Below are positions 1-64,000 of a stretch of DNA of 64,000 nt, in pieces. Below the pieces are notes generated by a model that did no database searches, was not told the origin of the DNA, and saw only the letters and a list, made by a program, of their open reading frames with translations. The translations under genes and the position numbers were made by a program. Numbering within the stretch: the first letter of the stretch is position 1; the number at the start of each line of letters is the position of its first letter. Source of the DNA: Patescibacteria group bacterium (GTDB lineage: Bacteria > Patescibacteriota > Microgenomatia > Curtissbacterales > GWA2-41-24); the NCBI GenBank assembly GCA_038063735.1, contig JBBTUN010000009.1:12491-76490 (forward strand). The letters are read 5' to 3'.

Positions 1-143
1 ATTGGAAACGTGATTCCATATTTTGTGGTGACATCCTCTGTTGGAGTTTGGGCATGTGTCGATTTTGCAAGAAACAGTAAAACAAGTGAGGCTGCAAGTA
101 AAATTATAAGGTGGAGAAAGGTCGTTTTTAGAATTTGTGTCAT
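1..143 (-). CDS. 5' end of a secreted hypothetical protein gene that continues beyond the window edge (N-terminal signal peptide only)
   Basis: Minus-strand ATG at 141-143 overlaps (ATGA) the stop of the upstream minus-strand ORF. Translation reads MTQILKTTFLHLIILLAASLVLLFLAKSTHAQ..., a typical signal peptide, and continues open to position 1. Confidence 0.3.
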   Translation of the reverse strand, partial: MTQILKTTFLHLIILLAASLVLLFLAKSTHAQTPTEDVTTKYGITFP

Positions 144-382
144 TTTAAATTGTCGAAAGGATTTTTATTTTCATCAAATGGATTGACGTACTGATTTTTT
201 TCATCAAATGGATTAACGTATTCTTTTTTTATTTGAACTGCTGCTTCTGTAGTGGCCTGGTTGTTTGTTTGTGAGAAATTTTTCTTAGTAGTTAGTAGGT
301 ATAGAAGAGATGCTACGGCTAAAATACTGGCAAGGATTAAGACTAGGACTATTATGTGGGCAAAACCCTTTTTATAGGTCAC
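140..382 (-). CDS. small membrane-anchored hypothetical protein with a duplicated YVNPFDE motif
   Basis: 80-aa ORF with one hydrophobic helix (IIVLVLILASILAVASLLYLL) and a tandem YVNPFDE(K/N) repeat at the C-terminal end. No family recognised. Confidence 0.3.
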   Translation of the reverse strand: MTYKKGFAHIIVLVLILASILAVASLLYLLTTKKNFSQTNNQATTEAAVQIKKEYVNPFDEKNQYVNPFDENKNPFDNLK

Positions 383-490
383 AATTTCAGTATTTAGATT
401 ATTATATTATTTGTCAAGTTTTTATTTGTCAAGTTTAATTTATTAGCCTCCTCTTGAAGTAAATTAAATTGTTCTTGTTACAATACTTTC

Positions 491-1156
491 ATGGATTCAA
501 GCCCCGCAGCACAAAAAGATTGGCAAACAAGGATTTTTGAAATTTTTGCAAGACTTTCTCCAAAAATAATTTTGCTTTTTCATCTTTTTAACTACGCTTT
601 TGCCACAGTTGTTGTAATACTTGGGTATTTGGAATTTACAAATAGTAATCTTGCCCCTTCTATTTATAGCCTTGGCAAACACTTCGGCCAGTTAGCGGTG
701 ACGCTACTTGGGATTGTGGTTCTTCCCGGAATTTTGGGAAGGCTTAGAATTGAGATTAAGCTAACACGCTTAATTACGCTTTTTCGCAGACAGCTGGGAA
801 TTACTGTTTTTGTGTTGGGACTATCTCACTATTTGCTGATCCGGTTTGTGCCGACCCTGGCCGGGATTTATAAATTTGAGTTTCCGTATCCGGTGCTCTT
901 TGAAAATTTTGGCGCTTTGGCTCTGTTTATTTTATTTTGGCTGTTTATTACTTCTAATAATGCGTCTGTTAAAAAAATGAGCATATGGTGGAAGAGGCTA
1001 CATCGCTTTGTTTACGTTGCTGTTTGGCTTTTGGTTTTCCATACGGGATTGCAGAGGTTAAGCGTTTGGACTATGGGAATTGGAATAGTAGCAATTCTAG
1101 AGGCAGTTTCTTTAATTTATGATTACTTTAGAAAGAAGAATTTTAGACAAAGTTAG
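491..1156 (+). CDS. ferric-reductase-like transmembrane domain protein (MsrQ/YedZ-like heme-binding membrane subunit)
   Basis: 221 aa with about six TM helices and conserved His in helices (WKRLHRFVYVAVWLLVFHTGL) resembling the YedZ/MsrQ ferric reductase TM domain. ATG start at 491. Confidence 0.45.
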   Translation: MDSSPAAQKDWQTRIFEIFARLSPKIILLFHLFNYAFATVVVILGYLEFTNSNLAPSIYSLGKHFGQLAVTLLGIVVLPGILGRLRIEIKLTRLITLFRRQLGITVFVLGLSHYLLIRFVPTLAGIYKFEFPYPVLFENFGALALFILFWLFITSNNASVKKMSIWWKRLHRFVYVAVWLLVFHTGLQRLSVWTMGIGIVAILEAVSLIYDYFRKKNFRQS

Positions 1157-1366
1157 CACCGGTACCGCAAGTGGAGGCAATAGCAGCTCCGGTTAAGACC
1201 ACGGCGAGCGCAATGCTGACATAGGTTAACCTTTTAAATTGCGCTTTTAAATCTTTAATTTCGTGCCTTAGTTGTTTTCGATATTTTTTTAACTTCATCT
1301 AAATTTATTTTAACACCAAAATGCAAAAGAAGATGTGGGATAATTAGAACGAATGGTTCGATAGTT

Positions 1367-2380
1367 ATGATTATTCGCGAAGTACAGGATAGGGAAAAAG
1401 GCGCTTATAACAAACTCGTCGGGCATATTATCCAATCTTGGGAATGGGGACAGTTTAGAAAAAGCACCGGTTTGGACTTGGTGAGACTTGGCCATTACAG
1501 TGGCAATAAGCTTGTTAAGGCATACCAGTTAACCTTCCATGCGGTACCAATGTTTAAACAGACTATTGGATACTTACCGAAGGGGCCACTGCCGGACCGC
1601 GATATGTTAAGGGCGCTTGTAGATCTTGGAAAAAGTAGAAATGCCGCTTATATAAAAATAGAGCCGAATGTGATAATTGGCGATAAGCAAGAAGCGATAA
1701 GAGATAAGTTAGAACATTTAGGGTTGGTTGAATCTAAAAAATCTTTATTTACAAAATATAATTTCATTATTGATCTGGCCCGTACAAAGGAAGAGTTAAT
1801 GGCTTCGTTTTCGCAAAAAACTCGTTACAACATTGGTGTGGCGCAAAGAAAAGGTGTAGAGGTTTACGAGAGCCAAGAAGACGCTGACTTTGAAATTTAT
1901 TTAAAACTTTATTTTGATACGACGAGTCGCCAAAAATATTTTGGCCATACGCCCGATTACCACAAAAAAATCTGGGCAACCTTGGCGCCTGCCAATATGT
2001 GTCGGTTGCTGATAGCCAAATACGAAGGTAAGCCTCTTGTTGCCTGGATGCTATTTAATTTTGGGGACACGCTTTATTATCCCTATGGAGGCTCGTCCAA
2101 AGAACACAGGGAAGTGATGGCTTCCAATTTAGTTTGTTTTGAGGCAATTGCGCTGGGTAAAAAAATGGGCTTGAGTAATTTTGATATGTGGGGGGCACTG
2201 GGTCCTGATGCATCAAGCACGGACCCTTGGTTCGGTTTTCATAAATTTAAGGCAGGTTACGGACCAAAACATGTGGAATACGTGGGGACTTACGACCTTA
2301 TTTTAAAAAATGCTCTTTACAATACATTAAATCTTGCAGACCGCGTCCGGTGGAGCATATTGAAAGCTACCAGAAGGTAG
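1367..2380 (+). CDS. FemAB-family peptidoglycan interpeptide-bridge aminoacyltransferase-like protein
   Basis: 337 aa. Central KTRYNIGVAQRKGVEV matches the FemAB family signature (K-x-R-x-N-I-R-K-A-x-K-x-G-V). Size and GNAT-like second half (GGSSKEHREVMASNL...) are consistent with FemX-like enzymes. Confidence 0.5.
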   Translation: MIIREVQDREKGAYNKLVGHIIQSWEWGQFRKSTGLDLVRLGHYSGNKLVKAYQLTFHAVPMFKQTIGYLPKGPLPDRDMLRALVDLGKSRNAAYIKIEPNVIIGDKQEAIRDKLEHLGLVESKKSLFTKYNFIIDLARTKEELMASFSQKTRYNIGVAQRKGVEVYESQEDADFEIYLKLYFDTTSRQKYFGHTPDYHKKIWATLAPANMCRLLIAKYEGKPLVAWMLFNFGDTLYYPYGGSSKEHREVMASNLVCFEAIALGKKMGLSNFDMWGALGPDASSTDPWFGFHKFKAGYGPKHVEYVGTYDLILKNALYNTLNLADRVRWSILKATRR

Positions 2381-2381
2381 A

Positions 2382-2906
2382 TTAAATAATATATAAAAAT
2401 ATTTTGCCCTCGGTTTTGTCGGGTTTTTTGTTTGGAAAGGGATTTGTATTTACAACAACTCGTGTGCCGTGTTGTGCATTTGTGTATATAAAATCTTCAA
2501 ATTTTTTTGTTTTTTTGGCAAGCGAATAAACAAAAATAACATCTGCGACCTTAAGATCCGCTTTCCACATAGACTGCGCATTAATTTTTACCTGTTCATC
2601 AAGCCCCTTTAGTTTTCTTTTAAGTTTTGACAGTGCAATTAAAAATGGGTTTATTTCGTACCCAACCGCAAAGGCTCCAAAACTTGCAGCTTCGAAAAGA
2701 AGGCGTCCATCGCCTGAGCCCAAATCAACAACTGTTTCCCTTTTTTTTATATGCGCAAGCTTTGTTAGATTTTTTATACTCTCTCTCTTTGCGCCTACAT
2801 AGGGCAACTCCAGAAAAAAATCCACGCAATAAAAAATGCCAACTAGTATTACAAAAAGAAGCGCTGCAACCAACAGTATGATGACTGTGCCAATTACTAT
2901 TTGCAT
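2382..2906 (-). CDS. membrane-anchored class I SAM-dependent methyltransferase
   Basis: N-terminal TM helix followed by SAM-binding motif I VVDLGSGDGRLLFEAA and motif II-like acidic residue (GYEINP). 174 aa. Confidence 0.55.
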   Translation of the reverse strand: MQIVIGTVIILLVAALLFVILVGIFYCVDFFLELPYVGAKRESIKNLTKLAHIKKRETVVDLGSGDGRLLFEAASFGAFAVGYEINPFLIALSKLKRKLKGLDEQVKINAQSMWKADLKVADVIFVYSLAKKTKKFEDFIYTNAQHGTRVVVNTNPFPNKKPDKTEGKIFLYII

Positions 2907-3112
2907 TATTTTTTCTTTAAGCTTTTATAAAGCTTTATGCTTAAAACAATTACAGCAACAAGGCTACCCAGTAAAAGGATTGTAAAAATTATTCTCATTT
3001 TAATGATTATAAACTTCCAAGCGTGATTGGCCAAGGATTTCTGCAACAACTAAGAGGGATTTCTAGGCAAATTGCTTTTTTAGCGTACTTTGTATATATT
3101 CTCCCTAGCGAT

Positions 3113-3523
3113 ATGAGCTTGAAATTTATTCTTTATATTTTGGGGGCGCTGATTTTATTAGGCGGTCTCTTTTTTGCTTTCAGGCCAAAAACAGTTCAAG
3201 CTCCACAAAGCCCTGTCGTGACTAGTGAGTCAACAACTTCTGCTAACGTTGCCAACAAGGTTAAAACGTTCGAGCTGGTGGTTCGTGACAATAAACTCGC
3301 CCCTGGCCCGTCAACTTTGAGTGTTGTGCAAGGCGATGATGTAGTTATTAAAATTGCGTCTGACGTGAATGGTGAATTTCACTTGCATGGATATGATAAG
3401 TTTGTCGACTTGGAAAAAGATGCTACTGTTGAGCTTAAATTTAATGCCAATCTCAGCGGTAGGTTTCCGTTTGAGCTTGAGGATACCAAAACGGATCTTG
3501 GAGCTTTAGAAGTTAACCCCTAG
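3113..3523 (+). CDS. membrane-anchored secreted protein with a cupredoxin-like beta-sandwich domain lacking canonical Cu ligands
   Basis: The ORF track start (3023) is GTG. An in-frame ATG at 3113 precedes the TM anchor (MSLKFILYILGALILLGGLFFAF). The C-terminal domain pattern (VVQGDDVVIKIASDVNGEFHLHGYDKF ... GRFPFEL) resembles COX2/cupredoxin-like folds. The stop is 7 nt before the next gene. Confidence 0.3.
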   Translation: MSLKFILYILGALILLGGLFFAFRPKTVQAPQSPVVTSESTTSANVANKVKTFELVVRDNKLAPGPSTLSVVQGDDVVIKIASDVNGEFHLHGYDKFVDLEKDATVELKFNANLSGRFPFELEDTKTDLGALEVNP

Positions 3524-3529
3524 AACTTA

Positions 3530-4957
3530 ATGGCGAGGTTATTAAGTTTCTTATTTATTATTTTTCTTCCCTTTATTTTTCCCGGGCAAATTCACGCACA
3601 CGCTTTTGGGCAATTATACAATTTGCCGGTGCCATTTTGGCTGTACTTATACGGCGGGGCAGCAGCAATTATTGTTTCTTTTTTGGTAATTGGCTATTTT
3701 TTTAACAAAGATAGTAATTTAGAGAAGTATCCGACTGTAAACCTATCGAAGCTTGGTCTATTTTCGACACTTACAAAACCGTGGTTCGTAGGATTTTTAA
3801 AGCTGGCAAGCGTTTTTTTGCTTTTTTTAACTATTGCCTGCGGCCTGGTTGGCGAGAATAATCCGACGGTGAATTTTAACATGACATTTTTTTGGGTTAT
3901 TTTTGTTTTGGGCTTTGCCTATTTTGTGGCTATATTTGGAGATTTATGGACTATTGTTAATCCATGGAAAGTGTTGACAGATTTTATTGAGAAGGCTTTT
4001 GGGAAAAATTTGGTTGGCATTATTAAGTACCCAAAACTCCTGGGATATTTGCCGGCATTTACTTTTTACTTTCTTTTTATTTGGTTGGAGCTTTTTGGAC
4101 AAACTATGCCTTTTAGCCTTTCTGTCGTGCTTTTAATATATACATTGGCCAATGCTTTTGGAGTAGTTCTAATAGGTCGCGAAAACTGGTTTAAATATTG
4201 TGAATTCTTTTCTGTATTTTTCAGAATACTTGGGAAAATTTCGGCTGTGGAAGCGAGAGGCGGTAGATTTTATCTTAGGGTGCCATTTGTGGGATTGCTT
4301 GGGGGCAGAGCTGACAATTTTGGTTTGGTAATTTTCATTTTATTTATGCTTTCCTCAACCGCCTTTGACGGCTTTAAATCAACGGCCGTTGGGGCTGCTG
4401 CCGTTAGAATACTTGTTTCGTTTACAGGCATATTTTTGGGTCAAGGTTCCTTTTTGGCAGTTCAGACTGCCGGGGTTTTAGGTTTGCTTTTATCACCGCT
4501 GATTTTTCTGTACCTTTACTTAATGCTCCTAGCCTTTGCAAAAGTTCTTTCCGGCAGCACCCAACCTTTAAAGGAACTAGCCCTGGATTTTGCTTTTTCT
4601 CTTATTCCTATTGCGTTTGTTTACAACGTTGCCCATTACTATACGTTAATTTTGACGGAAGGATGGAACATGATAAGAATAATTTCTGACCCTTTTGGGT
4701 TTGGTTGGAACTTGTTTGGAACAAGCGGGCTTGCAACAAACCCATTAATAGTCAGCGCTAACATTGGTTGGCACTTACAGGTTGGCATAATTTTAGTTGG
4801 ACATATTGCAGGGGTTTATCTTGCACATTTGGTCGCTCTAAGAGTTTTTCCCTCTCGCAAAAAAGCCTTGATGAGCCAATTACCAATGTTGGTTTTGATG
4901 GTTATGTATACTATGATCGGGCTTTGGATACTTGCGCAACCCATTGTTGGCGGTTAA
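3530..4957 (+). CDS. polytopic integral membrane protein (>=12 predicted TM helices), function unknown
   Basis: 475 aa and very hydrophobic, with a signal-peptide-like N-terminus ending ...IHAHAF. Likely co-transcribed with the preceding cupredoxin-like gene (7-nt gap). Confidence 0.4.
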   Translation: MARLLSFLFIIFLPFIFPGQIHAHAFGQLYNLPVPFWLYLYGGAAAIIVSFLVIGYFFNKDSNLEKYPTVNLSKLGLFSTLTKPWFVGFLKLASVFLLFLTIACGLVGENNPTVNFNMTFFWVIFVLGFAYFVAIFGDLWTIVNPWKVLTDFIEKAFGKNLVGIIKYPKLLGYLPAFTFYFLFIWLELFGQTMPFSLSVVLLIYTLANAFGVVLIGRENWFKYCEFFSVFFRILGKISAVEARGGRFYLRVPFVGLLGGRADNFGLVIFILFMLSSTAFDGFKSTAVGAAAVRILVSFTGIFLGQGSFLAVQTAGVLGLLLSPLIFLYLYLMLLAFAKVLSGSTQPLKELALDFAFSLIPIAFVYNVAHYYTLILTEGWNMIRIISDPFGFGWNLFGTSGLATNPLIVSANIGWHLQVGIILVGHIAGVYLAHLVALRVFPSRKKALMSQLPMLVLMVMYTMIGLWILAQPIVGG

Positions 4958-4970
4958 AACTTTCTGGAGA

Positions 4971-7916
4971 TTACTGCGCCTTTGCAAGGCTAAATGGACA
5001 GATTGAATTGTAGGCGCAGTATATGCAAGCCGGCTCGCGTCCGAAGTACTTGGGGCTGGCAATAAAATGATTGGTTTTGGTGTCTCTTTTAATGTTTTGG
5101 GCAGTTTCTACTATTAATTTTTCGACTTTTTGCAAATCTTTTTCTGTGGGCCGGTAGGCACCAATAATGCCTGTTTCCAAAAAGTAGAGCGCGACTTTTT
5201 CGGGCATTATTTTGTGACGTTTAAAATAATAGAGGGCGTAAAGTGCCAGTTGAGTTGATTCTTTTGCCTGGGCGTTTGCCCTTTCCTGGTCTATGTTTTC
5301 GGATGATTTGTAATCGATAATCGTAATTTTAGAACCTGGTTTAACGTCTACTCTATCGAACCTACCTACCAAGGTTACACCTTCTACTGCGAACTTAAAT
5401 GGCGATTCAATGAGCGTTGGCACGTCTTTGGACTTTGACTCCCGAGCGAAAAATTCTTCCAGGGCAAGTTTCCCTTGTATTTTTCTCTTCTCTTCATGTT
5501 CGACTGTTAAGAATCCTTCGCTATCCCAGGCGTTTTCAAAAACTTCTAAAAGTGCCTTGAGCGTCATAACTTTACCCTGTTTTTTAATGCGGTTGAATTG
5601 GGCAACGGCGGCATGGAGTGCGGCTCCGTAAACAATTGCGTGGTGCTTCAAAATTGGCAGTCGCAGGATATGAACATAGCGGTATTTGTAAGCGCAAGTT
5701 AGATAGTCATCCATGGAACCTTGAGTGAGCTTTAAGGTGTCGACATCAAAAAGCATAGTTTGGGCGCTTATTCTGGCAACCGGGGCAAATTTTTCAATTT
5801 TCTCGAGTGGCGACAGTGGACTTGGAGACATTGTTGACTTGGATTTATCGAGAGCTTCCAAAACAAAAGGTGAAATTTTTTTGATTCGTTTGCCGCCAAC
5901 ATCCCGAGATGAGGTAAGATACAATAAATCTTTTGCACGAGTCATGCCAACGTAAAAAAGACGTCTTTCTTCTTCCAAATGCCAGTCACCACTTGGCAGG
6001 GATTCTTTAATAAGTTTTTCCGGCAGCTCGATTGCCTCCGGACGAACACGGGACGGAAAGCGGTTTGATATTAAATTGACCATAAAAACGACCGGGAATT
6101 CCAGGCCTTTTGCGCCGTGGATGGTCATGACGTTAACGGCATCTGTGTCCGGGTCGAATTCAATTGTTGTCGGATCGTCGCCAGCAGTGCGGATGCTTTC
6201 CAAATAATCTATAAATTGTGTAACGGTTTGAATATTTGCGACTTGTTCAAATTCTTTTATTTTTTCAAAAAATTTAGCAATATTTTGAATTTTAATTTGG
6301 CCTTCAACTTTGTCTTCTTTATCAAGACGAGTTAGATAGCCGGATTTTTTAAGGAAAGTGTAGAGGATACGGCCTACCTTCTCTTTTGCAGACATTTTAA
6401 TTGCCTCAGTAAGATCTTGGAGCAATTTTTCTATGATAGCGTGAGATTCTTTGGTGATATCGAGCCCTTCGGTACTGATTTTGTCTAAGTTGGTAAGGAC
6501 GTAGTAAAGAGAACGGGTTTTTCTTTTGGCAAACGATATTAATTTCAGTGTTTCTTGAGGCGGCAATTCGTAGAGGTCCGATGTTAGGAGGTTGTAAACA
6601 TTAAGACTATCTTCAAAATTAGAAATTGCCGTTAAAAATGAGATTAAAACTTTTACTTCTTCCTGCTGGTAAAGACCAGAAGAGCCCACAAATTTGTGCG
6701 GAATGCCGCGCATATTAAGGGCTCGCAAGAAATAGTCCGCTTGGGAATTGGCGCGCACAAGGATTGCGAAATCGCGGTATGAATACGGTTGACGGTTGAC
6801 GGTTGACGGTTGACGGTTTTTTCGGGATGCCAGTTTTGCAATTTCTTCGGCGACCAAGTCTGCCTCTTCGGAGATAGTATCTGCAAATAATTCTTGAGGG
6901 CTTGCGCCGGTTTTTTTTCTTGCACTTTTCAGCTTTTTATTTATTTTGTTTTTAATTTCAAGCCTATCGGGGTTGTTGTGGATAATAAGCCTGTATGAGC
7001 TGTCTAGAATTGCCTGCGTCGAGCGGTAATTTTCTACCAGTACTATCTGTTTTGCTTTGGGGAAATTTTTTACGAACTCTAATATATTAGATACGGCGGC
7101 TCCACGGAATTTATAAATAGACTGGTCGTCGTCTCCGACGACACAAATGTTTTTGTGAGCGGATGCAAGCATTGTGACAAGCTGGTTTTGAGCAAAATTT
7201 GTGTCCTGGTATTCGTCAACTAAAATGTATTTAAATTTTTGCTGATAAGTTTTCAGTATCGCCGGGCGTTTTTTGAATAGATCGATGGCTTTTACGACCT
7301 GGTCTCCAAAATCCAGGAGGTTTGCTTCATCTTTATACTTTTCGTACTGTTGGTAGGCCCGGGCAAGTTCTGTGATTTTTAGGCTTTCCGTTTTTTCTTG
7401 GTTTTTATGGCTTTTTGCAAATTTAGCAAATTCGTCCGGAGAAATGTTCTCGTCTTTTAGGCGCGAGAAAAAAGAAAGCATTGCAGAAGCGAATTTTGTG
7501 GGATTGCCCAGTGGCCGGTAATAATTGAGGTTGAAGCGGAATAGGTTTTGCTGAAAAAATAGAACCTGTTGAGGGCGGGACAAAACTTTAAAGTCTGGGC
7601 TTAGGCCAACGTCCAGGGCATTATCGCGCAGAATTCTGTCTCCAAAAGCGTGGAATGTGGAAATCCAGGTATCTATAAAACCGTATGGAACCAGGGTGTC
7701 TACGCGCTCTTCCATTTCTCCGGCGGCTTTATCGGTAAAGGTCAGAGCGAGGATTTCCGAAGGCCTGGCCAGCTTTTTTTCGATAATATAAGCGATTCTT
7801 CTGGCAATAACGGTGGTTTTACCGGTTCCGGCACCCGCAATAATTAAAAGAGGACCTTGTGTGGTGGTTACCGCCTCTTTTTGCTGTGGATTAAGTTCTT
7901 TGAGAATGTCTGACAC
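4971..7916 (-). CDS. UvrD/PcrA-family SF1 DNA helicase fused to a C-terminal RecB/Cas4-like PD-(D/E)xK nuclease with a Cys4 iron-sulfur cluster
   Basis: N-terminus LNPQQKEAV...GAGTGKTTVIARRIAYII (UvrD motif I). Motifs II (VDEYQDTN) and VI-like are present. The C-terminus has GRFDRVD, IIDYKS, QLALYAL and CIYCAYNSIC (CxxCx5C), typical of AddB/Cas4-type nucleases. GTG start at 7916. An in-frame heptanucleotide tandem repeat sits in a helicase loop (see findings). Confidence 0.8.
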   Translation of the reverse strand: MSDILKELNPQQKEAVTTTQGPLLIIAGAGTGKTTVIARRIAYIIEKKLARPSEILALTFTDKAAGEMEERVDTLVPYGFIDTWISTFHAFGDRILRDNALDVGLSPDFKVLSRPQQVLFFQQNLFRFNLNYYRPLGNPTKFASAMLSFFSRLKDENISPDEFAKFAKSHKNQEKTESLKITELARAYQQYEKYKDEANLLDFGDQVVKAIDLFKKRPAILKTYQQKFKYILVDEYQDTNFAQNQLVTMLASAHKNICVVGDDDQSIYKFRGAAVSNILEFVKNFPKAKQIVLVENYRSTQAILDSSYRLIIHNNPDRLEIKNKINKKLKSARKKTGASPQELFADTISEEADLVAEEIAKLASRKNRQPSTVNRQPYSYRDFAILVRANSQADYFLRALNMRGIPHKFVGSSGLYQQEEVKVLISFLTAISNFEDSLNVYNLLTSDLYELPPQETLKLISFAKRKTRSLYYVLTNLDKISTEGLDITKESHAIIEKLLQDLTEAIKMSAKEKVGRILYTFLKKSGYLTRLDKEDKVEGQIKIQNIAKFFEKIKEFEQVANIQTVTQFIDYLESIRTAGDDPTTIEFDPDTDAVNVMTIHGAKGLEFPVVFMVNLISNRFPSRVRPEAIELPEKLIKESLPSGDWHLEEERRLFYVGMTRAKDLLYLTSSRDVGGKRIKKISPFVLEALDKSKSTMSPSPLSPLEKIEKFAPVARISAQTMLFDVDTLKLTQGSMDDYLTCAYKYRYVHILRLPILKHHAIVYGAALHAAVAQFNRIKKQGKVMTLKALLEVFENAWDSEGFLTVEHEEKRKIQGKLALEEFFARESKSKDVPTLIESPFKFAVEGVTLVGRFDRVDVKPGSKITIIDYKSSENIDQERANAQAKESTQLALYALYYFKRHKIMPEKVALYFLETGIIGAYRPTEKDLQKVEKLIVETAQNIKRDTKTNHFIASPKYFGREPACIYCAYNSICPFSLAKAQ
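6785..6819. repeat. heptanucleotide tandem repeat (ACGGTTG x4 + partial) inside the helicase-nuclease coding region
   Basis: Seen directly: gaat ACGGTTG ACGGTTG ACGGTTG ACGGTTG ACGGTTT. It encodes NRQPSTVNRQP in the helicase frame. Confidence 0.8.
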
Positions 7917-7955
7917 GTGGCTATTTTAGCATGGAATTATTACTCTACTTGCGGC

Positions 7956-8948
7956 TTATTTACCTTTTATAGACTTTATAGTTTTTGCTTCGATGTTTTG
8001 TACTGTGGAGATTTTCGTTGACAGGCGAGTATAGCGCGTATTTACGTCGTCGCTACTTGCTGCGGCGTTTTTGATGTGTTTTGTGAGAACTGAAAGGGAT
8101 GAGCCGAATTTGTCGGTTTCGTCGGAAATTTCGCGTAATGCCGCCAGAATTTGGCCGGCCTGGGCTTCGATTTTAGACCCTTCCAGAGACATAATAATGG
8201 CGCGAAGATAAGCGTACATTGTCGACGGTGATACGGGTCGGACACGTTTGCGGTAAGCATAATCGTCCAGATCCGGAGCGTTGCTGATCATTTCGTAATA
8301 AACGGGTTCTGACGGGATATACATAAGTGCAAAATCCAATGTGCCTTCCTGCGGGCGGATGTATTTGGTGGATATGGCATCAATATGTTTCTTGACGTCT
8401 GTGATAAATAATTTGCGCATTTGATCTATTTCCTTTTCGTCTTTGGCTTTTTGCATTTTGCGGAAATTTTCCATGGGAAATTTGGCGTCAATTGGGATTA
8501 TGCCCTGTTCGAGTTGAAGTGCTGCATCGACAATTTCTCCGCCTTTGAAAGCGTATTGAAGGTGAAAGTTTTGTTTTGGCAGCACCTGGCCAAGCAGGTC
8601 TTTTAAAACAGACTCCCCTATTTGGCCGCGCATTTTGGGGGAACGCAGGAATTCCTGTAGTTCCTTCATCGACCTGCCCAGCTCTGTCATTTCGCCGACA
8701 GATTTTGAAACGCCCGAAATTGCCATGGCTGCCCTATCCAGGCGTTCGTTGATTGCCCTGCTTTGCATAACCATGGAGTTTGTACTTTTATCCATTGAGC
8801 CACGCATATCGGAAACTAACTGAGTGAGGAGTTTCGTGGTTTCGTCAGATTTTTTGGAATCCGTGAGTTTTTTTATTTGAAGGTAGATGAGTGCAAAGGC
8901 AACAGCAACAAGGCCGCCGACTATCAATACGGTGAATTGAGAATCCAT
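7956..8948 (-). CDS. rmuC: DNA recombination protein RmuC
   Basis: N-terminal TM helix plus long coiled coil, then the RmuC core (IPIDAKFPMENF..., LDFALMYIPSEPVYY). Size of 330 aa is typical. Confidence 0.65.
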   Translation of the reverse strand: MDSQFTVLIVGGLVAVAFALIYLQIKKLTDSKKSDETTKLLTQLVSDMRGSMDKSTNSMVMQSRAINERLDRAAMAISGVSKSVGEMTELGRSMKELQEFLRSPKMRGQIGESVLKDLLGQVLPKQNFHLQYAFKGGEIVDAALQLEQGIIPIDAKFPMENFRKMQKAKDEKEIDQMRKLFITDVKKHIDAISTKYIRPQEGTLDFALMYIPSEPVYYEMISNAPDLDDYAYRKRVRPVSPSTMYAYLRAIIMSLEGSKIEAQAGQILAALREISDETDKFGSSLSVLTKHIKNAAASSDDVNTRYTRLSTKISTVQNIEAKTIKSIKGK

Positions 8949-9068
8949 GCCGTAGATTTTAGCACAGGAAATTGAAGTTCTCGACTAACTCGAACAATAT
9001 TAATAAACTCATCACAATTATTCTTCGACCCTGTGGAGAAGTTTCTTGATTCCAATTACAATGAATGT

Positions 9069-9437
9069 ATGTCCCGTTTTTTGCCTTTGGTGTTTTTGGT
9101 TTCTATATTTTCACTTTTTGGAATTGTCTGGATTATTTGGGACGTTGACCCAACTAACGCACCTTTATACGTATTTGCTATTTTGACGCTTCTGGTGACA
9201 CTGGCTGTGTGGGGATTTTTGGGACTTTCCCTGTATTTTATAAGGACAAGGTTTTACAGGCGATTTTCTAAAAACTGGTATATATACACTTCGTTTAAGA
9301 TGGCTTTTTTTGTAGCTTTGTTTGCCGGGCTGGCCTGCGGACTTACGGTCATCAAGCTGATATCAATTTTTAATCTGATGCTGGCGATTTTGGCGGTTGG
9401 ATTATTTGCTACCTGGAGTTTTTTGGGGAAGAAATAG
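9069..9437 (+). CDS. small polytopic membrane protein, hypothetical
   Basis: The track ORF begins at a GTG (9033) inside a conserved promoter-like motif. The first in-frame ATG is at 9069 (MSRFLPLVFLVSIF...). Four hydrophobic helices. Confidence 0.35.
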   Translation: MSRFLPLVFLVSIFSLFGIVWIIWDVDPTNAPLYVFAILTLLVTLAVWGFLGLSLYFIRTRFYRRFSKNWYIYTSFKMAFFVALFAGLACGLTVIKLISIFNLMLAILAVGLFATWSFLGKK

Positions 9438-9477
9438 AAGTTACAAGTTCTAAGTTATAAGTCGCAAGTTAAATTTA

Positions 9478-9957
9478 TCACTTATCACTTAAAATAATTA
9501 TCCCTTCGCGCCAGCCGCCCGGGTCTTTAATGTTTTTGGCGTCTTTGGTGATGATGTGAGTTGTTATTGCAATTGCCTTGTTTTTGTAGTCTGTCGGGAT
9601 TTGCCAGTTTAATTTGTAAGGAGCTTGAGTTACCTCGCCTATCATATTCCATTTGCCATCCGCATATGTTTTTGCCCAAAACTCTACTTTTTGGGCATTT
9701 TGAGGTTCATCTACCGAAAGCTCTATAGGCAGACTATCTGTTTTTACGATATCTCCAGCAGCAGGGCTTATTATTCTTCCACCCTGGGAAATAGTCTGCT
9801 CGTTTATTCCGCCCGAAGATTTTTGGGTGAGGAGTGGTCTAATTATTAAAAAAATAATAATTAGCGCAAAAATAACCAGAGCTACAGCTCCAATTGGGTT
9901 TATTGGCCATCCTTTTTCTCCTTTTTCGACCGGACCGCGTTTCTCTCCTTCTGGCAT
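9478..9957 (-). CDS. membrane-anchored exported hypothetical protein
   Basis: 159 aa with an N-terminal TM helix (ALVIFALIIIFLIIRPLL) followed by a soluble domain. No recognised family. Confidence 0.35.
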   Translation of the reverse strand: MPEGEKRGPVEKGEKGWPINPIGAVALVIFALIIIFLIIRPLLTQKSSGGINEQTISQGGRIISPAAGDIVKTDSLPIELSVDEPQNAQKVEFWAKTYADGKWNMIGEVTQAPYKLNWQIPTDYKNKAIAITTHIITKDAKNIKDPGGWREGIIILSDK

Positions 9958-10032
9958 ATGAAGCCTATTATATCAAGACTTTGACAGACGCGTAATTGGT
10001 GCTTGTGTTTGCGGCTCTACCCGATAGATAAA

Positions 10033-10102
10033 TTTTGATAATTCAGAAGCTCTGGGTATCAAAATCAGTTCACTATTCAATGAGCCGATTTTGATATAGA
10101 AT
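10033..10102. promoter_or_regulatory. candidate operator/promoter upstream of the PBP gene: TTTTGATA x3 including inverted repeat TATCAAAATC-N21-GATTTTGATA overlapping TATAGAAT
   Basis: Seen directly at 10033-10040, 10057-10066 and 10088-10097. The -10-like TATAGAAT is at 10095-10102, 39 nt upstream of the ATG at 10141. Confidence 0.35.
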
Positions 10103-10140
10103 ACAGGAGTTTTCTAATTTAATTATCTTCCACAAATTAC

Positions 10141-12549
10141 ATGAGAAAAGGACTATTGAAGCTGCCCCTTAAAATTTTGGATTTTATTGTGGGCATTTTA
10201 ACCTGGTTCATCCGTTTAGTTAGCTTTATGGGTGATGTCACGATCTGGATAATAAAGCAGTTTTTAAAGACAATATTCACCGTCCTTGCCAAGGCCCATC
10301 TTGATCTTGTTAAAACCGGTCCTGCCCATTTCTTTAGAAAAATTCTTCATAACCCTATTATCTATTACGAGAGAAGTTTTAAGGTTGGCCTTTTGACCAT
10401 ATTTTTGGGTCTGGTTGCCATGTGGTTTTTTACAAAAGATTTGCCCTCTCCCAAACAACTATCTACAAAACCACTCGCGCAAACTACAAAAATTTACGAC
10501 CGGAATGAAGTACTGTTATATAACGTATATACGGATGAGAATAGAACTTTGGTACCACTAGGTGAGATTCCAGAAAACTTAAAGCATGCAACTATTGCAA
10601 TTGAAGATAAGGATTTTTATAAGCACAAGGGTTTTGATATTTACGGAATTGTGCGGGCGTTTAGCAAAATAGTTCTTAAGCAAGAAGTGCAGGGCGGCTC
10701 AACGATTACTCAGCAGCTTGTTAAAAGTGTATTTTTGTCTCCGGAACGAACCTTAACGCGAAAAGCCAAAGAGCTTTATCTGGCATTTCGCGTTGAAATG
10801 GCCTTCCCAAAGGATAAGATTTTGGAAATGTACTTAAACCAAGTGCCTTATGGCGGGACTGCCTTTGGCGTAGAAGCGGCTTCCGAGCAGTACTTTGGGA
10901 AAAAAGTACAAGATTTAACTCTTTCCGAATCAGCGCTTTTGGCCGGTCTTCCTCAGGCACCAAGCTACTATTCCCCTTTCGGACAAGACCAGGGCAGGGC
11001 TAAGAGTAGACAAAGGCTGGTCTTAAATAGAATGGTGCAGGATGGGTATATAAGTCGCGAACAAGCGCAGGAGGCAGATGATGCGCCCCTTAATTTTAAG
11101 TCTTCTATCGTTGATATACGCGCGCCTCATTTTGTGACATACGTTCGGGAATATCTGGCAGAAAAATACGGTGAAGCTTATGCTGCCCAGGGCGGTCTGA
11201 AGGTAAAAACTACACTTGATGTGGATCTGCAGAACAAGGCGCAAAAAATAGTTGCCGATAATATTGATAAGTTAAAAGCATATAACGTGGGTAATGGCGC
11301 AGCACTGGTTACAAAACCCGGGACAGGAGAAATTTTGGCAATGGTTGGATCCCGGGATTTTTTTGATATAGAGCATGACGGTAACGTAAATGTGACAACG
11401 GCGCTTAGGCAACCAGGTTCTTCCATAAAACCAATAAACTATGCTACCGCCTTTGAGCATAAGTTAATAACTCCGGCGACAATTATTATGGATATTCCAA
11501 CAACATTTCCCGGAACACCGCAGTATAAGCCGGTAAATTATGACGGACGCTTTCATGGCCCTGTTGCCGTTAGAAATGCCCTTGCAAGTTCTTACAACAT
11601 TCCTGCTGTTAAGGTGCTGGCTCTCAATGGGGTCGGGGAAATGATAAAGCAGGCACGCGAGATGGGAATTAATTCGTTTACGGATGAATCGCGTTACGGG
11701 CTTTCTTTAACTCTTGGAGGCGGCGAAGTTAAAATGACAGAGCTTTCCACAGCTTTTGGTGTTTTTGCAAATAGCGGCGAGCGGGTTGACCTAAACCCTA
11801 TCCTAAAAATCGAGGACTCCAAAGGAAGAGTTTTGGAGGAGTTTAAACCAAGAACGGCAAAGAAGGTTCTCTCTCCGGCAGCATCGTATTTAATCTCTTC
11901 CATTTTAAGCGACAATGGTGCAAGGTCAGCCGCTTTTGGGGCCACGAGTCAACTTGTTGTTAAGGGGAAAACCGTTGCCGTTAAAACAGGGACAACAGAC
12001 GATAAACGAGACAACTGGACTGTTGGTTACACTCCAACTTATTTAGTTGCCACTTGGGTTGGCAATAATGACAATAAACCAATGAATCCGGCCATAACTT
12101 CCGGTGTTACGGGAGCTGCCCCGATATGGAATCAAATAATGACCGAGGTGCTTCACGACAAAGTTAATGAGTCGTTTAGACAGCTCTCTAGCGTTAAAGC
12201 TACCCAAATTTGTTCCACAACTGGTGGGCCGCAAAGAGAGGGTTGTGCAAATAGAGTGGAATATTTTATTGCAGGGACGGAACCCACCAAAGACACTTTT
12301 GTTAAGGCTAAAGTTTGGATTGATAATACAACAGGGCAGGTCGTGGAGCCAAATTCACCTAACGCTTCGGAGCAGGAGCAAATAATTTTGGAGGATCAGT
12401 TTAGCAAAAAACAGTATTGCGTTTCTTGCCCGCAGGTTTACCCATCACCCAACCCATCGCCGTCCCCAGCGCCAAACCAGCCCGCAACGACTACTGTTAC
12501 CAATGGTAGTGGGCAGAATAATAATCAAACGATTAATCTTAGTTTTTAG
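10141..12549 (+). CDS. class A penicillin-binding protein (bifunctional GT51 transglycosylase / transpeptidase, PBP1A-type)
   Basis: GT51 motifs EDKDFYKHKGFD and GGSTITQQLVK. Transpeptidase motifs SSIKP (SxxK), SYN (SxN) and KTGTT. N-terminal TM anchor and a Pro/Ser-rich C-terminal tail. Confidence 0.9.
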   Translation: MRKGLLKLPLKILDFIVGILTWFIRLVSFMGDVTIWIIKQFLKTIFTVLAKAHLDLVKTGPAHFFRKILHNPIIYYERSFKVGLLTIFLGLVAMWFFTKDLPSPKQLSTKPLAQTTKIYDRNEVLLYNVYTDENRTLVPLGEIPENLKHATIAIEDKDFYKHKGFDIYGIVRAFSKIVLKQEVQGGSTITQQLVKSVFLSPERTLTRKAKELYLAFRVEMAFPKDKILEMYLNQVPYGGTAFGVEAASEQYFGKKVQDLTLSESALLAGLPQAPSYYSPFGQDQGRAKSRQRLVLNRMVQDGYISREQAQEADDAPLNFKSSIVDIRAPHFVTYVREYLAEKYGEAYAAQGGLKVKTTLDVDLQNKAQKIVADNIDKLKAYNVGNGAALVTKPGTGEILAMVGSRDFFDIEHDGNVNVTTALRQPGSSIKPINYATAFEHKLITPATIIMDIPTTFPGTPQYKPVNYDGRFHGPVAVRNALASSYNIPAVKVLALNGVGEMIKQAREMGINSFTDESRYGLSLTLGGGEVKMTELSTAFGVFANSGERVDLNPILKIEDSKGRVLEEFKPRTAKKVLSPAASYLISSILSDNGARSAAFGATSQLVVKGKTVAVKTGTTDDKRDNWTVGYTPTYLVATWVGNNDNKPMNPAITSGVTGAAPIWNQIMTEVLHDKVNESFRQLSSVKATQICSTTGGPQREGCANRVEYFIAGTEPTKDTFVKAKVWIDNTTGQVVEPNSPNASEQEQIILEDQFSKKQYCVSCPQVYPSPNPSPSPAPNQPATTTVTNGSGQNNNQTINLSF

Positions 12550-13160
12550 TTGAGAAATTGAAAAGTGGAGAGGATTTGGTCAAACATAGAATAAGATTCT
12601 TGGTCTTCTTTTGGACGAATATCTATTCTCACAACATTAGATTTATCGTCGGTATAAATCCAATAATAAACAGTAGAGCTGTTTGCTCGATTAACATAAT
12701 AAGCAGGGAGTCCAGCGACCGTAGTTATCTTTAAGTCGCTACCCCCGACGACTTGAGCTTCAGAAAGGTCTTTCCCCCTTGCAAGAATGGCAAGCGATTT
12801 AGGATAGGGATCGATAATTGATCCTGCGGGCAAGGTTAGCTTATTACCTATGTAAAAAACTACACCTCCAGGGATTTCATCAATTTTTACCTCACTAGGA
12901 TATTTTATGCTAAACATAATTTGATCAGATTTATACGTTTTCCAATTTGCAGTTTCATCCTTCGCTGAAGCTTCGGTTGACAAGTCATCTTTCGGTGATT
13001 GTTTGGGTGACGGTGATGGTATTGGTGAGACTTGGGCGGGTGGAGTTGGTTGTGGAGGTTTGAGCAGATATTTTGAATTGATGTAAAAGATAAGGGCAAA
13101 AGAAAGCGTAATTACGGCGAGGATAATAACTGCGGTTGGGTGATAAAAACCTTTTTTCAT
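12546..13160 (-). CDS. exported hypothetical protein with Pro-rich linker
   Basis: N-terminal TM/signal (AVIILAVITLSFALIFYI), a PQPTPPAQVSPIPSPSPKQSP linker, then a globular domain. No family recognised. Confidence 0.35.
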   Translation of the reverse strand: MKKGFYHPTAVIILAVITLSFALIFYINSKYLLKPPQPTPPAQVSPIPSPSPKQSPKDDLSTEASAKDETANWKTYKSDQIMFSIKYPSEVKIDEIPGGVVFYIGNKLTLPAGSIIDPYPKSLAILARGKDLSEAQVVGGSDLKITTVAGLPAYYVNRANSSTVYYWIYTDDKSNVVRIDIRPKEDQESYSMFDQILSTFQFLN

Positions 13161-13162
13161 TC

Positions 13163-13951
13163 TTAATTGAACTTTTCGATGCCGATTAAATCTATAGAGG
13201 CGAATATGTCTTTAATTATTTTTTCATTTTCCTTATAAGGGGCATTAATTTTTGCGGAAATTGAAAACCCTTGATCTTGATAAATGGTAGAGGCACCAAT
13301 GCTTTCTGAATTGTCAGTCTCTGTTAAGTAGCACGCATTTATACTTTGAGTCTTTATTTGAATCTTGGACCAATTTTCACATCCTCCACCTAGACCCGAT
13401 CCGTATAAAACTTCTAATGTTCCTTCTGGGCCACCAAAAAAGAATTTTCTGTAAAAAGGATCAGAAAAAGTTGAAGTTTGTTTCCACTTTGGCGGAAGCA
13501 TTAATGTGAAGGTTTTTTGTGGGTTTGTGAATGAAATCCAATTTGTTGTTTTGCTAATTTTGTCTATGGTATTTTCACTTTGCTCAACTTTTACTCGATA
13601 AGGGATAGGCACAATTTCTTTTAAACTTACGTTTCCTAATGAAGATACAAAGTAGGTATTTTTTGTACTTTTGTCAGCGCAAATAAGGTAAAGGGTTACT
13701 TCTTCCCCGAAAGCTGGTGACAAACCTAGTCGCTGGGACAAAGAAGGTAATCTCATCATTGTGTCTCCTGTTTCGCTTGAATATTCTTCTCGATTTAATT
13801 CGCGACATGATTTATCCAGGGAACTTAGAACCTTATCTCTTGCAAATGATTGGCTTATCCAGGGAGCTTGAGCTATGACATAAATTGATAGGGAAATAAG
13901 AAAAGAGATAACTACAACTATTACAGTTGCGAATCCTTTGTGGGCAGGCAT
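13163..13951 (-). CDS. exported hypothetical protein
   Basis: 262 aa with an N-terminal TM/signal segment. Adjacent to and co-oriented with the previous gene (2-nt gap). Confidence 0.35.
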   Translation of the reverse strand: MPAHKGFATVIVVVISFLISLSIYVIAQAPWISQSFARDKVLSSLDKSCRELNREEYSSETGDTMMRLPSLSQRLGLSPAFGEEVTLYLICADKSTKNTYFVSSLGNVSLKEIVPIPYRVKVEQSENTIDKISKTTNWISFTNPQKTFTLMLPPKWKQTSTFSDPFYRKFFFGGPEGTLEVLYGSGLGGGCENWSKIQIKTQSINACYLTETDNSESIGASTIYQDQGFSISAKINAPYKENEKIIKDIFASIDLIGIEKFN

Positions 13952-14155
13952 ATAACTATTAAGGCATGTTGAGGACAGAGAGTCAAAAATTTAGAGAGTT
14001 GGAGAAACAAAGAGTCAGAGAGTGATAGTTGGTGAGTTGGATTTTAGGTGGTAGATGATAGATGATAGAGATTGAGGATCTTATTGTTCGACCTTGTGGA
14101 GAACTTCTCTAAATTTGAAACTTCTCGACTACGCTCGAAGAATACAATATAATTC

Positions 14156-15586
14156 ATGGCTATGAACAAACGTGTTTACATTGCCCAGGCTATTCCTTAT
14201 GTTAACGCGGCCCCACATGTGGGGCATGCGCTGGAATACGTGCAGGCCGATTGTTTGGCGCGGTTTTGGCGAGCGAGCGGATATGAAACTTTTTATTCGG
14301 ACGGGGCGGATGAAAATTCATTGAAAAATGTGCAGGCTGCGGAAAAGGAGGGTGTTCCCGTTCAAAAGTTAGTGGATAAATATGCAAAGACTTTTTCGGA
14401 TTTAAAAGAAGTTTTAAATTTGACCTTCGATGTTTTTAATAGGACATCGTCACCAAATCACTTTAAAGGCGCGCAGAAACTTTGGAGTCTTTGTAAAAAA
14501 GAGGATATATACAAAAAGAAATATCATGGACTATATTGTGTCGGTTGTGAACAGTTTTATACTCCGAGTGAGCTGATTGATGGCAAATGCCCGGAACATT
14601 TGAGTGTACCAGAGGAAGTTGAGGAGGAAAATTATTTTTTTAAACTTTCCAACTACCAAAAGTTTTTGGAGGATTTGATTGAAGGCGATAAATTAAAAAT
14701 TGTTCCTCAGGCAAAAAAGAACGAGATTACTTCCTTTATAAAAAGTGGCCTTGAGGATTTTAGTATTTCCAGATCTCGCGAGCGAGCTCGCGGTTGGGGT
14801 GTACCGGTTCCCAACGATAATAGTCAGGTGCTTTATGTTTGGTTTGACGCGCTGGTTACATACCTAACTGCTTTAGGGTTCGGATCAAAAGATGAGGGTT
14901 TGTATAAAAAATATTGGCTCGAAAATAAACAAATAATTCAAGTACTGGGCAAAGGCATCAACAGGTTTCATACAATTTATTGGCCGGCAATGCTGGCTTC
15001 TGCAGGACTCCCCTTGCCAACGGAAGTTTTTGTGCATGGCTATATTACAGTGGACGGGCAAAAAATTTCTAAATCACTGGGAAATTCGATTGACCCTTTA
15101 GATTTGGTTAATAAGTATGGATCTGAGGTAATACGTTACTTTTTGCTTCGCGAAATACCTGCTTGGGGAGATGGCGACTTTTCCGAAAGACGCTTAAAGG
15201 AGCTTTATAATGGCGAACTTGCTAATGGCTTAGGTAATCTGGTTGCCCGCGTTGCAAGACTTGCTGCTGATACAAAGTTAAATTTGCCGGAAAAGAAAAA
15301 TTACACTTTTAAGAAAGAAGTATCAGATTCTCTGAAAAACTTTAGATTCGACCAGGCAATTTTTTCTATTTGGGAAGAAATTTCTAAACTCGACAAATTA
15401 ATTAATGAACAAAAGCCCTGGGAACTAGAAAGCGCGGATCTAAAACGAGTGATCTCACCAATTGCGGTACAGATTCGGGAGATTGCTTTTAATTTGTCTC
15501 CTTTTATGCCAGAGACATCTGCAAAAATTCTGGCACAATTTACCGGTAATGTTGACCAGGGAAAGCCCTTGTTCCCTCGAATATAA
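14156..15586 (+). CDS. metG: methionyl-tRNA synthetase (short form)
   Basis: HIGH motif (PYVNAAPHVGHALE), zinc knuckle CVGC...CPEH, KMSKS variant KISKSLGN, and the MetRS-typical IRYFLLRE and GELANGLGNLV. Confidence 0.85.
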   Translation: MAMNKRVYIAQAIPYVNAAPHVGHALEYVQADCLARFWRASGYETFYSDGADENSLKNVQAAEKEGVPVQKLVDKYAKTFSDLKEVLNLTFDVFNRTSSPNHFKGAQKLWSLCKKEDIYKKKYHGLYCVGCEQFYTPSELIDGKCPEHLSVPEEVEEENYFFKLSNYQKFLEDLIEGDKLKIVPQAKKNEITSFIKSGLEDFSISRSRERARGWGVPVPNDNSQVLYVWFDALVTYLTALGFGSKDEGLYKKYWLENKQIIQVLGKGINRFHTIYWPAMLASAGLPLPTEVFVHGYITVDGQKISKSLGNSIDPLDLVNKYGSEVIRYFLLREIPAWGDGDFSERRLKELYNGELANGLGNLVARVARLAADTKLNLPEKKNYTFKKEVSDSLKNFRFDQAIFSIWEEISKLDKLINEQKPWELESADLKRVISPIAVQIREIAFNLSPFMPETSAKILAQFTGNVDQGKPLFPRI

Positions 15587-16393
15587 ATGTTAGTCGATAC
15601 TCACGCTCACCTTGATGCCTTAGAAAATTTGGAAGAAGTAATTGCGCACGCAAAAGCGGCGGGTGTTTCCAAAATTATCACGATTGGAACAAATATAGAA
15701 TCCAGTAAAAAAGCTATTGATATTGCGGAAAAATATTCAAATGACGACATTAAAATTTATGCGACAGTTGGAACACATCCATATGACGGCAGAGACGAAA
15801 TTGCCCAGCTGGGAATAGAAAAATGCTTAGCACCTATTAAGAGCCTGGCCGGATCTTCTAAAAAAATTGTTGGTGTCGGAGAAGCTGGGCTGGATTACTA
15901 TTTTACAACTGACAAAAAAATAGAGAAAACAACCGAGCAAGAAAAGAGTGTGCAAAGGAAGTTATTTGAGGCGCAAATTAAGCTTGCAAATGCAGTCGGT
16001 TTGCCTCTGGTTATACACTGTCGAGGTGGCTGGGACGAGATCTTTGACCTGCTTGGCAAAACGGGTTTGGAAAAGGGAGTTTTTCATTCATTTACAGGTA
16101 GTGTCGCTGATGCTCAAGCTGCTTGTGCTTTGGGTTTTTATGTTTCGTTTTCGGGAATAGTCACGTTCAAAAATGCAAAAGAAATACAAGAGGCGGGCAA
16201 AGTCGTTCCCAGCGACAAAATATTAGTCGAGACAGATTGCCCATATTTATCGCCCGAACCTTTTCGGGGACAGAAAAATGAGCCGGCTAATGTTAGAATA
16301 ACAGCTGAATTTCTTGCCGGCATCCGCAGCGCTTCATATAGTGAGTTTGCGCAAGCTTCAATGCAAAATGCACAAAAACTGTTTAACATCTGA
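15587..16393 (+). CDS. tatD: TatD-family metal-dependent deoxyribonuclease/hydrolase
   Basis: N-terminal LVDTHAHLD motif and conserved His/Asp pattern (HCRGGWDE, ETDCPYL). Start codon immediately follows the metG stop. Confidence 0.85.
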   Translation: MLVDTHAHLDALENLEEVIAHAKAAGVSKIITIGTNIESSKKAIDIAEKYSNDDIKIYATVGTHPYDGRDEIAQLGIEKCLAPIKSLAGSSKKIVGVGEAGLDYYFTTDKKIEKTTEQEKSVQRKLFEAQIKLANAVGLPLVIHCRGGWDEIFDLLGKTGLEKGVFHSFTGSVADAQAACALGFYVSFSGIVTFKNAKEIQEAGKVVPSDKILVETDCPYLSPEPFRGQKNEPANVRITAEFLAGIRSASYSEFAQASMQNAQKLFNI

Positions 16394-16455
16394 ATATTGG
16401 TTATTTTATGACTATAGGGTATAATTAAGCTCTAGATATTTTTCGAGATAGATGT

Positions 16456-17946
16456 ATGGTCAAAAGATTAGTTGAAAAATACGACAAACAGGTTCACAGA
16501 TTCCTGGAAATATTACCAGGCACGTTTTCGTGGACTTTGATACTGTTCCCTTTTTGGGGTTCTTTCTGGATCCCTCACTATGTTGCCTACTTTATTATAA
16601 TTTTTATAGTTTTTTGGTTTTATAAATCAGCATCATTGGCAATAACCTCTATTATTTCGCATCTTAAGCTTAGAGCATCGGAAAAATACGACTGGCTGAG
16701 TGACGCAAAAACGCTCTCCAATTACAAGAAGCTTCACCACTTAATAATTGTTCCAACATACAAGGAACCATTGCATACAATTGAGGCCGGAATTAAGTCG
16801 ATTGCAAAGCAGGATATTGATAAAAAACAAATATCGGTGTGTGTTGGATTTGAGGCACGGGAAGGCAAAGATGCCCGGGAAAAAGCAGCGGTAATTGAAA
16901 AAGAGTTTAAAGGCGTTTTTGCTAACCTTATTGTTTCATTTCACCCAGACATAGAGCGCGAAGTTAAAGGCAAGTCCTCAAATCAAGCATATGCCGTAAA
17001 AGTTGCCAAGAAAAAATTAATAGGCGTGCAAAGGCGCGATATCAACTTTATCACTGTAACTTCAAAAGACGCTGACGGGATACTAAGCGAGAAGTATTTA
17101 GCCTGTCTTTCGTATAAATTTCTTACCCAGGAAAACAGACATTTATTATTTTGGCAGCCAATTGTACTTTTTTACTCCAACATTTGGAAAGTGCCGGCAC
17201 CCATTCGTGTTATCAGCTCCCTTTCCTCCGTATGGCAAACAGGTCTTAACTCCAGAACTGACAGATTGGTTAATTACTCTATGTATTCCGTTTCTATGAA
17301 GCTTTTGGACGATGTTGGCTATTGGGACGTGGATGTTATCCCAGAGGACTATCGAATATTTTTCAAAACATATTTTGCAAAAGATGGAAAGGTGGACGTT
17401 GATCCGGTATTTTTGCCGGTCTATGCAGATGCTGCAGAGTCCACTGGTTACGTCAAATCTCTTTTTAACCTGTATGAACAGGAAAAAAGATGGGCCTGGG
17501 GAGTTAGCGACGATGCCTATTTTATTAAGAAATGGTTAACTTACACACATATACCTTTTTGGCAAAGGACAATTAGGGTTTTTAAGGTGCTGGAAGATCA
17601 CTTTTTGTGGCCAGTGCATTGGTTTGTTATTACGCTTGGTGCCACAATTCCGGTTCTTTTGAACCCTGCGTTTGCGCAAACCGTGATGGGCCAAAACTTG
17701 CCTAGAATTTCTTTTGGAATACTCACAAGCTGCTGGGTATTTTTGGCAATAGTTCTTTTAATTGATATTAGACAGAGGCCAAAAAGAGAAGGCAAAGTGG
17801 GTATTTTAAAGAAGCTTGTTACGCCTTTTGAATTTATTATGATGCCGGTGGTAACACTAATTTTTACCGCTCTTCCAGGAATTGATGCCCACACGCGTTT
17901 GATGTTGGGTAAATACCTTGAGTACAAGGTCACCGAGAAAGTGTAG
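16456..17946 (+). CDS. membrane-embedded processive family-2 glycosyltransferase (cellulose/chitin/hyaluronan-synthase-like)
   Basis: N- and C-terminal TM helices flank a cytoplasmic domain carrying IIVPTYKEP, DAD (DxD), EDYRIF and YEQEKRWAWG (QxxRW) motifs, diagnostic of processive GT2 synthases. Confidence 0.5.
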   Translation: MVKRLVEKYDKQVHRFLEILPGTFSWTLILFPFWGSFWIPHYVAYFIIIFIVFWFYKSASLAITSIISHLKLRASEKYDWLSDAKTLSNYKKLHHLIIVPTYKEPLHTIEAGIKSIAKQDIDKKQISVCVGFEAREGKDAREKAAVIEKEFKGVFANLIVSFHPDIEREVKGKSSNQAYAVKVAKKKLIGVQRRDINFITVTSKDADGILSEKYLACLSYKFLTQENRHLLFWQPIVLFYSNIWKVPAPIRVISSLSSVWQTGLNSRTDRLVNYSMYSVSMKLLDDVGYWDVDVIPEDYRIFFKTYFAKDGKVDVDPVFLPVYADAAESTGYVKSLFNLYEQEKRWAWGVSDDAYFIKKWLTYTHIPFWQRTIRVFKVLEDHFLWPVHWFVITLGATIPVLLNPAFAQTVMGQNLPRISFGILTSCWVFLAIVLLIDIRQRPKREGKVGILKKLVTPFEFIMMPVVTLIFTALPGIDAHTRLMLGKYLEYKVTEKV

Positions 17947-18030
17947 TTAGTTCATGGTTTTATGATAGCTCCCTAGATTCCCATTTGCGAATTGTTATCT
18001 AGCATTGTTTGTGACTATACTAACTAGCAG

Positions 18031-19377
18031 ATGTTTAATTTTCTTGCCCAAAATTATCTGACGCGCGGTTTTTGGGGGGACGAGGCGTGGACTTCTATGA
18101 TTTCACTGCTTCCCTACACGCAGATGTTAAAGACGACGGCTGCAGATTTTCATCCTCCAGGTTACTACACCATTGTGGGGCTTGTTTACAGGTTTTTGCC
18201 CCCTACCGAGATTAATACCAGACTTGTTTCCTTAGTTTTTTACTTTCTGACGCTTTTTATGGTTTATAAGCTGGCCAGTTATGTGAAGGGGGGTACTTTT
18301 GGGGTTTTGAGTGCATTGGTCGTGGCCTTAAATCCTATATTCTTTACATATGCATTTGAGGCAAGGAATTACACAATGTTTGCCTTTGTAGCTACGGGGT
18401 CTGTATTTTTTCTGATTGAACTGTCTAAAAAGTTTTCAAAAGCACGCGCTATTGCATTTATTTTGTTTACAACACTTGGAATGTACACACATTACTACAT
18501 GTTTTTTATTTTAGGGGCGCAAGGCATTTATCTTCTGCTTTTTGATAGAAAAATATTTCTTAAGATGATGCTTCTTTACGTTGTTGTAGGGGTGTTGTAC
18601 CTACCCTGGTTGAAGGCTCTGGTGGGACAACTTACGTCGGTTTCCTCAAGCTACTGGATAGCTCCGATTGATTGGCGGCACACGCATTACGAGGCTCTAC
18701 TTAGAATTTTAGGCGGTGAGCAAAAGAATGACGTGTTAAATATATTTTCTCTGAGAGACACATTGTTTTGGTTGTCTATAAGTTTACTTGGACTAGGGGT
18801 TGTGCAGCATATTTTGCGCCATAAATTCGAAAAGCCGTATCTTTTAATTTGGCTTTGGGCAGTTGTCCCTTTTATTCTGGCAACTCTGCCCGGGCTTCAG
18901 GTTGACGGTTTTAAATTCCCGTTTAGGCCAATATTTTTTTGGAGGTATTTAATTGGGTCTTCCATTCCGCTTTCTATGGTGATTGTTCACGCCGGCCTAA
19001 AACTTCCCAAGCAAATGGCTTTAGTTCTTATTGGTGCGATTATATTGTTGTCGGCAATTGTCGATGTGCGGACTTTTAGTTCATCTCCGTATTCATTCCG
19101 GGAAGAGTATCAAAATAAGGTGTTAGAACAAATTGAGACGAGTGATGATATTGTGACTATTTTACCTTCGTTTGCCGAAGTTATATATTATAAGGACCGG
19201 AATGGTTTAAGCAACAATTTGATTGTTTCACCCGAAGGCCTTGTGCAGTCATCCGGTAAAAGCTTGCTGGACACGTACGTTGAGAATGGTAAAGTAACTC
19301 TTGGAGAGAGTAAAGGCGCTAATTTTGAACTGCGTCGAGACGACAACGGACAGATTAAGACTATTAATGATAGATGA
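18031..19377 (+). CDS. GT-C fold polytopic glycosyltransferase (ArnT/PMT/arabinosyltransferase-like)
   Basis: 448 aa, with an acidic FWGDEAW motif in the first extracytoplasmic loop and about 11 TM helices, typical of lipid-phosphate-sugar dependent GT-C enzymes. Confidence 0.45.
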   Translation: MFNFLAQNYLTRGFWGDEAWTSMISLLPYTQMLKTTAADFHPPGYYTIVGLVYRFLPPTEINTRLVSLVFYFLTLFMVYKLASYVKGGTFGVLSALVVALNPIFFTYAFEARNYTMFAFVATGSVFFLIELSKKFSKARAIAFILFTTLGMYTHYYMFFILGAQGIYLLLFDRKIFLKMMLLYVVVGVLYLPWLKALVGQLTSVSSSYWIAPIDWRHTHYEALLRILGGEQKNDVLNIFSLRDTLFWLSISLLGLGVVQHILRHKFEKPYLLIWLWAVVPFILATLPGLQVDGFKFPFRPIFFWRYLIGSSIPLSMVIVHAGLKLPKQMALVLIGAIILLSAIVDVRTFSSSPYSFREEYQNKVLEQIETSDDIVTILPSFAEVIYYKDRNGLSNNLIVSPEGLVQSSGKSLLDTYVENGKVTLGESKGANFELRRDDNGQIKTINDR

Positions 19378-20858
19378 AAAGTTTGCTTACTAAACTTGAG
19401 AGGCACCATTTACTAATTTTTGTTGTACTTTTTTTGACTTTTATTTTTCGATTCCCATCCCTATTTGAACCGTTTTGGTACGGAGATGAGGGTATTTTTG
19501 CAGCGGTCGGGCGAAACCTAAATTTTGGTGGAGTACTTTACCAAACTGCTTGGGACAATAAACCTCCAATGATATATCTGACTTATGCTGGGATATTTTC
19601 GATGTTCGGCGTATCTATGTTTTGGCTTAGGCTCGTAACAATTGTGGTGGTTCTTGCAACTTCTGCCGTAATTTACGAAATCGGTAATATGACTATTGGT
19701 AAACATAGAGCGCTTATTGCTGCATTTATTTTTGGTCTAATAACTTCGTTTAGGTTAGTTGAAGGCAACTTGGCACTAACCGAAATATTTATGATACTAC
19801 CAATTTCTTTGGCAATCTGGATTGCAATAAAGCGAAATTTTGACTACGTCTCTCTATTTGCGTCCGGGGTACTTATTTCAGTGGCTTCTTTGTACAAACA
19901 AGTTGGCGCATTTGAGGCAGCAGCGCTTGGAATCTATGTTTTATTGCAAAAAGACAGTTTGGTTGGATTTATTAAAAAAGGCTTTGCACTATCCTTGGGT
20001 TTTGTTGTTCCATACGCTATAACAATTGGATATTTTGCCTCAAAAGGCTTAGTTTCCGACTACATTTTTGGGGCATACACATATTACAAAATTTATCTCA
20101 ATGAAAGCCCTCAATATGCATTCTTAATTAATACGGCGAAATATTTGCCCGTTGTTTCAACAGTTTTCTACGGTCTCTGGAAAAAATTTAAAGGTGTCGA
20201 TGTTGGTTACAATCATCTGCTGCTTCTTTGGCTTTCGTTGTCTCTGTTGGGAAGTTATTTTTCCGGAAGAACCTACGGTCATTATCTCGTTCAAGCAGTT
20301 CCGGCTCTCTCGCTACTTTTGGCATCCATTAATCTTAAAGGCGTATCTTTGAGTAAGGAGAGGCTTTTGTATGCGACTTTGTTTCTTCTTCCCGTTTTGT
20401 TTTTAACAAGGCTTTTCTTTTCAACATTTATTGTTAATGGCCCTGTTTCTCAGGCTAAATACTGGGTTAATTTTTCCCAAAAGGTGACAGGCGTCAAAAC
20501 TTTGGACGAATATAATAATTTTTTTGATACTAATGTAAACACAATCATGGCTTTATCTGACTTCCTGAAAATGAATGGGGGCTATGGAAAATCTATTTAT
20601 ATATGGGGAGATTTTCCCTGGTTGTATGCGATGATGGATGCAAAAAACCCGTCGCGGTACGTTACATCTTTTCATGTATTTGGAGTACCCAACGGACAAG
20701 AAGAAGTGGTCAGGGATTTGGTGGATAAGACACCTTTGTATATTATTAAGCCGCAAACCTCTATTGGCCACTTTAATGAGCTTGAGAATTTGTTAGGTGC
20801 AAAGTATACTCTTCAGGCAAAAATAAACAATGCCGATGTTTACGCTTTAATAAAGTGA
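19374..20858 (+). CDS. GT-C fold glycosyltransferase, family 39/83-like (ArnT/PMT-type)
   Basis: FWYGDEGIF and DNKPPMIYL motifs match the ArnT/PMT N-terminal signature. About 12 TM helices. Start overlaps the previous stop (ATGA). Confidence 0.55.
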   Translation: MKSLLTKLERHHLLIFVVLFLTFIFRFPSLFEPFWYGDEGIFAAVGRNLNFGGVLYQTAWDNKPPMIYLTYAGIFSMFGVSMFWLRLVTIVVVLATSAVIYEIGNMTIGKHRALIAAFIFGLITSFRLVEGNLALTEIFMILPISLAIWIAIKRNFDYVSLFASGVLISVASLYKQVGAFEAAALGIYVLLQKDSLVGFIKKGFALSLGFVVPYAITIGYFASKGLVSDYIFGAYTYYKIYLNESPQYAFLINTAKYLPVVSTVFYGLWKKFKGVDVGYNHLLLLWLSLSLLGSYFSGRTYGHYLVQAVPALSLLLASINLKGVSLSKERLLYATLFLLPVLFLTRLFFSTFIVNGPVSQAKYWVNFSQKVTGVKTLDEYNNFFDTNVNTIMALSDFLKMNGGYGKSIYIWGDFPWLYAMMDAKNPSRYVTSFHVFGVPNGQEEVVRDLVDKTPLYIIKPQTSIGHFNELENLLGAKYTLQAKINNADVYALIK

Positions 20859-20870
20859 AAATTGATATTT

Positions 20871-21296
20871 ATGGCAACATCAAATGTGGATACACAATCT
20901 CTACCCAAACTTGGTGGAATAACACCTAGCCGATTTTCAATAAGTGAAGAGGTTCAAAAGGGAGTTGTATCCGACAAGTTTAACCTCGTTGTTTTTTCGC
21001 TTTGCGCGATTTTTGTCATTTTGCAGGTTCTAATACTAATTTTTTACTGGAAACGCCTGCCTCCGCAGATCCCTTTGTTTTACTCAAAACCGTGGGGAGA
21101 CGCAATGCTGGCTACCAACTTCTTCGTTTGGATTTTACCAATGCTGGGCGCTCTTTTTGTTTTTTTAAATTTTTTAATTGTAATTTTTTTAACACGAGAT
21201 AATAAATTTTTATCGAGAGCCCTTATTGTTGCCAGTTTAATTGTTGGCTTTTTAACTTTTTATGCTACCCTTAAGGTCATTACACTAATAGCATGA
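20871..21296 (+). CDS. small membrane protein, hypothetical
   Basis: The track start is TTG at 20862. The first ATG is at 20871 (MATSNVDTQ...). Three hydrophobic helices. The stop overlaps the next gene's start. Confidence 0.3.
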   Translation: MATSNVDTQSLPKLGGITPSRFSISEEVQKGVVSDKFNLVVFSLCAIFVILQVLILIFYWKRLPPQIPLFYSKPWGDAMLATNFFVWILPMLGALFVFLNFLIVIFLTRDNKFLSRALIVASLIVGFLTFYATLKVITLIA

Positions 21297-22375
21297 CCTC
21301 ACTCGCTGCTTTTGTTCTGTCTCTTTTTTTGAGCTTAATTTTCGTAAAATGTACAACTTGGAGTGCTTTAAAAATTGGCCTTGTTGATGATCCAAAAAAA
21401 AGAAAGCATCCTGCTGCTATGCATACAAAGCCCATACCACGTGCAGGTGGTTTGCCAATATTTTTAGCTTTTTTAATAACTTCTCTGATTTTTGTTCAAT
21501 TTTCTCAGAAGTTTTTTGGGATAATCTTGGGAGGGCTTGTTTTGATACTAGTGGGAATTTTGGATGACAAGTACGACTTGAAAAGTCTCTATAAGTTTGG
21601 TGGGCAAATGCTGGCGGCTGTTATCGTCGTTGCGTCTGGGATTGGCATTAGCTTTATAACAAATCCGTTTCAGCTTTTTGAAAACAATTTACCTGGCGTG
21701 ATTCGGCTGGATGAGTGGAAGATTGTTTTTGATTTCTTTGGAACCCACTCAATAGTGATACTTGCCGATCTCTTTGCGCTGTTTTGGATAGTATGGGTAA
21801 TTAATATGGTTAATTTTTCAGCAGGTGTTGACGGTCAACTCGGCGGGATTGCTCTTGTTACACTACTGGTTATTTTTGTAGCGTCACTGCGGTTTGGTGC
21901 AGATCCGACACAAAGTATTGTGACAACGCTTGCAGTTATTGGGTCCGGAGCAACTCTTGGATTCTTGATATTTAATGTTTATCCCGCCAAAATTTTCCCG
22001 GGTGACAGCGGTTCGTACTTTTTGGGCTTTTTGATAGCTGTTCTTGCGATTTTGGCTGGTGCCCGTGTTGGCACTGCTATTTTGGTAATGGCTGTGCCTT
22101 TGATTGATGGCGTTTTTACAGTCGTTAGGCGTATCGCTGAGGGTAAATCTCCATTTACCGGCGACAGAAAACATTTGCACCACCGGCTTTTAGAACTCGG
22201 CTTTAACCCAAGGGAGGTTTCCTTGTTTTATTGGCTTTTGTGTGCTATTTTAGGCGCGGTTGCGCTAGTTTTGCCTGCCGATCAAAAGTTATTTGCTGGC
22301 GTATTTATAGCTATAATAGTATTAGGCGGAATTTTATGGATAAATACAAGTTTACAGGGTACGGACCGAAAGTAA
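21293..22375 (+). CDS. polyprenyl-phosphate N-acetylhexosamine-1-phosphate transferase, WecA/MraY family (GT4)
   Basis: DDKYDL (DDxxD) and VNMVNFSAGVDGQLGG (NxxNxxDGxDGL) motifs. About 11 TM helices. 360 aa. Confidence 0.75.
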   Translation: MTSLAAFVLSLFLSLIFVKCTTWSALKIGLVDDPKKRKHPAAMHTKPIPRAGGLPIFLAFLITSLIFVQFSQKFFGIILGGLVLILVGILDDKYDLKSLYKFGGQMLAAVIVVASGIGISFITNPFQLFENNLPGVIRLDEWKIVFDFFGTHSIVILADLFALFWIVWVINMVNFSAGVDGQLGGIALVTLLVIFVASLRFGADPTQSIVTTLAVIGSGATLGFLIFNVYPAKIFPGDSGSYFLGFLIAVLAILAGARVGTAILVMAVPLIDGVFTVVRRIAEGKSPFTGDRKHLHHRLLELGFNPREVSLFYWLLCAILGAVALVLPADQKLFAGVFIAIIVLGGILWINTSLQGTDRK

Positions 22376-23346
22376 TCTGGATACCATTTTGGCTGTTTGT
22401 TTCGTCCCGCCCCCGTCAGTGGCTTAAAAATTTGGCGCTTTTTGCAGCCCTTGTATTTGATGGCTCATTCTTTGTCGGGGAAAAATTCTTTTTAACTGTT
22501 ATCGGGTTTTTCATATTTTGTTTGATTACCTCGGGAATTTATATAATTAATGATGTCATAGACCGCAAGAAAGACCTTTCCCACCCTTTTAAAAGTAATA
22601 GGCCGATAGCCGCGGGCAGAGTTAGTCCTCTGATTGCGACTGTTTGGGCAATAGTAGTTTTGGTGTTTGGCCTTGTTTTGGCCTCTTCTCTATCTACATT
22701 TTTTTTATATGCTTGCGTTGCTTACATCGCTTTACAAGTTACTTATTCCTTATTTTTAAGGTCTTATATGCTGCTTGACGTAATGGCAATTGCGTCTGGA
22801 TTTTTGCTTAGGGTGTATGCCGGTGCGGTACTAATTGATGCACATGTTACTGTCTGGTTTATGTTAACTGTTGCCTCGCTTGCTCTATTTTTGGCGATCG
22901 GTAAAAGGCGAAGTGAACGCACGCTTCTTATGGGTTCCGGAGCAAGGGGAATCGATACAAGGCAAATCCTTAATAAATACCCCGAAACATTACTTGACGG
23001 GCTAACCATTATGTTTGCAACAGCTTGCTGGTTTTCTTACACCATGTTTACCTTTTTGCAACCGCCGCCTTCTGCGGGGCCGCAAGTTTTGGTATTATTT
23101 GGCGATTATTTGCCAAGAACTTTTCTGGCATCAAAATGGCTGATGGCAACGGTACCTTTTGTAATCTATGGTGTGATGAGATATTTGTATGTTATTTATG
23201 AGAAAAAAGAAGGCGAATCACCTGAGCGGGTTTTACTTTCCGACATACCGCTTCTTTCCTCGGTAGTGCTTTGGATTTTTATAGTCTTTCTGGTAATTTA
23301 CGGCTCGGATATTTTACCTGCAAAACTGGTGCGATTTTTACAGTAA
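22336..23346 (+). CDS. UbiA-family decaprenyl-phosphate phosphoribosyltransferase-like enzyme (DPPR synthase-like)
   Basis: The ORF track starts at TTG 22231 inside the upstream gene. The ATG at 22336 (MDKYKF...) is the likely start. LITSGIYIINDVIDRKKDLSHPFKSNRPIAAG matches the DPPR-synthase (Rv3806c-type) signature NDxxDxxxDxxHPxKxxRPIAxG. Polytopic membrane protein. Confidence 0.65.
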   Translation: MDKYKFTGYGPKVIWIPFWLFVSSRPRQWLKNLALFAALVFDGSFFVGEKFFLTVIGFFIFCLITSGIYIINDVIDRKKDLSHPFKSNRPIAAGRVSPLIATVWAIVVLVFGLVLASSLSTFFLYACVAYIALQVTYSLFLRSYMLLDVMAIASGFLLRVYAGAVLIDAHVTVWFMLTVASLALFLAIGKRRSERTLLMGSGARGIDTRQILNKYPETLLDGLTIMFATACWFSYTMFTFLQPPPSAGPQVLVLFGDYLPRTFLASKWLMATVPFVIYGVMRYLYVIYEKKEGESPERVLLSDIPLLSSVVLWIFIVFLVIYGSDILPAKLVRFLQ

Positions 23347-23590
23347 CTTCTGAGTGACTTGATCTCGTTGCTTATTGATATGTTTTGTCATGTTTAGTAT
23401 TAATTAGTCATGAATAGTAATGTGGTTTATACGCTGGAAGAAGTGCTTGGCCTCGACAATGATTTATGTCTGGCGGAAAAAGAAGACTTAAAAAGTATCG
23501 CAAAGGTTGAGTCTGAGGTTAAAAAAGCAAGATCGCGGTTATGGTGGTTACCATAGTTTGGGCTAATTTATTTGGTTTTTAATTCATTAC

Positions 23591-23908
23591 TCAGAAGTTA
23601 ACATGTTGGCGGCCTATTGGCACGATTTTTATTAGTAAGCGCCCTTTGAGGGCTTGAGTTACTTTTTCAAGAGTTTTGAGAGAGTAACCTGTGTAGTCTG
23701 CTGATTCGATTCTTGCGATATTGGATTGCCTGGTACCAACTAGTTTTGCCAGTTGAGTTTGAGTTAACCCGATTTTTTTTCTAAGATCACAAATCTGAAA
23801 AGCAATGTCCCATGCCTGACCGGCCTTTTTAAATTCCTCTTTTAATGAGGGGTCTTTCTTCAGTAGTTTTTCTGTTAATTTATCTAAATCGTCCTTTTTT
23901 CTTTTCAT
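23591..23908 (-). CDS. HTH XRE-family antitoxin (HigA-like)
   Basis: 105 aa. The C-terminal HTH (LTQTQLAKLVGTRQSNIARIE) is of Cro/C1 type. Start overlaps the stop of the upstream toxin gene (ATGA). Confidence 0.65.
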   Translation of the reverse strand: MKRKKDDLDKLTEKLLKKDPSLKEEFKKAGQAWDIAFQICDLRKKIGLTQTQLAKLVGTRQSNIARIESADYTGYSLKTLEKVTQALKGRLLIKIVPIGRQHVNF

Positions 23909-24261
23909 GAATCTTTCCTCGCTTTTAGTTCTTTTAATCTTTTCCTGGCAATTTCCAGTTCATTTGATGGTGTTTTCTGTTGCTTTTTAACAAAAACGTG
24001 CAGCAAGATAATTATCCTTCCTTTGTCAAAAGTATATATTATTCTTAGGATATCCGTTCCCGATTTTATTCTTAACTCCCATAATCCAGATTCGATATGC
24101 TTAGATAATGGTTCCTTGTGATAGCTTCTATTTCGTAGCTTCTCGATTCCTTCTCTAGCCTTTACAAGTAGTTGCCTGTTTCTGTTTGCAAGACCTAGAA
24201 AAAATTCTTCAATAGGACTTTTGCTTGAATTACTTTTGTAAAAGATTATTTCAAAATCCAT
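23905..24261 (-). CDS. RelE/ParE-superfamily toxin (HigB/Gp49-like), type II TA toxin
   Basis: 118 aa. Its size, position immediately upstream of an XRE antitoxin, and the conserved basic C-terminal half (GLWELRIKSGTDILRIIYTF...ILLHVFVKKQQKTP) are typical of HigB-like toxins. A perfect palindrome sits just upstream. Confidence 0.55.
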   Translation of the reverse strand: MDFEIIFYKSNSSKSPIEEFFLGLANRNRQLLVKAREGIEKLRNRSYHKEPLSKHIESGLWELRIKSGTDILRIIYTFDKGRIIILLHVFVKKQQKTPSNELEIARKRLKELKARKDS

Positions 24262-24269
24262 TTAATTAT

Positions 24270-24285
24270 ATCAAATTTGATATAT
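24270..24285. promoter_or_regulatory. perfect 16-bp palindrome ATATCAAATTTGATAT, candidate operator of the toxin-antitoxin operon
   Basis: Seen directly in the sequence, 9 nt upstream of the toxin start codon, inside an AT-rich promoter region (TATAGATTCAAT nearby). Confidence 0.5.
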
Positions 24286-24336
24286 AGATTCAATACTTAA
24301 ATCTAAGAAAAATTATATCACAGGCGAAAAATGTGG

Positions 24337-25422
24337 TTAGCCTTGATTTTGATTGTCCTGAGGGTTGTTTTGGAGCTTTGGCTGGGCGTCGAGAGTCGGA
24401 AAACGCGGGTCGGGGTTAGGGGTCGACGAGCTTTTGGTTGGCGAAGAAGCAGAATCTTCCTTCTTAACTTTCTTACTTTTAAGCAAAGCTATAAGCATGG
24501 GTATTGTAAACAATGCTGTGAGAAGAATATATGGCGGTAAGGTGATTAAAGTTCCTGTGCCTGAAAAAGAATCTATACTTCTAGTTCCACCATCGCCAAA
24601 TTGCCCGGCATACATTAATATTACCCAAAATGGTATAACAACGATTAATGAATAAAAAAGAACCTTTCTGATTTGTTTCAAAAACAAAAGTGACTTTTCA
24701 GGATCATCTCCAGCTGATTTATTGAAGAAAAAAAATAGTAGATTACTAGCCACAATTAAGACTAAGGCTCCATCAAAATAATCGAATAAATGTCGGAAAA
24801 CATATGATCCGAATCTGCTCAAGGACAAAATGGCGAAAGTAGAAATAATTTCGGAAAATATTATAAAAACAAAATTTATAATTGCGAAAGGTAAGCTGAT
24901 TTCTGTTTGTGTTTGTTTCAGAGCATAACCAGTGCCTGATGAGTTTTCAGCATATGCTTGTGTATGTGAGTACCATAATCTCCATAAATGGCGGGTGGTC
25001 AACAGTGTTACAAATAGGGAAATTAAACCGGCTACTATGAAAATAATGCCTGCAACTGCTCCCCATTCTTCACCGATGGTAGATTGATGAGTTGCTTCAT
25101 AATTTATGATCCATAAACTCCATATTATTCCGTAAACAGATAAACAAATGAGTAAAATATTTAGTATTAATCCAGTAATTCCTGCCCATGATTTTTTTAA
25201 AAGAATTCCACATGCGCATAAGAAAATGCTCATTGTTGCTATTAGTAATAACAGTTGTAAAAGACCTTTCCCTGGACCGACTCCATCAATAGTGCTGAGG
25301 AGTATCAAAAATGCAATTGCAGCAAGAATAAAATATGGAAATGAAAGTATAATGCTGAAGCCTTTTTTAGTGTTAAGTTCTGTTTGCTGATTTTGTAGCT
25401 GGATTTGTGAGTTTTGTTCCAT
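24337..25422 (-). CDS. polytopic membrane protein with Pro/Ser-rich C-terminal tail, hypothetical
   Basis: 361 aa with at least eight hydrophobic helices and a C-terminal PTKSSSTPNPDPRFP low-complexity tail. Confidence 0.35.
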   Translation of the reverse strand: MEQNSQIQLQNQQTELNTKKGFSIILSFPYFILAAIAFLILLSTIDGVGPGKGLLQLLLLIATMSIFLCACGILLKKSWAGITGLILNILLICLSVYGIIWSLWIINYEATHQSTIGEEWGAVAGIIFIVAGLISLFVTLLTTRHLWRLWYSHTQAYAENSSGTGYALKQTQTEISLPFAIINFVFIIFSEIISTFAILSLSRFGSYVFRHLFDYFDGALVLIVASNLLFFFFNKSAGDDPEKSLLFLKQIRKVLFYSLIVVIPFWVILMYAGQFGDGGTRSIDSFSGTGTLITLPPYILLTALFTIPMLIALLKSKKVKKEDSASSPTKSSSTPNPDPRFPTLDAQPKLQNNPQDNQNQG

Positions 25423-25868
25423 TAATTAGTCTGGATTTGGAAGGTTACCGATTGGGCGTCAGTTGCTGATTGCGACAGAAGGCTGATTGGGGTGGATGAT
25501 TGGGATGGGATGTTGATTTTAATTAACTGATTATTTAAATTTTCTCCAAAAAAAAGCTTGTTTTCTGTTGATTGATTTTTGATTGTGTAAGTTTTGGTTT
25601 CGCTTGTCGGATTGTTGACGATGATAATGGACAAGTATGCCTGGGATGGTACCTGTTTGGTAAGGGTGATTGTATAGGTATTTTGTGATTGGCTGAAAGT
25701 CATACTGGGGAATTTTTCGGTTTGGGAAACTAAAAGATATGGCGACTCTGATTTTACACCGGCTACTTGGGCAAAGTTTTTGGCAAAGTAGATTGGCGCT
25801 GCGATCAGCGAAACAAGAAAGAACACAGCGAGCAGGTTATAAACGATTGTCGCTAAGTGATGCTTCAT
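25422..25868 (-). CDS. membrane-anchored exported hypothetical protein
   Basis: 148 aa with an N-terminal TM helix and a Ser/Thr/Gln-rich body. Stop overlaps the next gene's start. Confidence 0.3.
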   Translation of the reverse strand: MKHHLATIVYNLLAVFFLVSLIAAPIYFAKNFAQVAGVKSESPYLLVSQTEKFPSMTFSQSQNTYTITLTKQVPSQAYLSIIIVNNPTSETKTYTIKNQSTENKLFFGENLNNQLIKINIPSQSSTPISLLSQSATDAQSVTFQIQTN

Positions 25869-25870
25869 AA

Positions 25871-25945
25871 TCTATTAATTTTAAATTTTAAGTTTTTAAT
25901 TTTAATTGAATTTTTAATGTTTAAATTTTTAAAATTTCTTTTAGT
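25871..25945. repeat. AT-rich ~70-nt dispersed intergenic repeat, copy 1
   Basis: TTAATTTTAAATTTTAAGTTTTTAATTTTAATTGAATTTTTAATGTTTAAATTTTTAAAATTT aligns at roughly 85% identity with 43971-44050. Confidence 0.6.
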
Positions 25946-26477
25946 TCCACCTTGTTATTTCCATTTCTTTTTGAACATCCATTGCAAAAATCCACGTGAA
26001 GTTTGCAGCGACGATGAGCGCAATAACCGTAATTTGAGGGTATGTAACACCAGAAATTGTTGAAGCTATTAAAAAACCGGTGCTTAGCCATAAAAATATT
26101 AACCAGATGGTTGCTATGTGATAGAGGTGGAAACTTGAGAGAATTAGGTTTTCCAAGTTAAGCGACGCCAGTTTTTGCTGAGTTTGCGGGGTAACGTGTG
26201 TTTCATGCAGGAAATGGGCACGCATTAAAACAATTAGAGTGCCTGCGGCGGCTGTTAAAAACATGGCCAGATTGGAATAATTCTCGGCAATTACGTAGTT
26301 GGGCAGGTTTGCAAAGACAACTTTCGGCAGGACGTTAAAAGCGCCACCAAAAACCACTTCATATTTAAAATTAAAAAAATAGGCAGACACAAGCAGCCCA
26401 GCCATTTTGGCGATAATTAAAATAACTGCCGGGATTATGGCTTCGTCTATGAGTTTTGCTAGCGATTTGGCTACCAT
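25941..26477 (-). CDS. polytopic membrane protein, hypothetical
   Basis: 178 aa with five hydrophobic helices. Confidence 0.35.
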   Translation of the reverse strand: MVAKSLAKLIDEAIIPAVILIIAKMAGLLVSAYFFNFKYEVVFGGAFNVLPKVVFANLPNYVIAENYSNLAMFLTAAAGTLIVLMRAHFLHETHVTPQTQQKLASLNLENLILSSFHLYHIATIWLIFLWLSTGFLIASTISGVTYPQITVIALIVAANFTWIFAMDVQKEMEITRWN

Positions 26478-26487
26478 AAATTTAGTA

Positions 26488-26600
26488 TACCAGTAGAGGT
26501 CAGTAGTATCGGTGAGTCGGTATAGTCGGTAAGAAAATATTGTACTGATATTACTGACAATACTGAATATGCCGACATTTACTGATTTTTACTGAAATTT
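26488..26600. repeat. palindromically arranged array of 8-9 bp CAGTA/TCGGTA units (about 6 forward + 6 inverted)
   Basis: The left arm reads CAGTAGAGGTCAGTAGTATCGGTGAGTCGGTATAGTCGGTAAG, and the right arm TACTGATATTACTGACAATACTGAATATGCCGACATTTACTGATTTTTACTGA is its near reverse complement. Intergenic between two minus-strand genes. Confidence 0.65.
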
Positions 26601-27424
26601 TATATCTTCTTGGTGTATTGCTTGGAAATCCAGCCCAATTTGCCTTCGAAGGAAATTTTTATCCAATCTTCGGTTTCCTGGATAATTTCCAGTTTATCCC
26701 CTGTGTTTACCCTGCCAATTTCAGCCGAATCCAGCACCGGTTCTTTTCTTACTTTAAGATACCCCTGCGGAGTCTTGGCAATTTCTACTTCGGGAGTGTC
26801 GGTTTTAACGCTTTCGGTCGACGTGGGGTTTTTTGCCAACTCGGATGCCAATGTTACGCTGGCCACAAGCTTATATTTAGATGAGGTTTTTATGGCAAAT
26901 TCCCGATCTATAAAACCCTGGCCTTTGCTGATTCCTACTTTATGATCACCATTTTCTAAATCTGTAATAATTAGGGGTGTTTTACCTTTATATTTACCGT
27001 CTATGGTTATTTCTGCATCAGTTGGATTGGACGCAATAAATACGTCATTTTTACCCTTCTCCAGCCACAGAATTTCCCCACTTTGAGCCATTAAATTGTT
27101 ATTGAGTTCGCGATTTACGACAGTTAAGGTGCTTGGGTAAAGATCGATTTTACTTATATAGGAAGCTTCGGAAGCCGTAACTTTAAGGGTGTATGATCCA
27201 CTTTTGAGCTGGTCGGAGAAAAATGGGGTTTTCCCTAAGTGTTTCCCGTCCAGAAAAACCGAAGCTTCGGGGGTGGAAGTTACCTGCAGTGCGGCCGGCT
27301 TGGCAGTGCCAATGAGCGAGCAGCCACTTAATGAGGTTGCAAGTAGTAGGTAGAGGGTGGTAGGTAGCAGGTATTTTTTTACGACTAACGATGAACGATT
27401 AACAATGAACGTGATACTAGGCAT
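26600..27424 (-). CDS. lipoprotein with tandem PEGA domains and a C-terminal bacterial SH3 (SH3b) domain
   Basis: The track start is a TTG. The in-frame ATG begins MPSITF..., and the signal peptide ends in the lipobox LSGC. PEGA-like repeats are present (YTLKVTASEASY, HKVGISKGQGFIDREF). The C-terminal SH3b reads GYLKVRKEPVLDSAEIGRVNTGDKLEIIQETEDWIKI. Confidence 0.55.
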   Translation of the reverse strand: MPSITFIVNRSSLVVKKYLLPTTLYLLLATSLSGCSLIGTAKPAALQVTSTPEASVFLDGKHLGKTPFFSDQLKSGSYTLKVTASEASYISKIDLYPSTLTVVNRELNNNLMAQSGEILWLEKGKNDVFIASNPTDAEITIDGKYKGKTPLIITDLENGDHKVGISKGQGFIDREFAIKTSSKYKLVASVTLASELAKNPTSTESVKTDTPEVEIAKTPQGYLKVRKEPVLDSAEIGRVNTGDKLEIIQETEDWIKISFEGKLGWISKQYTKKI

Positions 27425-27714
27425 TGCAATTAAGGTAACATTTGCGCATAGTTGGCGCAAGCATTTTAACGATAATTTTACTTCTTTTGAAGCTATTATA
27501 TCAAACTATAAGCTATGAATTTAACTGTGGGGCTGTGGGTACCTAAAAGTTGGTTCCATTTGCTTTTTATCTTACTATCGGTTTGACTTTGGAGTTAGAA
27601 TTTGCTATAATTCGCCTTTGTAAATACCTCGACTATGGGCTTATAGTCCATATTCCCCTTCTCTTTTTTATAGGGGCGTATTGTGGCTTTGAAGCCTGAG
27701 GTTAGGAGAAAAAT

Positions 27715-28473
27715 ATGAAACTAAAATTAAAAAAGATCGCCCATGGGCATTTAAAGCTTTTTGCGCGCCATTTCAAAAAGGCGTCTAAAAAGGTTGTACT
27801 GCAAAATGCCTATAGCAGGCTCATTCGTAGATACGCACGAATGGAGGCTGGGCTCGCTATTAAAAAAGGTCTTGTGCAGGCTAAGTTTCAATTCAAAATA
27901 AGGCCAAGGCTAAAACTGGCGATTGTGGTACTTTTGGTGCTGGTTTTGGCACAATTCGGCTCAGAGTATGCTTCCGGCTATCTCCATTCGAAAGAGAATG
28001 AAATTAAAGTTAACGGCCAGCCTATACTTGTTGCCGCAAAAAGTGCCGATTCACAGAAATCTGAGGCAGATGTTGAGATATCAGCTGTTGTTTCCGCTCG
28101 TATTTCTCCCTTTGACTACAAATACCCGGTCGAAAATGGCCGAATAAGCCAAGGTTATTCGAGTTACCATAGGGCGTACGATATTGCCACTGCCTTGGGT
28201 AACGAAATAACACCTATTGGTAGCGGTATTGTGGAATATGCGGGATTTGTGCCTGATGGCAAAGGTAACATTGTAATTGTCGACCACGGTGATGGTTTGA
28301 AATCGATTTATGCTCATATGGGCAAAATCGACGTTGGCTTAGGTAATATGGTTAATGGTAAAAGTGGACTTGGTACCGTCGGACTTACGGGGCATACCAC
28401 GGGTCCGCACGTTCATTTAGAGCTATATGACAAAGGTGTTGCTGTTAATCCCGGAAGCGTTCTGCCCCGTTAA
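27715..28473 (+). CDS. M23-family (LytM-type) peptidoglycan metalloendopeptidase
   Basis: HRAYDIA, IVIVDHGDGLKSIYAHM and GLTGHTTGPHVHLELY motifs (the HxxxD and HxH zinc ligands of M23). N-terminal TM anchor. Confidence 0.8.
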   Translation: MKLKLKKIAHGHLKLFARHFKKASKKVVLQNAYSRLIRRYARMEAGLAIKKGLVQAKFQFKIRPRLKLAIVVLLVLVLAQFGSEYASGYLHSKENEIKVNGQPILVAAKSADSQKSEADVEISAVVSARISPFDYKYPVENGRISQGYSSYHRAYDIATALGNEITPIGSGIVEYAGFVPDGKGNIVIVDHGDGLKSIYAHMGKIDVGLGNMVNGKSGLGTVGLTGHTTGPHVHLELYDKGVAVNPGSVLPR

Positions 28474-29078
28474 GAGGAAAGTGTTCTTAGCTTAAAATCT
28501 TCCTTTGGCTCCTCTTCACCAGAAGCATTCCAGCCTTCTTCGATTTTTTCGGTTAATTCTTCGATCATTATCTTAAACTCAAGCGGATTTCCAATGTTTT
28601 CTATAACAATTTCTCTTTGGTCAAAGCCTGCAGTAATAATTACCAGGTCCCCAGTATTGAATAAGAATCTCTGAAAAAATGATTGCTCCACGGTTACGTG
28701 GGTGATTGCAGTGAGCGGCGCAGTTACTATTTTTCTTGAAAAAATTCCCCGCACTATTAGAAACCTGCGATTTGTTAAGGCATAGACAAAGGATTGGCGA
28801 AGCCTTATTAGGCGTGAATATTTTGGAGTAAAGTAAATGAGAAGAAAAAGTGGTATTACCCCAAAATATTTAAGATAAGAATAATTTGGTATCTCTATAA
28901 CACCAAAAAACATGAAGATCGCAATATAGGTAAATATTAGGGGAATAACAAGCATAAAGAGCAAATTTAGATAGAAAAAACGTTTTCCTATTCCAGTAAC
29001 ATAAACAACTTGTTCTCCACTTGACAATAATTTGGATAACCTTTTTTTCTGGGATTTTGTAGGGGGTTTGGCTATCAT
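28470..29078 (-). CDS. membrane protein with bacterial PH (bPH_2/YdbT-like) domain
   Basis: 202 aa. A GEQVVYVTGIGKRFFY segment is followed by two TM helices, and the C-terminal part has bPH_2-like beta-strand periodicity. Confidence 0.45.
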   Translation of the reverse strand: MIAKPPTKSQKKRLSKLLSSGEQVVYVTGIGKRFFYLNLLFMLVIPLIFTYIAIFMFFGVIEIPNYSYLKYFGVIPLFLLIYFTPKYSRLIRLRQSFVYALTNRRFLIVRGIFSRKIVTAPLTAITHVTVEQSFFQRFLFNTGDLVIITAGFDQREIVIENIGNPLEFKIMIEELTEKIEEGWNASGEEEPKEDFKLRTLSS

Positions 29079-29150
29079 TATTTTTAAGTATAAGGTAGAC
29101 GTTTGACATTTGCCAATTTTGAGTACAACAATTGAATATCACACTGCCTT

Positions 29151-29819
29151 ATGGATGAATCAGCTAGCGGAAGCATTTTTTCTAAAATCGTCGGGGCAAT
29201 TTTTGTACTGGCCGTTTTGGACTTAATGTTTATTAATTGGTGGCTGTTAAAAAAAAGCGACGCTGCCAATGTTAGCTTTTTGCCGCCTAGCGCAAGTCCC
29301 CAAGTTCTAAATAGCCCACTACCTCAACCTTCGCCATCCCCACCGGATGTTGAGGCCAAAAAAGAGGGCGCCAAGTTGAGCGATAGCGCGAAGGTGACAA
29401 CCACAAACCCACCGCTTGCGTCGCCAACACCTACAGTTGTTGTTCAAACACCAAACAAGGAGATTTTCGTACCGATGGGTACGGGACAAACAAAAAGTGG
29501 CACATTTGCGGATCTAAATGGCGTTGAAATTGGCATAGACACTACTAAATACTCCGGTATAGATTACATTGTTTTTGAGGGGTCCATTTGGGTTGATGGG
29601 GGCAACGGACGTGCCTGGGCGCAAATTAGAAATGTTGAGGATAATAACCCCCTAATTGAAAGCCAGATTTCTAACCCAACACTTACTCCCCTGCTTAAAA
29701 CATCAGGGAAAATACCACTGCCTTCCGGCTACAGAACGTATCGTGTGCAGGCAAAAACAGATTTGACGGAATTTGCGGCGCATGTTGAGAATGCACATCT
29801 GAAGATAGTGCTTAAGTAG
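29151..29819 (+). CDS. membrane-anchored exported hypothetical protein with Pro-rich linker
   Basis: 222 aa with an N-terminal TM helix, a PQPSPSPPDVEAKKE linker and a beta-rich domain. Confidence 0.35.
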   Translation: MDESASGSIFSKIVGAIFVLAVLDLMFINWWLLKKSDAANVSFLPPSASPQVLNSPLPQPSPSPPDVEAKKEGAKLSDSAKVTTTNPPLASPTPTVVVQTPNKEIFVPMGTGQTKSGTFADLNGVEIGIDTTKYSGIDYIVFEGSIWVDGGNGRAWAQIRNVEDNNPLIESQISNPTLTPLLKTSGKIPLPSGYRTYRVQAKTDLTEFAAHVENAHLKIVLK

Positions 29820-29823
29820 ATGT

Positions 29824-30120
29824 GTGGCTGTGATAGAATTGGGTGATGTTAAAATGATTGGTTCAAAATTTAGACAAGAGTTAATCAAGCAAATGATTAC
29901 GCTCTCTTCTGCCGGCTTTGGGGTTGTGGCGGCTCTTGCCTGGAATACGGCCATCCAGGCGTTTGTGGATGAGTACATTAACAAATACTTATCTGTCGGG
30001 TCCGGAATTTTATCCAAATTTATTTACGCCATTGTGATTACCGCCGTTGCGGTTCTTGTTACTTATCAGCTTACAAAAATGTTTAAGGTTGAAGACGAAA
30101 AGTCTAAGAGCGAAAAGTAA
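29824..30120 (+). CDS. small two-helix membrane protein, hypothetical
   Basis: 98 aa with two hydrophobic helices and a basic C-terminal tail. Confidence 0.3.
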   Translation: MAVIELGDVKMIGSKFRQELIKQMITLSSAGFGVVAALAWNTAIQAFVDEYINKYLSVGSGILSKFIYAIVITAVAVLVTYQLTKMFKVEDEKSKSEK

Positions 30121-30364
30121 GACTACTGTTTTGCGCGGCTTGCATGGCTGCTGACTGTTCCAAGACTCTTGCAATATTTACCCCTGATTTGTCCAGTTGT
30201 TCAAGTCTTTCTCGTATTTCATCAGGTGTATTTAATATACCGCGTTGTTGGTCGCTGAATATTTGATTCCCAGCTCTTACTGCCAGATCTTCTTCCGGAG
30301 AAAGTGGTGCTAATTCTCGTTTAACTGCGCCAATGAACTTGGAAAGAAGCTCACAAGATGCCAT
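30104..30364 (-). CDS. small hypothetical protein
   Basis: 86-aa ORF convergent with the preceding gene. No family recognised, and the coding status is uncertain. Confidence 0.25.
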   Translation of the reverse strand: MASCELLSKFIGAVKRELAPLSPEEDLAVRAGNQIFSDQQRGILNTPDEIRERLEQLDKSGVNIARVLEQSAAMQAAQNSSLTFRS

Positions 30365-30424
30365 AAGGCATTGTACATCTCGTTTTTAATGAAAACAATC
30401 GTTTGTTTTGGTTTGGGGAACTAT

Positions 30425-32050
30425 TTAATATTCGCCCATGCCGCCGGGTGGCATCATTGGAGCTTTTTCCTTTTCGGGAAGATCGGTAATTAGTGCCTCT
30501 GTGGTTAGAATCATCATAGCAACAGATGATGCGTTTTGAAGAGCAGAGCGGGTAACCTTTACAGGATCAATAACGCCTGCTGTTACCAAATCTTCAAATT
30601 TTTCATTTGCAGCATTAAGCCCAACGTTACCGGTTGCTTTTTCTACTTCTTTTACAACCCATCCTGCGTCTAGCCCGCAATTTTCAGCCAGCTTTGCAAG
30701 AGGTTTGGTAAGCGCAGCTTTGACAATTTCGACTCCGATTCGCTCATCAACATCAGTTGCTGCGGTGATCATTTTATCCAAGACTTTGCTTGCGCGAACC
30801 AATGCTACTCCACCTCCAACTACGTAACCTTCTTCGACTGCCGCTTTGGTGGCATGGACCGCATCGTCTACTCTTTCCTTCTTTTCTTTAAGTTCAACCT
30901 CCGTGGCTGCACCAACATTAATGACTGCTACCCCACCGGAAAGTTTGGCAAGTCTTTCTTCGAGTTTTTCGCGGTCGAAGTCGCTGTCAGTTGTATCAAG
31001 TTCATTTTTGATTTGCTTGATTCTGCCATCTATTGCATTTTTTGTGCCTTTTCCGCCAACTATAATTGTGTTTTCTTTATCGGAAATGACCTGGTCGGCT
31101 TTACCTAAGTCGTCAACTGTAACAGACTCCAGTTTTCTTCCTAAATCTTCCGAGATGACATTTCCACCAGTCAAGACTGCGATATCTTCTAACATTTCTT
31201 TGCGGCGGTCACCAAAACCCGGAGCTTTAATTGCCAAAACGTTGAATGTGCTTCTGAGCTTGTTAACGACAAGGGTTGCCAGCGCTTCGCCTTCTACTTC
31301 GTCGGCGATAATAACCAAGTTTTTACTGATCTTGACAAAATTTTCCAGGAAAGCCAGAAGGTCGTTTAAGGAAGCTATTTTTTGGTCGGTTATTAATATG
31401 TGAGCGTCATCTATAATTGCTTTCATTTTGTCCGCGTCTGTCACAAAGTAAGGAGATATGTATCCCCTGTCAAACTCCATACCCTCTTTTGTGTCAACGG
31501 ATGTTTCCAGGCCTTTTGATTCTTCGACTGTAACTACGCCGTCGGGTCCGACTTTGTCGAGAGCTTCTGCAATCATTTTGCCGATTGTGGCGTCAGCGGC
31601 ACTAATCGTTGCGATCTTTTCGATTTCACCGTGGTCTGCGACTTTTTTGGCTGTTCTTTTGAGTTCTGCAACAACAGCTTCGGTGGCTTTTTCTACTCCC
31701 CGTTTTAAAACCATGGGGTTTGAGCCTGCTGTGACATTTTTGAGACCTTGGTCGACTATGGCTTGGGCAAGAACAGTGGCAGTTGTGGTGCCGTCCCCTG
31801 CTACGTCATTGGTTTTGCTTGCCGCTTCACGAACGAGCGATGCGCCCATATTTTCGAATGGGTCTTCAAGTTCAATTTCTTTAGCAACACTAACGCCGTC
31901 GTGGATTACGTTTGGGGCCCCCCACTTCTTGTCTAATGCGACATTTCTACCTTTAGGACCCAGAGTAGTTGCAACAGCCATGGCCAATTTGTCTACACCG
32001 CTTTTTAGCTTTGTTCGTGCTTCTTCTGCGTATAAAAGTTGTTTTGCCAT
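30425..32050 (-). CDS. groL: chaperonin GroEL (60 kDa)
   Basis: [15 protein letters not shown]... start, the [18 protein letters not shown] segment, and a C-terminal GGMG-type tail (PPGGMGEY). Confidence 0.95.
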
Positions 32051-32086
32051 AAATTAGTTGATTGTTGATAGTTGATGGTTCATAGC

Positions 32087-32371
32087 TTACTTGGTGATAA
32101 TTGCCATTAAATCATCGAATTTAATGAGCATCATTTCTTTGCCTTCGACTTTAAGTTCGTTGCCGCCCCATTTTTTGTAAATGACCTTGTCCCCTACTTT
32201 GACCGGACATTTGACGGTTTTGCCATCTTCGACCAAATCATCACCCGCGGCTATGACTTTTCCTTCTTGAGGTTTTTCTTCCGCTGATTCCGGAAGTAGT
32301 ATTCCGGACGCGGTTTTAGTTTCTTTTGGTGCGGGTTCTATTAGTACGTATCCTGCTAATGGTTTGATCAT
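32087..32371 (-). CDS. groS: co-chaperonin GroES (10 kDa)
   Basis: 94 aa. MIKPLAGYVLIE ... GKVIAAGDD ... VKVGDKVIY is classic GroES. Located 36 nt upstream of groL on the same strand. Confidence 0.9.
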   Translation of the reverse strand: MIKPLAGYVLIEPAPKETKTASGILLPESAEEKPQEGKVIAAGDDLVEDGKTVKCPVKVGDKVIYKKWGGNELKVEGKEMMLIKFDDLMAIITK

Positions 32372-32460
32372 AAAGTTAATCGTTAATGGTAAATAGATTT
32401 GGACAGACCTTACTCTATTTGGGCAAAAATCACAAGCAGTTATTGCTTGCGACTGCTAGT

Positions 32461-32489
32461 ATTATAGCTTTGATTTTTTGTTTGTCAAG
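32461..32489 (-). promoter_or_regulatory. sigma70-type promoter of the groES-groEL operon (TTGACA-N16-TATAAT on the minus strand)
   Basis: The reverse complement of 32461-32489 reads TTGACAAACAAAAAATCAAAGCTATAAT. It lies about 90 nt upstream of the groES start. No CIRCE element was found. Confidence 0.5.
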
Positions 32490-32513
32490 AGGTCTGCTAA
32501 ACACAGAGATTTT

Positions 32514-33782
32514 TTATTTGGCTTGCTTAGGCACAATGACTGCTGCGGTTATTACGGCGCCAATGCCGGGTGCGCAGATTAGAAACGGCTGGCGGGGGTT
32601 GAGTTTTCCGGTTCTTGCCAGATGCTCCCAAATAACCAGTGTTGTTGCCGAACTGCTGTTAGAGCGTCCAATTTCTCCCAGTAAAAAATCGGGGATATTC
32701 AAGTTTGCCAGATTTGGATATTTCCCCACTCTATTTTGTATGCCTTCGTTTACCTTCAAGCTTGGCTGATGCATAACGACTTGTCTGACATCAACTTTTT
32801 TTGCCTGGGCGCATTCAACCACTTTTTGAATAACCTCTGCAGTTGCCCTTATAAAAAAAGTGGCAGTTTTTATACCGTCCATCTCGGCCGGAAGGTCACT
32901 TTCGGGATCTTCTATTTTGATAAAAAATCCTTTTTCCGAGACCGAACTAATGTCTATTCCGCTTTCTGAAAAAATATAGTGAGCCGGAATTACATCGTCT
33001 GACGGCGGCAAGCCATAATCCGTATGAAAGCGAATGGGTGCTCCGTCGTATACTATGTGGGTTCTTGCCGAAACCACTTCAAAATCAGCCGGATTGTAAG
33101 CAATTATTGCGTAATCGTCACCAAAAATTGTAGGTATGCCCATGTTTTTTAGTGTAAGCTGGCCATCTGATGTGTGCTGGCTTAATGGTTCCAGTGCGCA
33201 GACTACAACATTTTTATCTCTTGCTTCCGGGTCAAGAAGAGAATCGTCAAAAGCGGTGGCTGCACCGGCGCAGGCAACCCGATATGGCCTTGTGATTACC
33301 GTGGCCGGATCGATGTTTGCCTGATCTAACATGAGCTCGGCAACTTCCGGAGAAAGCGAGGCGGAAGTATCAAAAAGATAGTCGATGTGATCCCAACCTT
33401 GTCGCTGCATAGCTTCACGGACTAATTCGGCTCCGATGGCCGCTGTTCTTTCAAGAACCCTGGCTGGGTCGCGAGTTAATTCAGTTGACGAGTACCTGGT
33501 AGACATACCTGTTGCATCTATAAATTTGCCTATAGACTTGGGCAGTTCAGCTTCTTCAATTGAGCCTGGTGTTGCACGTGAGTTTCTGAGAATTTTGTCT
33601 GTAAGAGTGGCGTTATCAAGTTTGTAACCAGAAACTTGGCTGGCAAGAGTTGCCGGACCAAAATTTACGACAGTTTGCCTTTCAACAAACTCTGGTCCCA
33701 CGGTAGGAAATGCGTGTTGCGCTTCCGGTGTCATGCTATTTCTTGGATAATGATACCAAAAATTACTTTTTCGTCTTTGCAA
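32514..33782 (-). CDS. thiolase-fold condensing enzyme, FabH (KAS III)/type III PKS-like
   Basis: It aligns to FabH with the active-site Cys in YRVACAGAATAFD, His in VMHQPSLKVNEGI (HQANxRI-like) and Asn in GRSNSSSAT (GNTSAAS-like), and the C-terminus ICAPGIGAVITAAV resembles GGGFTWGSALV. It has an ~80-aa N-terminal extension. An alternative ATG at 33734 would remove the overlap with pyrG. Confidence 0.5.
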   Translation of the reverse strand: MQRRKSNFWYHYPRNSMTPEAQHAFPTVGPEFVERQTVVNFGPATLASQVSGYKLDNATLTDKILRNSRATPGSIEEAELPKSIGKFIDATGMSTRYSSTELTRDPARVLERTAAIGAELVREAMQRQGWDHIDYLFDTSASLSPEVAELMLDQANIDPATVITRPYRVACAGAATAFDDSLLDPEARDKNVVVCALEPLSQHTSDGQLTLKNMGIPTIFGDDYAIIAYNPADFEVVSARTHIVYDGAPIRFHTDYGLPPSDDVIPAHYIFSESGIDISSVSEKGFFIKIEDPESDLPAEMDGIKTATFFIRATAEVIQKVVECAQAKKVDVRQVVMHQPSLKVNEGIQNRVGKYPNLANLNIPDFLLGEIGRSNSSSATTLVIWEHLARTGKLNPRQPFLICAPGIGAVITAAVIVPKQAK

Positions 33783-35385
33783 CTGCCGCCATAAAGGCTA
33801 TGTACAGAGGGTGTGGGGCAAGGGGGCGGGATTTTAATTCGGGATGAAACTGGACTCCGACAAAAAACGGGTGGTCTTTGAGCTCAATTGCTTCTACTAA
33901 ATGATCGTCTTTAGTAGTTGCGGAAATTATCATTCCTTTTGCTTCAAATTTTTGACGATATTCATTATTAAATTCGTACCTGTGACGGTGACGATCGGCA
34001 CCGGTTGTTGATTTGTAAGCTTTTTCAAATTTTGTGCCTTTTTTGGCTTTCCACTCCCAACTACCAAGCCTTTGAGTGCCTCCCAAATTGTGATATTTAA
34101 GGAGTTCTTTTTGGCTTTCCATTTCGTGAATAATAGGATTTTTTGTTTTGGGGTCAATTTCTGTGGTGTTGGCATCTTTTAAGCCTAAAACGTTTCTGGC
34201 AAATTCAATGGCTGCTTGTTGCAAACCATAACAAAGACCAAAATATGGAATCTTGTTTTCGCGCGCAAACTTGATCGATTCTACTATCCCCTCTACTGCC
34301 CGAGAGCCGTAGCCTCCAGGTACAATGATGCCGTCGAAACCATTGAGCATATCTGTGCCTTCCTTTTCTATAGTTGCCGAATCAATCCAAGCCATTTTAG
34401 GCTTAATATCAAAGTGCGACGATGCATGGCGAATAGATTCAATTACGGACAGATATGCGTCGGCCAGGGTAAAGTCGCCAGTTGAGAAATACTTACCTAC
34501 CATGGCAATTTTTGCTGTTTTTTTGGCGGTTAATGTTGTGTTGACCATAACTTTCCAAGAGGCCAGGTCGCTGGTTCTGGGTTTTGTACCCAATTTATTT
34601 AATATTTTTTCGGAAAGATTCTGATTTTCAAAGTTAAGTGGAACCTGGTAAATACTCTCAACATCGGGAGCAGAAATTATGCCCAGAGGGTCTATCCCAC
34701 AGGCAATGGCTATTTTTTCTTTTCTTTTTTCGTCGACTGCAACCTGAGAACGCGCCAAAACAAAATCGGCATGGATGCCGGCTTGGGCCAGCTGCTGAAT
34801 GGACATTTGAGCGGGTTTACTCTTCATCTCCCCTATTGAAGACGGAATTGGAAGATAAGTTAAGTGAATGTGCAGGATATCATTTGGATTTTGCAATTTC
34901 ATTAGACGGTTGGCTTCCAAAAAGAGTAGGTTTTGATACTCCCCTACTGTTCCGCCAATTTCCAAAAGAACAATTTCTGCTTTATTGGTTTTGGCGCAAT
35001 CTTCTATCCGCTTAATAATTTCTCTTGGCGGATCCTGGAAAAACTCCACGGTTTTACCTTCGTAGCCAAGCGCTCGTTCTTTTTCTATAATCGTTTTAAA
35101 AACCTGACCCGTGGTCATGTAGTTTGTAGAGTTTAAACTTTGGTTTAGGAAGCGTTCGTAGTTACCCAAATCCTGATCACATTCCATGCCATCATCCAGT
35201 ATGAATACTTCACCATGTTCAATTGGATTTAAAGTTCCGGCGTCGACGTTAAGGTAAGGGTCTGCCTTCATTGCTGTTACTCTGTAGCCACGGGATTTTA
35301 AGAGGAGGGCGATAGACGAGGTTGCAACACCTTTTCCTATTCCGGAGATAACTCCGCCTGATATAAAGATGACCTTAGTGTTCAT
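33763..35385 (-). CDS. pyrG: CTP synthase (glutamine-hydrolysing)
   Basis: The N-terminal synthase domain begins MNTKVIFISGGVISGIGKG, and the C-terminal class I glutamine amidotransferase carries GLCYGLQ. The ATG at 35385 has a good RBS (AAAGGGGA), whereas the track start 35427 adds 14 aa. Confidence 0.9.
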   Translation of the reverse strand: MNTKVIFISGGVISGIGKGVATSSIALLLKSRGYRVTAMKADPYLNVDAGTLNPIEHGEVFILDDGMECDQDLGNYERFLNQSLNSTNYMTTGQVFKTIIEKERALGYEGKTVEFFQDPPREIIKRIEDCAKTNKAEIVLLEIGGTVGEYQNLLFLEANRLMKLQNPNDILHIHLTYLPIPSSIGEMKSKPAQMSIQQLAQAGIHADFVLARSQVAVDEKRKEKIAIACGIDPLGIISAPDVESIYQVPLNFENQNLSEKILNKLGTKPRTSDLASWKVMVNTTLTAKKTAKIAMVGKYFSTGDFTLADAYLSVIESIRHASSHFDIKPKMAWIDSATIEKEGTDMLNGFDGIIVPGGYGSRAVEGIVESIKFARENKIPYFGLCYGLQQAAIEFARNVLGLKDANTTEIDPKTKNPIIHEMESQKELLKYHNLGGTQRLGSWEWKAKKGTKFEKAYKSTTGADRHRHRYEFNNEYRQKFEAKGMIISATTKDDHLVEAIELKDHPFFVGVQFHPELKSRPLAPHPLYIAFMAAVAKTKK

Positions 35386-35481
35386 GAAAAAATCCCCTTT
35401 CGCTAAAGCTACAGGGGACTCGTGCACCCCCAGGGGTGCCCGCTATAATTGTCTCAAAAGAAGATCAATTTTGTCAAGAAA

Positions 35482-35820
35482 TCAGCCTTGAGGAGGTTTT
35501 TTGGATTTAGGAATTGGAAGAGTTGCTGTTATCTCCGTCTGTGATCTTGCGCTGCGATCTTTTCTCTCAAATGCTTGATCCTCTTCTCCTTCGTGCCATA
35601 GTTCCTGCCGCAAAACAGTTATCTCACCTGGTGCGGAAATACCAATTTTAACTCGATCTCGCTCTACACCTAAAACACGTACAAGAATGTTTCCAGATAT
35701 CACTATGCCTTGATCTACTTTTCTTGTTAGGATAAGCATACCGTCTTCATCCTCGTGAAGTTTCTTTGCGGCATCCACAACTTTCGCCGGAATTGATTTC
35801 AATCCTTCTTTCACATTCAT
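35482..35820 (-). CDS. csrA: carbon storage regulator CsrA (RNA-binding global regulator)
   Basis: MLILTRKVDQGIVISGNILVRVLGVERDRVKIGISAPGEITVLRQELW closely matches the CsrA core. The ORF as drawn has a 27-aa N-terminal extension. The internal ATG at 35739 is preceded by GAGGA and may be the true start. Confidence 0.7.
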   Translation of the reverse strand: MNVKEGLKSIPAKVVDAAKKLHEDEDGMLILTRKVDQGIVISGNILVRVLGVERDRVKIGISAPGEITVLRQELWHEGEEDQAFERKDRSARSQTEITATLPIPKSKKPPQG

Positions 35821-35840
35821 AACAGATGAGAATTTTACCC

Positions 35841-36728
35841 CTATAGGATACTATTGTCAATACGGACGTATACTTTGAATTTTTTTCTGTAGACATCCAG
35901 TACTTTTTTTTGGATATTCTTTGGATGGAAGAAAAGTTGAGTGTTCCCTATTTGCTCTATGGTTATTTTAGAACGCATGTAGTTTAGTTGGAAACTTTTT
36001 AGTAAGTTTTCGATAAGAGACAAGCAATAAGAGACAAGCAATATGTTTACGTGTGCTTTTTGCTTTTTGCTTTTTGCTTTTTGCTTTTCTGCCTTCCAAT
36101 TTGGCAGGTATTTATGGATCCAGTTGTTTGCCTTGACGAATTTTGCGTATGTGTTGTTTTTATCGTAGATTGGCTTTAATTGCGCTATTTCGTGGGCTGT
36201 GTACAGGTTTTCCTCACTGATTTTTAGATTTGCCTCATCTATAAAAATGTTGAGACAGGCTCTATTGTTTTGAAATTTTGAGCGCGGTGATCTTTTATAC
36301 GGAAGCAGAACAAGGTTTGCAAAGAATCTCGTCGTCCAGATTGTATTTTTAGCGGTGATAATTAGAAGGTCTATGTCATCGCTGGCTGTGCTGTTATTCA
36401 TGGACAAAGCGCCGGTTATGGCAACAAGATTGATTGTCGGGATCACTCTGAGTAGCTTTGAAAAGAATATTGCTTTAGCATATTTTTTCTTCGAGTATTT
36501 GTTTCTGGTTATTCTTTTTTTCACCAGGCCGTACCTTTTTTGCAGGAAAAAGTAGTTTTTTGTCTCCCCTATTTTATGTTCGGCTATGAGTATAGTGAGG
36601 GTTTTTGCTACTTGAGTTTTTGTCGCTTTATTTTCTACAAGGTAATTTTGTACTTCACCTGGAGTGAGAGGATAGTCAAAAATGTCACCATAGACAAGCG
36701 TTGCAAGAGTTGCCTGCTTTAAATTCAT
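35841..36728 (-). CDS. Pol-beta-superfamily nucleotidyltransferase-domain protein, function unknown
   Basis: GALSMNNSTASDDIDLLII matches the NTase G[SG]-x(9-13)-D-x-[DE] motif, and there is a further acidic residue downstream (FIDEAN). 295 aa. Contains an 8-bp x4.5 tandem repeat and a 14-bp tandem duplication in the C-terminal coding region. Confidence 0.4.
   Translation of the reverse strand: MNLKQATLATLVYGDIFDYPLTPGEVQNYLVENKATKTQVAKTLTILIAEHKIGETKNYFFLQKRYGLVKKRITRNKYSKKKYAKAIFFSKLLRVIPTINLVAITGALSMNNSTASDDIDLLIITAKNTIWTTRFFANLVLLPYKRSPRSKFQNNRACLNIFIDEANLKISEENLYTAHEIAQLKPIYDKNNTYAKFVKANNWIHKYLPNWKAEKQKAKSKKQKAHVNILLVSYCLSLIENLLKSFQLNYMRSKITIEQIGNTQLFFHPKNIQKKVLDVYRKKFKVYVRIDNSIL
36054..36088. 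repeat. octanucleotide tandem repeat (TGCTTTTT x4.5) inside the nucleotidyltransferase-domain gene
   Basis: Seen directly. It encodes KQKAKSKKQKAKS on the minus strand and lies adjacent to a perfect 14-bp tandem duplication ATAAGAGACAAGCA x2 (36013-36040). Confidence 0.8.
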
Positions 36729-36764
36729 GGAAGAAATATATAACAGAGCGGGTGCTATGTAAAC

Positions 36765-38081
36765 TTACTTTGCCGGAGTAGTTTGATATTTTGCAAAAAC
36801 TTTGGCGATATTAGCGGCTGTAGTCTTTAGGGCTTCCGTTGCGGGGGTTCCCGCTATTGCACTGTTTATTGCGTCTTCGTAGGCCTTAATTATTTGATCG
36901 TTTAAGCCGTTATCGAATGTTCGGGACGCCATTGGGAATGATTGCATATATGGTGCATCTGTCATATAGGCACCGACATACGGGTCCGACGCCAGTTTGG
37001 CTGCAAGCGTAATTTTGGGATATGCCTCGCCAAAAATTCTGCCCGGCGTCTTTTGAGCTTCGGTGTAGAGTTTGACCATAGTTGAATCCTCCTGAAGATA
37101 TTTGACGAACTTCCATGCTTCTTCCTGGCTTGTTGATTTAGAAGATACGCCAAGCGCCCAATAGCTACCCCAGGTGATTTTGTTATTGTCTAGTTGCGGG
37201 ACAGGCGCGATTTTAAAGTTTAACGTAGGATTTGACGCTTTTATTTCTGCTGCTCTCCAACTTGGTGCAAAATACATTGCCAGATTGCCGCCGGTAAACG
37301 CAATCGTAGAGGCCGGTTGAGCCTCATCCCAAACGCGGTTTTCGCTTTTTGTAAATTTTGTGTAGTATTCCAGGGAGTCTGCCGATCTTTGATCTGTAGG
37401 ATTTTTGATATCGCCCCCATTTTGCAATATCATAAGCCCAAGGATGTCTGAGAAATGGTCTACATTCGATGCTGTACCTAGGGCAACACCACCGGTTCTA
37501 ATATTACCATCCGGCCCTTTGACGGTAAGTTTTGCAGCATCCTGGGAAAGCTCCTGCCAAGTGGCCGGTGGCTGCGATATGCCTGCTGCCTTAAAGATAT
37601 CTTCGTTCCAATAAAGGCCTAAGCCATCTATGCCGGTTGGCACACCAACAAATTTTTTACCGGAATTTCTAAGATCTGTAAAAACAACGGGGAAGTAATC
37701 TTTTTTAATATCGGCGGATGTAATTATTTTGGCTGGAATTTCTGACATTTCATTTTGCAGCATTGGCGTCCAGGTATTATGAAACACAAAGACGTCCGGT
37801 CCTTTGCCGGAATTTATTTGTTCTTGCAGGGACTCGCGATATTGCTGGCGGTTTCTCTTTTCGTAAACAATGTTTACATTAGGGTGGTCTTTTTTGTAAT
37901 CCGTAATAACTTGATTTACAACAGATGCAGATTCCCAAAGGCCCCAAAACTTTAATGTAACTTCTTTATTGCCTGCTCCCTGTGGCAGGAGTTTACAGGC
38001 ACTTAAGACAAACGAAGCTACCAATACTAGCAGTAGTTTGGGCAAAAAGTTCATCACTTGAGTATGGTGATTTATACGCAC
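36765..38081 (-). CDS. carbohydrate ABC-transporter substrate-binding lipoprotein (family 1 SBP), orphan
   Basis: 438 aa with a lipoprotein signal (LSAC). The overall pattern resembles extracellular solute-binding protein family 1. No permease or ATPase genes nearby. Confidence 0.6.
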   Translation of the reverse strand: MRINHHTQVMNFLPKLLLVLVASFVLSACKLLPQGAGNKEVTLKFWGLWESASVVNQVITDYKKDHPNVNIVYEKRNRQQYRESLQEQINSGKGPDVFVFHNTWTPMLQNEMSEIPAKIITSADIKKDYFPVVFTDLRNSGKKFVGVPTGIDGLGLYWNEDIFKAAGISQPPATWQELSQDAAKLTVKGPDGNIRTGGVALGTASNVDHFSDILGLMILQNGGDIKNPTDQRSADSLEYYTKFTKSENRVWDEAQPASTIAFTGGNLAMYFAPSWRAAEIKASNPTLNFKIAPVPQLDNNKITWGSYWALGVSSKSTSQEEAWKFVKYLQEDSTMVKLYTEAQKTPGRIFGEAYPKITLAAKLASDPYVGAYMTDAPYMQSFPMASRTFDNGLNDQIIKAYEDAINSAIAGTPATEALKTTAANIAKVFAKYQTTPAK

Positions 38082-38119
38082 AATTCTATGATATCATATG
38101 CTTAAAATAAGTATGAGAA

Positions 38120-39988
38120 ATGAAGGGTAATAAACACAAAAAGAAGCGTTTTTTGAAAGATCCCCGAGTATTGGTTGTTTCGGGCGGACTGTTTGTGGTG
38201 CTTGCCATTTTTCTAAGTTTTTTTGCATATGAAATTTATTTTTCCGACAAAGTTTACCCTAATGTTTACTTTGCAGGTGAAAAGGTTGGCGGGCTTACTA
38301 AGGCCGAGCTTGCGACTAGAGTAGAGGCAAGAATTAACAAAGTGCGGTCGGAGGAAATTGTTTTTAACTTGGACGGTAAAGAGATCAAGGCTAATTTAGA
38401 TGAGGTTGGTGTAGATTTTGACCCCAAAGCCACTATCGGGGAAATTTATGCTGTTGGAAGAACTCCTCAAAACGCACTGGGCGCACTTGCGCTAATTATT
38501 CATCCTGTTAATGTGAAGGCAGACCACGTTGTGAGTTTCGATAAATTGACTACTTTGACAAACAGATTGTTTACGCCTTACGAAAAACAGCCGCAAAATG
38601 CTGATATTGAATATGTAAACGGGAGTTTTGTCTTGGTAAAAGAGGAGGCAGGTAGACTTGTAGACCGGTCTTTATTGTATGGGGAACTTGCAAAAGATTT
38701 AGATACACTGGATTTTAGTCCGATAAATGCAGCGCTTGTGGATAAAACCCCGGACATTAAGCAAGCACAGTTAGAAAAGGCGTACGAGAACGTTCGGATA
38801 ATTGCCAAGGTTCAAATAACGTTGTCGCATGACTATGACAAATGGAGTCTGGGCGGAAAAACATTGTTGGATTTGCTTCGAATTTATCCTTATAACCAAA
38901 GTTCCGATAACGTTGCCCAGATTAGTTTAGGAAATGGAGACATAACTATCAAGAGAATTTACACCGGTGATTTTGCCGAGAATGATCTTGATATTAATTT
39001 GGATCAGGCAACAATAGACGCCTATCTTGCCGGTATTGCCAAGGTCATTGATAAGCCAACTCGCGATGCCACTTTAAGATTTGAAGGTGGCAAGGTTATC
39101 GAGTTTTCCAGTGCCCAGGATGGACAAGTTCTTGATCGTGACAAGATTAAAAAACTTATCCTGGACAGATTGTCTATAAATAATACAAATGGCGCTCAGA
39201 AGGTTGCTATTGAGCTGCCTGTAAAAGTTACAAAAGCCAAAATCGACAACGCAGAAGTAAATTCACTGGGAATTCACGAGCTCATTGGGTCTGGAGTATC
39301 TTATTTTAGCGGATCAATACCAAATAGGGTTTTTAATATTTCGCTCGGGTCCAGCTTAATAAATGGGGTTTTGGTAAAACCGGGTGAGACATTTTCTTTT
39401 ACCAACCTTGTCGGAGCGGTTTCGAAAGAGCAGGGTTTTAAACAGGCGTATGTAATTAATGCAGGCAGAACTGTACTTGACGACGGCGGAGGTATTTGCC
39501 AGGTTTCTACAACTGTATTTCGGGCAGCTTTAAACGCGGGACTTCCTATTGTAAAGAGAACGGCTCATGCTTACCGGGTTTCTTATTATGAGCAGCACGG
39601 CTTTAAGCCCGGCATGGATGCAACTATTTTTTCTCCAAATGTAGATTTTCAATTTAAGAATGACACCAGTCACCATGTTTTGGTTCAGACTACCGTTGAT
39701 AAAGCTAACTCCCGATTGCAAGTTGATATATACGGAACAGGTGACGGCCGAAAGGTTGAAATCAGTGATCCGGTTGTAAACAATATTGTACCTGCTCCGG
39801 AACCAAAGTACCAAGATGACCCAACCCTCCCTAAAGGAACAACAAAGCAGGTTGATTTTGCGGCAGCCGGTGCAACTGCCGTATTTGGCAGAAAAGTGTA
39901 TAAGGGTGGGCAATTGGTTATTGATGAAAAATTTAAATCAAATTTTAGGCCATGGCAAGCCGTGTTTTTAGTTGGTACGGCGGGATAG
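38120..39988 (+). CDS. VanW-family protein with N-terminal TM anchor
   Basis: PGETFSFTNLVG ... GGGICQVSTTVFRAALNAGLPIVKRTAHAY matches the VanW domain core. The upstream region has PG-binding-like repeats. 622 aa. Confidence 0.7.
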   Translation: MKGNKHKKKRFLKDPRVLVVSGGLFVVLAIFLSFFAYEIYFSDKVYPNVYFAGEKVGGLTKAELATRVEARINKVRSEEIVFNLDGKEIKANLDEVGVDFDPKATIGEIYAVGRTPQNALGALALIIHPVNVKADHVVSFDKLTTLTNRLFTPYEKQPQNADIEYVNGSFVLVKEEAGRLVDRSLLYGELAKDLDTLDFSPINAALVDKTPDIKQAQLEKAYENVRIIAKVQITLSHDYDKWSLGGKTLLDLLRIYPYNQSSDNVAQISLGNGDITIKRIYTGDFAENDLDINLDQATIDAYLAGIAKVIDKPTRDATLRFEGGKVIEFSSAQDGQVLDRDKIKKLILDRLSINNTNGAQKVAIELPVKVTKAKIDNAEVNSLGIHELIGSGVSYFSGSIPNRVFNISLGSSLINGVLVKPGETFSFTNLVGAVSKEQGFKQAYVINAGRTVLDDGGGICQVSTTVFRAALNAGLPIVKRTAHAYRVSYYEQHGFKPGMDATIFSPNVDFQFKNDTSHHVLVQTTVDKANSRLQVDIYGTGDGRKVEISDPVVNNIVPAPEPKYQDDPTLPKGTTKQVDFAAAGATAVFGRKVYKGGQLVIDEKFKSNFRPWQAVFLVGTAG

Positions 39989-40005
39989 AATGTTAGGATA
40001 GCGAC

Positions 40006-40515
40006 ATGAAAAAAGATTTAGCAATAATCGGAGGTTTGTTTGTAGTTATTATTGTCCTTGTAATTTTTGGGCAAGGTTTTACATCCGGTGGTTTTTTATC
40101 GAGCTCAGGTACGTCTGGGTCTGCAACTAAATCTGCGGTTTTATCCGGTCAAATACCAGTGGCAGTAAAAAGTTTAAACGCTTCGGCGACAGTTGCAACG
40201 ACCCCGGACCAAAGGAAAAAGGGCCTTGCAAACCTAGATTCGCTTCCACTTAATAGCGCAATGCTTTTTGTATTTGATCATAAAGACTCTTATGCTATTT
40301 GGATGAAAGATATGCGGTTTGCCATAGACATAATATGGATAGACGAAAATAAAAAAATAGTTGATATTGCCCAAAATGTTGCTCCGGAGCCCAAGAAAAA
40401 AGATCGCGAATTAACTGTTTACAGGCCTAAGGCAGACGCAAAGTATGTACTGGAAGTAAACGCCGGCCTGGCTTCTCTCAATGGACTAGTGCTGGGCGAC
40501 CCTGTACAATTTTAG
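40006..40515 (+). CDS. DUF192-domain exported protein
   Basis: AMLFVFDHKDSYAIWMKDMRFAIDIIWIDENKKIV matches the DUF192 (COG1430) core. N-terminal TM anchor. Confidence 0.55.
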   Translation: MKKDLAIIGGLFVVIIVLVIFGQGFTSGGFLSSSGTSGSATKSAVLSGQIPVAVKSLNASATVATTPDQRKKGLANLDSLPLNSAMLFVFDHKDSYAIWMKDMRFAIDIIWIDENKKIVDIAQNVAPEPKKKDRELTVYRPKADAKYVLEVNAGLASLNGLVLGDPVQF

Positions 40516-40518
40516 GCC

Positions 40519-41532
40519 ATGTTAACACTGGGCATTGAATCCACTTGCGATGAAACAGGCGTGGCGCTTGTTCGCGATGGGAAGATTATTGAGGTTAATA
40601 GACTCAGTTCTTCGGTTGACTTACAAAAAAAATTTGGCGGTGTAATACCGGAGGTTGCCGCGCGCGAGCAAGTTAAAGTAATAATCCCATTAATTTCGGA
40701 TGCTTTGTCCGGAATAAGCCTTAATGCTATTGATGCAATAGCAGTAAGCTTCGGGCCGGGCCTTGTTGGTTCGCTTTTAGTCGGTGTCGAAACGGCAAAA
40801 GCTCTTGCGTATACTTTAGGTAAACCTTTGATCGCTGTTAATCATTTGGAGGGGCATATATATGCAAATTGGTTGGAGTCAAATCCCAAATTTCCTTTAA
40901 TTGGGTTGATTGTTTCGGGGGGGCATACTGATTTGATTTTGATGCGAAGACAAGGTGATTTTAAATTGCTGGGTTCAACGCTTGATGACGCATGCGGCGA
41001 GGCATTTGATAAGGTGGCAAAATTTTTGGAGCTTGGATACCCGGGAGGGCCAGAGATCGAGGTGGAAGCTCAAAAATACAAAGTGCCAAATAGGAATGAT
41101 GAAGCCGAAAGTTTACTCAATCCGATGTTTCCAAGCCCGATGATAGGTAGCAGTAATTTTAATTTTTCTTTCTCTGGACTCAAGACGGCAGTGGTTAATT
41201 ATGTAAGCAAAAATAATATTCAGCTAGAAGCGAAGAATGTTTCCAGAATTGCTTATTATTTCCAGGATAGTGTTGTACGAGTGCTAGTCAATAAGACGTT
41301 AAAGGCGGCAAAAAAATATCGCGTGGAGTCTATAGTGGTGGGTGGAGGTGTTGCTGCTAACACCAGGTTGAGAGACGAACTTTTAAAAAAAGTTGATAGA
41401 GATTACAAGGTTTATTTTCCCGAGAAAAAGTTTAGCGTGGACAATGGAGCAATGATAGCGGCTGCAGCTTTTTACAAAAATATACCTGTTGATCCATTAA
41501 AACTTTTCGCTGACCCTAATCTTCACTTTTGA
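40519..41532 (+). CDS. tsaD: tRNA N6-adenosine threonylcarbamoyltransferase TsaD (Kae1/Gcp)
   Basis: MLTLGIESTCDETGVALV start, LEGHIYANWL and GGVAAN motifs. 337 aa. Confidence 0.9.
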   Translation: MLTLGIESTCDETGVALVRDGKIIEVNRLSSSVDLQKKFGGVIPEVAAREQVKVIIPLISDALSGISLNAIDAIAVSFGPGLVGSLLVGVETAKALAYTLGKPLIAVNHLEGHIYANWLESNPKFPLIGLIVSGGHTDLILMRRQGDFKLLGSTLDDACGEAFDKVAKFLELGYPGGPEIEVEAQKYKVPNRNDEAESLLNPMFPSPMIGSSNFNFSFSGLKTAVVNYVSKNNIQLEAKNVSRIAYYFQDSVVRVLVNKTLKAAKKYRVESIVVGGGVAANTRLRDELLKKVDRDYKVYFPEKKFSVDNGAMIAAAAFYKNIPVDPLKLFADPNLHF

Positions 41533-41684
41533 AAAAATGCTTCGCTGATATATAATTTTTACAAATTAAAAGTAGTTGGATGTTGACGACATAAAGTTTT
41601 CAACATGACTCAGATTTTGGCAAAATGCTTTGCACGTGATAGGTCGGCACGTGAAACCATTGGTTATAAATGTAAGAAAATAAA

Positions 41685-43970
41685 ATGAGACAAAAAGACA
41701 TAGAGACAAAGACACAAATTAAAAATAGTTTTAAAGAGGAAAAAGAAATATACGCTTTTTGGGAAAAGGAAAAGTTTTTTTCATTCGACTCAAAAACTTC
41801 AAAAAATATTTATTCTCTTTTAATGCCCCCGCCCAACTTAACCGGTGAATTGCATTTGGGTCACGCCCTTCAGCACTGCATCATGGATGCTATTGCTAGA
41901 TATAAACGCCTCTCTGGTTTTGAGGTTTTACTTCTTCCTGGCGTGGACCATGCCGGCATCCAATTTGAAGGAACGCTAGACAAAAAACTTTCCAAAGAGG
42001 GCAAGACGAAGAAAAGTTTGGGCAGAGAAAAATGGTTAGAAGAAGCATGGAAATTTAAAGATGAAGTTTATAAATCTTTTCATGATACCTGGACATTATT
42101 TGGTATTTCTGCAGACTGGTCTCGTGAAGTTTTTACTTTGGATAATGGACCAAAAAAAGCTGTTTTTGAAGAATTTAAAACTTTTTGGGATAAAGGATTA
42201 ATTTATAAAGGGCCATACATTGTGCAGTGGTGTCCTAAGTGCAACACGGCAATTGAAGATGTGGAAATGGAATACCTGGAAAAACGCGAGACACTTTACT
42301 TCTTAAAATATGGCCCTTTGACATTGGCAACGGCAAGGCCCGAAACAAAGTTTGGAGACACTGCTATGGCGGTTAATCCCACGGACAAAAGGTATAAGGA
42401 CTTTATCGGAAAAGAATTTGAAATAGAAACACTAAACGGCAAAAAGATGATGATTGTTGTAGGGGATGATGCCGTTGATCCAAAATTTGGAACAGGAGTT
42501 ATCAAAGTAACCCCAGGGCATGATTTTACCGATTATGAAATTGGCAAGCGTCATAATTTGCCAATTATTCAGGTAATTAGTAAGGAGGGAAGACTCACGG
42601 AATTGGCCGGGAAATATGCCGGTATGAAAGTCTTGGAAGCAAGGGCAGTGATGATTCCCGATTTAAAAGCGAAAGGGATCTTAGTAAAGGAGGAGGAATA
42701 TATTCATAACGTCTCCGTTTGTGAAAGATGCAAAAGCGTCGTTGAGCCGTTAATTTCCGAGGAATGGTTTGTAAAAATGAAAGATATTGCAAAAGGCGGA
42801 ATTGCTGCGATTAACAAAGATCAGATAAAGTTCTTACCAAAAAATTATAAAGGGATTATTTTGGATTGGCTTGAGGAATTGCATGACTGGTGTATTTCCA
42901 GATCTCTTTGGTGGGGACATAGGATTCCTGTTTGGTATAAGAGAAGTGATAAGAGACAAGCGATAAGCAAAGCTTTTCTACGAATAAGTGATAAGCCAGA
43001 AAGGTCTGAAATGAGAGTTTCACTTGAGTCGCCCGGAAAAGGCTGGGTGCAGGATGAGCAGGTTTTGGATACTTGGTTTTCGTCGGGGTTGTGGCCATTA
43101 AGCACTCTGGGCTGGCCGAAGGTTACGGGTCCTGTCAGTGATTTCCCTCCCGTTAGTGCTCGTTCGAGTGAACAATCAAAAGGTAATCTAAAAGAAACTG
43201 TCGAACTGCGCGCTGACAGGAGCCTTTCCACCACTGCCACCCGTTCCCGGGATGGACTTTATGAGTCGGCCTTTCCGTGGGATTTTGAAATTAGCGCACC
43301 GGAAATTAAATACCTGTGGATTGCCAGGATGATTATGCTTTCAGTTTATTTCACCGACGAAATTCCTTTTAAAACGATGTTTTTCCACGGCATGTTAAGG
43401 GACTTGGAAGGGCGTAAATTTTCTAAATCTTTAGGAAATGGTATCGAACCGCAGTACTTGGTTGATAAGTGGGGCGTCGATGCCTCCCGGATGGCTTTAT
43501 ACACTTATTCGATTCCGGGAAGGGACGGCCGTGTTAACAAGGCAGTTCTGGATGAAAGGGGCAAAAACTTCAGGAATTTTGGAACTAAAATTAGAAACAT
43601 TGCACGGTTTGTGCTGGAGCTTAAGCGACAAGAGACAAGCAACAAGAGACAAGAGAAAAATGAATACAGTGATCAATGGATAGTGGAGGAATTGGATAAG
43701 ACTATAAAAAAAGTTACCAAGAATTTGGATAATTTAGAACTTCATTTGGCAGTGGAGGAATTGTACGAGTTTGTGTGGCATAAGTTTGCCGACAAATATA
43801 TTGAATCAGCAAAGGAAAGAAGAGGAGATGCGCAGCCAACTTTGGAAAATGTCCTGAAGCAGGTTTTGATTCTTCTGCATCCTTTCATGCCGTTTTTGAC
43901 TGAGGAAGTTTATCAGATGTTTGATGTAAAAAAGAAATCGATAATGTTGGAAGAATGGCCTTCTGTCTAA
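41685..43970 (+). CDS. valS: valyl-tRNA synthetase (shortened, 761 aa) with an unusual low-complexity insertion
   Basis: PPPNLTGELHLGHAL (HIGH), ATARPETKFGDTAMAVNPTDKRY and GHDFTDYEIGKRHNLP (ValRS signatures), WCISRSLWWGHRIP, DTWFSSGLWPLSTLGWP, and KFSKSLGN (KMSKS). There is a ~40-aa Ser/Arg-rich insert between LGWP and the WIARMIM motif. Confidence 0.85.
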   Translation: MRQKDIETKTQIKNSFKEEKEIYAFWEKEKFFSFDSKTSKNIYSLLMPPPNLTGELHLGHALQHCIMDAIARYKRLSGFEVLLLPGVDHAGIQFEGTLDKKLSKEGKTKKSLGREKWLEEAWKFKDEVYKSFHDTWTLFGISADWSREVFTLDNGPKKAVFEEFKTFWDKGLIYKGPYIVQWCPKCNTAIEDVEMEYLEKRETLYFLKYGPLTLATARPETKFGDTAMAVNPTDKRYKDFIGKEFEIETLNGKKMMIVVGDDAVDPKFGTGVIKVTPGHDFTDYEIGKRHNLPIIQVISKEGRLTELAGKYAGMKVLEARAVMIPDLKAKGILVKEEEYIHNVSVCERCKSVVEPLISEEWFVKMKDIAKGGIAAINKDQIKFLPKNYKGIILDWLEELHDWCISRSLWWGHRIPVWYKRSDKRQAISKAFLRISDKPERSEMRVSLESPGKGWVQDEQVLDTWFSSGLWPLSTLGWPKVTGPVSDFPPVSARSSEQSKGNLKETVELRADRSLSTTATRSRDGLYESAFPWDFEISAPEIKYLWIARMIMLSVYFTDEIPFKTMFFHGMLRDLEGRKFSKSLGNGIEPQYLVDKWGVDASRMALYTYSIPGRDGRVNKAVLDERGKNFRNFGTKIRNIARFVLELKRQETSNKRQEKNEYSDQWIVEELDKTIKKVTKNLDNLELHLAVEELYEFVWHKFADKYIESAKERRGDAQPTLENVLKQVLILLHPFMPFLTEEVYQMFDVKKKSIMLEEWPSV

Positions 43971-44075
43971 TTTTTAATTTTAAGTTTTAAATTTTTATTG
44001 AATTATTAATGTTTAAATTATTTAAAATTTTAATTTGATTGAAAATTATAAATTAAGAATTTAAAATTAAATAGT
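43971..44075. repeat. AT-rich ~70-nt dispersed intergenic repeat, copy 2, between convergent valS and rplY
   Basis: TTTTTAATTTTAAGTTTTAAATTTTTATTGAATTATTAATGTTTAAATTATTTAAAATTTT has the same word order as copy 1. Confidence 0.6.
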
Positions 44076-44154
44076 AATTCCCGCAAAATTCTTGCAGTAA
44101 TTACCGCATCTATTTAAGTATCAAATGTGTCAAAAGTATCTAGAGTATCAAAGG

Positions 44155-44871
44155 TTATTCTGATTTTTCTTCTTGGGGCTTTTCGGAAGTTTCGGCACCT
44201 TCGGCTGATGCTTCGCCTTCGGCTGCACCCTCTGCACCTTCAGCTGGGGCTTCTACGGCGACAGCTTCGGCCTGTTCTGCTTCGACTTCGGCTTCTAATT
44301 CTTCCATTTCTTTGGTGACAAGTTCTCCAATTTGGGCAACAACAAGTTCTTCGTCTGTGAGAACTTCGATTTTGGATCTGTCAACTTTTAAGTCTTTAAC
44401 TTTTATTTCATCATCAATATTTAAAAGATTTGTAATATCGACTTCGATGTTTTCCGGCAGGTCTCCAGGGAGAGCTTCTACTTCTACTTCTGTAATGGGG
44501 GTTAGCAAAAGGCCGATTTTCTTTTCGACTGCGGGGGACTCGCCAATAATTTCTATGGGTACGTTAACTTTGACTTTCTCGGAAAGATTTACCTGGTAAA
44601 AGTCGATGTGCACGAGATCGTCGGTTATTGGGTTAAGTTGCGTGTCTCTAACCATTACCGGTTTTTTAACGCCATCTATAGTTAGCGCAATTATCCCGGT
44701 TTCCCCGACCTTTTCGAAAACTTTTGCAAAGTCATGGGCATTAACCTGGACATGGTCTGTTTCTACTTTATGGCCAAAAACGTGCGCAGGGAGAATCCCT
44801 TCTCTTCGAAGTTGTTTGACTTTTTTCCCAAGTATTGTTCGCTTTTGGGCAACTAATGGCGTCTGTTCCAT
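44155..44871 (-). CDS. rplY: ribosomal protein L25/general stress protein Ctc form with acidic Ala/Glu-rich C-terminal extension
   Basis: MEQTPLVAQKRTILGKKVKQLRREGILPAHVFG is the L25 N-terminal signature. The C-terminal 60 aa are an EAEAVAVEAPAEG low-complexity tail. Confidence 0.8.
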   Translation of the reverse strand: MEQTPLVAQKRTILGKKVKQLRREGILPAHVFGHKVETDHVQVNAHDFAKVFEKVGETGIIALTIDGVKKPVMVRDTQLNPITDDLVHIDFYQVNLSEKVKVNVPIEIIGESPAVEKKIGLLLTPITEVEVEALPGDLPENIEVDITNLLNIDDEIKVKDLKVDRSKIEVLTDEELVVAQIGELVTKEMEELEAEVEAEQAEAVAVEAPAEGAEGAAEGEASAEGAETSEKPQEEKSE

Positions 44872-45079
44872 GCTTTTACTTTAAGGACAAACCTAAAACG
44901 GTTTTTCCTTAATATTCCTTTTCCCTTTGTTGAATAATTTAAACTAGCAAAAGCTAGATTTAAATTAGAATTAAAGGAGTTGACAAGAGATGATACCAAA
45001 TATTCATTTGAAAGGTCAAACTATAGGGGCCCACCCTTGTAATTTTGGCTGGCGTTTATATATAGTGAAGTAAGAGTAG

Positions 45080-45445
45080 ATGCAAGAGCCACTTTCGGTA
45101 AAAACTCAAATAGAAAAAGACGTTTTGGCGCGAATACTTTTGGGGCTTCACAATTTTACAATGACTGTAGAAGCGGCCCGGGAAATTGCAAGAATGACTT
45201 TGGCGACAGTAGATAAAATCGTAAAACACGAGGAGACAGTGGTTGAATTTTATCGTGATTTGGCCAAAAAGCATAAATCTTTTGAGATCTTGTATACTAA
45301 GGTAAAAGGCGAGATTTTAAGAGGCCAGGAGATTACCGCTTACCGCGATGCGTTGAATTTGGTTAACGAGGGTAAGATAGAAGAGGCTAATAAAATCGCC
45401 CAAGGCGCACTAGATATAACTGCCAATGAAACAGCTGACGCTTGA
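45080..45445 (+). CDS. hypothetical alpha-helical protein, first gene of a three-gene operon
   Basis: 121 aa with no recognised family. The stop overlaps the next ORF's start by 20 nt. Confidence 0.3.
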   Translation: MQEPLSVKTQIEKDVLARILLGLHNFTMTVEAAREIARMTLATVDKIVKHEETVVEFYRDLAKKHKSFEILYTKVKGEILRGQEITAYRDALNLVNEGKIEEANKIAQGALDITANETADA

Positions 45446-45866
45446 TACGATTATTGACGGACTAAGTGACGCGCCTATTTCTATTGGGGATAGGTTGACT
45501 ACTTTGGGAGTTGAGGAGAATACTCTTTCTACATTTTCCAAGGAACTTTTGGAAACTGTTGTTTATGGAAGCAGCTTTTTGAAGTTTTTACAGGAAAACA
45601 GAGACAAGCTTGGCATAAATGGGGAAATTCCGGCGGAAGCGTTGCCGGAGGATTTTAAAGACGCTTTTGAAGAGGGTGAGGCGACTTTAGAAAACAGACT
45701 CGTTGCTGCAGGCTTTCCTAAAGAAGACCTTTCTGCTATTTTTGGCGAGGATACCTTACAACTTTCTCTTTCTGCCCAAGAATTCACCGCTTTTATAGAA
45801 AAGAACCCAGACAAATTTTTAGCAGGAATAAAAAACCTGGCAGGAGTGGGGGCTACCGATGCCTGA
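45426..45866 (+). CDS. hypothetical acidic protein, second gene of the operon
   Basis: 146 aa and Glu/Asp-rich. The stop overlaps the next ORF's start by 8 nt. Confidence 0.3.
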   Translation: MKQLTLDTIIDGLSDAPISIGDRLTTLGVEENTLSTFSKELLETVVYGSSFLKFLQENRDKLGINGEIPAEALPEDFKDAFEEGEATLENRLVAAGFPKEDLSAIFGEDTLQLSLSAQEFTAFIEKNPDKFLAGIKNLAGVGATDA

Positions 45867-48423
45867 CGACGAGAAGAAAGATGAATTAACTACCCCCGAA
45901 GCTGGTAGTAACACGCCGCCTAGTGCTGAGCAATTAGATGCCGGGCAAACTGCGGCAAGACAAACTGAAGATGCCGCGAGAAAAGCTTCCGAAGCAGGTG
46001 GGCTAGAACAAGGTCTAAAAAGCGTAGCGTCTGCTGGTGATGCTGGACAGGAAGGAAATGGTGGCAATATAGCGCCTGAGCAACCTGGACCAAGAGTTCC
46101 AATTGAACCTGGCGAAAGTCTTACCACCGAGGAATATTTTGATTCTGTTTCCAAAGCTCCAAACACAGATGCACTACTTGCGAAAATGCCGCCTGGATTA
46201 AGAGCGGGTTACGATCGTTACACAGCAGAACATCCTATTGAGCCAAGAGATGGTCTTAATAGATTAGGCGATGGATCTGTTGATTACGGTGATGGGGTAA
46301 TTGGACCTTCTGCTGAAGATATTGCCCGAGCTAAAGGACCGCCTGTGGAGTCTGGTGCGGGAGCTAAAGAAATTTTAAACCAGGGGGCAGAAGAGCTTAG
46401 ACGCAGAGAAGCTGCAGCCGGTGGCGGTGAACCGCCGGTGGATGTTCCTCCGGTTGCTGCGGCAGATAACGACGGTAATGGTAACGAAACAGATGGTGCA
46501 ACTCCCCCTGTAGAAAAGATGTCAAGATACACGGTTGCTGATTCAAACGAAAGTATTGCACGCGATATGGTGAGGAGGCACGACGCAGGTGAGGATGCAG
46601 ACCCCAATGATGGTTTTTTGGAGTTGCCACTTGAAAAAAAAGCTTATGTGATAAGTGATTTGTATGGACTTTACCTCGAGAGGGGTGTTGATGATAAAGA
46701 TCATAAGGAATTTCTGGATGATATTAGAGAAGGTTTTGAAGATGAAATTGCCGCTCTACCGGATGGGGATGAGAAAACGAGATACGAGCAGGAAATGGCT
46801 GACTGGGATAAGTACTTGAGGGTCGAAGGTACGGCAAGTCCTGATACTGGTGGAGCGTCTGAAAATGTCGACCAGGCAAAAGGCATACGTGATAGTTTAG
46901 ACGCGGGCATGGATCCGGAGGAACTGCGAAGGACCATTGCAGGCAATCCGGAAGCAGCAGCAATTTTAGATAGCGTACTGGCAGAAAGAGGTGCAGCGCC
47001 GCCCGCGCCTGATGCAAGTACTCCGGAAACCCCAGAACCGGCAAGGCCAAGCGCGCCAACTCCCGAACCTGCTGCTCCCTCTCGTGCAGACACACTAAGG
47101 GCACGCGCGGCAGATAGTTTGAGTGAGGAAGAGTTGGCTTATATGAGGTTGGCGGACATGAAACCCAAGGCACTCGCAAGAGAGTTGAGAAGGAAACAAG
47201 CCAGATTAAAAACATTAGAAAGACTCTTAGATAGAACAGCAGATGATACAAAAGCGGCAGAGTATGCAGAAAAAGCTGGGAAGCTGGAGGACGAGATCGA
47301 CTTTATCAAGCAAGTTATGGAGGACGAGGGTGTCGATGCTGATGAGGCAGGCAATGGAGGTACAAGTAATAAAAGTGAGAAGCAGACGGAAGCTGCCAGA
47401 AAACTGGAAGAGAAGATGGATGACTACAGGAGGTTCGGTGAGAGTACTTTTGATGAGTTAAAGAAAACGGAAGACAAGGAGCAAGGTGTTCTAAAGGGTT
47501 TGAGAGAGTCATTTTCTCGTGCAAAGTCAAAAGAGGAGCGAGACTTAATTAATAGTAAAATCGCCGAGGCTGAAGCAAGGCTCGCTGTTATAAAAAGCTT
47601 TAAAGCAGAAAAAGAAGTTGGACACTTAGAGGATAAGAACGACGAGGCGATTAAAGAAACACAACTAAGACGTAGAGAGCTGGGTGAAACTGCTTATCTT
47701 GAAGGGAATATTAAGAATAACAAAACAGCACTGGAAGCGCTAGATAAGGATATTCTGGCAATCGAGGAGAAAATTCTAAAGGAGAGAGAAGGGAGCGAGG
47801 AATGGAAACGGCTCAACCACCAAAAACTAGAACTTAGTAAGCGGGCAAATAAGATGCGAGAGACTTTGCGCTTAGATGAGGACGCTTTGGAAGTTGCCAA
47901 AGAAAAGGCAAAGAAAGATGTAAAACTTAGATCGACATGGGAAAATATAGATCAAAAGAGCCCCGAAGAGTACAGGGCGATGTCCCGTGAAGAACAGATA
48001 AAATACCTTGATGAGGTAGCAAAGGTTTTGCCTGAAGGAAAGAGATATAATTTCGATAATCTTAACGGAAGAGCAATGGCTGGGCAACCTTTGTCCATTG
48101 AAGAGCGTGCGTATCTGCAGAACGAGATTTCACATAGACTACTTGCTGGGACATACGATGCTAAATGCATCACAAAATTAGTCCAATATCCAGAAATTGC
48201 AGATGGTGTGATTGAGAAATTCATGTACCATAAAAGTTTGGAGAAGTGGCGAAGAGAGAATTGTCCGAATGGTTGGGAAAAGGTGATTGATCTTGCTAAG
48301 AAATATCCTGCTTTATTTGCGATACTGGCTGCATTGATGGCAGCTGGAGTCACGGCTTCTGGTGGCGGTATTCCAGCTTTGGGATTTGCAAGTATGGGGG
48401 CTAAAAAAGGAATTTTTGGGTAG
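45859..48423 (+). CDS. large (854 aa) intrinsically disordered / coiled-coil protein with a single C-terminal membrane anchor, function unknown
   Basis: The N-terminal ~420 aa are Ala/Gly/Pro/Glu/Asp-rich and encoded by DNA of visibly higher GC than the surroundings. The middle ~280 aa are Lys/Glu-rich heptad coiled coil. The C-terminus has one hydrophobic helix (LFAILAALMAAGVTASGGGIPALGFA). No signal peptide. Confidence 0.45.
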   Translation: MPDDEKKDELTTPEAGSNTPPSAEQLDAGQTAARQTEDAARKASEAGGLEQGLKSVASAGDAGQEGNGGNIAPEQPGPRVPIEPGESLTTEEYFDSVSKAPNTDALLAKMPPGLRAGYDRYTAEHPIEPRDGLNRLGDGSVDYGDGVIGPSAEDIARAKGPPVESGAGAKEILNQGAEELRRREAAAGGGEPPVDVPPVAAADNDGNGNETDGATPPVEKMSRYTVADSNESIARDMVRRHDAGEDADPNDGFLELPLEKKAYVISDLYGLYLERGVDDKDHKEFLDDIREGFEDEIAALPDGDEKTRYEQEMADWDKYLRVEGTASPDTGGASENVDQAKGIRDSLDAGMDPEELRRTIAGNPEAAAILDSVLAERGAAPPAPDASTPETPEPARPSAPTPEPAAPSRADTLRARAADSLSEEELAYMRLADMKPKALARELRRKQARLKTLERLLDRTADDTKAAEYAEKAGKLEDEIDFIKQVMEDEGVDADEAGNGGTSNKSEKQTEAARKLEEKMDDYRRFGESTFDELKKTEDKEQGVLKGLRESFSRAKSKEERDLINSKIAEAEARLAVIKSFKAEKEVGHLEDKNDEAIKETQLRRRELGETAYLEGNIKNNKTALEALDKDILAIEEKILKEREGSEEWKRLNHQKLELSKRANKMRETLRLDEDALEVAKEKAKKDVKLRSTWENIDQKSPEEYRAMSREEQIKYLDEVAKVLPEGKRYNFDNLNGRAMAGQPLSIEERAYLQNEISHRLLAGTYDAKCITKLVQYPEIADGVIEKFMYHKSLEKWRRENCPNGWEKVIDLAKKYPALFAILAALMAAGVTASGGGIPALGFASMGAKKGIFG

Positions 48424-48513
48424 GTCGGTGGGTCGGTAGAGTCAGTAAAATCAGTAATGTAGGTAAAATCGGTATAGTCGGTAATTTCAGTGTTTTCAGT
48501 AAAGTCGGTAAGC
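48422..48513. repeat. direct array of about 11 GTCGGTA/TCAGTA 8-9 bp units, same family as the 26.5 kb array
   Basis: GTCGGTGGGTCGGTAGAGTCAGTAAAATCAGTAATGTAGGTAAAATCGGTATAGTCGGTAATTTCAGTGTTTTCAGTAAAGTCGGTAAGC. Located between convergent genes. Confidence 0.65.
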
Positions 48514-48521
48514 AAAAATAA

Positions 48522-51482
48522 CTATTTCTTGGAAACTTTTATTAAAAATTGGCGGTCGGTATTTAAATTTGTTTGAGCGGTTACGTTTTGTTTGCCGCCA
48601 ACGCCAGCGCTGCAATCAGAAGATCCTGAATCTAGTTCAGTATGACAAGGAGAAGCAGAGTCGATTTTTAGGTAGGCTGGCAGGTTAAAGGTGAATTTAA
48701 ATGGGTCTTTTTCTGTACCGGGTTGTTTTTGCACATAAAGAGAATATGCCGGGGCTTGCTCGAGCTTTATGTTTTTTGGAATTCTGTAGACAAAAGTTAT
48801 GGTTCTTTCTTCTTTAACAGGCACTTCCACAAGAGTCGCAAAAGCGGTTAAGTTTCCTTGAGTCGTCACTTCTACTTTGGCCTCATCGCTGGTGGCTTGA
48901 TTTTTTAACTTATCTTTAGATGCGACATTTTGCCCGTCGTCATAACTTTCCAGGCCACTTCCAAGTGGCGTAAAAACTCTTAAATAATTAACGTATGTTC
49001 CACCCGGCCAAGTATCTGCCGGGCTATTATTTTTGTAGGTTATTGCCAGTTTGGCCACGAGTCCCGCATCTCGGTCTACAGTCATTTCGTAATTAACATC
49101 TCTATTTAGATATCTATTTACTTTATTGGCGCCCACATTTGCTTCGGACAGGGCTAAATAGTCGCTTGTGGCATTTTTGTTGTCCTGGGGATTGTAGGTA
49201 AACGGTGGTGTTAAATTGCTCCAATTTTTAACTTTTACATACGTAGAAAGGCTGGGGTTATCAAAAGAGATTAGCATGTGTTTTTGGGCGAGTGCTTCAC
49301 CGGTTGTGGTAAGTAGCGCAAGCCAGGGTAAGTGGTCGTTCCCCTGGGTGGGAGTTGAGAAACTTGCAACGACTTTACCAATCAGTTTATTTGTAAGGGA
49401 GGTAAAGAAATCGCGCTTTTGAGTGGAACCGGGGAAAAAGCCGACTTCGGCATAATATTCCCCTTTATCAAAAAGGTTACCAGCCGTTATTTCTTCGTTG
49501 TAATCGTCAAGTTTTATGGGGCCAATTTTTTCCAGCAGTTTTTGCATGTAGTCAAGGTCTATGGCAATTACTCCATCAACTGTTTTGCCTGTTTCCTTTT
49601 TATAAAAATCGCGGGCGGTTTTGGCGTTGATTTCGAAATCCGTACTCCAATTGGAATCCCGCAGGTATAGTTGCTTGACACCCAACTTTTCCACAAGAGG
49701 CGCGGGCGGATTGATCTTTTCTTTGAGTTGGCCGTCTATTGTATAAATATCCTCGACATTAATTGACTTTAGTTTGCCACTTTCCAAAACTATTTCTCCG
49801 AAATTACCGATGAAACCTCCTCCCGGCCTTAGCTCTGAGTTATTCTGGAGCAAGATTAGGTAAGTTTTTTTTGAATCGATACCAATAAGATCTGCAGTTA
49901 GGTTTGTTAACTCAAGCGTATTAAGGCTTAGTTCGTTTAAAGATTTTATGTTTGTTTCCAGGCTGTTTAACTTAGATTTAAAGATGCCGTTTTTTTGGGC
50001 ACTTTGGACTAGTGCCAGGGCCCTGGCGCTTTCGAAATAGGCCTTGCTTATTAAGGCCTGTGGGTCCTCTATATTGAAAGTGCTTTTGGCCGGTTTGTCC
50101 GAGGCGATGTACTCAAGATCGACAGCAAGCGTCTTTGCTCCGCTAATGAAATTGGCAAAGGCAGACGCAGTTAGCTGGGCACTTTCGAGTGAGTTACTGA
50201 CGCTTTGAATTTTTTTGGGAATGACAAGAGAGACGGGATAAGTTAATTTATTGAATTCCCAATTTGCACTGCCAAAAGAATTTTTGGCACTCGTTGCTTT
50301 TTTAAGCGCTGTATCAAAATCCCCGGACTGAAGTTTTATTTGCGCGCTCTTTAGAGAATTTACACCAGAGTAAAGATCCAGGCTAATTTTGCCCGTGAAC
50401 ACAACGATAACCAGTACAAAAACAAATAAAACTGCGAGTTTTGATTTGAAGCTAAATCCAAAGCTTGGTAATTTGGGTAACTTTTTGGGTAGTGATTTTT
50501 TAAGTTGAGGCGAAACTTCATGCTTTTCTACTGTTTTTGGTAAAACTACTTCGGGACGCGCGAGAAGAGGGTCCAGGAAACTAAGCTTTTTTACCATATC
50601 TTTGTCTTTAAAAAATGTCAGTGTGTTTTCTAAGCCTTCCTTCAAATTAAACCTGGGCGAGAAACCAAGATCATGGATTCTGACAACAGGTTCGGGTTTT
50701 GGTTTTTCGATTTGCGGCTCACCGGCAAAAAAGAGGCTTAGTTCTTTTTGAAGTAGAATGTGGGCGCTGTTTTTTATTTCGTAGGCACAAGACAGCGCCG
50801 TCAGGGGGCTAGTGGAGATTATAAACCGGATGTTTTTGCCAGAATCGTTGGCCATGAATTTGTTGAATGCATGAAGCGCATCGTCGATATATGTTGGATA
50901 AATCATGGTCAAGCCTTCACTCTCCAAAATTATTTTGTCGGTTTGGGTTGCCTGGGTAATGAGGTAAATAAGCTCGTTATTTTCAAAGTAACTATCTTTG
51001 GTGTTTTTTTCGTACTTATTGTGAAGCTTTATGCCGGGGCCATAAATATCTCCCATTAAAAAAAGTTTGATGTTTTTTTTCGCTTCTTCGTCGCGCGCCG
51101 CAAAATCCAGGAAATCTGAACTTGTGGTAATTTTGGCAACAAAAATGACCTTTGAGGTACCACTTCTTGCTTTTGAAATTAGGTTCGAGGTGACGGCGGA
51201 GACTTTTGAAGCGGAAAAATCTCCTCCGGCATTTAAATCTTCACTTGTTAAGTGGATGATTAGATCAAATGTGGGTAAATGGTTTGGGAAAGGCTGTGCC
51301 AGATCTATGTCTACAAAGGTAAATCTATGATCCTGGAGAACATCTTCTTGCGGTTGAGTTTTGCCCGCGCCATAAATTTGGTAACCTCTTTTGAGCAAGT
51401 TTTTTGCAAGCGCGGAACCAAAACAACTGCCTACATCGGTTATTAATATTTGCGATTTTGTTGTTTGGGCAGGGGCATCCAT
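48522..51482 (-). CDS. fusion protein: N-terminal NAD-dependent epimerase/dehydratase (SDR) domain, TM helix, C-terminal DUF4012-like extracytoplasmic domain
   Basis: The N-terminus ILITDVGSCFGSALAKNLLKRGYQIYGAG is a Rossmann motif. A TM helix lies at ~aa 345-365 (LAVLFVFVLVIVVFTG). The ~600-aa C-terminal domain has the size and composition typical of DUF4012 proteins found in polysaccharide loci. Confidence 0.45.
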   Translation of the reverse strand: MDAPAQTTKSQILITDVGSCFGSALAKNLLKRGYQIYGAGKTQPQEDVLQDHRFTFVDIDLAQPFPNHLPTFDLIIHLTSEDLNAGGDFSASKVSAVTSNLISKARSGTSKVIFVAKITTSSDFLDFAARDEEAKKNIKLFLMGDIYGPGIKLHNKYEKNTKDSYFENNELIYLITQATQTDKIILESEGLTMIYPTYIDDALHAFNKFMANDSGKNIRFIISTSPLTALSCAYEIKNSAHILLQKELSLFFAGEPQIEKPKPEPVVRIHDLGFSPRFNLKEGLENTLTFFKDKDMVKKLSFLDPLLARPEVVLPKTVEKHEVSPQLKKSLPKKLPKLPSFGFSFKSKLAVLFVFVLVIVVFTGKISLDLYSGVNSLKSAQIKLQSGDFDTALKKATSAKNSFGSANWEFNKLTYPVSLVIPKKIQSVSNSLESAQLTASAFANFISGAKTLAVDLEYIASDKPAKSTFNIEDPQALISKAYFESARALALVQSAQKNGIFKSKLNSLETNIKSLNELSLNTLELTNLTADLIGIDSKKTYLILLQNNSELRPGGGFIGNFGEIVLESGKLKSINVEDIYTIDGQLKEKINPPAPLVEKLGVKQLYLRDSNWSTDFEINAKTARDFYKKETGKTVDGVIAIDLDYMQKLLEKIGPIKLDDYNEEITAGNLFDKGEYYAEVGFFPGSTQKRDFFTSLTNKLIGKVVASFSTPTQGNDHLPWLALLTTTGEALAQKHMLISFDNPSLSTYVKVKNWSNLTPPFTYNPQDNKNATSDYLALSEANVGANKVNRYLNRDVNYEMTVDRDAGLVAKLAITYKNNSPADTWPGGTYVNYLRVFTPLGSGLESYDDGQNVASKDKLKNQATSDEAKVEVTTQGNLTAFATLVEVPVKEERTITFVYRIPKNIKLEQAPAYSLYVQKQPGTEKDPFKFTFNLPAYLKIDSASPCHTELDSGSSDCSAGVGGKQNVTAQTNLNTDRQFLIKVSKK

Positions 51483-52042
51483 TAAAGCTTAAGGTATTTG
51501 GCGAGCGCTAAAATCGATAACGAAGCAATAAAGCCAAGACTTGCGCCAAATGCGGCCATAATTTTGCTATTTAAAACCTGCCGTGTCGGGTCGTTTGGAA
51601 TGCCAACGCCCACGAGTTCTATATTCGCTTGCGGCACAAGGTTTTTAATTTTCTCGTTATATGAATATATGACTTTTGTCGATGTTTGACTGGAAACGTC
51701 TTTGTTTTTGGCAGTAACGGTTATTCTGATTACCTGAGGCGCCATTTTCCTGACTTCCAGTTGAGATTCTCCTAAATCTGCCCCGCTTGCAAAATCGGGG
51801 CTTTGTAAGATAGCAACGGTGGTGTCGGTGAGATTTGATGAATCAACCCGAGGAGAATTTTCGCTTAGGGTATTTTTGTCCTGTACTTTCACAAAGAGCA
51901 GCGTTTGCTGTTGGTAACCGGACTTTAAAAATTTGGTGGATGAAAATCCGACGCTTGATGCCACAAGAGTAATTATGGCGATAAATATTAAATTTTTCTT
52001 TATTTGACTAGTTAAATCTTTAATTTCCATACCATTTTGCAA
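51482..52042 (-). CDS. short Wzz/YveK-like polysaccharide chain-length-determinant-type membrane protein (two TM helices)
   Basis: N-terminus EIKDLTSQIKKNLIFIAIITLVASSVGF (Wzz N-terminal-like), a C-terminal TM helix, and a periplasmic segment between them. 186 aa. Start overlaps the previous gene's stop. Confidence 0.3.
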   Translation of the reverse strand: MQNGMEIKDLTSQIKKNLIFIAIITLVASSVGFSSTKFLKSGYQQQTLLFVKVQDKNTLSENSPRVDSSNLTDTTVAILQSPDFASGADLGESQLEVRKMAPQVIRITVTAKNKDVSSQTSTKVIYSYNEKIKNLVPQANIELVGVGIPNDPTRQVLNSKIMAAFGASLGFIASLSILALAKYLKL

Positions 52043-52433
52043 GAGTAGTATCGAGCGCCAAATTTACTAATCTGTCGGCTTCTTTATTTTGCTCTCTTGG
52101 CACATGTTTGTAGACAATTTTACTAAAGCTTGTCTCCAGTTGCCTAATTTTAACAATTAATTCGCGGATTGTTGCGTTTTTTACTTTGTATAGACCGTTT
52201 AGCTGTGAAACCACAAGCAAAGAGTCGAGGTTAAATGTAAGCTCTTCATCTTTAGTGTTTTCTTTTAACCAACTTAGCGCCTCAATAACTGCCGTATATT
52301 CCGCGGTGTTATTGGTTGCTATACCTATGTATCCGAAGCCTTCTTTAACCAACTTACCATTGGATTTAACTACAAAGCCAAAGGCTGCCGGGCCGGGGTT
52401 GCCGCGAGATCCGCCATCGCAATTAATAAGCAT
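52020..52433 (-). CDS. rnhA: ribonuclease HI
   Basis: MLINCDGGSRGNPGPAAFGFVV ... TNNTAEYTAVIEAL ... the DEDD catalytic pattern of RNase H1. 137 aa. Confidence 0.85.
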   Translation of the reverse strand: MLINCDGGSRGNPGPAAFGFVVKSNGKLVKEGFGYIGIATNNTAEYTAVIEALSWLKENTKDEELTFNLDSLLVVSQLNGLYKVKNATIRELIVKIRQLETSFSKIVYKHVPREQNKEADRLVNLALDTTLAKWYGN

Positions 52434-52486
52434 GTTGGTATTTTAGTGTATAGGCGGTAAGTTTGCTAGACAATGCTTTGAGGTTC

Positions 52487-53731
52487 TCAGTCTTTGTTTT
52501 GCCTTACCAAAAAGATAATAAGCATAAGAGTAATTAGGCTTTCGGAAAAAATAGTCACAATTGCGGCCGCCAGAAATCCATACTTGGGAATTAATAATAA
52601 GTTGAGTAATAAGTTAACGACTGCACCTACCGCGTAGATTGCGATCAACTGTTTTTGTCTATTTTTAATAATCAGGATGTGCCAGAGAAGAGCGGAGATG
52701 AAGAAGAATGGCATGCCAAGAGCAAGAATAACGAGCGCCATTTGAGAACCATTGAACCTGGCACCAAATAGAGGCGGGATTAAATAGGACGCAATTATTA
52801 AGCCAAGAGAGAGAAATATTGAGACGACTGTTAAAATCTGCAACCATCTTTTAATCTGTTTTTGATACTCCGGTTTATCTTGTGCATACAGCCCCGTTAA
52901 GAGCGGGTAAAGGGCGTTCGTGAAGAATATGGGTATAGACAGCGCTGCTTCAAAAAATTGGTATGCAAGGCCGTAAAGACCTACTTCTTGGGGCGGGCGG
53001 GTGTAAGCAAGAATAAATACGTCAGTTCTAAAATAAACGAGATTTAGAATTAGGGCGGTGCCAATTGGCCACGCATCTTTTAGAAAGCTTTTGGTATGCG
53101 AGATTGAAAAAGAGGGATAAATAGGAGCTTTAAAATATTTGTAAATTATGAAAAAGGCAACGATTACAAATGTTAACCCCCCGAATATGTACGAGACTGT
53201 ATACAGATAAATAGTTGGGGCAAACACGCTAGTGATTGACGTTAATAAAAGTATGACCAGCGTGCCTGCTACTGCGGCAATAACCGATAAATCGTAGCGC
53301 AGTTTTTTCTGAAAGAAGGCATTTGACGAGGTGAAGAGGGCTTGGGTAATTATCGTTGCAGACGCGATCAGTATGCCAAATTTGACCTGGGGAGTGAAAC
53401 CCAAACCGAGCTCTTTGTTGTAGGGTAATATCTGGCTAATCACAATTGCCGATCCCGCCAGTATTATTGCTAAAACCAGCCTCATGCCAATTAGGTAAGG
53501 CAGGAATTCTCTTATGTCTTTGCGACTGGAAATTTTGACGTAAATTGCGTTAAAGCCAAAATCGGCAAATGTATAAAAATAGCCGATAAAAACAAATATT
53601 TTAGTGAACTCCCCATAGCCGGCCGGTCCCAAAGAACGACCGATAAGCAGGGTGATGACAAGAGATGCGGATGCAGTAATTGCTTTACCTAAAATTTGGG
53701 CGGATGTGTTATAAAAAACTTTTTTAAACAT
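52487..53731 (-). CDS. oligosaccharide/polysaccharide flippase, Wzx (MOP superfamily)
   Basis: 414 aa with 12-14 TM helices. N-terminus VFYNTSAQILGKAITASASLVITLLIGRSLGPAGYGEF is typical of Wzx/PST-family flippases. Confidence 0.6.
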   Translation of the reverse strand: MFKKVFYNTSAQILGKAITASASLVITLLIGRSLGPAGYGEFTKIFVFIGYFYTFADFGFNAIYVKISSRKDIREFLPYLIGMRLVLAIILAGSAIVISQILPYNKELGLGFTPQVKFGILIASATIITQALFTSSNAFFQKKLRYDLSVIAAVAGTLVILLLTSITSVFAPTIYLYTVSYIFGGLTFVIVAFFIIYKYFKAPIYPSFSISHTKSFLKDAWPIGTALILNLVYFRTDVFILAYTRPPQEVGLYGLAYQFFEAALSIPIFFTNALYPLLTGLYAQDKPEYQKQIKRWLQILTVVSIFLSLGLIIASYLIPPLFGARFNGSQMALVILALGMPFFFISALLWHILIIKNRQKQLIAIYAVGAVVNLLLNLLLIPKYGFLAAAIVTIFSESLITLMLIIFLVRQNKD

Positions 53732-53757
53732 AGGATATTTTTTGTAACTTCAATATA

Positions 53758-54987
53758 TCAGGAAGACGAGTTTTTTTGCGAGCTTAGTATGTAGGACAAG
53801 GACAACCAGAGTACGAGTTGCCCCTGCTGTAGTGTCCACATAAAATGATCGATACTTAAATAAATAAGTACTACAAAAAACAAGAATAGTCTCGCTTTGT
53901 CTTTCGTAAATTTTGAAACGGTAAGAAGAATGAGCGAAAATAATAACAAACCCAATAAGCCGTTTTCAGCAAGAATCAGCAAGAATACGTTATGAACGGG
54001 CTGAAGAAGTCTAACTTCCGAAACAGATTGCAAATTAAGCTTTGAAATTGCCAGTATAAAATTATTACTGCCCACACCCAGGATAATATTTTGAGATGCA
54101 ACCAGTAGCGCTGCTTGGGAAAGAAGAATGCGCTCGGCGATTGTATCTATGCTTCTTGGGAGCAGGGCGAAGACGTAGATGAGAACCAAAATAACGATTG
54201 TTAGAGCAGCCACAACTAAATGGGTCCGTTTTTTTACAATGACTACCGGGCTAATAAAAAGCATAATAAGAGCTGTTTTGGAAAAAGAGGCAAAGATTGA
54301 TATTATTGCCAGTGCGTGGGGGATGATTGCCTTTTTTGGCAGAGGGTATAAATCATTATTTTTTAGGGAACTGGCCAGTATAATCAGGAGAACCAGGTTG
54401 AATGCGCCCATAACGTTGGGGTGCGGAAAAGTTCCATATGGTCTTAGGAACTGGTTTTGAAAAATTTCAATATGAGCAATGCCTGTGGTTGTTGTGTCAA
54501 ACGATCTTTCCCCAAGAAACCAAAGACCCAGCGACCTTTGAGTTATAAATTGATAGACAACCACTAGAGATTGCCAAGTAAGAGTAAACTTAAATATCCG
54601 CAGCGCAAGGGTGAACACTTTTTTTTGAGATAAATAGTAGGCGGCTGGTATAGAAAAGGCGGCCAGTTCAACTAGTTTTATCAAAAAAAACAGTGTTGCC
54701 TCTTTGCTTTCTTTTATGAAAAAGGCGCAAAGCGCAAGGTACGTGAGAAATGCACCTATGGCCAGCAAATACCATTTTTTGTCGGCGCAAAAATCTTTTA
54801 TTTTTTTTAGGCTTGAAATGCTGCTTAGCAAAAACAGGATTATTAGTATGTCACTTAAATAAATGGATGGAATTCGATAGTCGATGGGAATTCCAAGTAC
54901 ATAAGAAAAGGACAGTGGGAAAAATTTATTTAACTGAAGGGGGATAGTTAGAAGAACCACCAAGAAAAGGCGTTCTGTCCTTGCCAT
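53758..54987 (-). CDS. O-antigen ligase/polymerase-like (Wzy_C) polytopic membrane protein
   Basis: 409 aa with about 11 TM helices and a larger external loop. Its position next to Wzx suggests a Wzy/WaaL-type enzyme. Assignment is by topology and context only. Confidence 0.35.
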   Translation of the reverse strand: MARTERLFLVVLLTIPLQLNKFFPLSFSYVLGIPIDYRIPSIYLSDILIILFLLSSISSLKKIKDFCADKKWYLLAIGAFLTYLALCAFFIKESKEATLFFLIKLVELAAFSIPAAYYLSQKKVFTLALRIFKFTLTWQSLVVVYQFITQRSLGLWFLGERSFDTTTTGIAHIEIFQNQFLRPYGTFPHPNVMGAFNLVLLIILASSLKNNDLYPLPKKAIIPHALAIISIFASFSKTALIMLFISPVVIVKKRTHLVVAALTIVILVLIYVFALLPRSIDTIAERILLSQAALLVASQNIILGVGSNNFILAISKLNLQSVSEVRLLQPVHNVFLLILAENGLLGLLLFSLILLTVSKFTKDKARLFLFFVVLIYLSIDHFMWTLQQGQLVLWLSLSYILSSQKNSSS

Positions 54988-54990
54988 TTG

Positions 54991-55476
54991 TTACCCGGTG
55001 CGGGGCTTGATCACAAGATACCTTGAGTCTCCTTCTCCTACCGATTCTGTTGTCACTTTAGGATGATTTGTAAACAGCGCATGGATAACACGCCTTTCTG
55101 AGGGTTTCAGGTTATATAGAACTTCTTGTTCGTGGGTTTCCTCGACTTTCTCAGCAGCATTCAGGGCCATTTTTTCTAGTTTTTGTTCTTTGGCCCTGCG
55201 CCAGTTATCAATGTCCAAGAATACTTCGAAGTCATCTTCTCCTGTTTGAGACTTTAACCTTACCGCCATAACAAACTGCAGACTTTCCAGGTTGCTTCCG
55301 TATTTGCCAATGAGAAGTGATGAGTCTTCCGATTTGATATCAACAAAATAATTGTTATCTATTTTAGAAATTTCGGCTGTTGCCGAAACGCCCAGTCTTT
55401 CTATTAGATCTTTAACACATTGAGCGACAAGGTTTTCGTCAAGCTTTATTTTTTTTGTTTTCGCGGGTCCTGTCAC
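54991..55476 (-). CDS. Jag/KhpB-like RNA-binding protein (KH + R3H domains)
   Basis: KH-like LLIGKYGSNLESLQFV and R3H LKPSERRVIHALFTNHPKVTTESVGEGDSRYLVI. Located in the conserved position downstream of yidC. Confidence 0.7.
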   Translation of the reverse strand: MTGPAKTKKIKLDENLVAQCVKDLIERLGVSATAEISKIDNNYFVDIKSEDSSLLIGKYGSNLESLQFVMAVRLKSQTGEDDFEVFLDIDNWRRAKEQKLEKMALNAAEKVEETHEQEVLYNLKPSERRVIHALFTNHPKVTTESVGEGDSRYLVIKPRTG

Positions 55477-55624
55477 AACATTCCTTCCCGCCAGTGCTCG
55501 CTCGACAAAATAATTGATCGATAGTTAACGAAACTGGCTAGAGCTGCGCGCTGTCGGGATCCTTTCCAGTTGTGCCACCCGCTCAGTGTTGGACCATTTG
55601 ATATCTGAAATTGGTAATTGATAA

Positions 55625-56458
55625 TTACTTCCTCCATTTTTCCGGCAAATATTTATTAAGGGAGCCTGCTCCCATGATTTTATACTGCTGAACTATACCA
55701 ATTATTGTAAACGTATTCCAGTAAAGCGAAAGCCCAACAGGGAAGCCATACGAAAAAAAGGCGATCATTGCCGGCATAATCAAGGCCATTTGGGTTTGCA
55801 TTTGAGCCATCGAATCCTCAAGGCTGTCGCCTTTACCGTCTTTGCCCTTTTTTTTGACGAGAGCCGTAGCCGGTTTTTCGGGATTCACCAGCATCTTTGA
55901 TTGAATGAATTGAAAGACTCCGGTAAGAATTGGGATTATCAATATAAAAATCCCAATAGTTGCCCACTCGTTTGGTTTACTGGACAAACTTAGGCCAAAA
56001 AAAGATGTGTCTGGGATATTTGCCAGTTTTAGTGAAGGGATATATACACGGTCGTTAATATTTGTCAGAAGTTCGCTACTATTTAGATCCACAAACTTTA
56101 AAAGCACCTGGTAAAGAGCAATGAAAACCGGAATCTGAAGAACCAAGGGCAAGCAGCCTGCTGCCGGATTAACACCGTGTTCCTTGTAAAGCTTACTGAC
56201 TTCCTGCTGGTGACGAACTTTGTCACTGCCATGGGTTGCTTTAATTCTGTCCAAGTGCGGCTTTAATTCGGCCATTTTCTTACTGCTTTTAAGCTGGGCG
56301 GTTGTTAGGGGCCAAAGGATTAGTCTAATGACGACTGTTAGGATAATTATTGAAAAACCAAGAGCACCCGGAACCTTAACCTGCGAAAAAGCAGCGTAGA
56401 TTACAATCAGCACGTTTAGGATGGGGTTGATAAGTAGAGCGTCGAAAATATTCATCAT
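55625..56458 (-). CDS. yidC: membrane protein insertase YidC/Oxa1 (short Gram-positive-type)
   Basis: 277 aa with five TM helices, and [19 protein letters not shown] typical of YidC. Located downstream of yidD/rnpA. Confidence 0.85.
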
Positions 56459-56664
56459 GTTAGTGGATCAATAATTTGCCTTTTGGTGAGCGGGTGGCAC
56501 GCCAGTAGCCTTTTGATTGACAAGGCCAAGCCTTTTCCAAAACCATACTTTTCGAACGCTTGTTGCGAGTAAGCGGAACATGTTGGCAGGAAACGGCAAG
56601 TGACAAGCGTTGACGGGAAAATAATATGATATAGGCGGTAAGCAATTTTAATAATTCTTATCAT
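56455..56664 (-). CDS. yidD: membrane protein insertion efficiency factor YidD
   Basis: [37 protein letters not shown] matches the YidD signature. 69 aa. Confidence 0.8.
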
Positions 56665-56980
56665 TGTGTATTTTTTTTAAGGACTCTTCGATTTCTACAC
56701 CCACCTCCTTTTGGGTCGAGTGGGCAAAATTAATTTTGGCAATAAAAAGCAGTTCTGCCTTAATATCCTTTTTATTCTTAAGGCTTGCGGCCACCAAGCG
56801 CTTCATTCTATTTCTATCTACCGCAAGTTTTGCAATTTTTTTAGATACTACCGTTGCTGCTTTAAACTGTGGCGCTTTTTTATAAATGATATCAAAGCGC
56901 AAGCCCAAAATCCTCTGGCCTTTAAATCTTCCTGAATTTTTATTTTTGGATAAATTTAAACGGCTAATTTTCGCCAACAT
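56648..56980 (-). CDS. rnpA: ribonuclease P protein component
   Basis: 110 aa, basic. [23 protein letters not shown] ... RNRMKRLV is the RnpA pattern. The start overlaps the rpmH stop (TAATG). Confidence 0.8.
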
Positions 56981-57117
56981 TAAACTGTTAACTTCGCGCG
57001 TTTTTTGGTTCTTCTTCTTTTGACAACATTTTGTCCGTCGGTTGTTCTCATGCGCACGCGAAAACCGTGTGTTTTGGCCCTTTTTCTTTTTTTAGGTTGA
57101 TAAGTTCGTTTTGGCAT
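56980..57117 (-). CDS. rpmH: 50S ribosomal protein L34
   Basis: Absent from the ORF track because it is under 60 aa. The minus-strand translation [45 protein letters not shown] is a textbook L34. Confidence 0.85.
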
Positions 57118-57198
57118 GAGGTAAAGATTATACTAAGGGCAAAAAATTTGCAAGTTGTTGCCTAAATAGATAGTTTTTACACATTTAATTTTGATATG

Positions 57199-57227
57199 TT
57201 GACAGTGTGGAAAAGATTTGTAATTAT
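57199..57227 (+). promoter_or_regulatory. candidate dnaA promoter TTGACA-N16-TAATTAT overlapping a DnaA box
   Basis: TTGACAGTGTGGAAAAGATTTGTAATTAT. The spacer contains TGTGGAAAA, which is TTTTCCACA on the opposite strand, suggesting autoregulation. Confidence 0.4.
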
Positions 57228-57350
57228 GGATACCGGACTTAAGTTTTAGTCCACTTTTAGTAGATTTAAAATCTTCAGTAAAAATTGCCTGCACAAAATT
57301 TTACCGGAGCATGAGCTTGCTCTAACTGCCATAAACTCTTTGAGATTAAT

Positions 57351-58706
57351 ATGTATAAGATCGGCCAAAAGGTGTGGGGAGAAGTCCTTAGCGACCTTAA
57401 AATATCTGTTTCTGCTTCGAATTTTAAGACCTGGTTTTTGGGGTCCTATGTTATGGATTTTAAAAAAGAGGAGAATTCTAACGTTTTAACGATTGGAGTA
57501 AAAAGCAGCTTTTTGAAAGAACAAATTGAAAGGCGATACCAGGACACAATTAACCAAATACTAGTTAGAAAAAAGGCCAACACCAATGTTAATTTTGTTG
57601 TTGGACAGCCTAATAGAGTGGAAGAGCAGACTAATACACCGTTATTCACAGGCGTTGCTCAACAATTCTTCCAACCGCTTAGGCGACCCGATTCCCTCAA
57701 TGCGGGCTACACCTTTAAAAACTATGTGGTTGGGGTTTCCAATAATCTTGCTTATATAGCTGCAACCCAGGTAGTTGGCGACCCGGGCAAAATTTATAAT
57801 CCCTTTCTTGTTTATGGACCAACCGGGGTTGGTAAAACTCATCTTTTGCAAGCTATTGGTAATGATTTTTTGGCAAAGTATACGGACGCAAAAGTTCTTT
57901 ATGTAACAGCAGAAAAGTTTACGAACGATTACTTAGAATCGCTTTCTAACAAAACGCAGATTGCCTTCCGCAGCAAGTATAGAAACGTCCACTTGTTAAT
58001 TATTGATGACATGCAATTTTTGGCAGGTAAAGAAAGTACACAAGATGAATTCTTCCACACTTTTAACGACCTGGACCTGGCCGGCCGGCAAATAATTGCG
58101 GCTTGCGACAGACACCCAAAAGACTTGGGGAAATTAAAAGAGAGACTTGTAAGCAGATTCCTGGGCGGTATGTGTGTTGATATTGGGCCGGCTGACTTAG
58201 ATATGAAAATCGCTATCGTTAAGTCAAAATGCGACGAGCGTGGAGTAAGTGTTGCCAATGATGTTATTGAGCATATAGCCAGTCAATGCAGTGGGGGAGC
58301 CCGTGAACTTGAGGGGATGCTGACGACAACACTCGCCCACATTAGACTTTCGGGTGGAAACACAAACACCAATGATATTAAAAATGCAATTCTCAGGAAT
58401 AAAAAGTTTATACCTAAAAAATTAACAATAGGTATGGTGAGCGACGCGGTATGTAGACATTTTAAGGTTTCCCTCGAGGATTTGAGAGGCTCTTCCAGAA
58501 AGGCCCGAACTGTTTATATTAGGCAGCTACTTATGTATATGCTGAGAAAAGAGCTTGAGTTGCCTCTTGTTGCAATTGGCGATGTTTTGGGGGGCCGCGA
58601 CCACTCAACTGTTATACATAGTGTTTATAAGATGGAAACAGAGATAAGCCTCAAGCAAAGTTTGCGTGATGAGGTGCACCGCATTAAGTCCCTTTTGGAA
58701 GCTTAA
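57351..58706 (+). CDS. dnaA: chromosomal replication initiator protein DnaA
   Basis: N-terminus MYKIGQKVWGEVLSDLK...NFKTWF, AAA+ Walker A GPTGVGKTHLLQAIGN, and C-terminal DNA-binding domain (VYIRQLLMYMLRKEL...RDHSTVIHS). Confidence 0.95.
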   Translation: MYKIGQKVWGEVLSDLKISVSASNFKTWFLGSYVMDFKKEENSNVLTIGVKSSFLKEQIERRYQDTINQILVRKKANTNVNFVVGQPNRVEEQTNTPLFTGVAQQFFQPLRRPDSLNAGYTFKNYVVGVSNNLAYIAATQVVGDPGKIYNPFLVYGPTGVGKTHLLQAIGNDFLAKYTDAKVLYVTAEKFTNDYLESLSNKTQIAFRSKYRNVHLLIIDDMQFLAGKESTQDEFFHTFNDLDLAGRQIIAACDRHPKDLGKLKERLVSRFLGGMCVDIGPADLDMKIAIVKSKCDERGVSVANDVIEHIASQCSGGARELEGMLTTTLAHIRLSGGNTNTNDIKNAILRNKKFIPKKLTIGMVSDAVCRHFKVSLEDLRGSSRKARTVYIRQLLMYMLRKELELPLVAIGDVLGGRDHSTVIHSVYKMETEISLKQSLRDEVHRIKSLLEA

Positions 58707-58967
58707 GTTCTCCCCATGTTTTAAACACATAATTTTTGGCTTGGCCTACTAAATAACGGTGGTTTTGAACATAGTTTTCCACAACACACCAGCCTTAACT
58801 ATTTCTTTTTTATTAACTTTTCCACATTACTATATAAACTACTACTGTTTTGATTAAGCTAGAAAATTAGATATATTAAAGTGTTATAATCACGAGGGGA
58901 TTACGTTACAACTTAATCTTTTTGACTTCTGCCCACAGGTTTTTTCTCGGAACCCCAAATTTGGTAA
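58707..58967. other. probable chromosomal origin of replication (oriC) in the dnaA-dnaN intergenic region
   Basis: Two perfect TTTTCCACA DnaA boxes in the same orientation (58775-58783 and 58818-58826) are followed by a ~60 nt AT-rich stretch (TATATAAACTACTACTGTTTTGATTAAGCTAGAAAATTAGATATATTAAAG) suitable as a DNA unwinding element. Confidence 0.5.
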
Positions 58968-60110
58968 ATGAAATTTTCAATAAATCAACAAGTATTTTTA
59001 AAGTCTTTAAGTGTTGTCAATAGATCTCTTTTGTCCAAAAGCAACTTACCAATACTTGCCAATGTTTTAATAAGTGCCAAAGGCGGCAAGATAGAGTTTG
59101 TAACAACAAGCCTGGAGACTGCAACCAGGGTAGAAATAGCAGGGAAGGTGACAGAGGAAGGAAGAACAACCCTGCCTAGCAGGGCGGTGAACGAATTTGT
59201 TTCACAACTTAATGAAGTAGAACTATCTTTTGAAAAGCTTGGGGAAGAAGTTCTTATTTCTGCACCGGGGTTTAAGGCAAGGTTTGCGACAATGGCAGCT
59301 GAAGAGTTCCCGGCAATTCCAAAAGTTGACAGCGGGAAACAGGTGGAAGTTGTGGGCCAGGACTTTGTTGAGGGGATAAACAAGGTAGTATTTTGTGCCG
59401 CAGTTGATGAGAGCCGGCCGATTTTAACCGGCGTGCTTGTTGAGACAAATAAGAAGGGTTTTTCTATGGTTGCAACCGATGGGTTCCGCTTGGGTTTTTG
59501 CCAGGTTAAGGTGGAGGGGCAGCAGGAGCCGGGCGGCCTCAAATTTATAATACCCGCAAAGGCGCTTAGTGAAATAGCCAAGATAATATCAGAATCAAAT
59601 GAAGAAAAAGGGGTAGGGGTAAAGGTTAAAATGATGGTGTCTGATAACTTGAGCCAGGTAGTTTTTAAGATAAATAATGTAGAGTTTACATCCCGACTTA
59701 TTGAAGGAGTTTTTCCAAACTGGGAGAAGCTGATCCCAAGCACATTTAGTTCAAAGGCAAAACTTAATAGGGGTGAATTCTTAAGACTTATTAAAATTGC
59801 CTCAATTTTTTCCCGGGACTCCGGCAATATAGTCAAATTGAGCCTTGAGAATGGTGGGAAGACCTCGAAGCTCTCGGTTAATTCTACAACAGCGCAGGTT
59901 GGGTCAAGTGAATCGGAAATACCAATTGCTATGGATGGGAAAGGCGGGGAGATTGCTTTTAATTATCGTTATCTAATAGAGGCACTAACTACCATCGGAG
60001 AAGAGGATGTGAATTTTGAAATGAATGAGAGTTTAAATCCGGGTAAAATAACAGGAACTACTGATGACAATTTTTTCCATATAATCATGCCTGTTCGATT
60101 GCAGAATTGA
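58968..60110 (+). CDS. dnaN: DNA polymerase III beta sliding clamp
   Basis: MKFSINQQVFLKSLSVVNRSL... in a three-domain, 380-aa protein immediately downstream of dnaA. Confidence 0.9.
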   Translation: MKFSINQQVFLKSLSVVNRSLLSKSNLPILANVLISAKGGKIEFVTTSLETATRVEIAGKVTEEGRTTLPSRAVNEFVSQLNEVELSFEKLGEEVLISAPGFKARFATMAAEEFPAIPKVDSGKQVEVVGQDFVEGINKVVFCAAVDESRPILTGVLVETNKKGFSMVATDGFRLGFCQVKVEGQQEPGGLKFIIPAKALSEIAKIISESNEEKGVGVKVKMMVSDNLSQVVFKINNVEFTSRLIEGVFPNWEKLIPSTFSSKAKLNRGEFLRLIKIASIFSRDSGNIVKLSLENGGKTSKLSVNSTTAQVGSSESEIPIAMDGKGGEIAFNYRYLIEALTTIGEEDVNFEMNESLNPGKITGTTDDNFFHIIMPVRLQN

Positions 60111-60148
60111 CCTTTGGCATTTGACAATTGACCTTTGGCATTTGACAA
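60107..60148 (+). repeat. perfect 21-bp tandem direct repeat (TTGACCTTTGGCATTTGACAA x2) spanning the dnaN stop and the start of the downstream gene
   Basis: Seen directly. Copy 1 is 60107-60127 and copy 2 is 60128-60148. Each copy holds two TTGAC half-sites. Confidence 0.7.
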
Positions 60149-60458
60149 TCTCTTTGTGTTTAAACCGGTTGGATCTTTGATTAACAAAATACCCCAAAGG
60201 GCGAAGGTTGGCGACGCTTTGGTTGCTATTAGGGTGAGACAAGCTGCAAAGGATGCATTGGACGGTTTTCTTAAAAATTACCCGCCAGAGGTTAGAAGTG
60301 GTGTAAAAATAAAAACATACAAAAATGGGGTTTTGACCATTAATGCTACACCTTCGGTCTCCGCGGAACTGCATATGAGCGCCAATAGGTTAATTGAGGA
60401 GGTAAACTATATCTTAAAGACAAAGGCTGTCAAGGCTCTGAGGTTTAAGGCATTTTAG
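60135..60458 (+). CDS. DUF721-domain protein (DciA-like, possible helicase-loader/replication-associated factor)
   Basis: 107 aa. The pattern VGDALVAIRVRQAAKDALDGFL...VKIKTYKNGVLTINATPSVSAELHMSANRLIEEVNYIL fits DUF721 proteins commonly encoded next to dnaN. The start is TTG (60135) or GTG (60156), and no ATG is available. Confidence 0.4.
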   Translation: MAFDNLFVFKPVGSLINKIPQRAKVGDALVAIRVRQAAKDALDGFLKNYPPEVRSGVKIKTYKNGVLTINATPSVSAELHMSANRLIEEVNYILKTKAVKALRFKAF

Positions 60459-61495
60459 GGAGAGACAGCGGGGAGATACATTATTACGGATCCAGGCGCA
60501 CCCTTTGAAGTTGTAAAATTACCTTCGAAAACATAAATTGGCTGAATTGTTCCATCTGGTTTATTTGTGTAGAAATAAGCTAAGTAAATATTTTTGATAG
60601 TTACGGTACCAATTTCTTGCACGTTAAGGTTGTAAAGGTCATTTGCCTGCCCAAATTTATCGAGAATGAAAGCAGAGGTTATAACAGCTTTCTTAGCATT
60701 AAGTTCGCTAAGCGCTGTTTGTTTATTTTTTAATTTGTAACTTTCTGACTCGTCAAACGAGAAAGGGTAAGTGATATTGGCTTCAATAACGTTTCCGTCC
60801 TGGCTAACCTTAATTTTTGCAAAAGAGGGCTGTCGTGAGTTAGTAAGAACTTTGTACGCGCCTATGTTTAGGTCGAAAGAGAATTCTATGAATTGAGCAG
60901 AGTCCTTTGGGGCGCTTACGTAGGCGTCTCCCTGGATTTTTTGGTAGTTGGTTTGGGAAGAGTTAATAGTCAACTCGAATGGTAAAAAGCCTAAATTGTT
61001 TAGAAAGCCTGACGCGGCCCCTATCAATTCTTCGGTGGGTTTTTGTCCAGTTGAGTTTTGCAGCGTCTTGTTTGTGTATCTTATTTCCTTTTTATTAATT
61101 TCCAGATCGTGGGTTGGTGTATTAAAGCTATACTGGATGCCCGAATAAGTGTTTTCTTTGAGAGTTGGCTTTGGGTCAAGCCCAAAACTTTTGGCAGTTG
61201 TTGACGCTTGCTCGTCACTTAGCTCGGTGGGTTTTAGGTTATAAGTGGGAAGCTTGTCTGGTATTTTCGGGAAGGCTGCTTCAACTTTGAATGAAGAGGC
61301 GGATTTGTCAGTATTTTGTTCGATTGCTGGTCGGGGAATTGAAGGACTTGTCGGGGTTTTGAGACCTTGGACTTTTAAAAATATCAAATAGAGAAGCGGT
61401 GGAATCAGAAGAAAAAAGACCAGGGGAAGAATATATTTTTTTATATATGCAGATGTTTCTCCAAGTGTTGCCATGGTTAGTAGGTTACCCCGCAA
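60455..61495 (-). CDS. membrane-anchored exported hypothetical protein
   Basis: 346 aa with an N-terminal TM helix (ILPLVFFLLIPPLLYLIFL). No recognised family. Overlaps the upstream large gene by 19 nt. Confidence 0.35.
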   Translation of the reverse strand: MRGNLLTMATLGETSAYIKKYILPLVFFLLIPPLLYLIFLKVQGLKTPTSPSIPRPAIEQNTDKSASSFKVEAAFPKIPDKLPTYNLKPTELSDEQASTTAKSFGLDPKPTLKENTYSGIQYSFNTPTHDLEINKKEIRYTNKTLQNSTGQKPTEELIGAASGFLNNLGFLPFELTINSSQTNYQKIQGDAYVSAPKDSAQFIEFSFDLNIGAYKVLTNSRQPSFAKIKVSQDGNVIEANITYPFSFDESESYKLKNKQTALSELNAKKAVITSAFILDKFGQANDLYNLNVQEIGTVTIKNIYLAYFYTNKPDGTIQPIYVFEGNFTTSKGAPGSVIMYLPAVSP

Positions 61496-63936
61496 GCGGC
61501 TTCTCCATCGCAGGTTTGGGGAGGAGAGGTTGGGATATATGGGGTTGTCATATTTAGACCGATAAACGAATAGTGTAAATGCGGACCGGTGACGTGACCA
61601 GTGTCGCCTACTCTGCCAATTTGTGTGCCAAATGTAATTGGTTGGTTCGGAGCGACAAGCGCATCGATACTATTTAGGTGCGCCCACCTGGCAGTAAAGG
61701 CGGTGCCATTACAGTTTCCGGCCACGTCGACAAATCTACCATAACCATTATCGTTCGCGTCATTTACTCTAATCGCCGTGCCGGTAAAGGTTGCAAAAGT
61801 CGGGGTATTAGTTGTTGTTGCGCCGGCGATGTCGATTGCTTCTTCACCGAATGCAAAAAGTGCGTTGTGAGACCAGGCACCCTTAATACCTTGGCTGATT
61901 GTTCCTGCTGCCGTCGGCCAGCCGGCTGGGCAATTTGCCGGCGGGTTACCGATTTGAACGGTTGTTGTAGCCGAATCTGTTTTGGTGGTGCCATCGGCCA
62001 TTGTGGCATTGACAGTAATTGTATTGATGATACTTGAATCGGTTGGGATTGAAGTTGTGGATATTGGAATATTGACGCTGCAGAAATTATTGGGAGCGAT
62101 TGGGGTAGGTTCCGGGCATCCGGCTTGTAGTGCGAGAGAAATGGGGTTTCCATTTTTATCTTGAGTTATCGGAGCCGAATCAATGCCATTTTTATCTCTA
62201 TATCTTAAAAAGTCGACCATGGTGTGACTTTGGATTGCCTGGGATTTGGCAGTTAGTTTTATGGTGAAGGTGACGACAGCTCCCGGAGTAGCAAGTTGCC
62301 TGGGATCTGCTGTTTTTTCGATGGTAAAGAATTCGTTTACACCAGGGATTACGACCTCCGATGCTAAATCACCTTCCGGTGTGTAGAAGGCGGAGTTGGT
62401 GACAACGCCTGCAAGAATCGTGCCGGTAGTTATGGATGCAATGCTGCCGCCGATTGCGACTGTGGTGATATTGCCTGCAATGGCGCTTCCAGAAGAAGTT
62501 AGTGCGTTAAGAGTACCTTTGGCGATGGTACCTAAGAATCCGAAAGTGCTTTCGGCTGCTGTGGCGACTCCTCCCCAGATTGAGGAGGCAATGCCGGTTG
62601 CAAAGGTGCCCGCAGAACTTATCAAAGTTGCAGATGCGTTACCTACACCACTGCCGACATATTCGATGCCGCCTTTTGCTCCACTACCAAAGTTGCTAAC
62701 CCAATCCCGAAATGCATTGAACGGTTTGGTGATAATTTCCCAAGGATGGGTAGCCAGGTGAATGGTGGCCAGTGGGTCTACCCAGCCGCGCCAGGCCCAG
62801 TATCCTACCCAGCCAATATATAAAAATGGTCCGACAACAGGTACAGCAAGAAGCGGCAACCCAGTAACAAGGCCAAAGGCCAGGCCGGATATTACGCCTA
62901 ATAGCTTGGCCATCAACATTAGCCACAAAAGGAATATCAAAGCCTGGATGGCGGCCATTATTTTTAGAACTTTTACGAGTAGTCTTTTGAGCTTATCCTT
63001 AAAAAGGAGGGCTATATTTGCTACAGCACCGACCAGGGTGCCGCTGGTAATTAGAATTTTTAGCGCTTTAATTACTTTGATAAGTGTTTTTATTGTGCTG
63101 GCAATACCTTTTACGTTTGAGACCAAGTTGACGGCAGGTGCAATTGCAGCTGCGCCGAGTGCTGTTGCCTTATTTTGGGCACCGGTTGCTACTGCCTGGC
63201 CTACCGATTTTGCGGCGGTTTTGGGGCTTGTTACCGCCGTTCTGGTAAATTTGGCTCCTTGGCTAATTCCTCCAACAACTTTTACGGTGTTATCTTTAAA
63301 ATTTATGAATGGTCGCGCGACAACATAGCCTGCGTCTTTGGCCATGTTTTTGGCACCGGACTTTACGGACCTAAATATTTTTTGTCTGAGAGTCGGTTTT
63401 TCGAAGATACTGAGATCCGGTGGGGTTGCTCCCTGGCCGCTTGCTGCCGGAATCGGTATTTGAATTGGCTTTAGTGCTTGCGGAGCTTGGGGTGCAGCGG
63501 CATTTGCTTGCATCTGCTTTACTTTTTCGGCTTCCGCGATGATTGTTCCTGCCACTAGCCCAGTACCTGCAGCTTTTGCGCCTTCCAGTTTTTTACTCTC
63601 ACGGTTTAGCTCGGATTGTTCTTTGGCAATCTCCGCGTTTAGCTGTTTGATTTCGCGGTCCGATTCCAAAAAGCGCTCCCGTGTTTTTTCGGCTTCCTCT
63701 GTGAGAGTTTCAATTGAGGCAAACTTTTCTTCAATACTTTTTGCCAATATCTCGGCTTGTTCGTGTTGGCCTTGGCTGGTTGCGAGAGTCTGCGCGGCCT
63801 GGAGTTCTGTTATTGTCTTTCTGGTTTGGTCTATAGTGGCTTTGAGGGACTTTTGTTTTTCCCTGAGAGATACGAATTGGTTAGATCTTAGGCCCCTTGC
63901 TCTTTTAAGCCCGTCTAATTTTATTGAAATTGCCAT
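61477..63936 (-). CDS. large (819 aa) multi-domain envelope protein: N-terminal coiled coil, Gly/Ala/Ser-rich polytopic membrane region, DUF11-like beta domain, C-terminal M23 peptidase
   Basis: The coiled coil spans aa 1-130. Several hydrophobic or glycine-zipper segments follow (e.g. LLWLMLMAKLLGVISGLAFGLVTGLPLLAVPVVGPFLYIGWVGYW). The C-terminus has the M23 motifs ...GRFVDVAG...GDTGHVTGPHLHYSF. Confidence 0.55.
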   Translation of the reverse strand: MAISIKLDGLKRARGLRSNQFVSLREKQKSLKATIDQTRKTITELQAAQTLATSQGQHEQAEILAKSIEEKFASIETLTEEAEKTRERFLESDREIKQLNAEIAKEQSELNRESKKLEGAKAAGTGLVAGTIIAEAEKVKQMQANAAAPQAPQALKPIQIPIPAASGQGATPPDLSIFEKPTLRQKIFRSVKSGAKNMAKDAGYVVARPFINFKDNTVKVVGGISQGAKFTRTAVTSPKTAAKSVGQAVATGAQNKATALGAAAIAPAVNLVSNVKGIASTIKTLIKVIKALKILITSGTLVGAVANIALLFKDKLKRLLVKVLKIMAAIQALIFLLWLMLMAKLLGVISGLAFGLVTGLPLLAVPVVGPFLYIGWVGYWAWRGWVDPLATIHLATHPWEIITKPFNAFRDWVSNFGSGAKGGIEYVGSGVGNASATLISSAGTFATGIASSIWGGVATAAESTFGFLGTIAKGTLNALTSSGSAIAGNITTVAIGGSIASITTGTILAGVVTNSAFYTPEGDLASEVVIPGVNEFFTIEKTADPRQLATPGAVVTFTIKLTAKSQAIQSHTMVDFLRYRDKNGIDSAPITQDKNGNPISLALQAGCPEPTPIAPNNFCSVNIPISTTSIPTDSSIINTITVNATMADGTTKTDSATTTVQIGNPPANCPAGWPTAAGTISQGIKGAWSHNALFAFGEEAIDIAGATTTNTPTFATFTGTAIRVNDANDNGYGRFVDVAGNCNGTAFTARWAHLNSIDALVAPNQPITFGTQIGRVGDTGHVTGPHLHYSFIGLNMTTPYIPTSPPQTCDGEAACGVTY

Positions 63937-64000
63937 GGCAGAGTTTGTTGTCTATAACAATATATCACTTGGTAGGCAAAAACTCACAGATTCCTTACCA

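What the first reader, a model, noticed from the sequence alone, without database searches (positions are those of the whole stretch)
16456..23346. Envelope glycan locus combining a processive GT2 synthase, two GT-C enzymes, WecA and a DPPR-synthase-like UbiA enzyme
Six co-directional, tightly packed genes (several ATGA overlaps) are all integral-membrane. They include a QxxRW-type processive GT2, two ArnT/PMT-like GT-C transferases that use polyprenyl-phosphate-sugar donors, a small membrane protein, a WecA/MraY-family initiating transferase, and a UbiA enzyme matching the decaprenyl-phosphate 5-phosphoribosyltransferase signature. In Actinobacteria that enzyme makes the lipid-linked pentose precursor of arabinan. 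Finding it with GT-C enzymes in a minimal-genome bacterium suggests a polyprenyl-phospho-pentose (ribose/arabinose-like) surface glycan pathway that, to my knowledge, is uncharacterised outside Corynebacteriales. No DprE1/DprE2 epimerase or phosphatase is visible in the window, so the pathway may stop at the phosphoribosyl lipid or use unknown partners.
Basis: partly seen in the sequence, partly recalled or inferred. Interest (0 to 1): 0.6.

Follow-up and report, generated by a model that had tools for sequence, protein, structure and literature searches.

The report
Lipid-linked pentose glycan operon, Curtissbacteria
A six-gene operon of membrane enzymes in a tiny-genome Curtissbacteria (CPR) bacterium does contain an enzyme predicted to make a lipid-linked ribose-phosphate sugar donor, as in the tuberculosis cell-wall pathway. 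Such systems are already known well outside mycobacteria, so this is an uncharacterised variant of a known pathway, not a new kind.

Summary
Six co-directional, tightly packed integral-membrane genes lie at 16456-23346. They are a cellulose/hyaluronan-synthase-fold GT2 (g1), two ArnT-like GT-C enzymes (g2, g3), a small 3-4-TM protein (g4), a WecA/MraY-superfamily transferase (g5) and a UbiA enzyme (g6; real start 22336).

g6 is very probably a polyprenyl-phosphate 5-phosphoribosyltransferase. Its best family and PDB matches are DPPR synthase/Rv3806c. All 11 PRPP/Mg-binding residues of Rv3806c are identical or conservatively replaced, and they stay so in 80 CPR homologues.

The genome is Candidatus Curtissbacteria. 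The module is a conserved core feature of Microgenomates and WWE3 (at least 559 GTDB hits).

The constant partner of UbiA is the WecA-like enzyme plus g4, which is fused to it in WWE3. GT-C genes are present in only 31 of 55 related loci.

No DprE1/E2, other epimerase, phosphatase or GtrA/MATE flippase lies in the window or within 10 kb of UbiA in 80 genomes.

The claim "uncharacterised outside Corynebacteriales" is outdated: see P. aeruginosa pilin arabinosylation (2011) and the Citrobacter three-component Ribf system (2024). Annotated homologues occur in Lactococcus, rhizobia and haloarchaea.

Verdict: a new, partner-poor variant of a known kind, of moderate interest.

The parts
16420..16425 (+). 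TATAAT box in the 62-nt TatD-g1 spacer; possible promoter of the operon
   Evidence: Read from the sequence. The consensus scan did not call it because no -35 match is present, so this is weak.
16456..17946 (+). g1: membrane GT2 of the cellulose/hyaluronan-synthase fold (496 aa). It has 2 N-terminal and about 4-5 C-terminal TM helices. D205xD207, E297-D298 and Q342-E-K-R345-W346 are invariant.
18031..19377 (+). g2: GT-C glycosyltransferase (448 aa), PMT_2 type, with a WGDE motif after TM1. It is the more dispensable of the two GT-Cs in related genomes.
   Evidence: PMT_2 5.7e-9, 36.8 bits vs cut-off 26.1. No PDB sequence hit. Only 25% identical to g3 over 89 N-terminal residues. Orthologues were found in 22 loci.
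19374..20858 (+). g3: GT-C glycosyltransferase (494 aa), ArnT-like GT-C_A fold, with an invariant W35-Y-G-D38-E39 loop and a small C-terminal alpha/beta domain.
   Evidence: PMT_2 1.1e-9, 39.1 bits. NCBI name 'glycosyltransferase family 39 protein'. AF2 model: pLDDT 88.3, pTM 0.88. Foldseek best hit is ArnT 5f15 (E 6e-7, TM 0.54), followed by AglB/PglB/STT3, AftD, Pmt1, AftA and AftB. Invariant residues.
20871..21296 (+). g4: small membrane protein (141 aa from ATG; 144 aa from TTG 20862) with the conserved loop motif KLPPxxPxxYSxPWG(D/E). Probably an accessory module of the g5 transferase.
   Evidence: No Pfam or NCBIfam hit. 52 orthologues sit beside GT4. A g4 HMM matches residues ~20-123 of the ~500-aa GT4 proteins of 10 WWE3 genomes, E 1e-7 to 1e-14, so it is fused there.
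21293..22375 (+). g5: polyprenyl-phosphate sugar-1-phosphate transferase of the MraY/WecA (PNPT) superfamily (360 aa). D91-D92, N171..G178-x-D180-G181, D238 and H294-L-H-H297 are present.
   Evidence: Glycos_transf_4 1.8e-35. WecA TIGR02380 scores 121.6 bits, well below its cut-off of 326; MraY scores 56 bits. PDB hits are MraY and GPT. Motif conservation.
22336..23346 (+). g6: UbiA-superfamily polyprenyl-phosphate 5-phosphoribosyltransferase (PPPRS/DPPR-synthase type, 336 aa). Motifs N72-D73-xx-D76-xxx-D80 and K190-R191-xx-E194.
   Evidence: PF01040 65.5 bits. NF008977 DPPR synthase 218 bits vs cut-off 234; the next non-DPPRS prenyltransferase models score <=46.5 bits. Best PDB hit is Rv3806c 8j8j, 7e-27. 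All PRPP/Mg ligands of Rv3806c are conserved. 35% identical to the PGAP-annotated DPPR synthases of L. cremoris and Halostagnicola.

Best explanation
The six genes form a conserved envelope-glycan operon of a Candidatus Curtissbacteria (CPR, Microgenomates) genome. All of its enzymes work on polyprenyl-phosphate carriers.

Shown by sequence and structure comparison:
- g6 is a membrane phosphoribosyltransferase of the Rv3806c/PPPRS type. It should convert PRPP plus polyprenyl phosphate into polyprenyl-P-beta-D-ribofuranose-5-phosphate.
- g5 is a WecA/MraY-superfamily sugar-1-phosphate transferase that should make a polyprenyl-PP-sugar primer. g4 is its accessory module.
- g2 and g3 are ArnT-like GT-C enzymes, a class that uses polyprenyl-monophosphate-sugar donors outside the membrane.
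- g1 is a cellulose/hyaluronan-synthase-fold GT2 with the D,D,D,QxxRW signature.

Inferred:
- The g6 product is dephosphorylated and flipped by proteins not yet identified.
- It then serves as the pentofuranose donor for g2/g3.
- g2/g3 decorate a glycan that is primed by g5(+g4) and/or polymerised by g1. That glycan is probably attached to peptidoglycan by the LCP ligase encoded about 10 kb upstream of the window.
- No epimerase is linked to the locus in any of 80 related genomes, so the default sugar is D-ribofuranose rather than arabinofuranose.

This is the logic of the three-component pentofuranose glycosylation systems and of mycobacterial arabinan synthesis. Here it is a core, lineage-wide module, not a variable O-antigen decoration.
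For: UbiA identity:
- DPPRS models are by far the best NCBIfam hits.
- Rv3806c is the only PDB family matched.
- R22, K28, Y70, N73, D77, K87, R90, Q135 and Y138 are identical; K143 is R and Y157 is F in the window protein.
- These residues are invariant or conservatively replaced in 80 CPR homologues, except Q135, which is Q in 69 of 80 and otherwise H, N or S.
- Gao et al. state that the phosphoribose-binding residues are not conserved in other UbiA enzymes.
- The loop II/IV residues mutated in C. youngae ORF15 are present.

GT-C fold, with ArnT (a polyprenyl-P-pentose user) as best match.

g1 fold and motifs.

Operon structure: ATGA and 40-nt overlaps.

Module conservation in related loci:
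- UbiA is next to GT4 in 51 of 55 loci, g4 in 46 and GT-C in 31.
- GTC-g4-GT4-UbiA is kept as a block in a different genomic context in L029, L039 and L051.
- g4 is fused to GT4 in WWE3.

Precedents with the same logic:
- C. youngae and P. aeruginosa.
- L. cremoris plasmid: membrane protein-DPPRS-HAD-GtrA-LCP.
- Halostagnicola: GT-C-oxidoreductase-DPPRS-PHP-MprF-like TM.

An LCP ligase and a Wzx/Wzy/Wzz set lie in the same genome region.
Against: - No biochemical data exist.
- No phosphatase (HAD, PAP2, PHP), no flippase (GtrA, SMR, MATE, MprF-like) and no epimerase was found in the window or within 10 kb of UbiA in 80 genomes. Two of the three 'components' are therefore missing or unrecognisable.
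- GT-C genes are absent from the cluster in 18 of 55 related loci that keep g1-g4-GT4-UbiA, so the UbiA to GT-C link is weaker than the UbiA-PNPT link.
- The whole region sits in a long housekeeping synteny block (RmuC-MetRS-TatD ... PEGA-M23-GroEL) conserved across the class. Adjacency alone is therefore weak evidence of shared function.
- g6 scores just below NCBI's equivalog cut-off (218 vs 234).
- The acceptor glycan and the role of g1 are guesses.
Confidence: 0.5

Rival explanations
1. Arabinan-like pathway. The ribosyl lipid is epimerised to polyprenyl-P-arabinofuranose by DprE1/DprE2-type enzymes encoded elsewhere in the genome, and g2/g3 are arabinofuranosyltransferases.
For: UbiA is homologous to Rv3806c. 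Kelly et al. report that Araf-containing glycans always have DprE1/E2 homologues with the PPPRS. Only about 6% of a roughly 1-Mb genome is visible in the window.
Against: There is no FAD_binding_4, SDR or epimerase protein in the 64-kb window, nor next to UbiA in 80 related loci. In the known Araf systems the epimerase genes are clustered with the synthase. g3 resembles ArnT more than AftA, AftB or AftD.
Confidence: 0.12
2. Synteny without a shared pathway. The genes are neighbours because of lineage-wide collinearity. g1 makes and exports its own beta-glycan. g5+g4 prime a Wzy-dependent or teichoic-acid-like polymer. The GT-Cs use polyprenyl-P-hexose from a GtrB-like GT2 elsewhere. The UbiA product feeds a separate, unknown acceptor.
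For: The long housekeeping synteny block includes MetRS, TatD and GroEL. GT-Cs are absent in a third of loci. In several Curtissbacteria g1 is separated from the rest by inserted GH18, Peptidase_S11 and DUF2079 genes. A soluble 244-aa GT2 lies just upstream of the window. GtrB-like GT2 genes accompany GT-Cs in L029, L039 and L051.
Against: Start/stop overlaps imply co-translation of g2-g3 and g4-g5-g6. The GTC-g4-GT4-UbiA block persists outside the housekeeping context. All the products act on the same lipid carrier pool. DPPRS plus GT-C pairing recurs in unrelated lineages.
Confidence: 0.22
3. Protein O-glycosylation. The lipid-linked pentose is transferred by the GT39/PMT_2-like GT-Cs onto pilins or S-layer/surface proteins, as TfpW arabinosylates P. 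aeruginosa pilin, rather than onto a polysaccharide.
For: g2/g3 are annotated GT39 and match PMT/PMT_2. The P. aeruginosa precedent uses a DPPRS homologue. From general knowledge, CPR cells are rich in type IV pili.
Against: No pilin or S-layer gene is in or next to the operon. Co-location with a PNPT, a synthase-fold GT2, an LCP ligase and Wzx/Wzy genes points to a polysaccharide. The fold search cannot tell protein acceptors from glycan acceptors.
Confidence: 0.12
4. The UbiA protein is an ordinary aromatic or lipid prenyltransferase (MenA/UbiA/CyoE/DGGGP-synthase-like), and the DPPRS resemblance is superficial.
For: It is a member of Pfam UbiA. It scores below the NCBIfam equivalog cut-off, and NCBI names it only 'UbiA prenyltransferase family protein'. 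JGI labels some homologues 4-hydroxybenzoate polyprenyltransferase.
Against: DPPRS models score 184-218 bits against <=46.5 for quinone, haem and archaeal-lipid models. The phosphoribose-specific ligands K28, Y70, Q135 and Y157(F) are conserved. No quinone, haem or ether-lipid genes are nearby.
Confidence: 0.03

Closest known systems
Three-component pentofuranose glycosylation system of Citrobacter youngae O1/O2 (ORF15 PPPRS-PRP, ORF14 MATE flippase, ORF12 GT-C/GT136; Kelly et al. PNAS 2024, PMC11127046)
   Same: A UbiA-family PPPRS with the same catalytic residues sits next to GT-C enzyme(s) whose nearest solved relative is ArnT. With no epimerase present, Ribf is the expected sugar. The glycan is built on a polyprenyl carrier.
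   Different: There is no fused or adjacent HAD phosphatase and no MATE, SMR or GtrA flippase. There are two divergent PMT_2-type GT-Cs, and their GT136 membership was not tested. UbiA is translationally coupled to a PNPT+g4 pair and linked to a synthase-fold GT2. The module is core and highly conserved across a class (70-83% identity within Curtissbacteria) instead of serotype-variable. The organism is Gram-positive-like CPR, a group not covered in that survey.
Mycobacterial decaprenyl-phospho-arabinose pathway (Rv3806c UbiA, Rv3807c PAP2, DprE1/DprE2, Rv3789, Emb/Aft GT-Cs, WecA-primed arabinogalactan)
   Same: g6 is homologous to Rv3806c (E 7e-27, about 35% identity), with all PRPP/Mg ligands conserved. 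The overall logic matches: a WecA-type primer, a GT2 polymerase, a lipid-pentose donor, GT-C enzymes and an LCP ligase.
   Different: No DprE1/E2 and no Rv3807c-like gene are in the locus. The GT-Cs are not Emb/Aft-like. The GT2 is membrane-embedded and HAS/BcsA-like, not GlfT2-like. The lipid carrier is unknown.
Gram-positive and archaeal DPPRS clusters annotated by PGAP: L. cremoris plasmid pF27D (membrane protein-DPPRS-HAD-IB-GtrA ... LCP) and Halostagnicola larsenii (GT-C-oxidoreductase-DPPRS-PHP-MprF-like TM)
   Same: The DPPRS proteins are 35% identical to g6 over their full length (E 5e-49 and 9e-55). They are embedded in polysaccharide or GT-C contexts. They show that the phosphatase and flippase are non-orthologously replaced between lineages.
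   Different: Those loci carry a recognisable phosphatase and a candidate flippase beside the synthase. No homologue of either is in the window or in 86 CPR loci.
P. aeruginosa Pa5196/PA7 D-arabinofuranose pilin glycosylation (PPPRS, DprE1/E2 homologues, TfpW GT-C; Harvey et al. 2011, PMC3151058, cited)
   Same: A DPPRS homologue plus a GT-C occurs outside Actinobacteria. This shows that the acceptor can be a protein.
   Different: That system has epimerases and a pilin context. Neither is seen here.
Membrane GT2 enzymes of the cellulose-synthase fold (BcsA, class I hyaluronan synthases, chitin synthases; minimal version PcManGT of Pyrobaculum)

Membership tests
DPPR synthase / PPPRS branch of the UbiA superfamily (Rv3806c, C. 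youngae ORF15-C) | UbiA-superfamily membrane fold (Pfam PF01040 above the gathering score) | tested here: met
   65.5 bits vs 34.2; about 8-9 hydrophobic segments.
DPPR synthase / PPPRS branch of the UbiA superfamily (Rv3806c, C. youngae ORF15-C) | Closer to DPPRS models and structures than to any quinone, haem, chlorophyll or archaeal-lipid prenyltransferase | tested here: met
   NF008977 218 bits, NF008978 184, NF008976 132, against <=46.5 for the others. The only PDB hits are Rv3806c 8j8j/8j8k.
DPPR synthase / PPPRS branch of the UbiA superfamily (Rv3806c, C. youngae ORF15-C) | Reaches NCBIfam's curated equivalog cut-off | tested here: not met
   218 vs 234 bits (NF008977) and 184 vs 207 (NF008978). 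This is a near miss, consistent with a divergent CPR clade.
DPPR synthase / PPPRS branch of the UbiA superfamily (Rv3806c, C. youngae ORF15-C) | Mg/pyrophosphate ligands: NDxxDxxxD loop and K/R cluster (R22, N73, D77, K87, R90, Y138, K143 of Rv3806c) | tested here: met
   The window protein has R25, N72, D76, K86, R89, Y137 and R142. All are invariant in 80 CPR homologues, with K/R exchange at position 143.
DPPR synthase / PPPRS branch of the UbiA superfamily (Rv3806c, C. youngae ORF15-C) | Phosphoribose-specific ligands absent from other UbiA enzymes (K28, Y70, Q135, Y157) | tested here: met
   The window protein has K31, Y69, Q134 and F156. Phe also occurs at this position in some mycobacteria according to PMC10994848. 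Across 80 homologues: K 80/80, Y 80/80, Q 69/80, F/Y 80/80.
DPPR synthase / PPPRS branch of the UbiA superfamily (Rv3806c, C. youngae ORF15-C) | Catalyses PRPP + polyprenyl-P -> polyprenyl-P-ribose-5-P | not testable with these tools
   Needs a membrane assay as in PMC11127046.
Three-component extracytoplasmic pentofuranose glycosylation system (Kelly et al. 2024) | PPPRS gene clustered with a GT-C glycosyltransferase | tested here: met
   g2/g3 lie 1.5-4 kb upstream of g6 in the same operon. Only 31 of 55 related loci keep a g2/g3-type GT-C in the cluster.
Three-component extracytoplasmic pentofuranose glycosylation system (Kelly et al. 2024) | 5-phosphate phosphatase fused to or beside the synthase (HAD PRP; PAP2 in Mtb) | tested here: not met
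   There is no HAD, PAP2 or PHP protein in the window. No homologue of the Lactococcus HAD or the haloarchaeal PHP is in 86 CPR loci. Only a weak PAP2-like 194-aa protein lies about 3 kb beyond the window start.
Three-component extracytoplasmic pentofuranose glycosylation system (Kelly et al. 2024) | Dedicated donor flippase (MATE, SMR or GtrA family) in the cluster | tested here: not met
   No such Pfam hit in the window and no GtrA homologue by tblastn. The only small membrane protein, g4, is fused to the PNPT in WWE3, which argues for a role with g5.
Three-component extracytoplasmic pentofuranose glycosylation system (Kelly et al. 2024) | GT-C belongs to CAZy GT136 | not tested
   No ORF12 reference sequence was available. 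g3 is ArnT-like by fold, as Kelly et al. report for ORF12.
Mycobacterial-type arabinan (DPA) pathway | DprE1 (FAD oxidase) and DprE2 (SDR reductase) epimerase pair | tested here: not met
   Absent from the 64-kb window and from +/-10 kb around UbiA in 80 genomes. The rest of the genome could not be read.
Mycobacterial-type arabinan (DPA) pathway | Emb/Aft-type arabinofuranosyltransferases | tested here: inconclusive
   AftD, AftA and AftB appear among the fold matches, but behind ArnT and the oligosaccharyltransferases.
Processive membrane GT2 synthases (BcsA/HAS/chitin synthase; D,D,D,QxxRW) | DxD, (T)ED and QxxRW motifs in a GT-A domain flanked by TM helices | tested here: met
   D205xD207, E297-D298 and Q342xxR345W346 are invariant in 26 homologues. 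Helix layout.
Processive membrane GT2 synthases (BcsA/HAS/chitin synthase; D,D,D,QxxRW) | Significant match to a curated GT2 or synthase family model | tested here: not met
   0 Pfam families at E<=0.01. PgaC_IcaA scores 17.5 bits vs 422. Only a weak precomputed PF13632 hit.
Processive membrane GT2 synthases (BcsA/HAS/chitin synthase; D,D,D,QxxRW) | Structural similarity including a TM channel for the nascent polymer | tested here: inconclusive
WecA/TagO-type polyprenyl-phosphate HexNAc-1-P transferase (PNPT superfamily) | Glycos_transf_4 domain with the DD, NxxNxxDGxDG, GD(S/T)GS and HxHH motifs | tested here: met
   PF00953 122.7 bits. D91-D92, D180, D238 and H294/H297 are present. The first Asp of DGxDG is Ala177, as in the eukaryotic/archaeal GPT pattern (that comparison is from my own knowledge).
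WecA/TagO-type polyprenyl-phosphate HexNAc-1-P transferase (PNPT superfamily) | Equivalog-level identity with WecA (or MraY) | tested here: not met
   TIGR02380 121.6 vs 326; mraY 56 vs 192. The sugar specificity is therefore unknown.

The most novel reading that the evidence does not exclude
In Microgenomates and WWE3 the phosphoribosyl lipid is not a conventional side-chain donor. The PPPRS is translationally coupled to an unusual PNPT+g4 enzyme. No phosphatase, flippase or epimerase accompanies it, and a third of lineages lack a clustered GT-C.

The 5-phosphate may therefore be retained and used in one of two ways:
- It is transferred as phosphoribofuranose to give an anionic, teichoic-acid-like core wall polymer.
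- It serves as the phosphate acceptor for the PNPT, giving a new kind of lipid-linked primer.

On this reading the unrecognised g4 and the conserved neighbours (the 148-aa and 178-aa membrane proteins) are new pathway components. That would be a new essential envelope chemistry for a large part of the CPR.
Probability: 0.1. Interest if true: 0.75.

Novelty: new variant of a known kind. Interest (0 to 1): 0.4.

Why it matters
Nothing is known experimentally about the chemistry of CPR/Patescibacteria cell envelopes. These ultra-small episymbionts depend on surface contact with hosts.

A core module conserved across the class predicts a PRPP-derived lipid-linked pentofuranose, most simply ribofuranose. 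That gives a concrete, testable prediction for a wall or surface glycan of Microgenomates and WWE3. It also extends the recently defined pentofuranose glycosylation systems to a major uncultivated radiation.

The comparison shows that the phosphatase and flippase steps are filled by different, non-homologous proteins in different lineages: PAP2, HAD or PHP for the phosphatase, and GtrA, MATE or an MprF-like protein for the flippase. The CPR version may therefore hide new ones.

The g4-PNPT fusion identifies a previously unannotated accessory module of a WecA-like enzyme.

The finding is not a new principle. The enzyme family is already annotated as DPPR synthase in some Curtissbacteria records, and the pathway logic is published.

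Tried and rejected
Literature:
- Searches for DPPR synthase, decaprenyl, DprE1 or UbiA together with Patescibacteria or candidate phyla radiation found nothing relevant.
- The Lipocone preprint mentions UbiA and Patescibacteria only in unrelated contexts.

Searches that found nothing:
- PDB sequence searches for g1, g2 and g3 gave no usable hit.
- The afdb50 fold library was unavailable.

Hypotheses tested and dropped:
- g4 as the missing GtrA/SMR-like flippase. This is weakened by its fusion to the PNPT in 10 WWE3 genomes and by the lack of any similarity to Lactococcus GtrA.
- The 222-aa gene directly upstream of UbiA in WWE3 as the missing phosphatase. It is an OmpR-type response regulator.
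- Large genes next to UbiA in L025, L050 and L068 as novel GT-Cs. Reading their sequences (my recognition, not a profile search), they look like PNPase and LepA.

Partner searches:
- The HAD, GtrA and 462-aa partners of Lactococcus, and the PHP, MprF-like and oxidoreductase partners of Halostagnicola, were searched against the window and 86 CPR loci. Only generic SDR similarity to a GDP-mannose-dehydratase-like gene turned up.

Beyond the window:
- Extending past both window ends found a weak PAP2-like protein, a soluble GT2 and an LCP ligase upstream, and conjugation-like genes downstream. No epimerase was found.

I could not read whole CPR genomes, so I could not test whether DprE1/E2 or phosphatase genes lie elsewhere.

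Full report
OBSERVATION

The window holds six co-directional + strand ORFs at 16456-17946 (g1), 18031-19377 (g2), 19374-20858 (g3), 20862/20871-21296 (g4), 21293-22375 (g5) and 22231/22336-23346 (g6). All six products are multi-pass membrane proteins by hydropathy.

g2/g3 and g4/g5 overlap as ATGA, and g5/g6 overlap by 40 nt. The only spacers are 62 nt before g1, holding a TATAAT box at 16420-16425, and 85 nt before g2.

The mechanical ORF for g6 starts at a TTG. Public gene calls on the same contig, and more than 100 homologues of 334-337 aa, place the start at ATG 22336.

ORGANISM

g6, g1 and g3 are 100% identical to proteins of an NCBI 'Patescibacteria group bacterium' MAG and of Hainich groundwater (H41, 0.1 um) assemblies. 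Their nearest relatives are all Candidatus Curtissbacteria. The 'minimal-genome bacterium' is therefore a CPR member of the Microgenomates.

THE UbiA ENZYME (g6)

- Pfam UbiA is above threshold.
- In NCBIfam the three DPPR-synthase models score 218, 184 and 132 bits. The quinone, haem, chlorophyll and archaeal-lipid prenyltransferase models score 46.5 bits or less. The best model misses its equivalog cut-off narrowly (218 vs 234).
- The only PDB proteins matched are the two M. tuberculosis Rv3806c entries (7e-27).
- Gao et al. (PMC10994848) list the PRPP/Mg ligands of Rv3806c as R22, K28, Y70, N73, D77, K87, R90, Q135, Y138, K143 and Y157. They state that the phosphoribose-binding residues are not conserved in other UbiA enzymes.
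- In the window protein these positions are R25, K31, Y69, N72, D76, K86, R89, Q134, Y137, R142 and F156. The Y-to-F change also occurs in mycobacteria according to that paper.
- Across 80 CPR homologues every one of these positions is invariant or conservatively replaced, apart from Q135, which is Q in 69 of 80 and otherwise H, N or S.
- The loop II/IV residues mutated in C. youngae ORF15 (N, D, D, D; R..E) are also present.

g6 is very probably a polyprenyl-phosphate 5-phosphoribosyltransferase.

THE OTHER GENES

g2 and g3 both pass the PMT_2 threshold. They are only remotely related to each other: 25% identity over the N-terminal 89 residues, including the FW(Y)GDE loop. A confident AF2 model of g3 (pLDDT 88.3) has a GT-C_A fold. 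ArnT is the best match (E 6e-7, TM 0.54). It is followed by oligosaccharyltransferases, AftD, Pmt1, AftA and AftB. ArnT uses a polyprenyl-monophosphate pentose donor, and Kelly et al. also name it as the nearest relative of their Ribf-transferring GT-C.

g5 is a clear Glycos_transf_4/PNPT member. It is far below the WecA and MraY equivalog cut-offs. It keeps D91-D92, D180, D238 and the HxHH motif.

g4 has no family hit.

COMPARATIVE GENOMICS

A pattern scan of GTDB species representatives with a UbiA alignment gave at least 559 confirmed relatives. The best 80 are all CPR: Curtiss-, Chisholm-, Beckwith-, Woese-, Collier- and Gottesmanbacteria, and WWE3. Several MAGs are evidently mislabelled.

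Mapping the six proteins and clustering all neighbouring ORFs shows a long conserved block: RmuC-x-x-MetRS-TatD-g1-[0-2 GT-C]-g4-GT4-UbiA-(148-aa, 178-aa membrane proteins)-PEGA/SH3-M23-...-GroEL/ES. This block includes housekeeping genes, so adjacency by itself is weak evidence.

Three observations go beyond general synteny:
- The block GTC-g4-GT4-UbiA is kept in a quite different context in L029, L039 and L051. There it sits among YfhO, PMT_2, GtrB-like GT2 and GDP-mannose dehydratase genes.
- A g4 HMM matches the N-terminal ~100 residues of the ~500-aa GT4 proteins of ten WWE3 genomes (E 1e-7 to 1e-14). g4 is therefore fused to the PNPT there.
- Among 55 loci with a full upstream flank, GT4 accompanies UbiA in 51 (within 150 nt in 38), g4 in 46, g1 in 37 and a g2/g3-type GT-C in only 31. 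Eighteen loci have g1-g4-GT4-UbiA with no GT-C.

The constant partner of the phosphoribosyltransferase is thus the PNPT+g4 pair, not the GT-Cs.

WHAT IS MISSING

A Pfam scan of essentially all window ORFs finds no FAD oxidase, SDR/epimerase, HAD, PAP2, PHP, GtrA, SMR or MATE protein. The recurrent neighbours of UbiA in the 80 loci are a response regulator, Wzy_C, TPR, YfhO, PMT_2, GT2, DUF2079 and an acyltransferase, plus housekeeping genes that I recognised by eye rather than by profile search (AlaRS, GAPDH, PGK, PNPase, LepA).

Just beyond the window start the same contig encodes a weak PAP2-like 194-aa protein, a soluble GT2 and a bona fide LCP glycopolymer ligase. The window itself has a second glycan locus with DUF4012, Wzz, Wzx and Wzy_C genes at 48.5-55 kb.

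COMPARISON WITH WHAT IS KNOWN

Kelly et al. 2024 (PMC11127046) showed biochemically that C. youngae ORF15 (HAD phosphatase + PPPRS) makes polyprenyl-P-Ribf from PRPP. A MATE protein is the presumed flippase, and the GT-C ORF12 transfers Ribf to the O antigen. Added epimerases convert the donor to Xylf or Araf. They describe candidates in Gram-negatives, a Bacillus and a phage, and cite the P. aeruginosa pilin Araf pathway. CPR are not mentioned.

The DPPRS-like clade is large: 1,238 clusters at 50% identity at E<=1e-30. Ninety-eight plasmids carry homologues.

The L. cremoris plasmid pF27D has membrane protein-DPPRS-HAD-IB-GtrA next to an LCP gene, inside an EPS cluster. Halostagnicola has GT-C-oxidoreductase-DPPRS-PHP-MprF-like TM. 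Both synthases are 35% identical to g6. None of their phosphatase or flippase partners has a homologue in the window or in the 86 CPR loci.

The phosphatase and flippase are therefore non-orthologously replaced between lineages. In CPR they are either elsewhere in the genome or of an unrecognised type.

INTERPRETATION

Most likely (about 0.5) the operon builds one envelope glycan:
- g5+g4 prime a polyprenyl-PP-sugar.
- g1 polymerises or extends it.
- g6 supplies a PRPP-derived polyprenyl-P-pentofuranose.
- g2/g3 transfer that pentose outside the membrane.

With no linked epimerase, the sugar is by default ribofuranose rather than arabinofuranose.

Rivals:
- An Araf pathway with distant DprE1/E2 genes.
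- Mere synteny of independent pathways.
- Protein O-glycosylation.
- An ordinary prenyltransferase (largely refuted).

The most novel reading not excluded is that the 5-phosphoribosyl lipid is used without dephosphorylation. It would act either as a phosphoribosyl donor or as an acceptor for the coupled PNPT.

VERDICT

This is a new, partner-poor, core-genome variant of a known kind of system. It is of moderate interest mainly because it gives a concrete prediction for the unknown envelope chemistry of a large CPR clade.

Noticed in passing
L074:7174-8679 (+), also L058, L069, L076, L078, L080, L081, L082, L084, L086; window 20871-21296: In WWE3 genomes the small membrane protein g4 is fused to the N-terminus of the WecA-like transferase (about 500 aa). 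This Rosetta-stone link suggests that g4 is an unannotated accessory module of this PNPT subfamily.
   Followed up: yes
GT4 orthologues in L022-L086 (e.g. L036:8943-10016); window g5 residue D238: Outside Curtissbacteria the orthologous PNPT has Tyr or Phe in place of the Asp of the GD(S/T)GS motif (PGY(G/S)G or WGFG). From general knowledge of MraY and WecA, that Asp is the Mg-binding catalytic residue. The first Asp of DGxDG is also replaced throughout. It is unclear how these enzymes bind metal.
   Followed up: partly
L006:2693-5004; L007, L012, L020, L077, L019: In several Curtissbacteria a GH18 (chitinase-family) gene, a Peptidase_S11 gene and sometimes a DUF2079 membrane protein are inserted directly after the g1 synthase-fold GT2. 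This may hint that the g1 product is GlcNAc-containing.
   Followed up: no
window 23591-24261 (-): A Gp49(HigB-like)/HTH_3 toxin-antitoxin pair sits immediately downstream of UbiA. It is absent at this position in related genomes such as L005 and L007 (L006 carries other unassigned ORFs there), so it looks like a strain-specific insertion.
   Followed up: partly
window 24337-27460 (-): Conserved genes of unknown function lie downstream: a 361-aa membrane protein, a 148-aa protein, a 178-aa 4-TM protein and a PEGA+SH3 protein. The 178-aa protein stays convergent with UbiA even in WWE3 and in loci that lack GT4. It is a candidate for a missing pathway component, but it has no family hit.
   Followed up: partly
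window 48522-54987 (-): A second envelope-glycan locus: DUF4012 (986 aa), a Wzz-like protein, an RNase H-like protein, a Wzx flippase (Polysacc_synt) and a Wzy_C polymerase/ligase. It has no initiating transferase of its own in the window, so g5 could be its primer enzyme.
   Followed up: no
L088:217-1374 (-), L088:7247-7831 (+), L087:3699-4433 (-), i.e. 3-10 kb before the window start: The same contig encodes an LCP (LytR-CpsA-Psr) glycopolymer-peptidoglycan ligase above its NCBIfam cut-off, a weak PAP2-like 194-aa protein and a soluble 244-aa GT2.
   Followed up: partly
window 45859-48423 (+): An 854-aa acidic, low-complexity, apparently helical (coiled-coil-like) protein with a C-terminal TM segment and no Pfam hit. 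It lies in a stretch of unusual composition (GC 0.47, GC skew 0.25, AT skew 0.26).
   Followed up: no
L008, L009, L014, L017, L021-L025, L029 and other loci: Many GTDB MAG records titled 'uncultured Gammaproteobacteria', 'Pseudomonadales' or 'Candidatus Saccharibacteria' (binchicken co-assemblies), plus one 'Nanoarchaeia' and one 'Spirochaetia', carry typical Microgenomates synteny. They appear to be mislabelled.
   Followed up: no
window 57351-60110 (+); L089:15224-21143: dnaA-dnaN, with rnpA and yidC upstream, marks the origin region, yet cumulative GC skew rises monotonically across the window with no turning point. Just beyond the window end are conjugation/type IV secretion-like genes (PrgI, TraC-like, TraG-like).
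   Followed up: no
L093:2954-8523 (Halostagnicola larsenii plasmid): An archaeal DPPRS homologue is flanked by a PMT-type GT-C, an NAD(P) oxidoreductase, a PHP-domain protein and an MprF-like TM protein. This is a further apparent variant of the lipid-pentose system, with a different phosphatase and a different candidate flippase.
   Followed up: partly

What the first reader, a model, noticed from the sequence alone, without database searches (positions are those of the whole stretch)
26488..26600. Family of 8-9 bp GTCGGTA/TCAGTA repeat arrays at two intergenic loci, one palindromic and one direct
At 26.49-26.60 kb about six CAGTA/TCGGTA units are followed by about six of their reverse complements (TACTGA/TACCGA), making a ~110-bp imperfect palindrome. 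At 48.42-48.51 kb about 11 units of the same family occur as direct repeats with 8-10 bp periodicity, close to one helical turn. Neither array is coding, both sit at gene ends, and the unit is too short for CRISPR. One-helical-turn periodicity of a short motif is what iteron-like arrays or cooperative binding sites of a DNA-binding protein look like. The palindromic copy could also act as a bidirectional terminator or recombination site.
Basis: seen in the sequence. Interest (0 to 1): 0.55.

Follow-up and report, generated by a model that had tools for sequence, protein, structure and literature searches.

The report
Dispersed 9-bp intergenic repeat arrays
A groundwater Curtissbacteria-like (CPR) genome fills at least three gaps between genes with arrays of a 9-bp repeat whose 6-bp core TCRGTA stays constant while the 3-bp spacer drifts, which suggests that something recognises the core, but the arrays are not replication iterons and their job is unknown.

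Summary
Locus 1 (26490-26595) has 5 forward and 6 reverse units. Locus 2 (48425-48510) has 10 direct units with a strict 9-bp period. Seven TCRGTA pairs sit 9 bp apart, against 0 in shuffles.

I found a third locus in the same genome, built like locus 1: stop codon, TCRGTA arm, TACYGA arm, start codon.

Across 29 units the hexamer core is about 95% conserved and the spacer about 50% (p=6e-16). Spacers hold G but never C (28:0).

Strains differ by exactly one 9-bp unit, so the arrays change by slippage.

Relatives at 55-60% protein identity lack arrays at loci 1 and 2. At locus 3 one relative has an array with a drifted core (TCRGA).

The chromosomal origin (dnaA, dnaN, DnaA boxes) lies 9-31 kb away, so these are not iterons. 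No Rfam family, sigma-70-like promoter or intrinsic terminator matches.

The genome is generally rich in 7-9-bp intergenic arrays. The closest analogues are cyanobacterial STRR hairpins, REP/BIME elements and RHH-type operator arrays.

Best reading (about 0.4): a lineage-specific dispersed repeat family whose core is recognised by a sequence-specific factor. Function is unproven. Interest is moderate.

The parts
26490..26531 (+). Locus 1, left arm: 5 forward units (CCAGTA, TCAGTA, TCGGTG, TCGGTA, TCGGTA). Strain variants carry a sixth unit here.
26532..26542 (.). Locus 1, central A/T-rich spacer (AGAAAATATTG). It forms the hairpin loop together with the innermost reverse unit.
26543..26595 (-). 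Locus 1, right arm: 6 units in reverse orientation (TACTGA x3, TGCCGA, TACTGA x2 as read on the + strand).
48425..48510 (+). Locus 2: 10 direct units (TCGGTG, TCGGTA, TCAGTA, TCAGTA, TAGGTA, TCGGTA, TCGGTA, TCAGTG, TCAGTA, TCGGTA). The period is a strict 9 bp from 48433 onward. Base counts are G 26 and C 9 on the + strand.
26600..27460 (-). Upstream gene of locus 1 (PEGA + SH3 lipoprotein-like). Its stop codon lies 4 nt before the first unit.
25941..26477 (-). Downstream gene of locus 1: a 178-aa membrane protein conserved in Curtissbacteria. Its ATG lies about 12 nt after the last unit.
45859..48423 (+). An 854-aa protein with no known family. Its stop codon TAG directly abuts the first unit of locus 2.
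48522..51482 (-). Convergent DUF4012 gene. Its stop codon lies 11 nt from the last unit of locus 2.
48555..48561 (+). A solitary GTCGGTA inside the 3' end of the DUF4012 coding sequence, 45 bp beyond the array. It may be a chance copy.

Best explanation
What it is (shown). These are members of a lineage-specific, dispersed family of degenerate 9-bp tandem-repeat arrays. They occupy whole intergenic gaps in a Candidatus Curtissbacteria-like (CPR/Patescibacteria) chromosome, and at least three loci exist in the genome. Each unit has a constrained hexamer core T-C-R-G-T-A followed by a 3-bp spacer that varies freely among A, T and G. Arrays occur as direct runs (locus 2) or as two opposed runs that together form a long imperfect palindrome reaching from one gene's stop codon to the next gene's start codon (locus 1 and the third locus). 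They gain and lose whole units by slipped-strand mispairing.

How it most likely works (inferred). The core is kept by selection because a sequence-specific factor recognises it many times in a row. The most likely factor is a double-stranded-DNA-binding protein that binds head-to-tail every 9 bp, spiralling around the helix as omega, ParG and MetJ-type repressors do on their 7-9-bp arrays. The resulting nucleoprotein block would sit at a gene boundary and act as an operator, insulator or roadblock. Alternatively, the block could be the recognition target that lets the family spread. In the opposed configuration the array also puts a long hairpin into the polycistronic mRNA, as cyanobacterial STRR and enterobacterial BIME elements do.
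For: 1. Non-random, localised arrays.
2. A third locus in the same MAG. It lies between the stop of a Metallophos gene and the ATG of an M16 peptidase gene (L263 9845-9995), with 8 forward and 8 reverse units at 9-bp spacing. It came from the metagenome pattern scan. NCBI protein accessions MEK7581386/388 there and MEK7581455 in the window suggest (inference from numbering) that it belongs to the same assembly.
3. Over 29 units, the five fixed core positions deviate from consensus in 8 of 145 cells, against 45 of 87 cells for the spacer (Fisher p=6e-16). The R position is 16 A to 13 G. Neutral decay of duplicated 9-mers would hit all positions equally.
4. The three loci share the core but not the spacers or flanks, so they are not copies of one fixed sequence.
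5. Both orientations occur within a single gap. The hairpins are poorly optimised, with A.C mismatches on the transcribed strand of locus 1 (-25.9 against -43.8 kcal/mol). This points to recognition of the motif rather than selection for pairing.
6. At the ortholog of locus 3 a relative keeps an array in the same gap, starting at the stop codon, with the related core TCRGA.
7. The only difference among 10 near-identical strain contigs is one extra 9-bp unit.
Against: - No binding protein is identified. The neighbouring genes scanned against Pfam carry no DNA-binding domain, apart from a HigA-like HTH about 2.6 kb from locus 1 that has its own palindrome.
- The orphan winged-helix gene near locus 3 also occurs in a relative without arrays.
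- Arrays are absent at the orthologous sites of loci 1 and 2 in relatives. There the gaps are only 40-53 bp and 2 bp, so the arrays are dispensable gains.
- Spacers show a strong strand asymmetry (G 28, C 0). A purely double-stranded reader does not predict this, and it fits an RNA or single-strand constraint better.
- The genome is generally rich in short tandem arrays (37 against 14.9 +/- 4 in shuffles), so a mutational origin is clearly at work.
- Only about 105 kb of the genome could be examined.
Confidence: 0.4

Rival explanations
1. Functionless slippage product. The arrays are short-tandem-repeat 'junk' produced by replication slippage in a genome prone to it, and they are tolerated only in intergenic DNA. 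On this view the shared unit reflects common descent or ectopic copying, not recognition.
For: - Whole-unit copy-number polymorphism.
- Arrays are absent from orthologous gaps in relatives at two of three loci.
- The window holds 37 tandem arrays against 14.9 +/- 4 in shuffles.
- In about 104 kb, 18 of 57 arrays lie in the 7.2% of DNA that is intergenic, with many different units.
- Perfect heptads occur even inside ORFs.
- Relatives show the same habit.
Against: - It cannot explain about 95% core conservation against about 50% spacer conservation (p=6e-16), or G 28 to C 0 in spacers.
- It cannot explain why three unlinked gaps carry the same core with unrelated spacers.
- The locus 3 array persists between species whose proteins are only 55-60% identical.
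Confidence: 0.25
2. RNA-level element. The arrays act in the transcript. The opposed arrays would form an intercistronic hairpin that stabilises the upstream mRNA, attenuates read-through, is cut by RNase III, or couples translation of the two genes. The direct array would be an unstructured 3'-UTR platform. One such platform is a Rho-loading site: the TACYGA-sense RNA of locus 2 has C 26 to G 9 and no structure, and the TCRGTA-sense RNA offers one UC dimer every 9 nt.
For: - Hairpins fold far better than shuffles: z -3.9 to -6.7 at locus 1 and z -4.1 to -4.5 at locus 3.
- They span exactly from stop codon to start codon.
- Strand-asymmetric spacers fit a single-strand constraint.
- Locus 2 is unstructured, with MFE -1.5 kcal/mol on the - strand, and has C well above G on that strand.
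- Cyanobacterial STRR hairpins sit likewise between co-transcribed genes (PMC2670836).
Against: - The locus 1 hairpin is much weaker on the transcribed strand than on the other strand.
- The relative's locus 3 array does not fold significantly (z -1.0).
- Locus 2 has no hairpin, so pairing is not the shared feature.
- No terminator-like site is found.
- No Rfam family matches.
- Whether the organism has Rho or RNase III could not be checked.
Confidence: 0.2
3. Contingency (phase- or rheostat-variable) locus. Changes in unit number tune expression of the downstream surface or membrane genes, as the 7-bp repeats upstream of Haemophilus hmw genes do.
For: - Unit-number polymorphism between strains from different wells, lying in the leader of a three-gene membrane-protein operon.
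Against: - Locus 3 is invariant in 4 contigs and locus 2 in 3 contigs.
- Locus 2 lies between convergent stop codons, with no downstream gene to tune.
- Units are degenerate rather than the perfect repeats typical of hypermutable tracts.
Confidence: 0.07
4. Iterons or origin-type sites, or a centromere. The arrays would be initiator or partition-protein binding sites controlling replication or segregation.
For: - Repeated short motif in direct and inverted arrays.
- Loci 1 and 2 lie within 31 kb of dnaA.
Against: - The origin markers (rnpA-yidC-jag, dnaA, dnaN, DciA and the DnaA boxes) lie at 55-60 kb without any TCRGTA unit.
- Cumulative GC skew runs monotonically through both loci.
- No rep, parA or parR-like gene adjoins the arrays.
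- The unit and period do not match those of iterons.
- Relatives lack the arrays.
Confidence: 0.02
5. Coding repeats or bridging mini-ORFs. The 9-bp (3-codon) units would encode tripeptide repeats, or short peptides whose translation couples the flanking genes, as in MIRU elements.
For: - The period is a multiple of 3.
- The - strand of locus 2 reads (L/F/I/Y)-T-D/E repeats in frame with the DUF4012 gene after its stop codon.
- Mini-ORFs run from an ATG inside loci 1 and 3 to a stop overlapping the downstream start; at locus 3 this is an ATGA overlap (my reading of the sequences).
Against: - Frames differ between loci, so no peptide is conserved.
- Spacings of 8 and 10 bp break the frame.
- The 187-aa ORF over locus 2 is antisense to a real gene.
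- Open frames of this length are expected by chance in these sequences.
Confidence: 0.03

Closest known systems
Cyanobacterial STRR (short tandemly repeated repetitive) sequences
   Same: Short tandem units are dispersed at many intergenic sites. They often form a hairpin between co-transcribed genes such as hupS-hupL, and their function is still unknown (PMC2670836).
   Different: STRR units are 7 bp and near-perfect, and they are restricted to filamentous cyanobacteria. Here the period is 9 bp, with a fixed 6-bp core and free spacers, in a CPR bacterium. There is no sequence relationship.
REP/BIME extragenic palindromes of enterobacteria and pseudomonads
   Same: Both are extragenic and lie at 3' ends or between cistrons. 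Both have units in alternating orientation that give mRNA hairpins close to stop codons, and both are dispersed families (my own knowledge of the family).
   Different: A REP unit is itself a 20-40-nt imperfect palindrome with a GTAG head and is mobilised by a RAYT transposase. Here the unit is a non-palindromic hexamer core, and the palindrome arises only from two opposed arrays. No RAYT gene was seen.
Operator and centromere arrays of RHH proteins (omega heptads of pSM19035, ParG/parH tetramer boxes with AT spacers, MetJ metboxes) and ToxR heptads at ctx
   Same: A short conserved core with A/T-rich spacers is repeated every 7-9 bp in direct and inverted blocks, so the protein wraps the helix rather than binding one face (my own knowledge of these systems).
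   Different: Those arrays lie next to the genes they regulate or partition, and next to the gene of their binder. No such gene adjoins these arrays, and one array lies between convergent gene ends.
Plasmid or chromosomal iterons
   Same: Repeated binding-site-like motif in direct and inverted arrays.
   Different: Iterons are 17-22 bp, phased with the helix, and lie in an origin next to rep or dnaA. None of these features holds here.
Tandem repeats of Borg elements (PMC9879509)
   Same: Both are lineage-specific, fast-evolving tandem repeats found by metagenomics. They are often intergenic or start at gene ends, and slippage is discussed as their origin.
   Different: Borg repeats are perfect, A-rich, and differ from locus to locus, each arising independently. 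Here the units are degenerate around a shared core that recurs at several loci.

Membership tests
Iterons (origin-linked initiator sites) | Located in or next to a replication origin or initiator gene | tested here: not met
   dnaA lies at 57351-58706, dnaN at 58968-60110, and DnaA boxes at 57206, 58775 and 58818. The arrays lie 9 and 31 kb away, and the flanking genes are unrelated to replication.
Iterons (origin-linked initiator sites) | Units of about 17-22 bp spaced in helical phase | tested here: not met
   The core is 6 bp and the period 9 bp. Observed spacings were 9 bp 17 times, 8 bp 4 times and 10 bp 3 times.
CRISPR array | Repeats of 23-55 bp separated by unique spacers of similar length | tested here: not met
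   Units are 9 bp with 3-bp spacers.
REP/BIME | Extragenic, at 3' ends of genes or between cistrons | tested here: met
   All three loci fill gaps that start within 0-6 nt of a stop codon.
REP/BIME | The unit is itself an imperfect palindrome of 20-40 nt with a conserved GTAG head | tested here: not met
   The unit TCRGTA plus 3 nt is not palindromic. Locus 2 has no fold.
REP/BIME | A cognate RAYT (Y1 transposase) in the genome | not tested
   No such gene appears in the Pfam listings of about 105 kb.
STRR-type dispersed short tandem repeats | The same short unit is tandemly repeated at several unlinked intergenic loci | tested here: met
   Three loci in one MAG, and none elsewhere in the roughly 105 kb examined.
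STRR-type dispersed short tandem repeats | Heptanucleotide unit, heterocystous cyanobacteria | tested here: not met
   The period is 9 bp and the host is a Curtissbacteria-like CPR bacterium.
RHH-type operator/centromere arrays | Short conserved core, A/T-rich spacers, 7-9-bp period, direct and inverted blocks | tested here: met
RHH-type operator/centromere arrays | Adjacent gene for the binding protein or partition ATPase | tested here: not met
   Pfam scans of the neighbouring genes find none. The wHTH gene near locus 3 does not co-vary with arrays.
RHH-type operator/centromere arrays | Cooperative protein binding to the repeats | not testable with these tools
   Needs EMSA, footprinting or DAP-seq.
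Intrinsic (Rho-independent) terminator | G+C-rich stem-loop followed by a U tract | tested here: not met
   No terminator-like site was reported at either locus.
Rho utilisation (rut) site | An unstructured stretch of at least about 70 nt with C above G, downstream of a stop codon | tested here: inconclusive
   This is met only for the - strand transcript of locus 2 (C 26, G 9, MFE -1.5 kcal/mol). It is not met for the TCRGTA-sense RNAs. Whether the genome has a rho gene is unknown.
Contingency locus (simple-sequence phase variation) | Unit-number polymorphism within the population | tested here: met
   One extra 9-bp unit in 3 of 10 contigs at locus 1. Loci 2 and 3 are invariant.
Contingency locus (simple-sequence phase variation) | Repeat number switches the reading frame or the promoter spacing of a gene | tested here: inconclusive
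   The 9-bp unit cannot shift a frame, and no promoter-like site was found in the gap.

The most novel reading that the evidence does not exclude
A CPR lineage uses arrays of a 9-bp unit as a new kind of gene-boundary punctuation. The hexamer core TCRGTA would be read many times in a row by a dedicated, still unknown factor: either a DNA-binding protein forming a roadblock or insulator filament, or a ring-shaped RNA-binding or termination factor that takes one UC per 9 nt. In a streamlined genome that shows few classical terminator or Shine-Dalgarno signals, this would end or separate transcription and translation units. The other repeat families seen in neighbouring gaps (GTATCAAAR 9-mers, RGTTRAT heptads) would be parallel 'words' of the same system.
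Probability: 0.12. Interest if true: 0.75.

Novelty: new variant of a known kind. Interest (0 to 1): 0.42.

Why it matters
Almost nothing is known about how CPR/Patescibacteria mark the ends of genes and operons, or about how new intergenic DNA arises in genomes that are about 93% coding. Here roughly 100-150 bp of new DNA with a shared, constrained hexamer core has appeared in gaps that are 2-53 bp long in related species, and it still changes by whole units between neighbouring aquifer wells.

If the core is read by a protein or RNA-binding factor, this is a compact, testable entry point into CPR gene regulation. The array DNA could be used directly as bait.

If it is not read by anything, it documents an STRR-like selfish or mutational repeat family outside cyanobacteria. 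It would also serve as a strain marker for groundwater populations.

Tried and rejected
1. GTDB genome scan with TCRGTR x4.
2. Metagenome scan with TCRGTA-DDD x3. This also saturated, mostly with unrelated perfect repeats and what looks like a minisatellite of an unrelated (possibly eukaryotic) genome, L158. Only L165 was relevant.
3. Rfam at gathering and E-value thresholds. Only sub-threshold eukaryotic snoRNA and miRNA noise appeared. There are no tRNAs.
4. Promoter and terminator scans found nothing at the arrays.
5. The orphan winged-helix (Trans_reg_C) gene two genes downstream of locus 3 as a candidate binder. It has only 6 homologues. The 69%-identical one sits in the same M16-wHTH-NDK context in L271, whose 20 kb has no TCRG chain. 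The relative that does keep an array (L267) lacks the gene. Rejected as unsupported.
6. Extending the contig by 10 kb on each side found no further arrays.
7. Origin or iteron reading: rejected.
8. Coding or mini-ORF reading: frames are not conserved, so it is kept only as a minor rival.
9. Untested resemblance, recalled from memory: GTCGGTAGAG in locus 2 equals part of the tRNA D-arm consensus (GCUCAGUCGGUAGAGC). Only one unit matches, so I treated it as coincidence.
10. Literature searches found no description of such arrays in CPR, and nothing on Rho-dependent termination in Patescibacteria.

Full report
**Setting.** The window is a chromosomal segment of a Candidatus Curtissbacteria-like bacterium (Microgenomates, CPR/Patescibacteria). 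Exact protein look-ups place it in Hainich aquifer assemblies, NCBI MAGs labelled 'Patescibacteria group bacterium' and Logan assemblies. The nearest homologues of a flanking protein are named Candidatus Curtissbacteria. G+C is about 41%. By my longest-ORF map, about 93% of the roughly 104 kb examined is coding. The window carries groES/groEL, csrA, rplY and leuS, and also the origin neighbourhood rnpA-yidC-jag, dnaA, dnaN and DciA.

**Checking the observation.** Both arrays exist as described.
- Locus 1 has five forward cores at 26490-26531 and six reverse cores at 26543-26595.
- Locus 2 has ten direct cores at 48425-48510. From 48433 onward the period is exactly 9 bp.
- TCRGTA occurs 52 times in the window against 36 +/- 5.8 in shuffles. 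The whole excess lies in the arrays, and the 37 other copies match expectation. The motif is therefore neither a compositional effect nor enriched or avoided elsewhere.
- Pairs of cores 9 bp apart occur 7 times against 0 in 100 shuffles.
- Chains of at least 4 TCRG at 8-10 bp spacing are expected 0.02 times per 64 kb.
- Locus 1 fills the 122-bp gap between the stop of a PEGA/SH3 gene and the ATG of a 178-aa membrane-protein gene. Both genes are on the - strand.
- Locus 2 fills the 98-bp gap between the convergent stops of an 854-aa protein with no known family and a DUF4012 protein.
- The same sequences occur in independent assemblies, so they are not artefacts.
- The period is 9 bp rather than a helical turn.

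**A third locus.** The one metagenome pattern scan was mostly filled by unrelated repeats. It did return a Hainich contig (L165, the same contig as L264). Its proteins carry NCBI accessions MEK7581386 and MEK7581388, only about 70 numbers below that of the window's DUF4012 protein (MEK7581455). I infer from this numbering that they come from the same MAG. Between the stop of a Metallophos gene and the ATG of an M16 peptidase gene lie eight forward cores. Eight increasingly degenerate reverse cores follow, again at 9-bp spacing (L263 9845-9995). The layout matches locus 1 read in the direction of transcription: stop codon, TCRGTA arm, short loop, TACYGA arm, start codon. The RNA folds at -44.5 kcal/mol on one strand and -42.8 on the other (z about -4). 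A further 20 kb flanking the window holds no array.

**Anatomy and constraint.** I aligned 29 units from the three loci.
- Core positions read T 28/29, C 28/29, R (16 A, 13 G), G 29/29, T 28/29 and A 24/29.
- The three spacer positions are close to random among A, T and G.
- Deviations from consensus are 8 of 145 cells in the core against 45 of 87 in the spacer (Fisher p=6e-16).
- On the TCRGTA strand the spacers contain 28 G and no C (p=7e-9). The degenerate reverse arm of locus 3, which was not part of this count, contributes two C.
- Neutral decay or homogenisation of duplicated 9-mers would treat all nine positions alike. The core is therefore constrained, or the arrays are built by a process that specifies it.
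- The loci share the core but not the spacers or flanks, so they are not copies of one fixed mobile sequence.

**Dynamics.** Ten near-identical contigs covering locus 1 differ only by one extra 9-bp unit (TACTGACCT). It is present in the NCBI MAG and in the two well-H51 assemblies. The hairpin is kept in that variant, at -29.2 kcal/mol. Loci 2 and 3 are invariant in the available contigs. TRF also sees an 18-bp super-period at loci 2 and 3. This is consistent with slippage by one or two units.

**Comparison with relatives.** The nearest other genomes share only 55-66% protein identity.
- At the ortholog of locus 1, two syntenic relatives have gaps of 53 and 40 bp with no TCRGTA. One of them carries a CTTGATA heptad array instead.
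- At the ortholog of locus 2, one relative has the two convergent genes 2 bp apart. The other lacks the three-gene cluster altogether.
- At the ortholog of locus 3, a relative has an array in the same gap, starting at the stop codon, with a related core. It reads TCGGAGAG TCGGAATAC TCGGAGAAT TCAGAGAAC ... TCAGATAG TCAGAAAT and has only a short reverse part. It shows no significant fold (z -1.0).
- Two arrays are therefore recent gains of about 100 bp. The third is older and has drifted in concert.

**Background.** The genome is generally rich in short tandem arrays: 37 in the window against 14.9 +/- 4.0 in Markov shuffles, mainly with periods 7/14/21 and 9/18. Over about 104 kb, 18 of 57 arrays lie in the 7.2% of DNA that is intergenic. 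Whole gaps are made of heptads, for example groES-groEL and the convergent gap at 9438-9477. A second 9-bp family (GTATCAAAR) recurs at several loci and is conserved between species. Perfect heptads occur even inside ORFs. A slippage-prone background is thus evident. The TCRGTA family stands out by its core/spacer contrast and its recurrence.

**What it is not.**
- Not iterons or an origin. The DnaA boxes and dnaA/dnaN lie elsewhere, GC skew runs straight through both loci, and the unit size is wrong.
- Not CRISPR.
- Not a known RNA family.
- Not an intrinsic terminator or sigma-70-like promoter by the simple scans.
- Not coding. The 187-aa ORF over locus 2 is antisense to a real gene, and spacings of 8 or 10 bp break any frame.

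**Most likely mechanism.** Three steps are shown. This is a dispersed family with a constrained hexamer core. It gains and loses whole units. It is placed at gene boundaries.

The next step is inferred. The core is recognised repeatedly by a sequence-specific factor. I favour a double-stranded-DNA-binding protein for three reasons.
- Both orientations occur within one gap.
- The hairpins are poorly optimised. Locus 1 folds at -25.9 kcal/mol on the transcribed strand and -43.8 on the other, because differences between the arms give A.C mismatches rather than G.U pairs.
- The one direct array has no structure at all.

Arrays of a short core with A/T-rich spacers every 7-9 bp, in direct and inverted blocks, are how RHH repressors and centromere-binding proteins (omega, ParG, MetJ) and ToxR bind. 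This comparison rests on my own knowledge of those systems. What the complex would do (roadblock, insulator, operator or spreading signal) is open.

Several points weaken this reading.
- No binder was found.
- The spacer strand asymmetry fits an RNA or single-strand constraint better.
- The arrays are dispensable in relatives.

I therefore give it 0.4. The main rivals are a functionless slippage family (0.25) and an RNA-level role (0.2). The RNA-level role could be an intercistronic hairpin of the STRR/BIME kind, or an unstructured 3'-UTR platform such as a Rho-loading site.

**Comparison with known systems.** Functionally and architecturally the nearest things are cyanobacterial STRR hairpins between co-transcribed genes (PMC2670836), REP/BIME elements and RHH-type operator arrays. 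Borg tandem repeats (PMC9879509) are a metagenomic parallel for fast, lineage-specific repeat formation. The arrays meet the dispersed intergenic short-tandem-repeat definition. They fail the defining features of iterons, CRISPR, REP units and intrinsic terminators. I file them as a new variant of a known kind.

**Verdict.** This is a real, statistically solid and partly conserved repeat family with clear evidence of constraint but no demonstrable function. It is moderately interesting (0.42).

Noticed in passing
window 32051-32086, 9438-9477, 55598-55626, 14052-14069; L257 8148-8191 and 9753-9780; L135 9965-9995; L271 11088-11152: Whole intergenic gaps are built from 7-bp tandem units of related types (TAGTTGA, AAGTTAY, CGTTAAT, TTGATAA, CTTGATA, GTCTAAC). 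Examples are the groES-groEL spacer and a convergent gap. In about 104 kb, 18 of 57 TRF arrays fall in the 7.2% of DNA that is intergenic.
   Followed up: partly
window 44117-44154; L263 8905-8950; L267 770-812 and 8856-8898: There is a second 9-bp repeat family, GTATCAAAR, with 4-5 units per array. In the window it abuts the rplY stop codon. It fills the ArgRS-to-Metallophos gap both in this genome and in a relative at about 55-60% protein identity, so the unit is conserved across species.
   Followed up: partly
window 44076-44108 (reverse orientation); L269 11903-11939; L270 9408-9440: Three tandem 11-12-bp units of the type TGCGGTAATTA lie next to rplY in three different species. This looks like a conserved operator-type site.
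   Followed up: no
window 25869-25940 and 43968-44071; L271 8483-8591; L132 6195-6295: A dispersed A/T-rich element of about 70-110 bp (…TAATTTTAAGTTTTAAATTTTTA…TTGAATTTTTAATGTTTAAATT…) recurs at different gene ends in this genome and in relatives. Mean column identity is 74% in alignment A4.
   Followed up: partly
window 56981-57350, 58707-58967, 60105-60149: This is the origin neighbourhood: rnpA-yidC-jag, dnaA, dnaN and DciA. DnaA-box-like 9-mers lie at 57206 (TGTGGAAAA), 58775 and 58818 (TTTTCCACA). A perfect 21-bp x2.1 repeat (AATTGACCTTTGGCATTTGAC) straddles the dnaN stop codon. Cumulative GC skew does not turn here.
   Followed up: partly
window 6785-6818 and 36054-36088: Perfect heptad repeats lie inside long ORFs: ACGGTTG x4.9 in a UvrD/PDDEXK helicase gene and TGCTTTT x5 in a 295-aa ORF. 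Because 7 is not a multiple of 3, this shows DNA-level slippage acting within coding sequence.
   Followed up: no
window 26477-26563 (- strand); L263 9919-10003; window 32050-32083 (- strand): Mini-ORFs run from an ATG inside the gap to a stop that overlaps or abuts the downstream start codon. Locus 1 has 34 codons. Locus 3 has 27 codons (MLTIPVTLIVPIILIAQTLQNYRLYRNI) with an ATGA overlap. The groES-groEL gap has 9 codons. This is reminiscent of MIRU-type translational coupling but is within chance expectation.
   Followed up: partly
window 45080-48423; L130 9046-12497; L269 7883-11019; L270: A three-gene cluster of unknown proteins (121, 146 and 854 aa) precedes locus 2. The large, low-complexity, C-terminally anchored protein is 854, 890 or 785 aa in different genomes. 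The whole cluster is absent in one relative, so this is a variable region.
   Followed up: no
window 23591-24336: This is a HigB/HigA-like pair (Gp49 toxin plus HTH_3 antitoxin). A perfect palindrome, ATATCAAATTTGATAT, lies in the upstream gap and is presumably its own operator. It is unrelated to the TCRGTA arrays.
   Followed up: no
L123 about 100-330; L246; L050 5100-5230: Unrelated genomes from the GTDB and metagenome scans also hold non-coding 9-bp arrays with CAGTG, CGGTG or CGGTA cores. Some are arranged as opposed blocks inside larger inverted repeats (L123, L246). One lies directly upstream of a start codon in a Clostridium MAG (L050). Given the size of the databases this may be chance.
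   Followed up: no

Follow-up and report, generated by a model that had tools for sequence, protein, structure and literature searches.

Switching of C-terminal protein sequences by simple sequence repeats (SSRs) is known from H. canadensis (PMC2823697). Heptanucleotide SSRs, for which an origin by polymerase slippage has been proposed, are over-represented in bacteria, and this class includes the STRR of heterocystous cyanobacteria, the GGGAATC repeats of Xanthomonas and the TAACTGA repeats of Beggiatoaceae (PMC4692102, PMC4679880). Slippage of heptanucleotide SSRs is in itself a known mechanism. In Rickettsia, palindromic elements are said to be inserted in-frame in protein genes, as Ogata et al. 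reportedly described in 2000. Bacteria of the Candidate Phyla Radiation (CPR), or Patescibacteria, are uncultured, ultra-small and probably host-dependent. A literature search found neither heptanucleotide arrays nor phase variation described for CPR/Patescibacteria, and two features discussed here appear to be undescribed, namely that paired arrays recur at the same domain junction of a conserved CPR gene, and that heptamer arrays have spread in-frame through CPR housekeeping genes.

The window, the whole 64,000-nucleotide stretch of Patescibacteria DNA that was analysed, contains an open reading frame (ORF) at 35841..36728 on the minus strand, which is present in the ORF list of the window and includes GALSMNNSTASDDIDLLII. 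The encoded 295-aa protein (P0166) matches NCBI MEK7581445.1 exactly. It is a conserved CPR (Microgenomates) protein, built from a winged helix, a nucleotidyltransferase (NTase) core of the Pol-beta fold and a C-terminal module of about 55 residues. More than 550 full-length homologs of about 290 aa each are found, essentially all of them in Curtissbacteria and other Microgenomates (CPR), and carry the UniRef name 'Polymerase nucleotidyl transferase domain-containing protein'. The AF2 model of the 295-aa protein has a pLDDT of 88.6 and a pTM of 0.86. The N-terminal winged-helix domain comprises residues ~1-62 (36543..36728, minus strand), and the NTase core residues ~95-190 (36159..36446, minus strand), with the signature G106-A-L-S...D118-I-D120 and a third carboxylate, D164. 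The core motif reads hG[GS]x9-13Dh[DE]h, with A107 replacing the serine, and agrees with the Pol-beta pattern including the third carboxylate. D117, D118 and D120 do not vary among 113 homologs, in which conservation of G106 and D164 is at least 90%. In the conserved C-terminal module (35844..36011, minus strand), E240, Q247, M251, E258 and the QLFFHP motif (264-269) occupy invariant alignment columns.

The initial annotation had assigned the gene to the Pol-beta-type NTases and proposed a Pfam search as the means to classify it. That search gave no sequence-family match. For the window protein, Pfam and NCBIfam returned zero matches at E<=1. The homologs scored 20 bits at most against Pfam NTP_transf_2 / Polbeta, below the curated gathering threshold of 26.9 bits, and a 113-sequence profile found no match among the PDB sequences. 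Because these sequence searches came back empty, the classification is taken from structure. The core resembles solved NTases and has the fold of the Pol-beta superfamily, and the best structural matches of the protein are minimal nucleotidyltransferases (MntA antitoxins) and ANT-type aminoglycoside adenylyltransferases. With the motif, the third carboxylate and these structural matches, the NTase assignment is borne out at the level of the fold. Several homologs carry an additional, fused cytidylyltransferase-like domain (CTP_transf_like, E 1e-11). These fusions, together with a neighbouring pyrG gene, hint that the protein may have a role in nucleotide-activated, possibly CTP-dependent, metabolism.

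It had also been considered that the protein could be CD-NTase-like or a minimal-NTase toxin. PADLOC reported 0 families, and CdnE is found among the Foldseek matches only at rank 43, with a probability of 0.6. For a CD-NTase (CBASS) or another defence NTase, the neighbours SBP_bac_1, csrA and pyrG do not fit, and an effector partner is not present. For the MNT component of a HEPN-MNT pair, the protein is too large (295 aa with extra domains, compared to ~100-140 aa), there is no adjacent HEPN gene, and the synteny is of the housekeeping type in 54/64 loci. Since PADLOC is empty and both HEPN and effector partners are missing, neither the CD-NTase nor the MNT reading finds support.

The gene neighbourhood is partly conserved. 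The gene for an extracellular solute-binding protein, SBP_bac_1 (36765..38081, minus strand; Pfam E 4.5e-33), ends 37 nt upstream of the NTase gene. Directly downstream lies csrA (35482..35820, minus strand; Pfam CsrA E 2.2e-18, residues 28-77), for which the true start is probably M28 at 35739, because the CsrA domain spans residues 28-77. The next gene after csrA in the window is that of CTP synthase (pyrG). The conserved gene order is LeuS/IleS - TsaD - DUF192 - VanW - SBP_bac_1 - NTase gene - (csrA) - pyrG - GroES/EL. SBP_bac_1 was found upstream in 54 of the 64 related loci that were fetched, and pyrG downstream in 22 of 59 loci, and in 18 of 20 loci of the LPNW type. The search for conserved gene partners that the initial annotation had suggested thus identifies SBP_bac_1 as the conserved partner of the family and csrA as a variable neighbour. 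The adjacency to csrA, to which importance had been attached, does exist in the window, but it is incidental, since csrA follows the gene in only 4/59 loci.

The repeats are located at the joint between core and module. The 5' array (in gene sense), (AAAAGCA)x5 at 36054..36088 on the minus strand (TGCTTTT x5 on the plus strand), encodes KQKAKSKKQKA, and is scored by Tandem Repeats Finder with a period of 7, 5.0 copies and 100% matches. The 3' array at 36013..36043 on the minus strand, (TTGCTTG+TCTCTTA)x2.2, encodes LLVSYCLSLI at the start of the C-terminal helix. Tandem Repeats Finder gives its unit as ATAAGAGACAAGCA x2.2, perfect, and this 14-mer consists of two heptamers. The two tandem repeats noted at the outset are therefore both real and perfect, but the first had been miscounted, its unit being 7 nt x5 and not 8 bp x4.5; that the unit lengths are not divisible by three holds for the periods of 7 and 14. 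Both arrays lie within the inter-domain linker (35991..36107, minus strand) and the first turns of the C-terminal helix. This linker, from LPNW to QLxYM, is variable and, throughout the family, a hot spot of heptanucleotide arrays. In alignments, a conserved block up to YLPNW is followed by the linker, which differs between homologs in both sequence and length (31-71 aa), and then by the strongly conserved module. In the AF2 model of the window protein, the linker is disordered at residues 220-228.

As 7 is not a multiple of 3, the gain or loss of one unit shifts the reading frame. In simulations, a single-unit change in either array led to a product of 224-255 aa without the C-terminal module, and the frame was regained by combined unit numbers such as 6+3 or 3+3. 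A slip in either array would put the last ~56-80 codons out of frame, in agreement with the original estimate of ~80. The downstream module is strongly conserved in the present frame, so that this frame is the functional one and the window allele is ON. The gene contains perfect intragenic tandem repeats with units not divisible by 3 at a frame-altering position, as is typical for SSR phase-variable loci. We interpret the locus, with a probability of about 0.62, as an SSR ON/OFF (phase-variation-type) site in the linker of a winged helix-turn-helix (wHTH) NTase, ON in the window. According to this interpretation, the core-module joint would be a disordered, poorly constrained linker that has been colonised by short heptanucleotide arrays in Curtissbacteria-type genomes. 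The arrays would usually be two per linker and partly complementary, with units that vary between species and arrays that are each homogenised within a species, the pair in the window being (AAAAGCA)5 and (TTGCTTG-TCTCTTA)2. Slipped-strand mispairing at replication would add or remove a unit, shift the frame and give the 224-255-aa protein without the module, and a second slip in either array could bring the frame back. It is presumed that the 5-unit and 2-unit arrays of the window lineage slip at a meaningful rate, and that loss of the module would inactivate the enzyme. Switching rates may be low, because 5- and 2-unit arrays are short compared to classical phase-variable tracts.

A comparison of the linker DNA across orthologs from 80 GTDB species revealed that many Curtissbacteria-type genes share one linker design, in which a short A-rich spacer separates a 5' heptamer array from a 3' one and the units differ from species to species. 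Heptamer arrays with differing units make up the linkers of L004, L012, L014, L015, L018, L023, L025, L029 and L046, for example (GTTCACA)4...(CCGTCAA)4 in L029, (AAAGTCA)5...(CTTTCCA)4 in L012, (GTATCAA)4...(CTTATCA/CTTCTCA)4 in L015, (ATTCTCA)5 in L014, and (ATTCACC)4 in both L025 and L046. In L004, (GCAACAA)4 is followed by TTGCTTGTCTCTTA x2.5, with a 3' unit that is identical to the one in the window. The L004 protein is only 55% identical to the window protein, yet the genes have the same 28-nt double unit in common (33 identical nt with flanks). Among 25 orthologs of the LPNW type, ten have a scoring linker array of period 7 or 14, and four have two arrays. At the same loci, the array density is 2.6/kb in the linker, compared to 0.18/kb in non-coding and 0.057/kb in coding DNA, which corresponds to a 14-fold and a 45-fold excess, respectively.

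The enrichment raises the question of whether the paired arrays are kept by selection, as a two-dial frameshift switch that toggles the fusion of the core to the C-terminal module, perhaps for a surface-linked or host-interaction trait encoded together with the neighbouring solute-binding protein. In favour of such a contingency locus, 14 linker arrays are observed where ~1 would be expected from non-coding DNA, although the species are not phylogenetically independent, so that the enrichment looks larger than it is. Arrays with unrelated units recur at the same joint in many species, and the pairing with the extracellular SBP gene is conserved (54/64). However, only 10 of the 25 orthologs have intact arrays, many arrays are degenerate, and even the intact ones are short, with 2-5 units. 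On balance, selection for switching at this locus appears doubtful.

Natural length variants of the 3' array exist in an ortholog. The 90%-identity cluster of the L012-type protein has 22 members, of which 20 are 293 aa long, whereas P0132 and P0123 have only 241 aa and 248 aa and diverge from the 293-aa members inside the 3' array. The corresponding loci L012, L089 and L090 were taken from different assemblies; over 5.7 kb their identity is 99.6-99.9%, and the only indels are of 7, 14 or 21 nt. The number of (CTTTCCA) units is 3 in L089, 4 in L012 and 6 in L090. The 4-unit allele of L012 encodes the 293-aa protein (ON), and the 3- and 6-unit alleles are OFF, with products of only 241 and 248 aa, the C-terminal module being intact in the shifted frame. 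ON/OFF variation of the slippage type is thus present in one orthologous Curtissbacteria species, and the repeat number is not invariant across relatives. Assembly error is an unlikely source of the L089 and L090 alleles, because the arrays are far shorter than the reads and the assembly k-mers. OFF alleles were seen in only one of the 20 ortholog clusters inspected, in 2 of its 22 members, and in none of the others, ten additional small clusters included. The two OFF alleles are at consensus in two independent populations and result from slips in opposite directions, as would be expected for a selected switch. The P0147 variant, also considered as a heptamer slip, is instead a replacement of 45 nt by 103 nt.

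In the window lineage, of which about four contigs exist, no length variant was found, and the Hainich contigs L001 and L002 are 99.85% identical and gap-free over 2 kb. The tail of L001 beyond the breakpoint has no match in the window. A collection of 15 billion proteins contains no exact match to any of 10 slip variants predicted for the window protein, a result of low power, since the lineage is represented by only about four contigs. The candidate phase-variable enzyme of the initial annotation is thus supported by the 3/4/6-unit alleles of an ortholog, but not by variation in the window lineage itself.

The uniform copy number in all contigs of the window lineage could also mean that the arrays are inert low-complexity filler, fossil slippage products in an unconstrained linker that are stable at their present length and without consequence in this lineage. 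The disorder of the linker and its length range of 31-71 aa, as well as the genome-wide abundance of heptamer arrays, are compatible with this idea. It is nevertheless unlikely, as the perfection of the arrays (100% matches) implies that they were homogenised recently, and the 4-unit array of the ortholog has -1 and +2 unit alleles between near-identical genomes.

In one clade, the joint is a break point. In nine species (L036, L041, L045, L049, L050, L051, L059, L073, L087), the first ORF stops at ...LPNWKP* or a close variant, and the module continues in the -1 frame. These genes have no linker, and the conserved motifs on either side of the joint overlap (CCAAACTGGAAGCCNTAG). In the second frame, the invariant W203 codon gives rise to a conserved ATG, which has AAGGAG upstream of it in two loci. 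No canonical slippery site (X XXY YYZ) was seen by eye in the junction sequences of this clade. Therefore, overlapping, separately initiated ORFs seem more likely than programmed -1 frameshifting. In both cases, the module can be separated from the core exactly where the window carries its arrays. A module that exists as a separate -1-frame ORF in another clade would also suit a switch that selection maintains.

Alternatively, the two arrays could pair as a conserved stem-loop of RNA or DNA within the coding sequence, which might pause translation, provide an RNase site, attenuate the downstream csrA/pyrG genes or stimulate programmed frameshifting. The mean complementarity between the two arms of a locus is 0.69, higher than that between arms of different loci (0.51 +/- 0.086). 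Sliding-window folding with dinucleotide shuffles, applied to 45 orthologs, gave a signal that is real but modest: in 12 of the 45, no other 90-nt window of the gene is as structured as the linker, but the mean z is only -0.96, with many positive values. Some linkers have strong palindromes (z of -2.9 to -3.1 in L006, -4.2 in L013, -4.7 in L047, -4.2 in L058 and -4.9 in L086), but the fold of the window linker is not significant (z -1.35 to -1.86), and its centroid structure does not contain the stem. Moreover, the stem has no conserved position, a canonical slippery site is absent, and the split clade does without any linker, so that a functional hairpin is highly improbable. In our reading, the arm complementarity reflects the way in which the arrays arise (template switching or quasi-palindrome formation) and does not prove that a functional RNA structure exists. 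Palindromes take the place of heptamer arrays in L006, L013, L034, L047, L058, L074 and L086.

Heptamer arrays are not confined to the NTase gene. In 586 kb of related DNA, 60 of the 90 tandem arrays have a period of 7, 14, 21 or 35. Outside the NTase gene, the period is a multiple of 7 in 33 of 53 tandem arrays, and most of these 33 are located in long open frames. In the window, the valyl-tRNA synthetase (ValRS) gene has a heptamer-pair array at 43623..43656 (plus strand), AAGCGACAAGAGACAAGCAACAAGAGACAAGAG, which is in-frame in a variable loop and encodes the peptide KRQETSNKRQEK. It matches the 3' array of the NTase gene over 24 nt at 43630-43653 with one mismatch (95.8%, E 6e-6), and a second, single copy of the heptamer pair is found in the ValRS gene at 42948-42967 (20-nt match). 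A perfect (ACGGTTG)x4.9 array at 6785..6818 (minus strand) is in-frame in a UvrD/PcrA-like helicase gene (4971..7916, minus strand) and encodes NRQPSTVNRQP; this heptamer and peptide also make up the NTase linker of L029 (CCGTCAA family). A metagenome scan for the double unit gave 12 loci, some of them in-frame in the genes for ValRS, IleRS, an L18-like ribosomal protein (recognised by eye in the flanking peptide) and other ORFs, others 5' of an EF-G-like GTPase gene or as longer intergenic arrays. The tandem 7-nt units are dispersed, and the unit families are common to related genomes, as in STRR-like repeats. The arrays are therefore a genome-wide, lineage-wide heptanucleotide class, and not a special property of the NTase gene.

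This distribution bears on the alternatives in different ways. Identical array types are found in essential genes (ValRS, IleRS, L18-like), and so the presence of arrays alone does not prove a selected switch. As switching cannot be adaptive in such genes, the arrays may be a by-product of a lineage-specific mutational bias. The dispersal of the 14-mer, which is found at two ValRS sites in the window, in L004, and in the metagenome IleRS, L18-like and other ORFs and intergenic DNA, is also what would be expected of an in-frame selfish palindromic element, a Rickettsia-like mobile repeat that invades tolerant loops in a large number of genes and now forms the linker. Palindromic linker segments of 24-50 nt that recur elsewhere in the same gene (L034, L047, L032) point in the same direction. 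However, an extended consensus with defined ends is lacking: a unit of 7 or 14 nt is shared, and not a repeat of ~100 nt. Within the window, only matches of 20-24 nt are shared, all copies are on the plus strand, and no transposase or target duplication is evident, which makes a mobile element very unlikely. An array-bearing, slippage-prone linker remains our preferred reading of the locus.

The most far-reaching version of this reading would make the paired, partly complementary arrays a heritable frameshift switch of Curtissbacteria and related Microgenomates that couples and uncouples core and module, which a sister clade would have fixed as two overlapping -1-frame ORFs, and which would be embedded in a genome-wide, hitherto undescribed STRR-like system of in-frame arrays in variable loops of housekeeping proteins. 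This proposal is tentative, and we would not expect all of it to hold. If true, it would be the first SSR 'phasome' described in the CPR. The CPR genomes examined are rich in heptanucleotide arrays that are in-frame in protein genes, and in at least one conserved gene, unit slippage causes switches between full-length and truncated forms in natural populations. This offers a concrete and testable route to population-level bet-hedging in the CPR. The analysis also draws attention to a conserved, unclassified family of wHTH-NTases with an SBP partner, a pyrG neighbour and cytidylyltransferase fusions. For annotators, it means that truncated or 'split' calls in this NTase family can be genuine slip alleles and not errors.

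Among the characterised proteins, MntA antitoxins and ANT adenylyltransferases are most similar to the window protein, with which they share the Pol-beta NTase fold, the G...DxD motif and the third aspartate. The window protein is only 10-20% identical to them and has no Pfam match. It differs further by an additional winged helix at its N-terminus and by a C-terminal module of its own that is conserved (QLxYM...QLFFHP), and some of its homologs are fused to a cytidylyltransferase-like domain. Its gene lacks a HEPN partner, and is instead found in the conserved core-genome synteny SBP - NTase gene - pyrG.

With respect to the repeats, the locus resembles the SSR contingency loci of Haemophilus, Neisseria, Campylobacter and Helicobacter in having a perfect intragenic repeat with a unit that is not a multiple of three, and in that a unit change between near-identical genomes, as seen in the ortholog, shifts the frame and truncates or alters the C-terminus. 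In contrast to these loci, the unit is 7 nt rather than 1-5 nt long, the arrays have 2-6 units and occur two per gene, the product is a cytoplasmic-looking NTase and not a surface or restriction-modification protein, and the host is a non-pathogenic CPR groundwater bacterium. With the STRR-type repeats, the arrays have in common that 7-nt units are present in tandem in 2-6 copies, are dispersed in the genome and fall into unit families that several species have in common, that some are inverted pairs with the ability to form stem-loops, and that the length varies between close relatives. STRR-type repeats are overwhelmingly intergenic, whereas many of the arrays described here are in-frame in protein genes, some of them essential, and are found repeatedly at a single joint between the domains of an orthologous gene. 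The palindromic elements of Rickettsia are similar in that repeated, hairpin-capable DNA is tolerated in-frame in surface loops or linkers of housekeeping proteins, but the CPR genomes lack a long consensus, the repeated entity being a heptamer or a heptamer pair.

The nucleotidyltransferase (NTase) gene belongs to a conserved two-gene unit with the gene for a solute-binding protein (SBP_bac_1), which lies directly upstream of it on the minus strand (36765-38081). Of 64 related loci sampled across Microgenomates, 54 have the same arrangement, SBP_bac_1 immediately 5' of the NTase gene and on the same strand, and the loci viewed showed no adjacent permease gene. Downstream, csrA is listed as a minus-strand ORF of 112 aa (35482-35820). 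Its CsrA domain begins only at residue 28 (MLILTRK...), which puts the probable true start of the gene at 35739, and the product extends about 35 aa C-terminally past the domain.

The 3' end of the NTase gene differs between closely related strains. Two Hainich groundwater contigs of the same lineage (L001, L002) match the window at 99.85% identity across 2 kb, up to an abrupt divergence at 35872 that alters the last approximately 8 residues of the protein (KFKVLNS* versus KFKVYVRIDNSIL*). As their tail has no match anywhere in the window, we place a strain-level breakpoint between the NTase gene and csrA. Differences between strains at the extreme C-terminus are also seen in further orthologs (P0140, P0157, P0172). 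Another pair of contigs, otherwise identical, differs within the linker, the variable stretch between NTase core and C-terminal module, and the C-terminal helix of the ortholog: 103 nt in L091 (1548-1650) replace 45 nt in L009 (3695-3739), giving an aberrant 274-aa product (P0147). This difference may stem from insertion, from recombination or from a chimeric assembly.

In nine species (L036, L041, L045, L049, L050, L051, L059, L073, L087), the family is broken at the linker position, approximately 630-660 nt into each homolog. The first ORF terminates in ...LPNWKP* or closely similar residues; the conserved C-terminal module carries on in the -1 frame, and the motifs overlap. The -1 frame contains a conserved ATG, which is formed from an invariant Trp codon. 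The split homologs are either overlapping, coupled ORFs or products of a -1 frameshift.

Beyond the C-terminal module, six homologs (L032, L034 from the Beckwithbacteria sequence CP011210, L047, L051, L086 and L087) carry a fused cytidylyltransferase-like domain (Pfam CTP_transf_like, E ~1e-11). Together with the CTP synthase gene pyrG, which is often adjacent, these fusions suggest a CTP or nucleotide-activation pathway. Homologs from MAGs labelled Chloroflexi (Anaerolineae, Thermoflexales), plus one labelled Acidobacteriota (L057, L062, L071, L076, L078, L082-L084), share residues 1-210, comprising the winged helix and the NTase, with the family and differ in the C-terminal region (WEMRRKxRKF...HVKGHF).

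Heptamer arrays are not confined to the NTase linker. The heptamer-pair unit of the linker recurs in the plus-strand valyl-tRNA synthetase gene (41685..43970) at 43623-43656 and 42948-42967, both times in-frame and in a variable loop, where it encodes the peptides KRQETSNKRQEK and DKRQAISK, respectively. AGAGACAAG is present in six copies in the window, all on the plus strand. A perfect (ACGGTTG)x4.9 array (6785-6818) lies in-frame in a minus-strand UvrD/PcrA-like helicase gene (4971..7916); both the heptamer and its translation, NRQPSTVNRQP, recur in L029, another Curtissbacteria species, within its NTase linker. Four other arrays of the window (60105-60149, 27381-27411, 32055-32085, 25875-25932) have periods that are multiples of 7, namely one perfect 21-nt x2.1, two 14-nt x2.2, one of them within a 286-aa ORF, and one AT-rich 7-nt x8.6. 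In metagenome loci (L094, L096/L099, L098, L101-L103), AAGAGAC/AAGCAAC heptamer-pair arrays occur in-frame in isoleucyl-tRNA synthetase and in a ribosomal protein judged L18-like by eye, and also 5' of an EF-G-like GTPase gene. The intergenic arrays are longer, with approximately 6 double units in L101.

In three homologs, strong linker palindromes of 24-50 nt reappear in-frame within the gene, at a second of its variable sites. The regions concerned are 3619-3753 and 3879-3922 in L034, 3565-3699 and 3812-3861 in L047, and 709-732 and 1227-1343 in L032; the peptide RSDLNRNSRL, for example, is encoded twice. These recurring palindromes resemble selfish in-frame palindromic elements.
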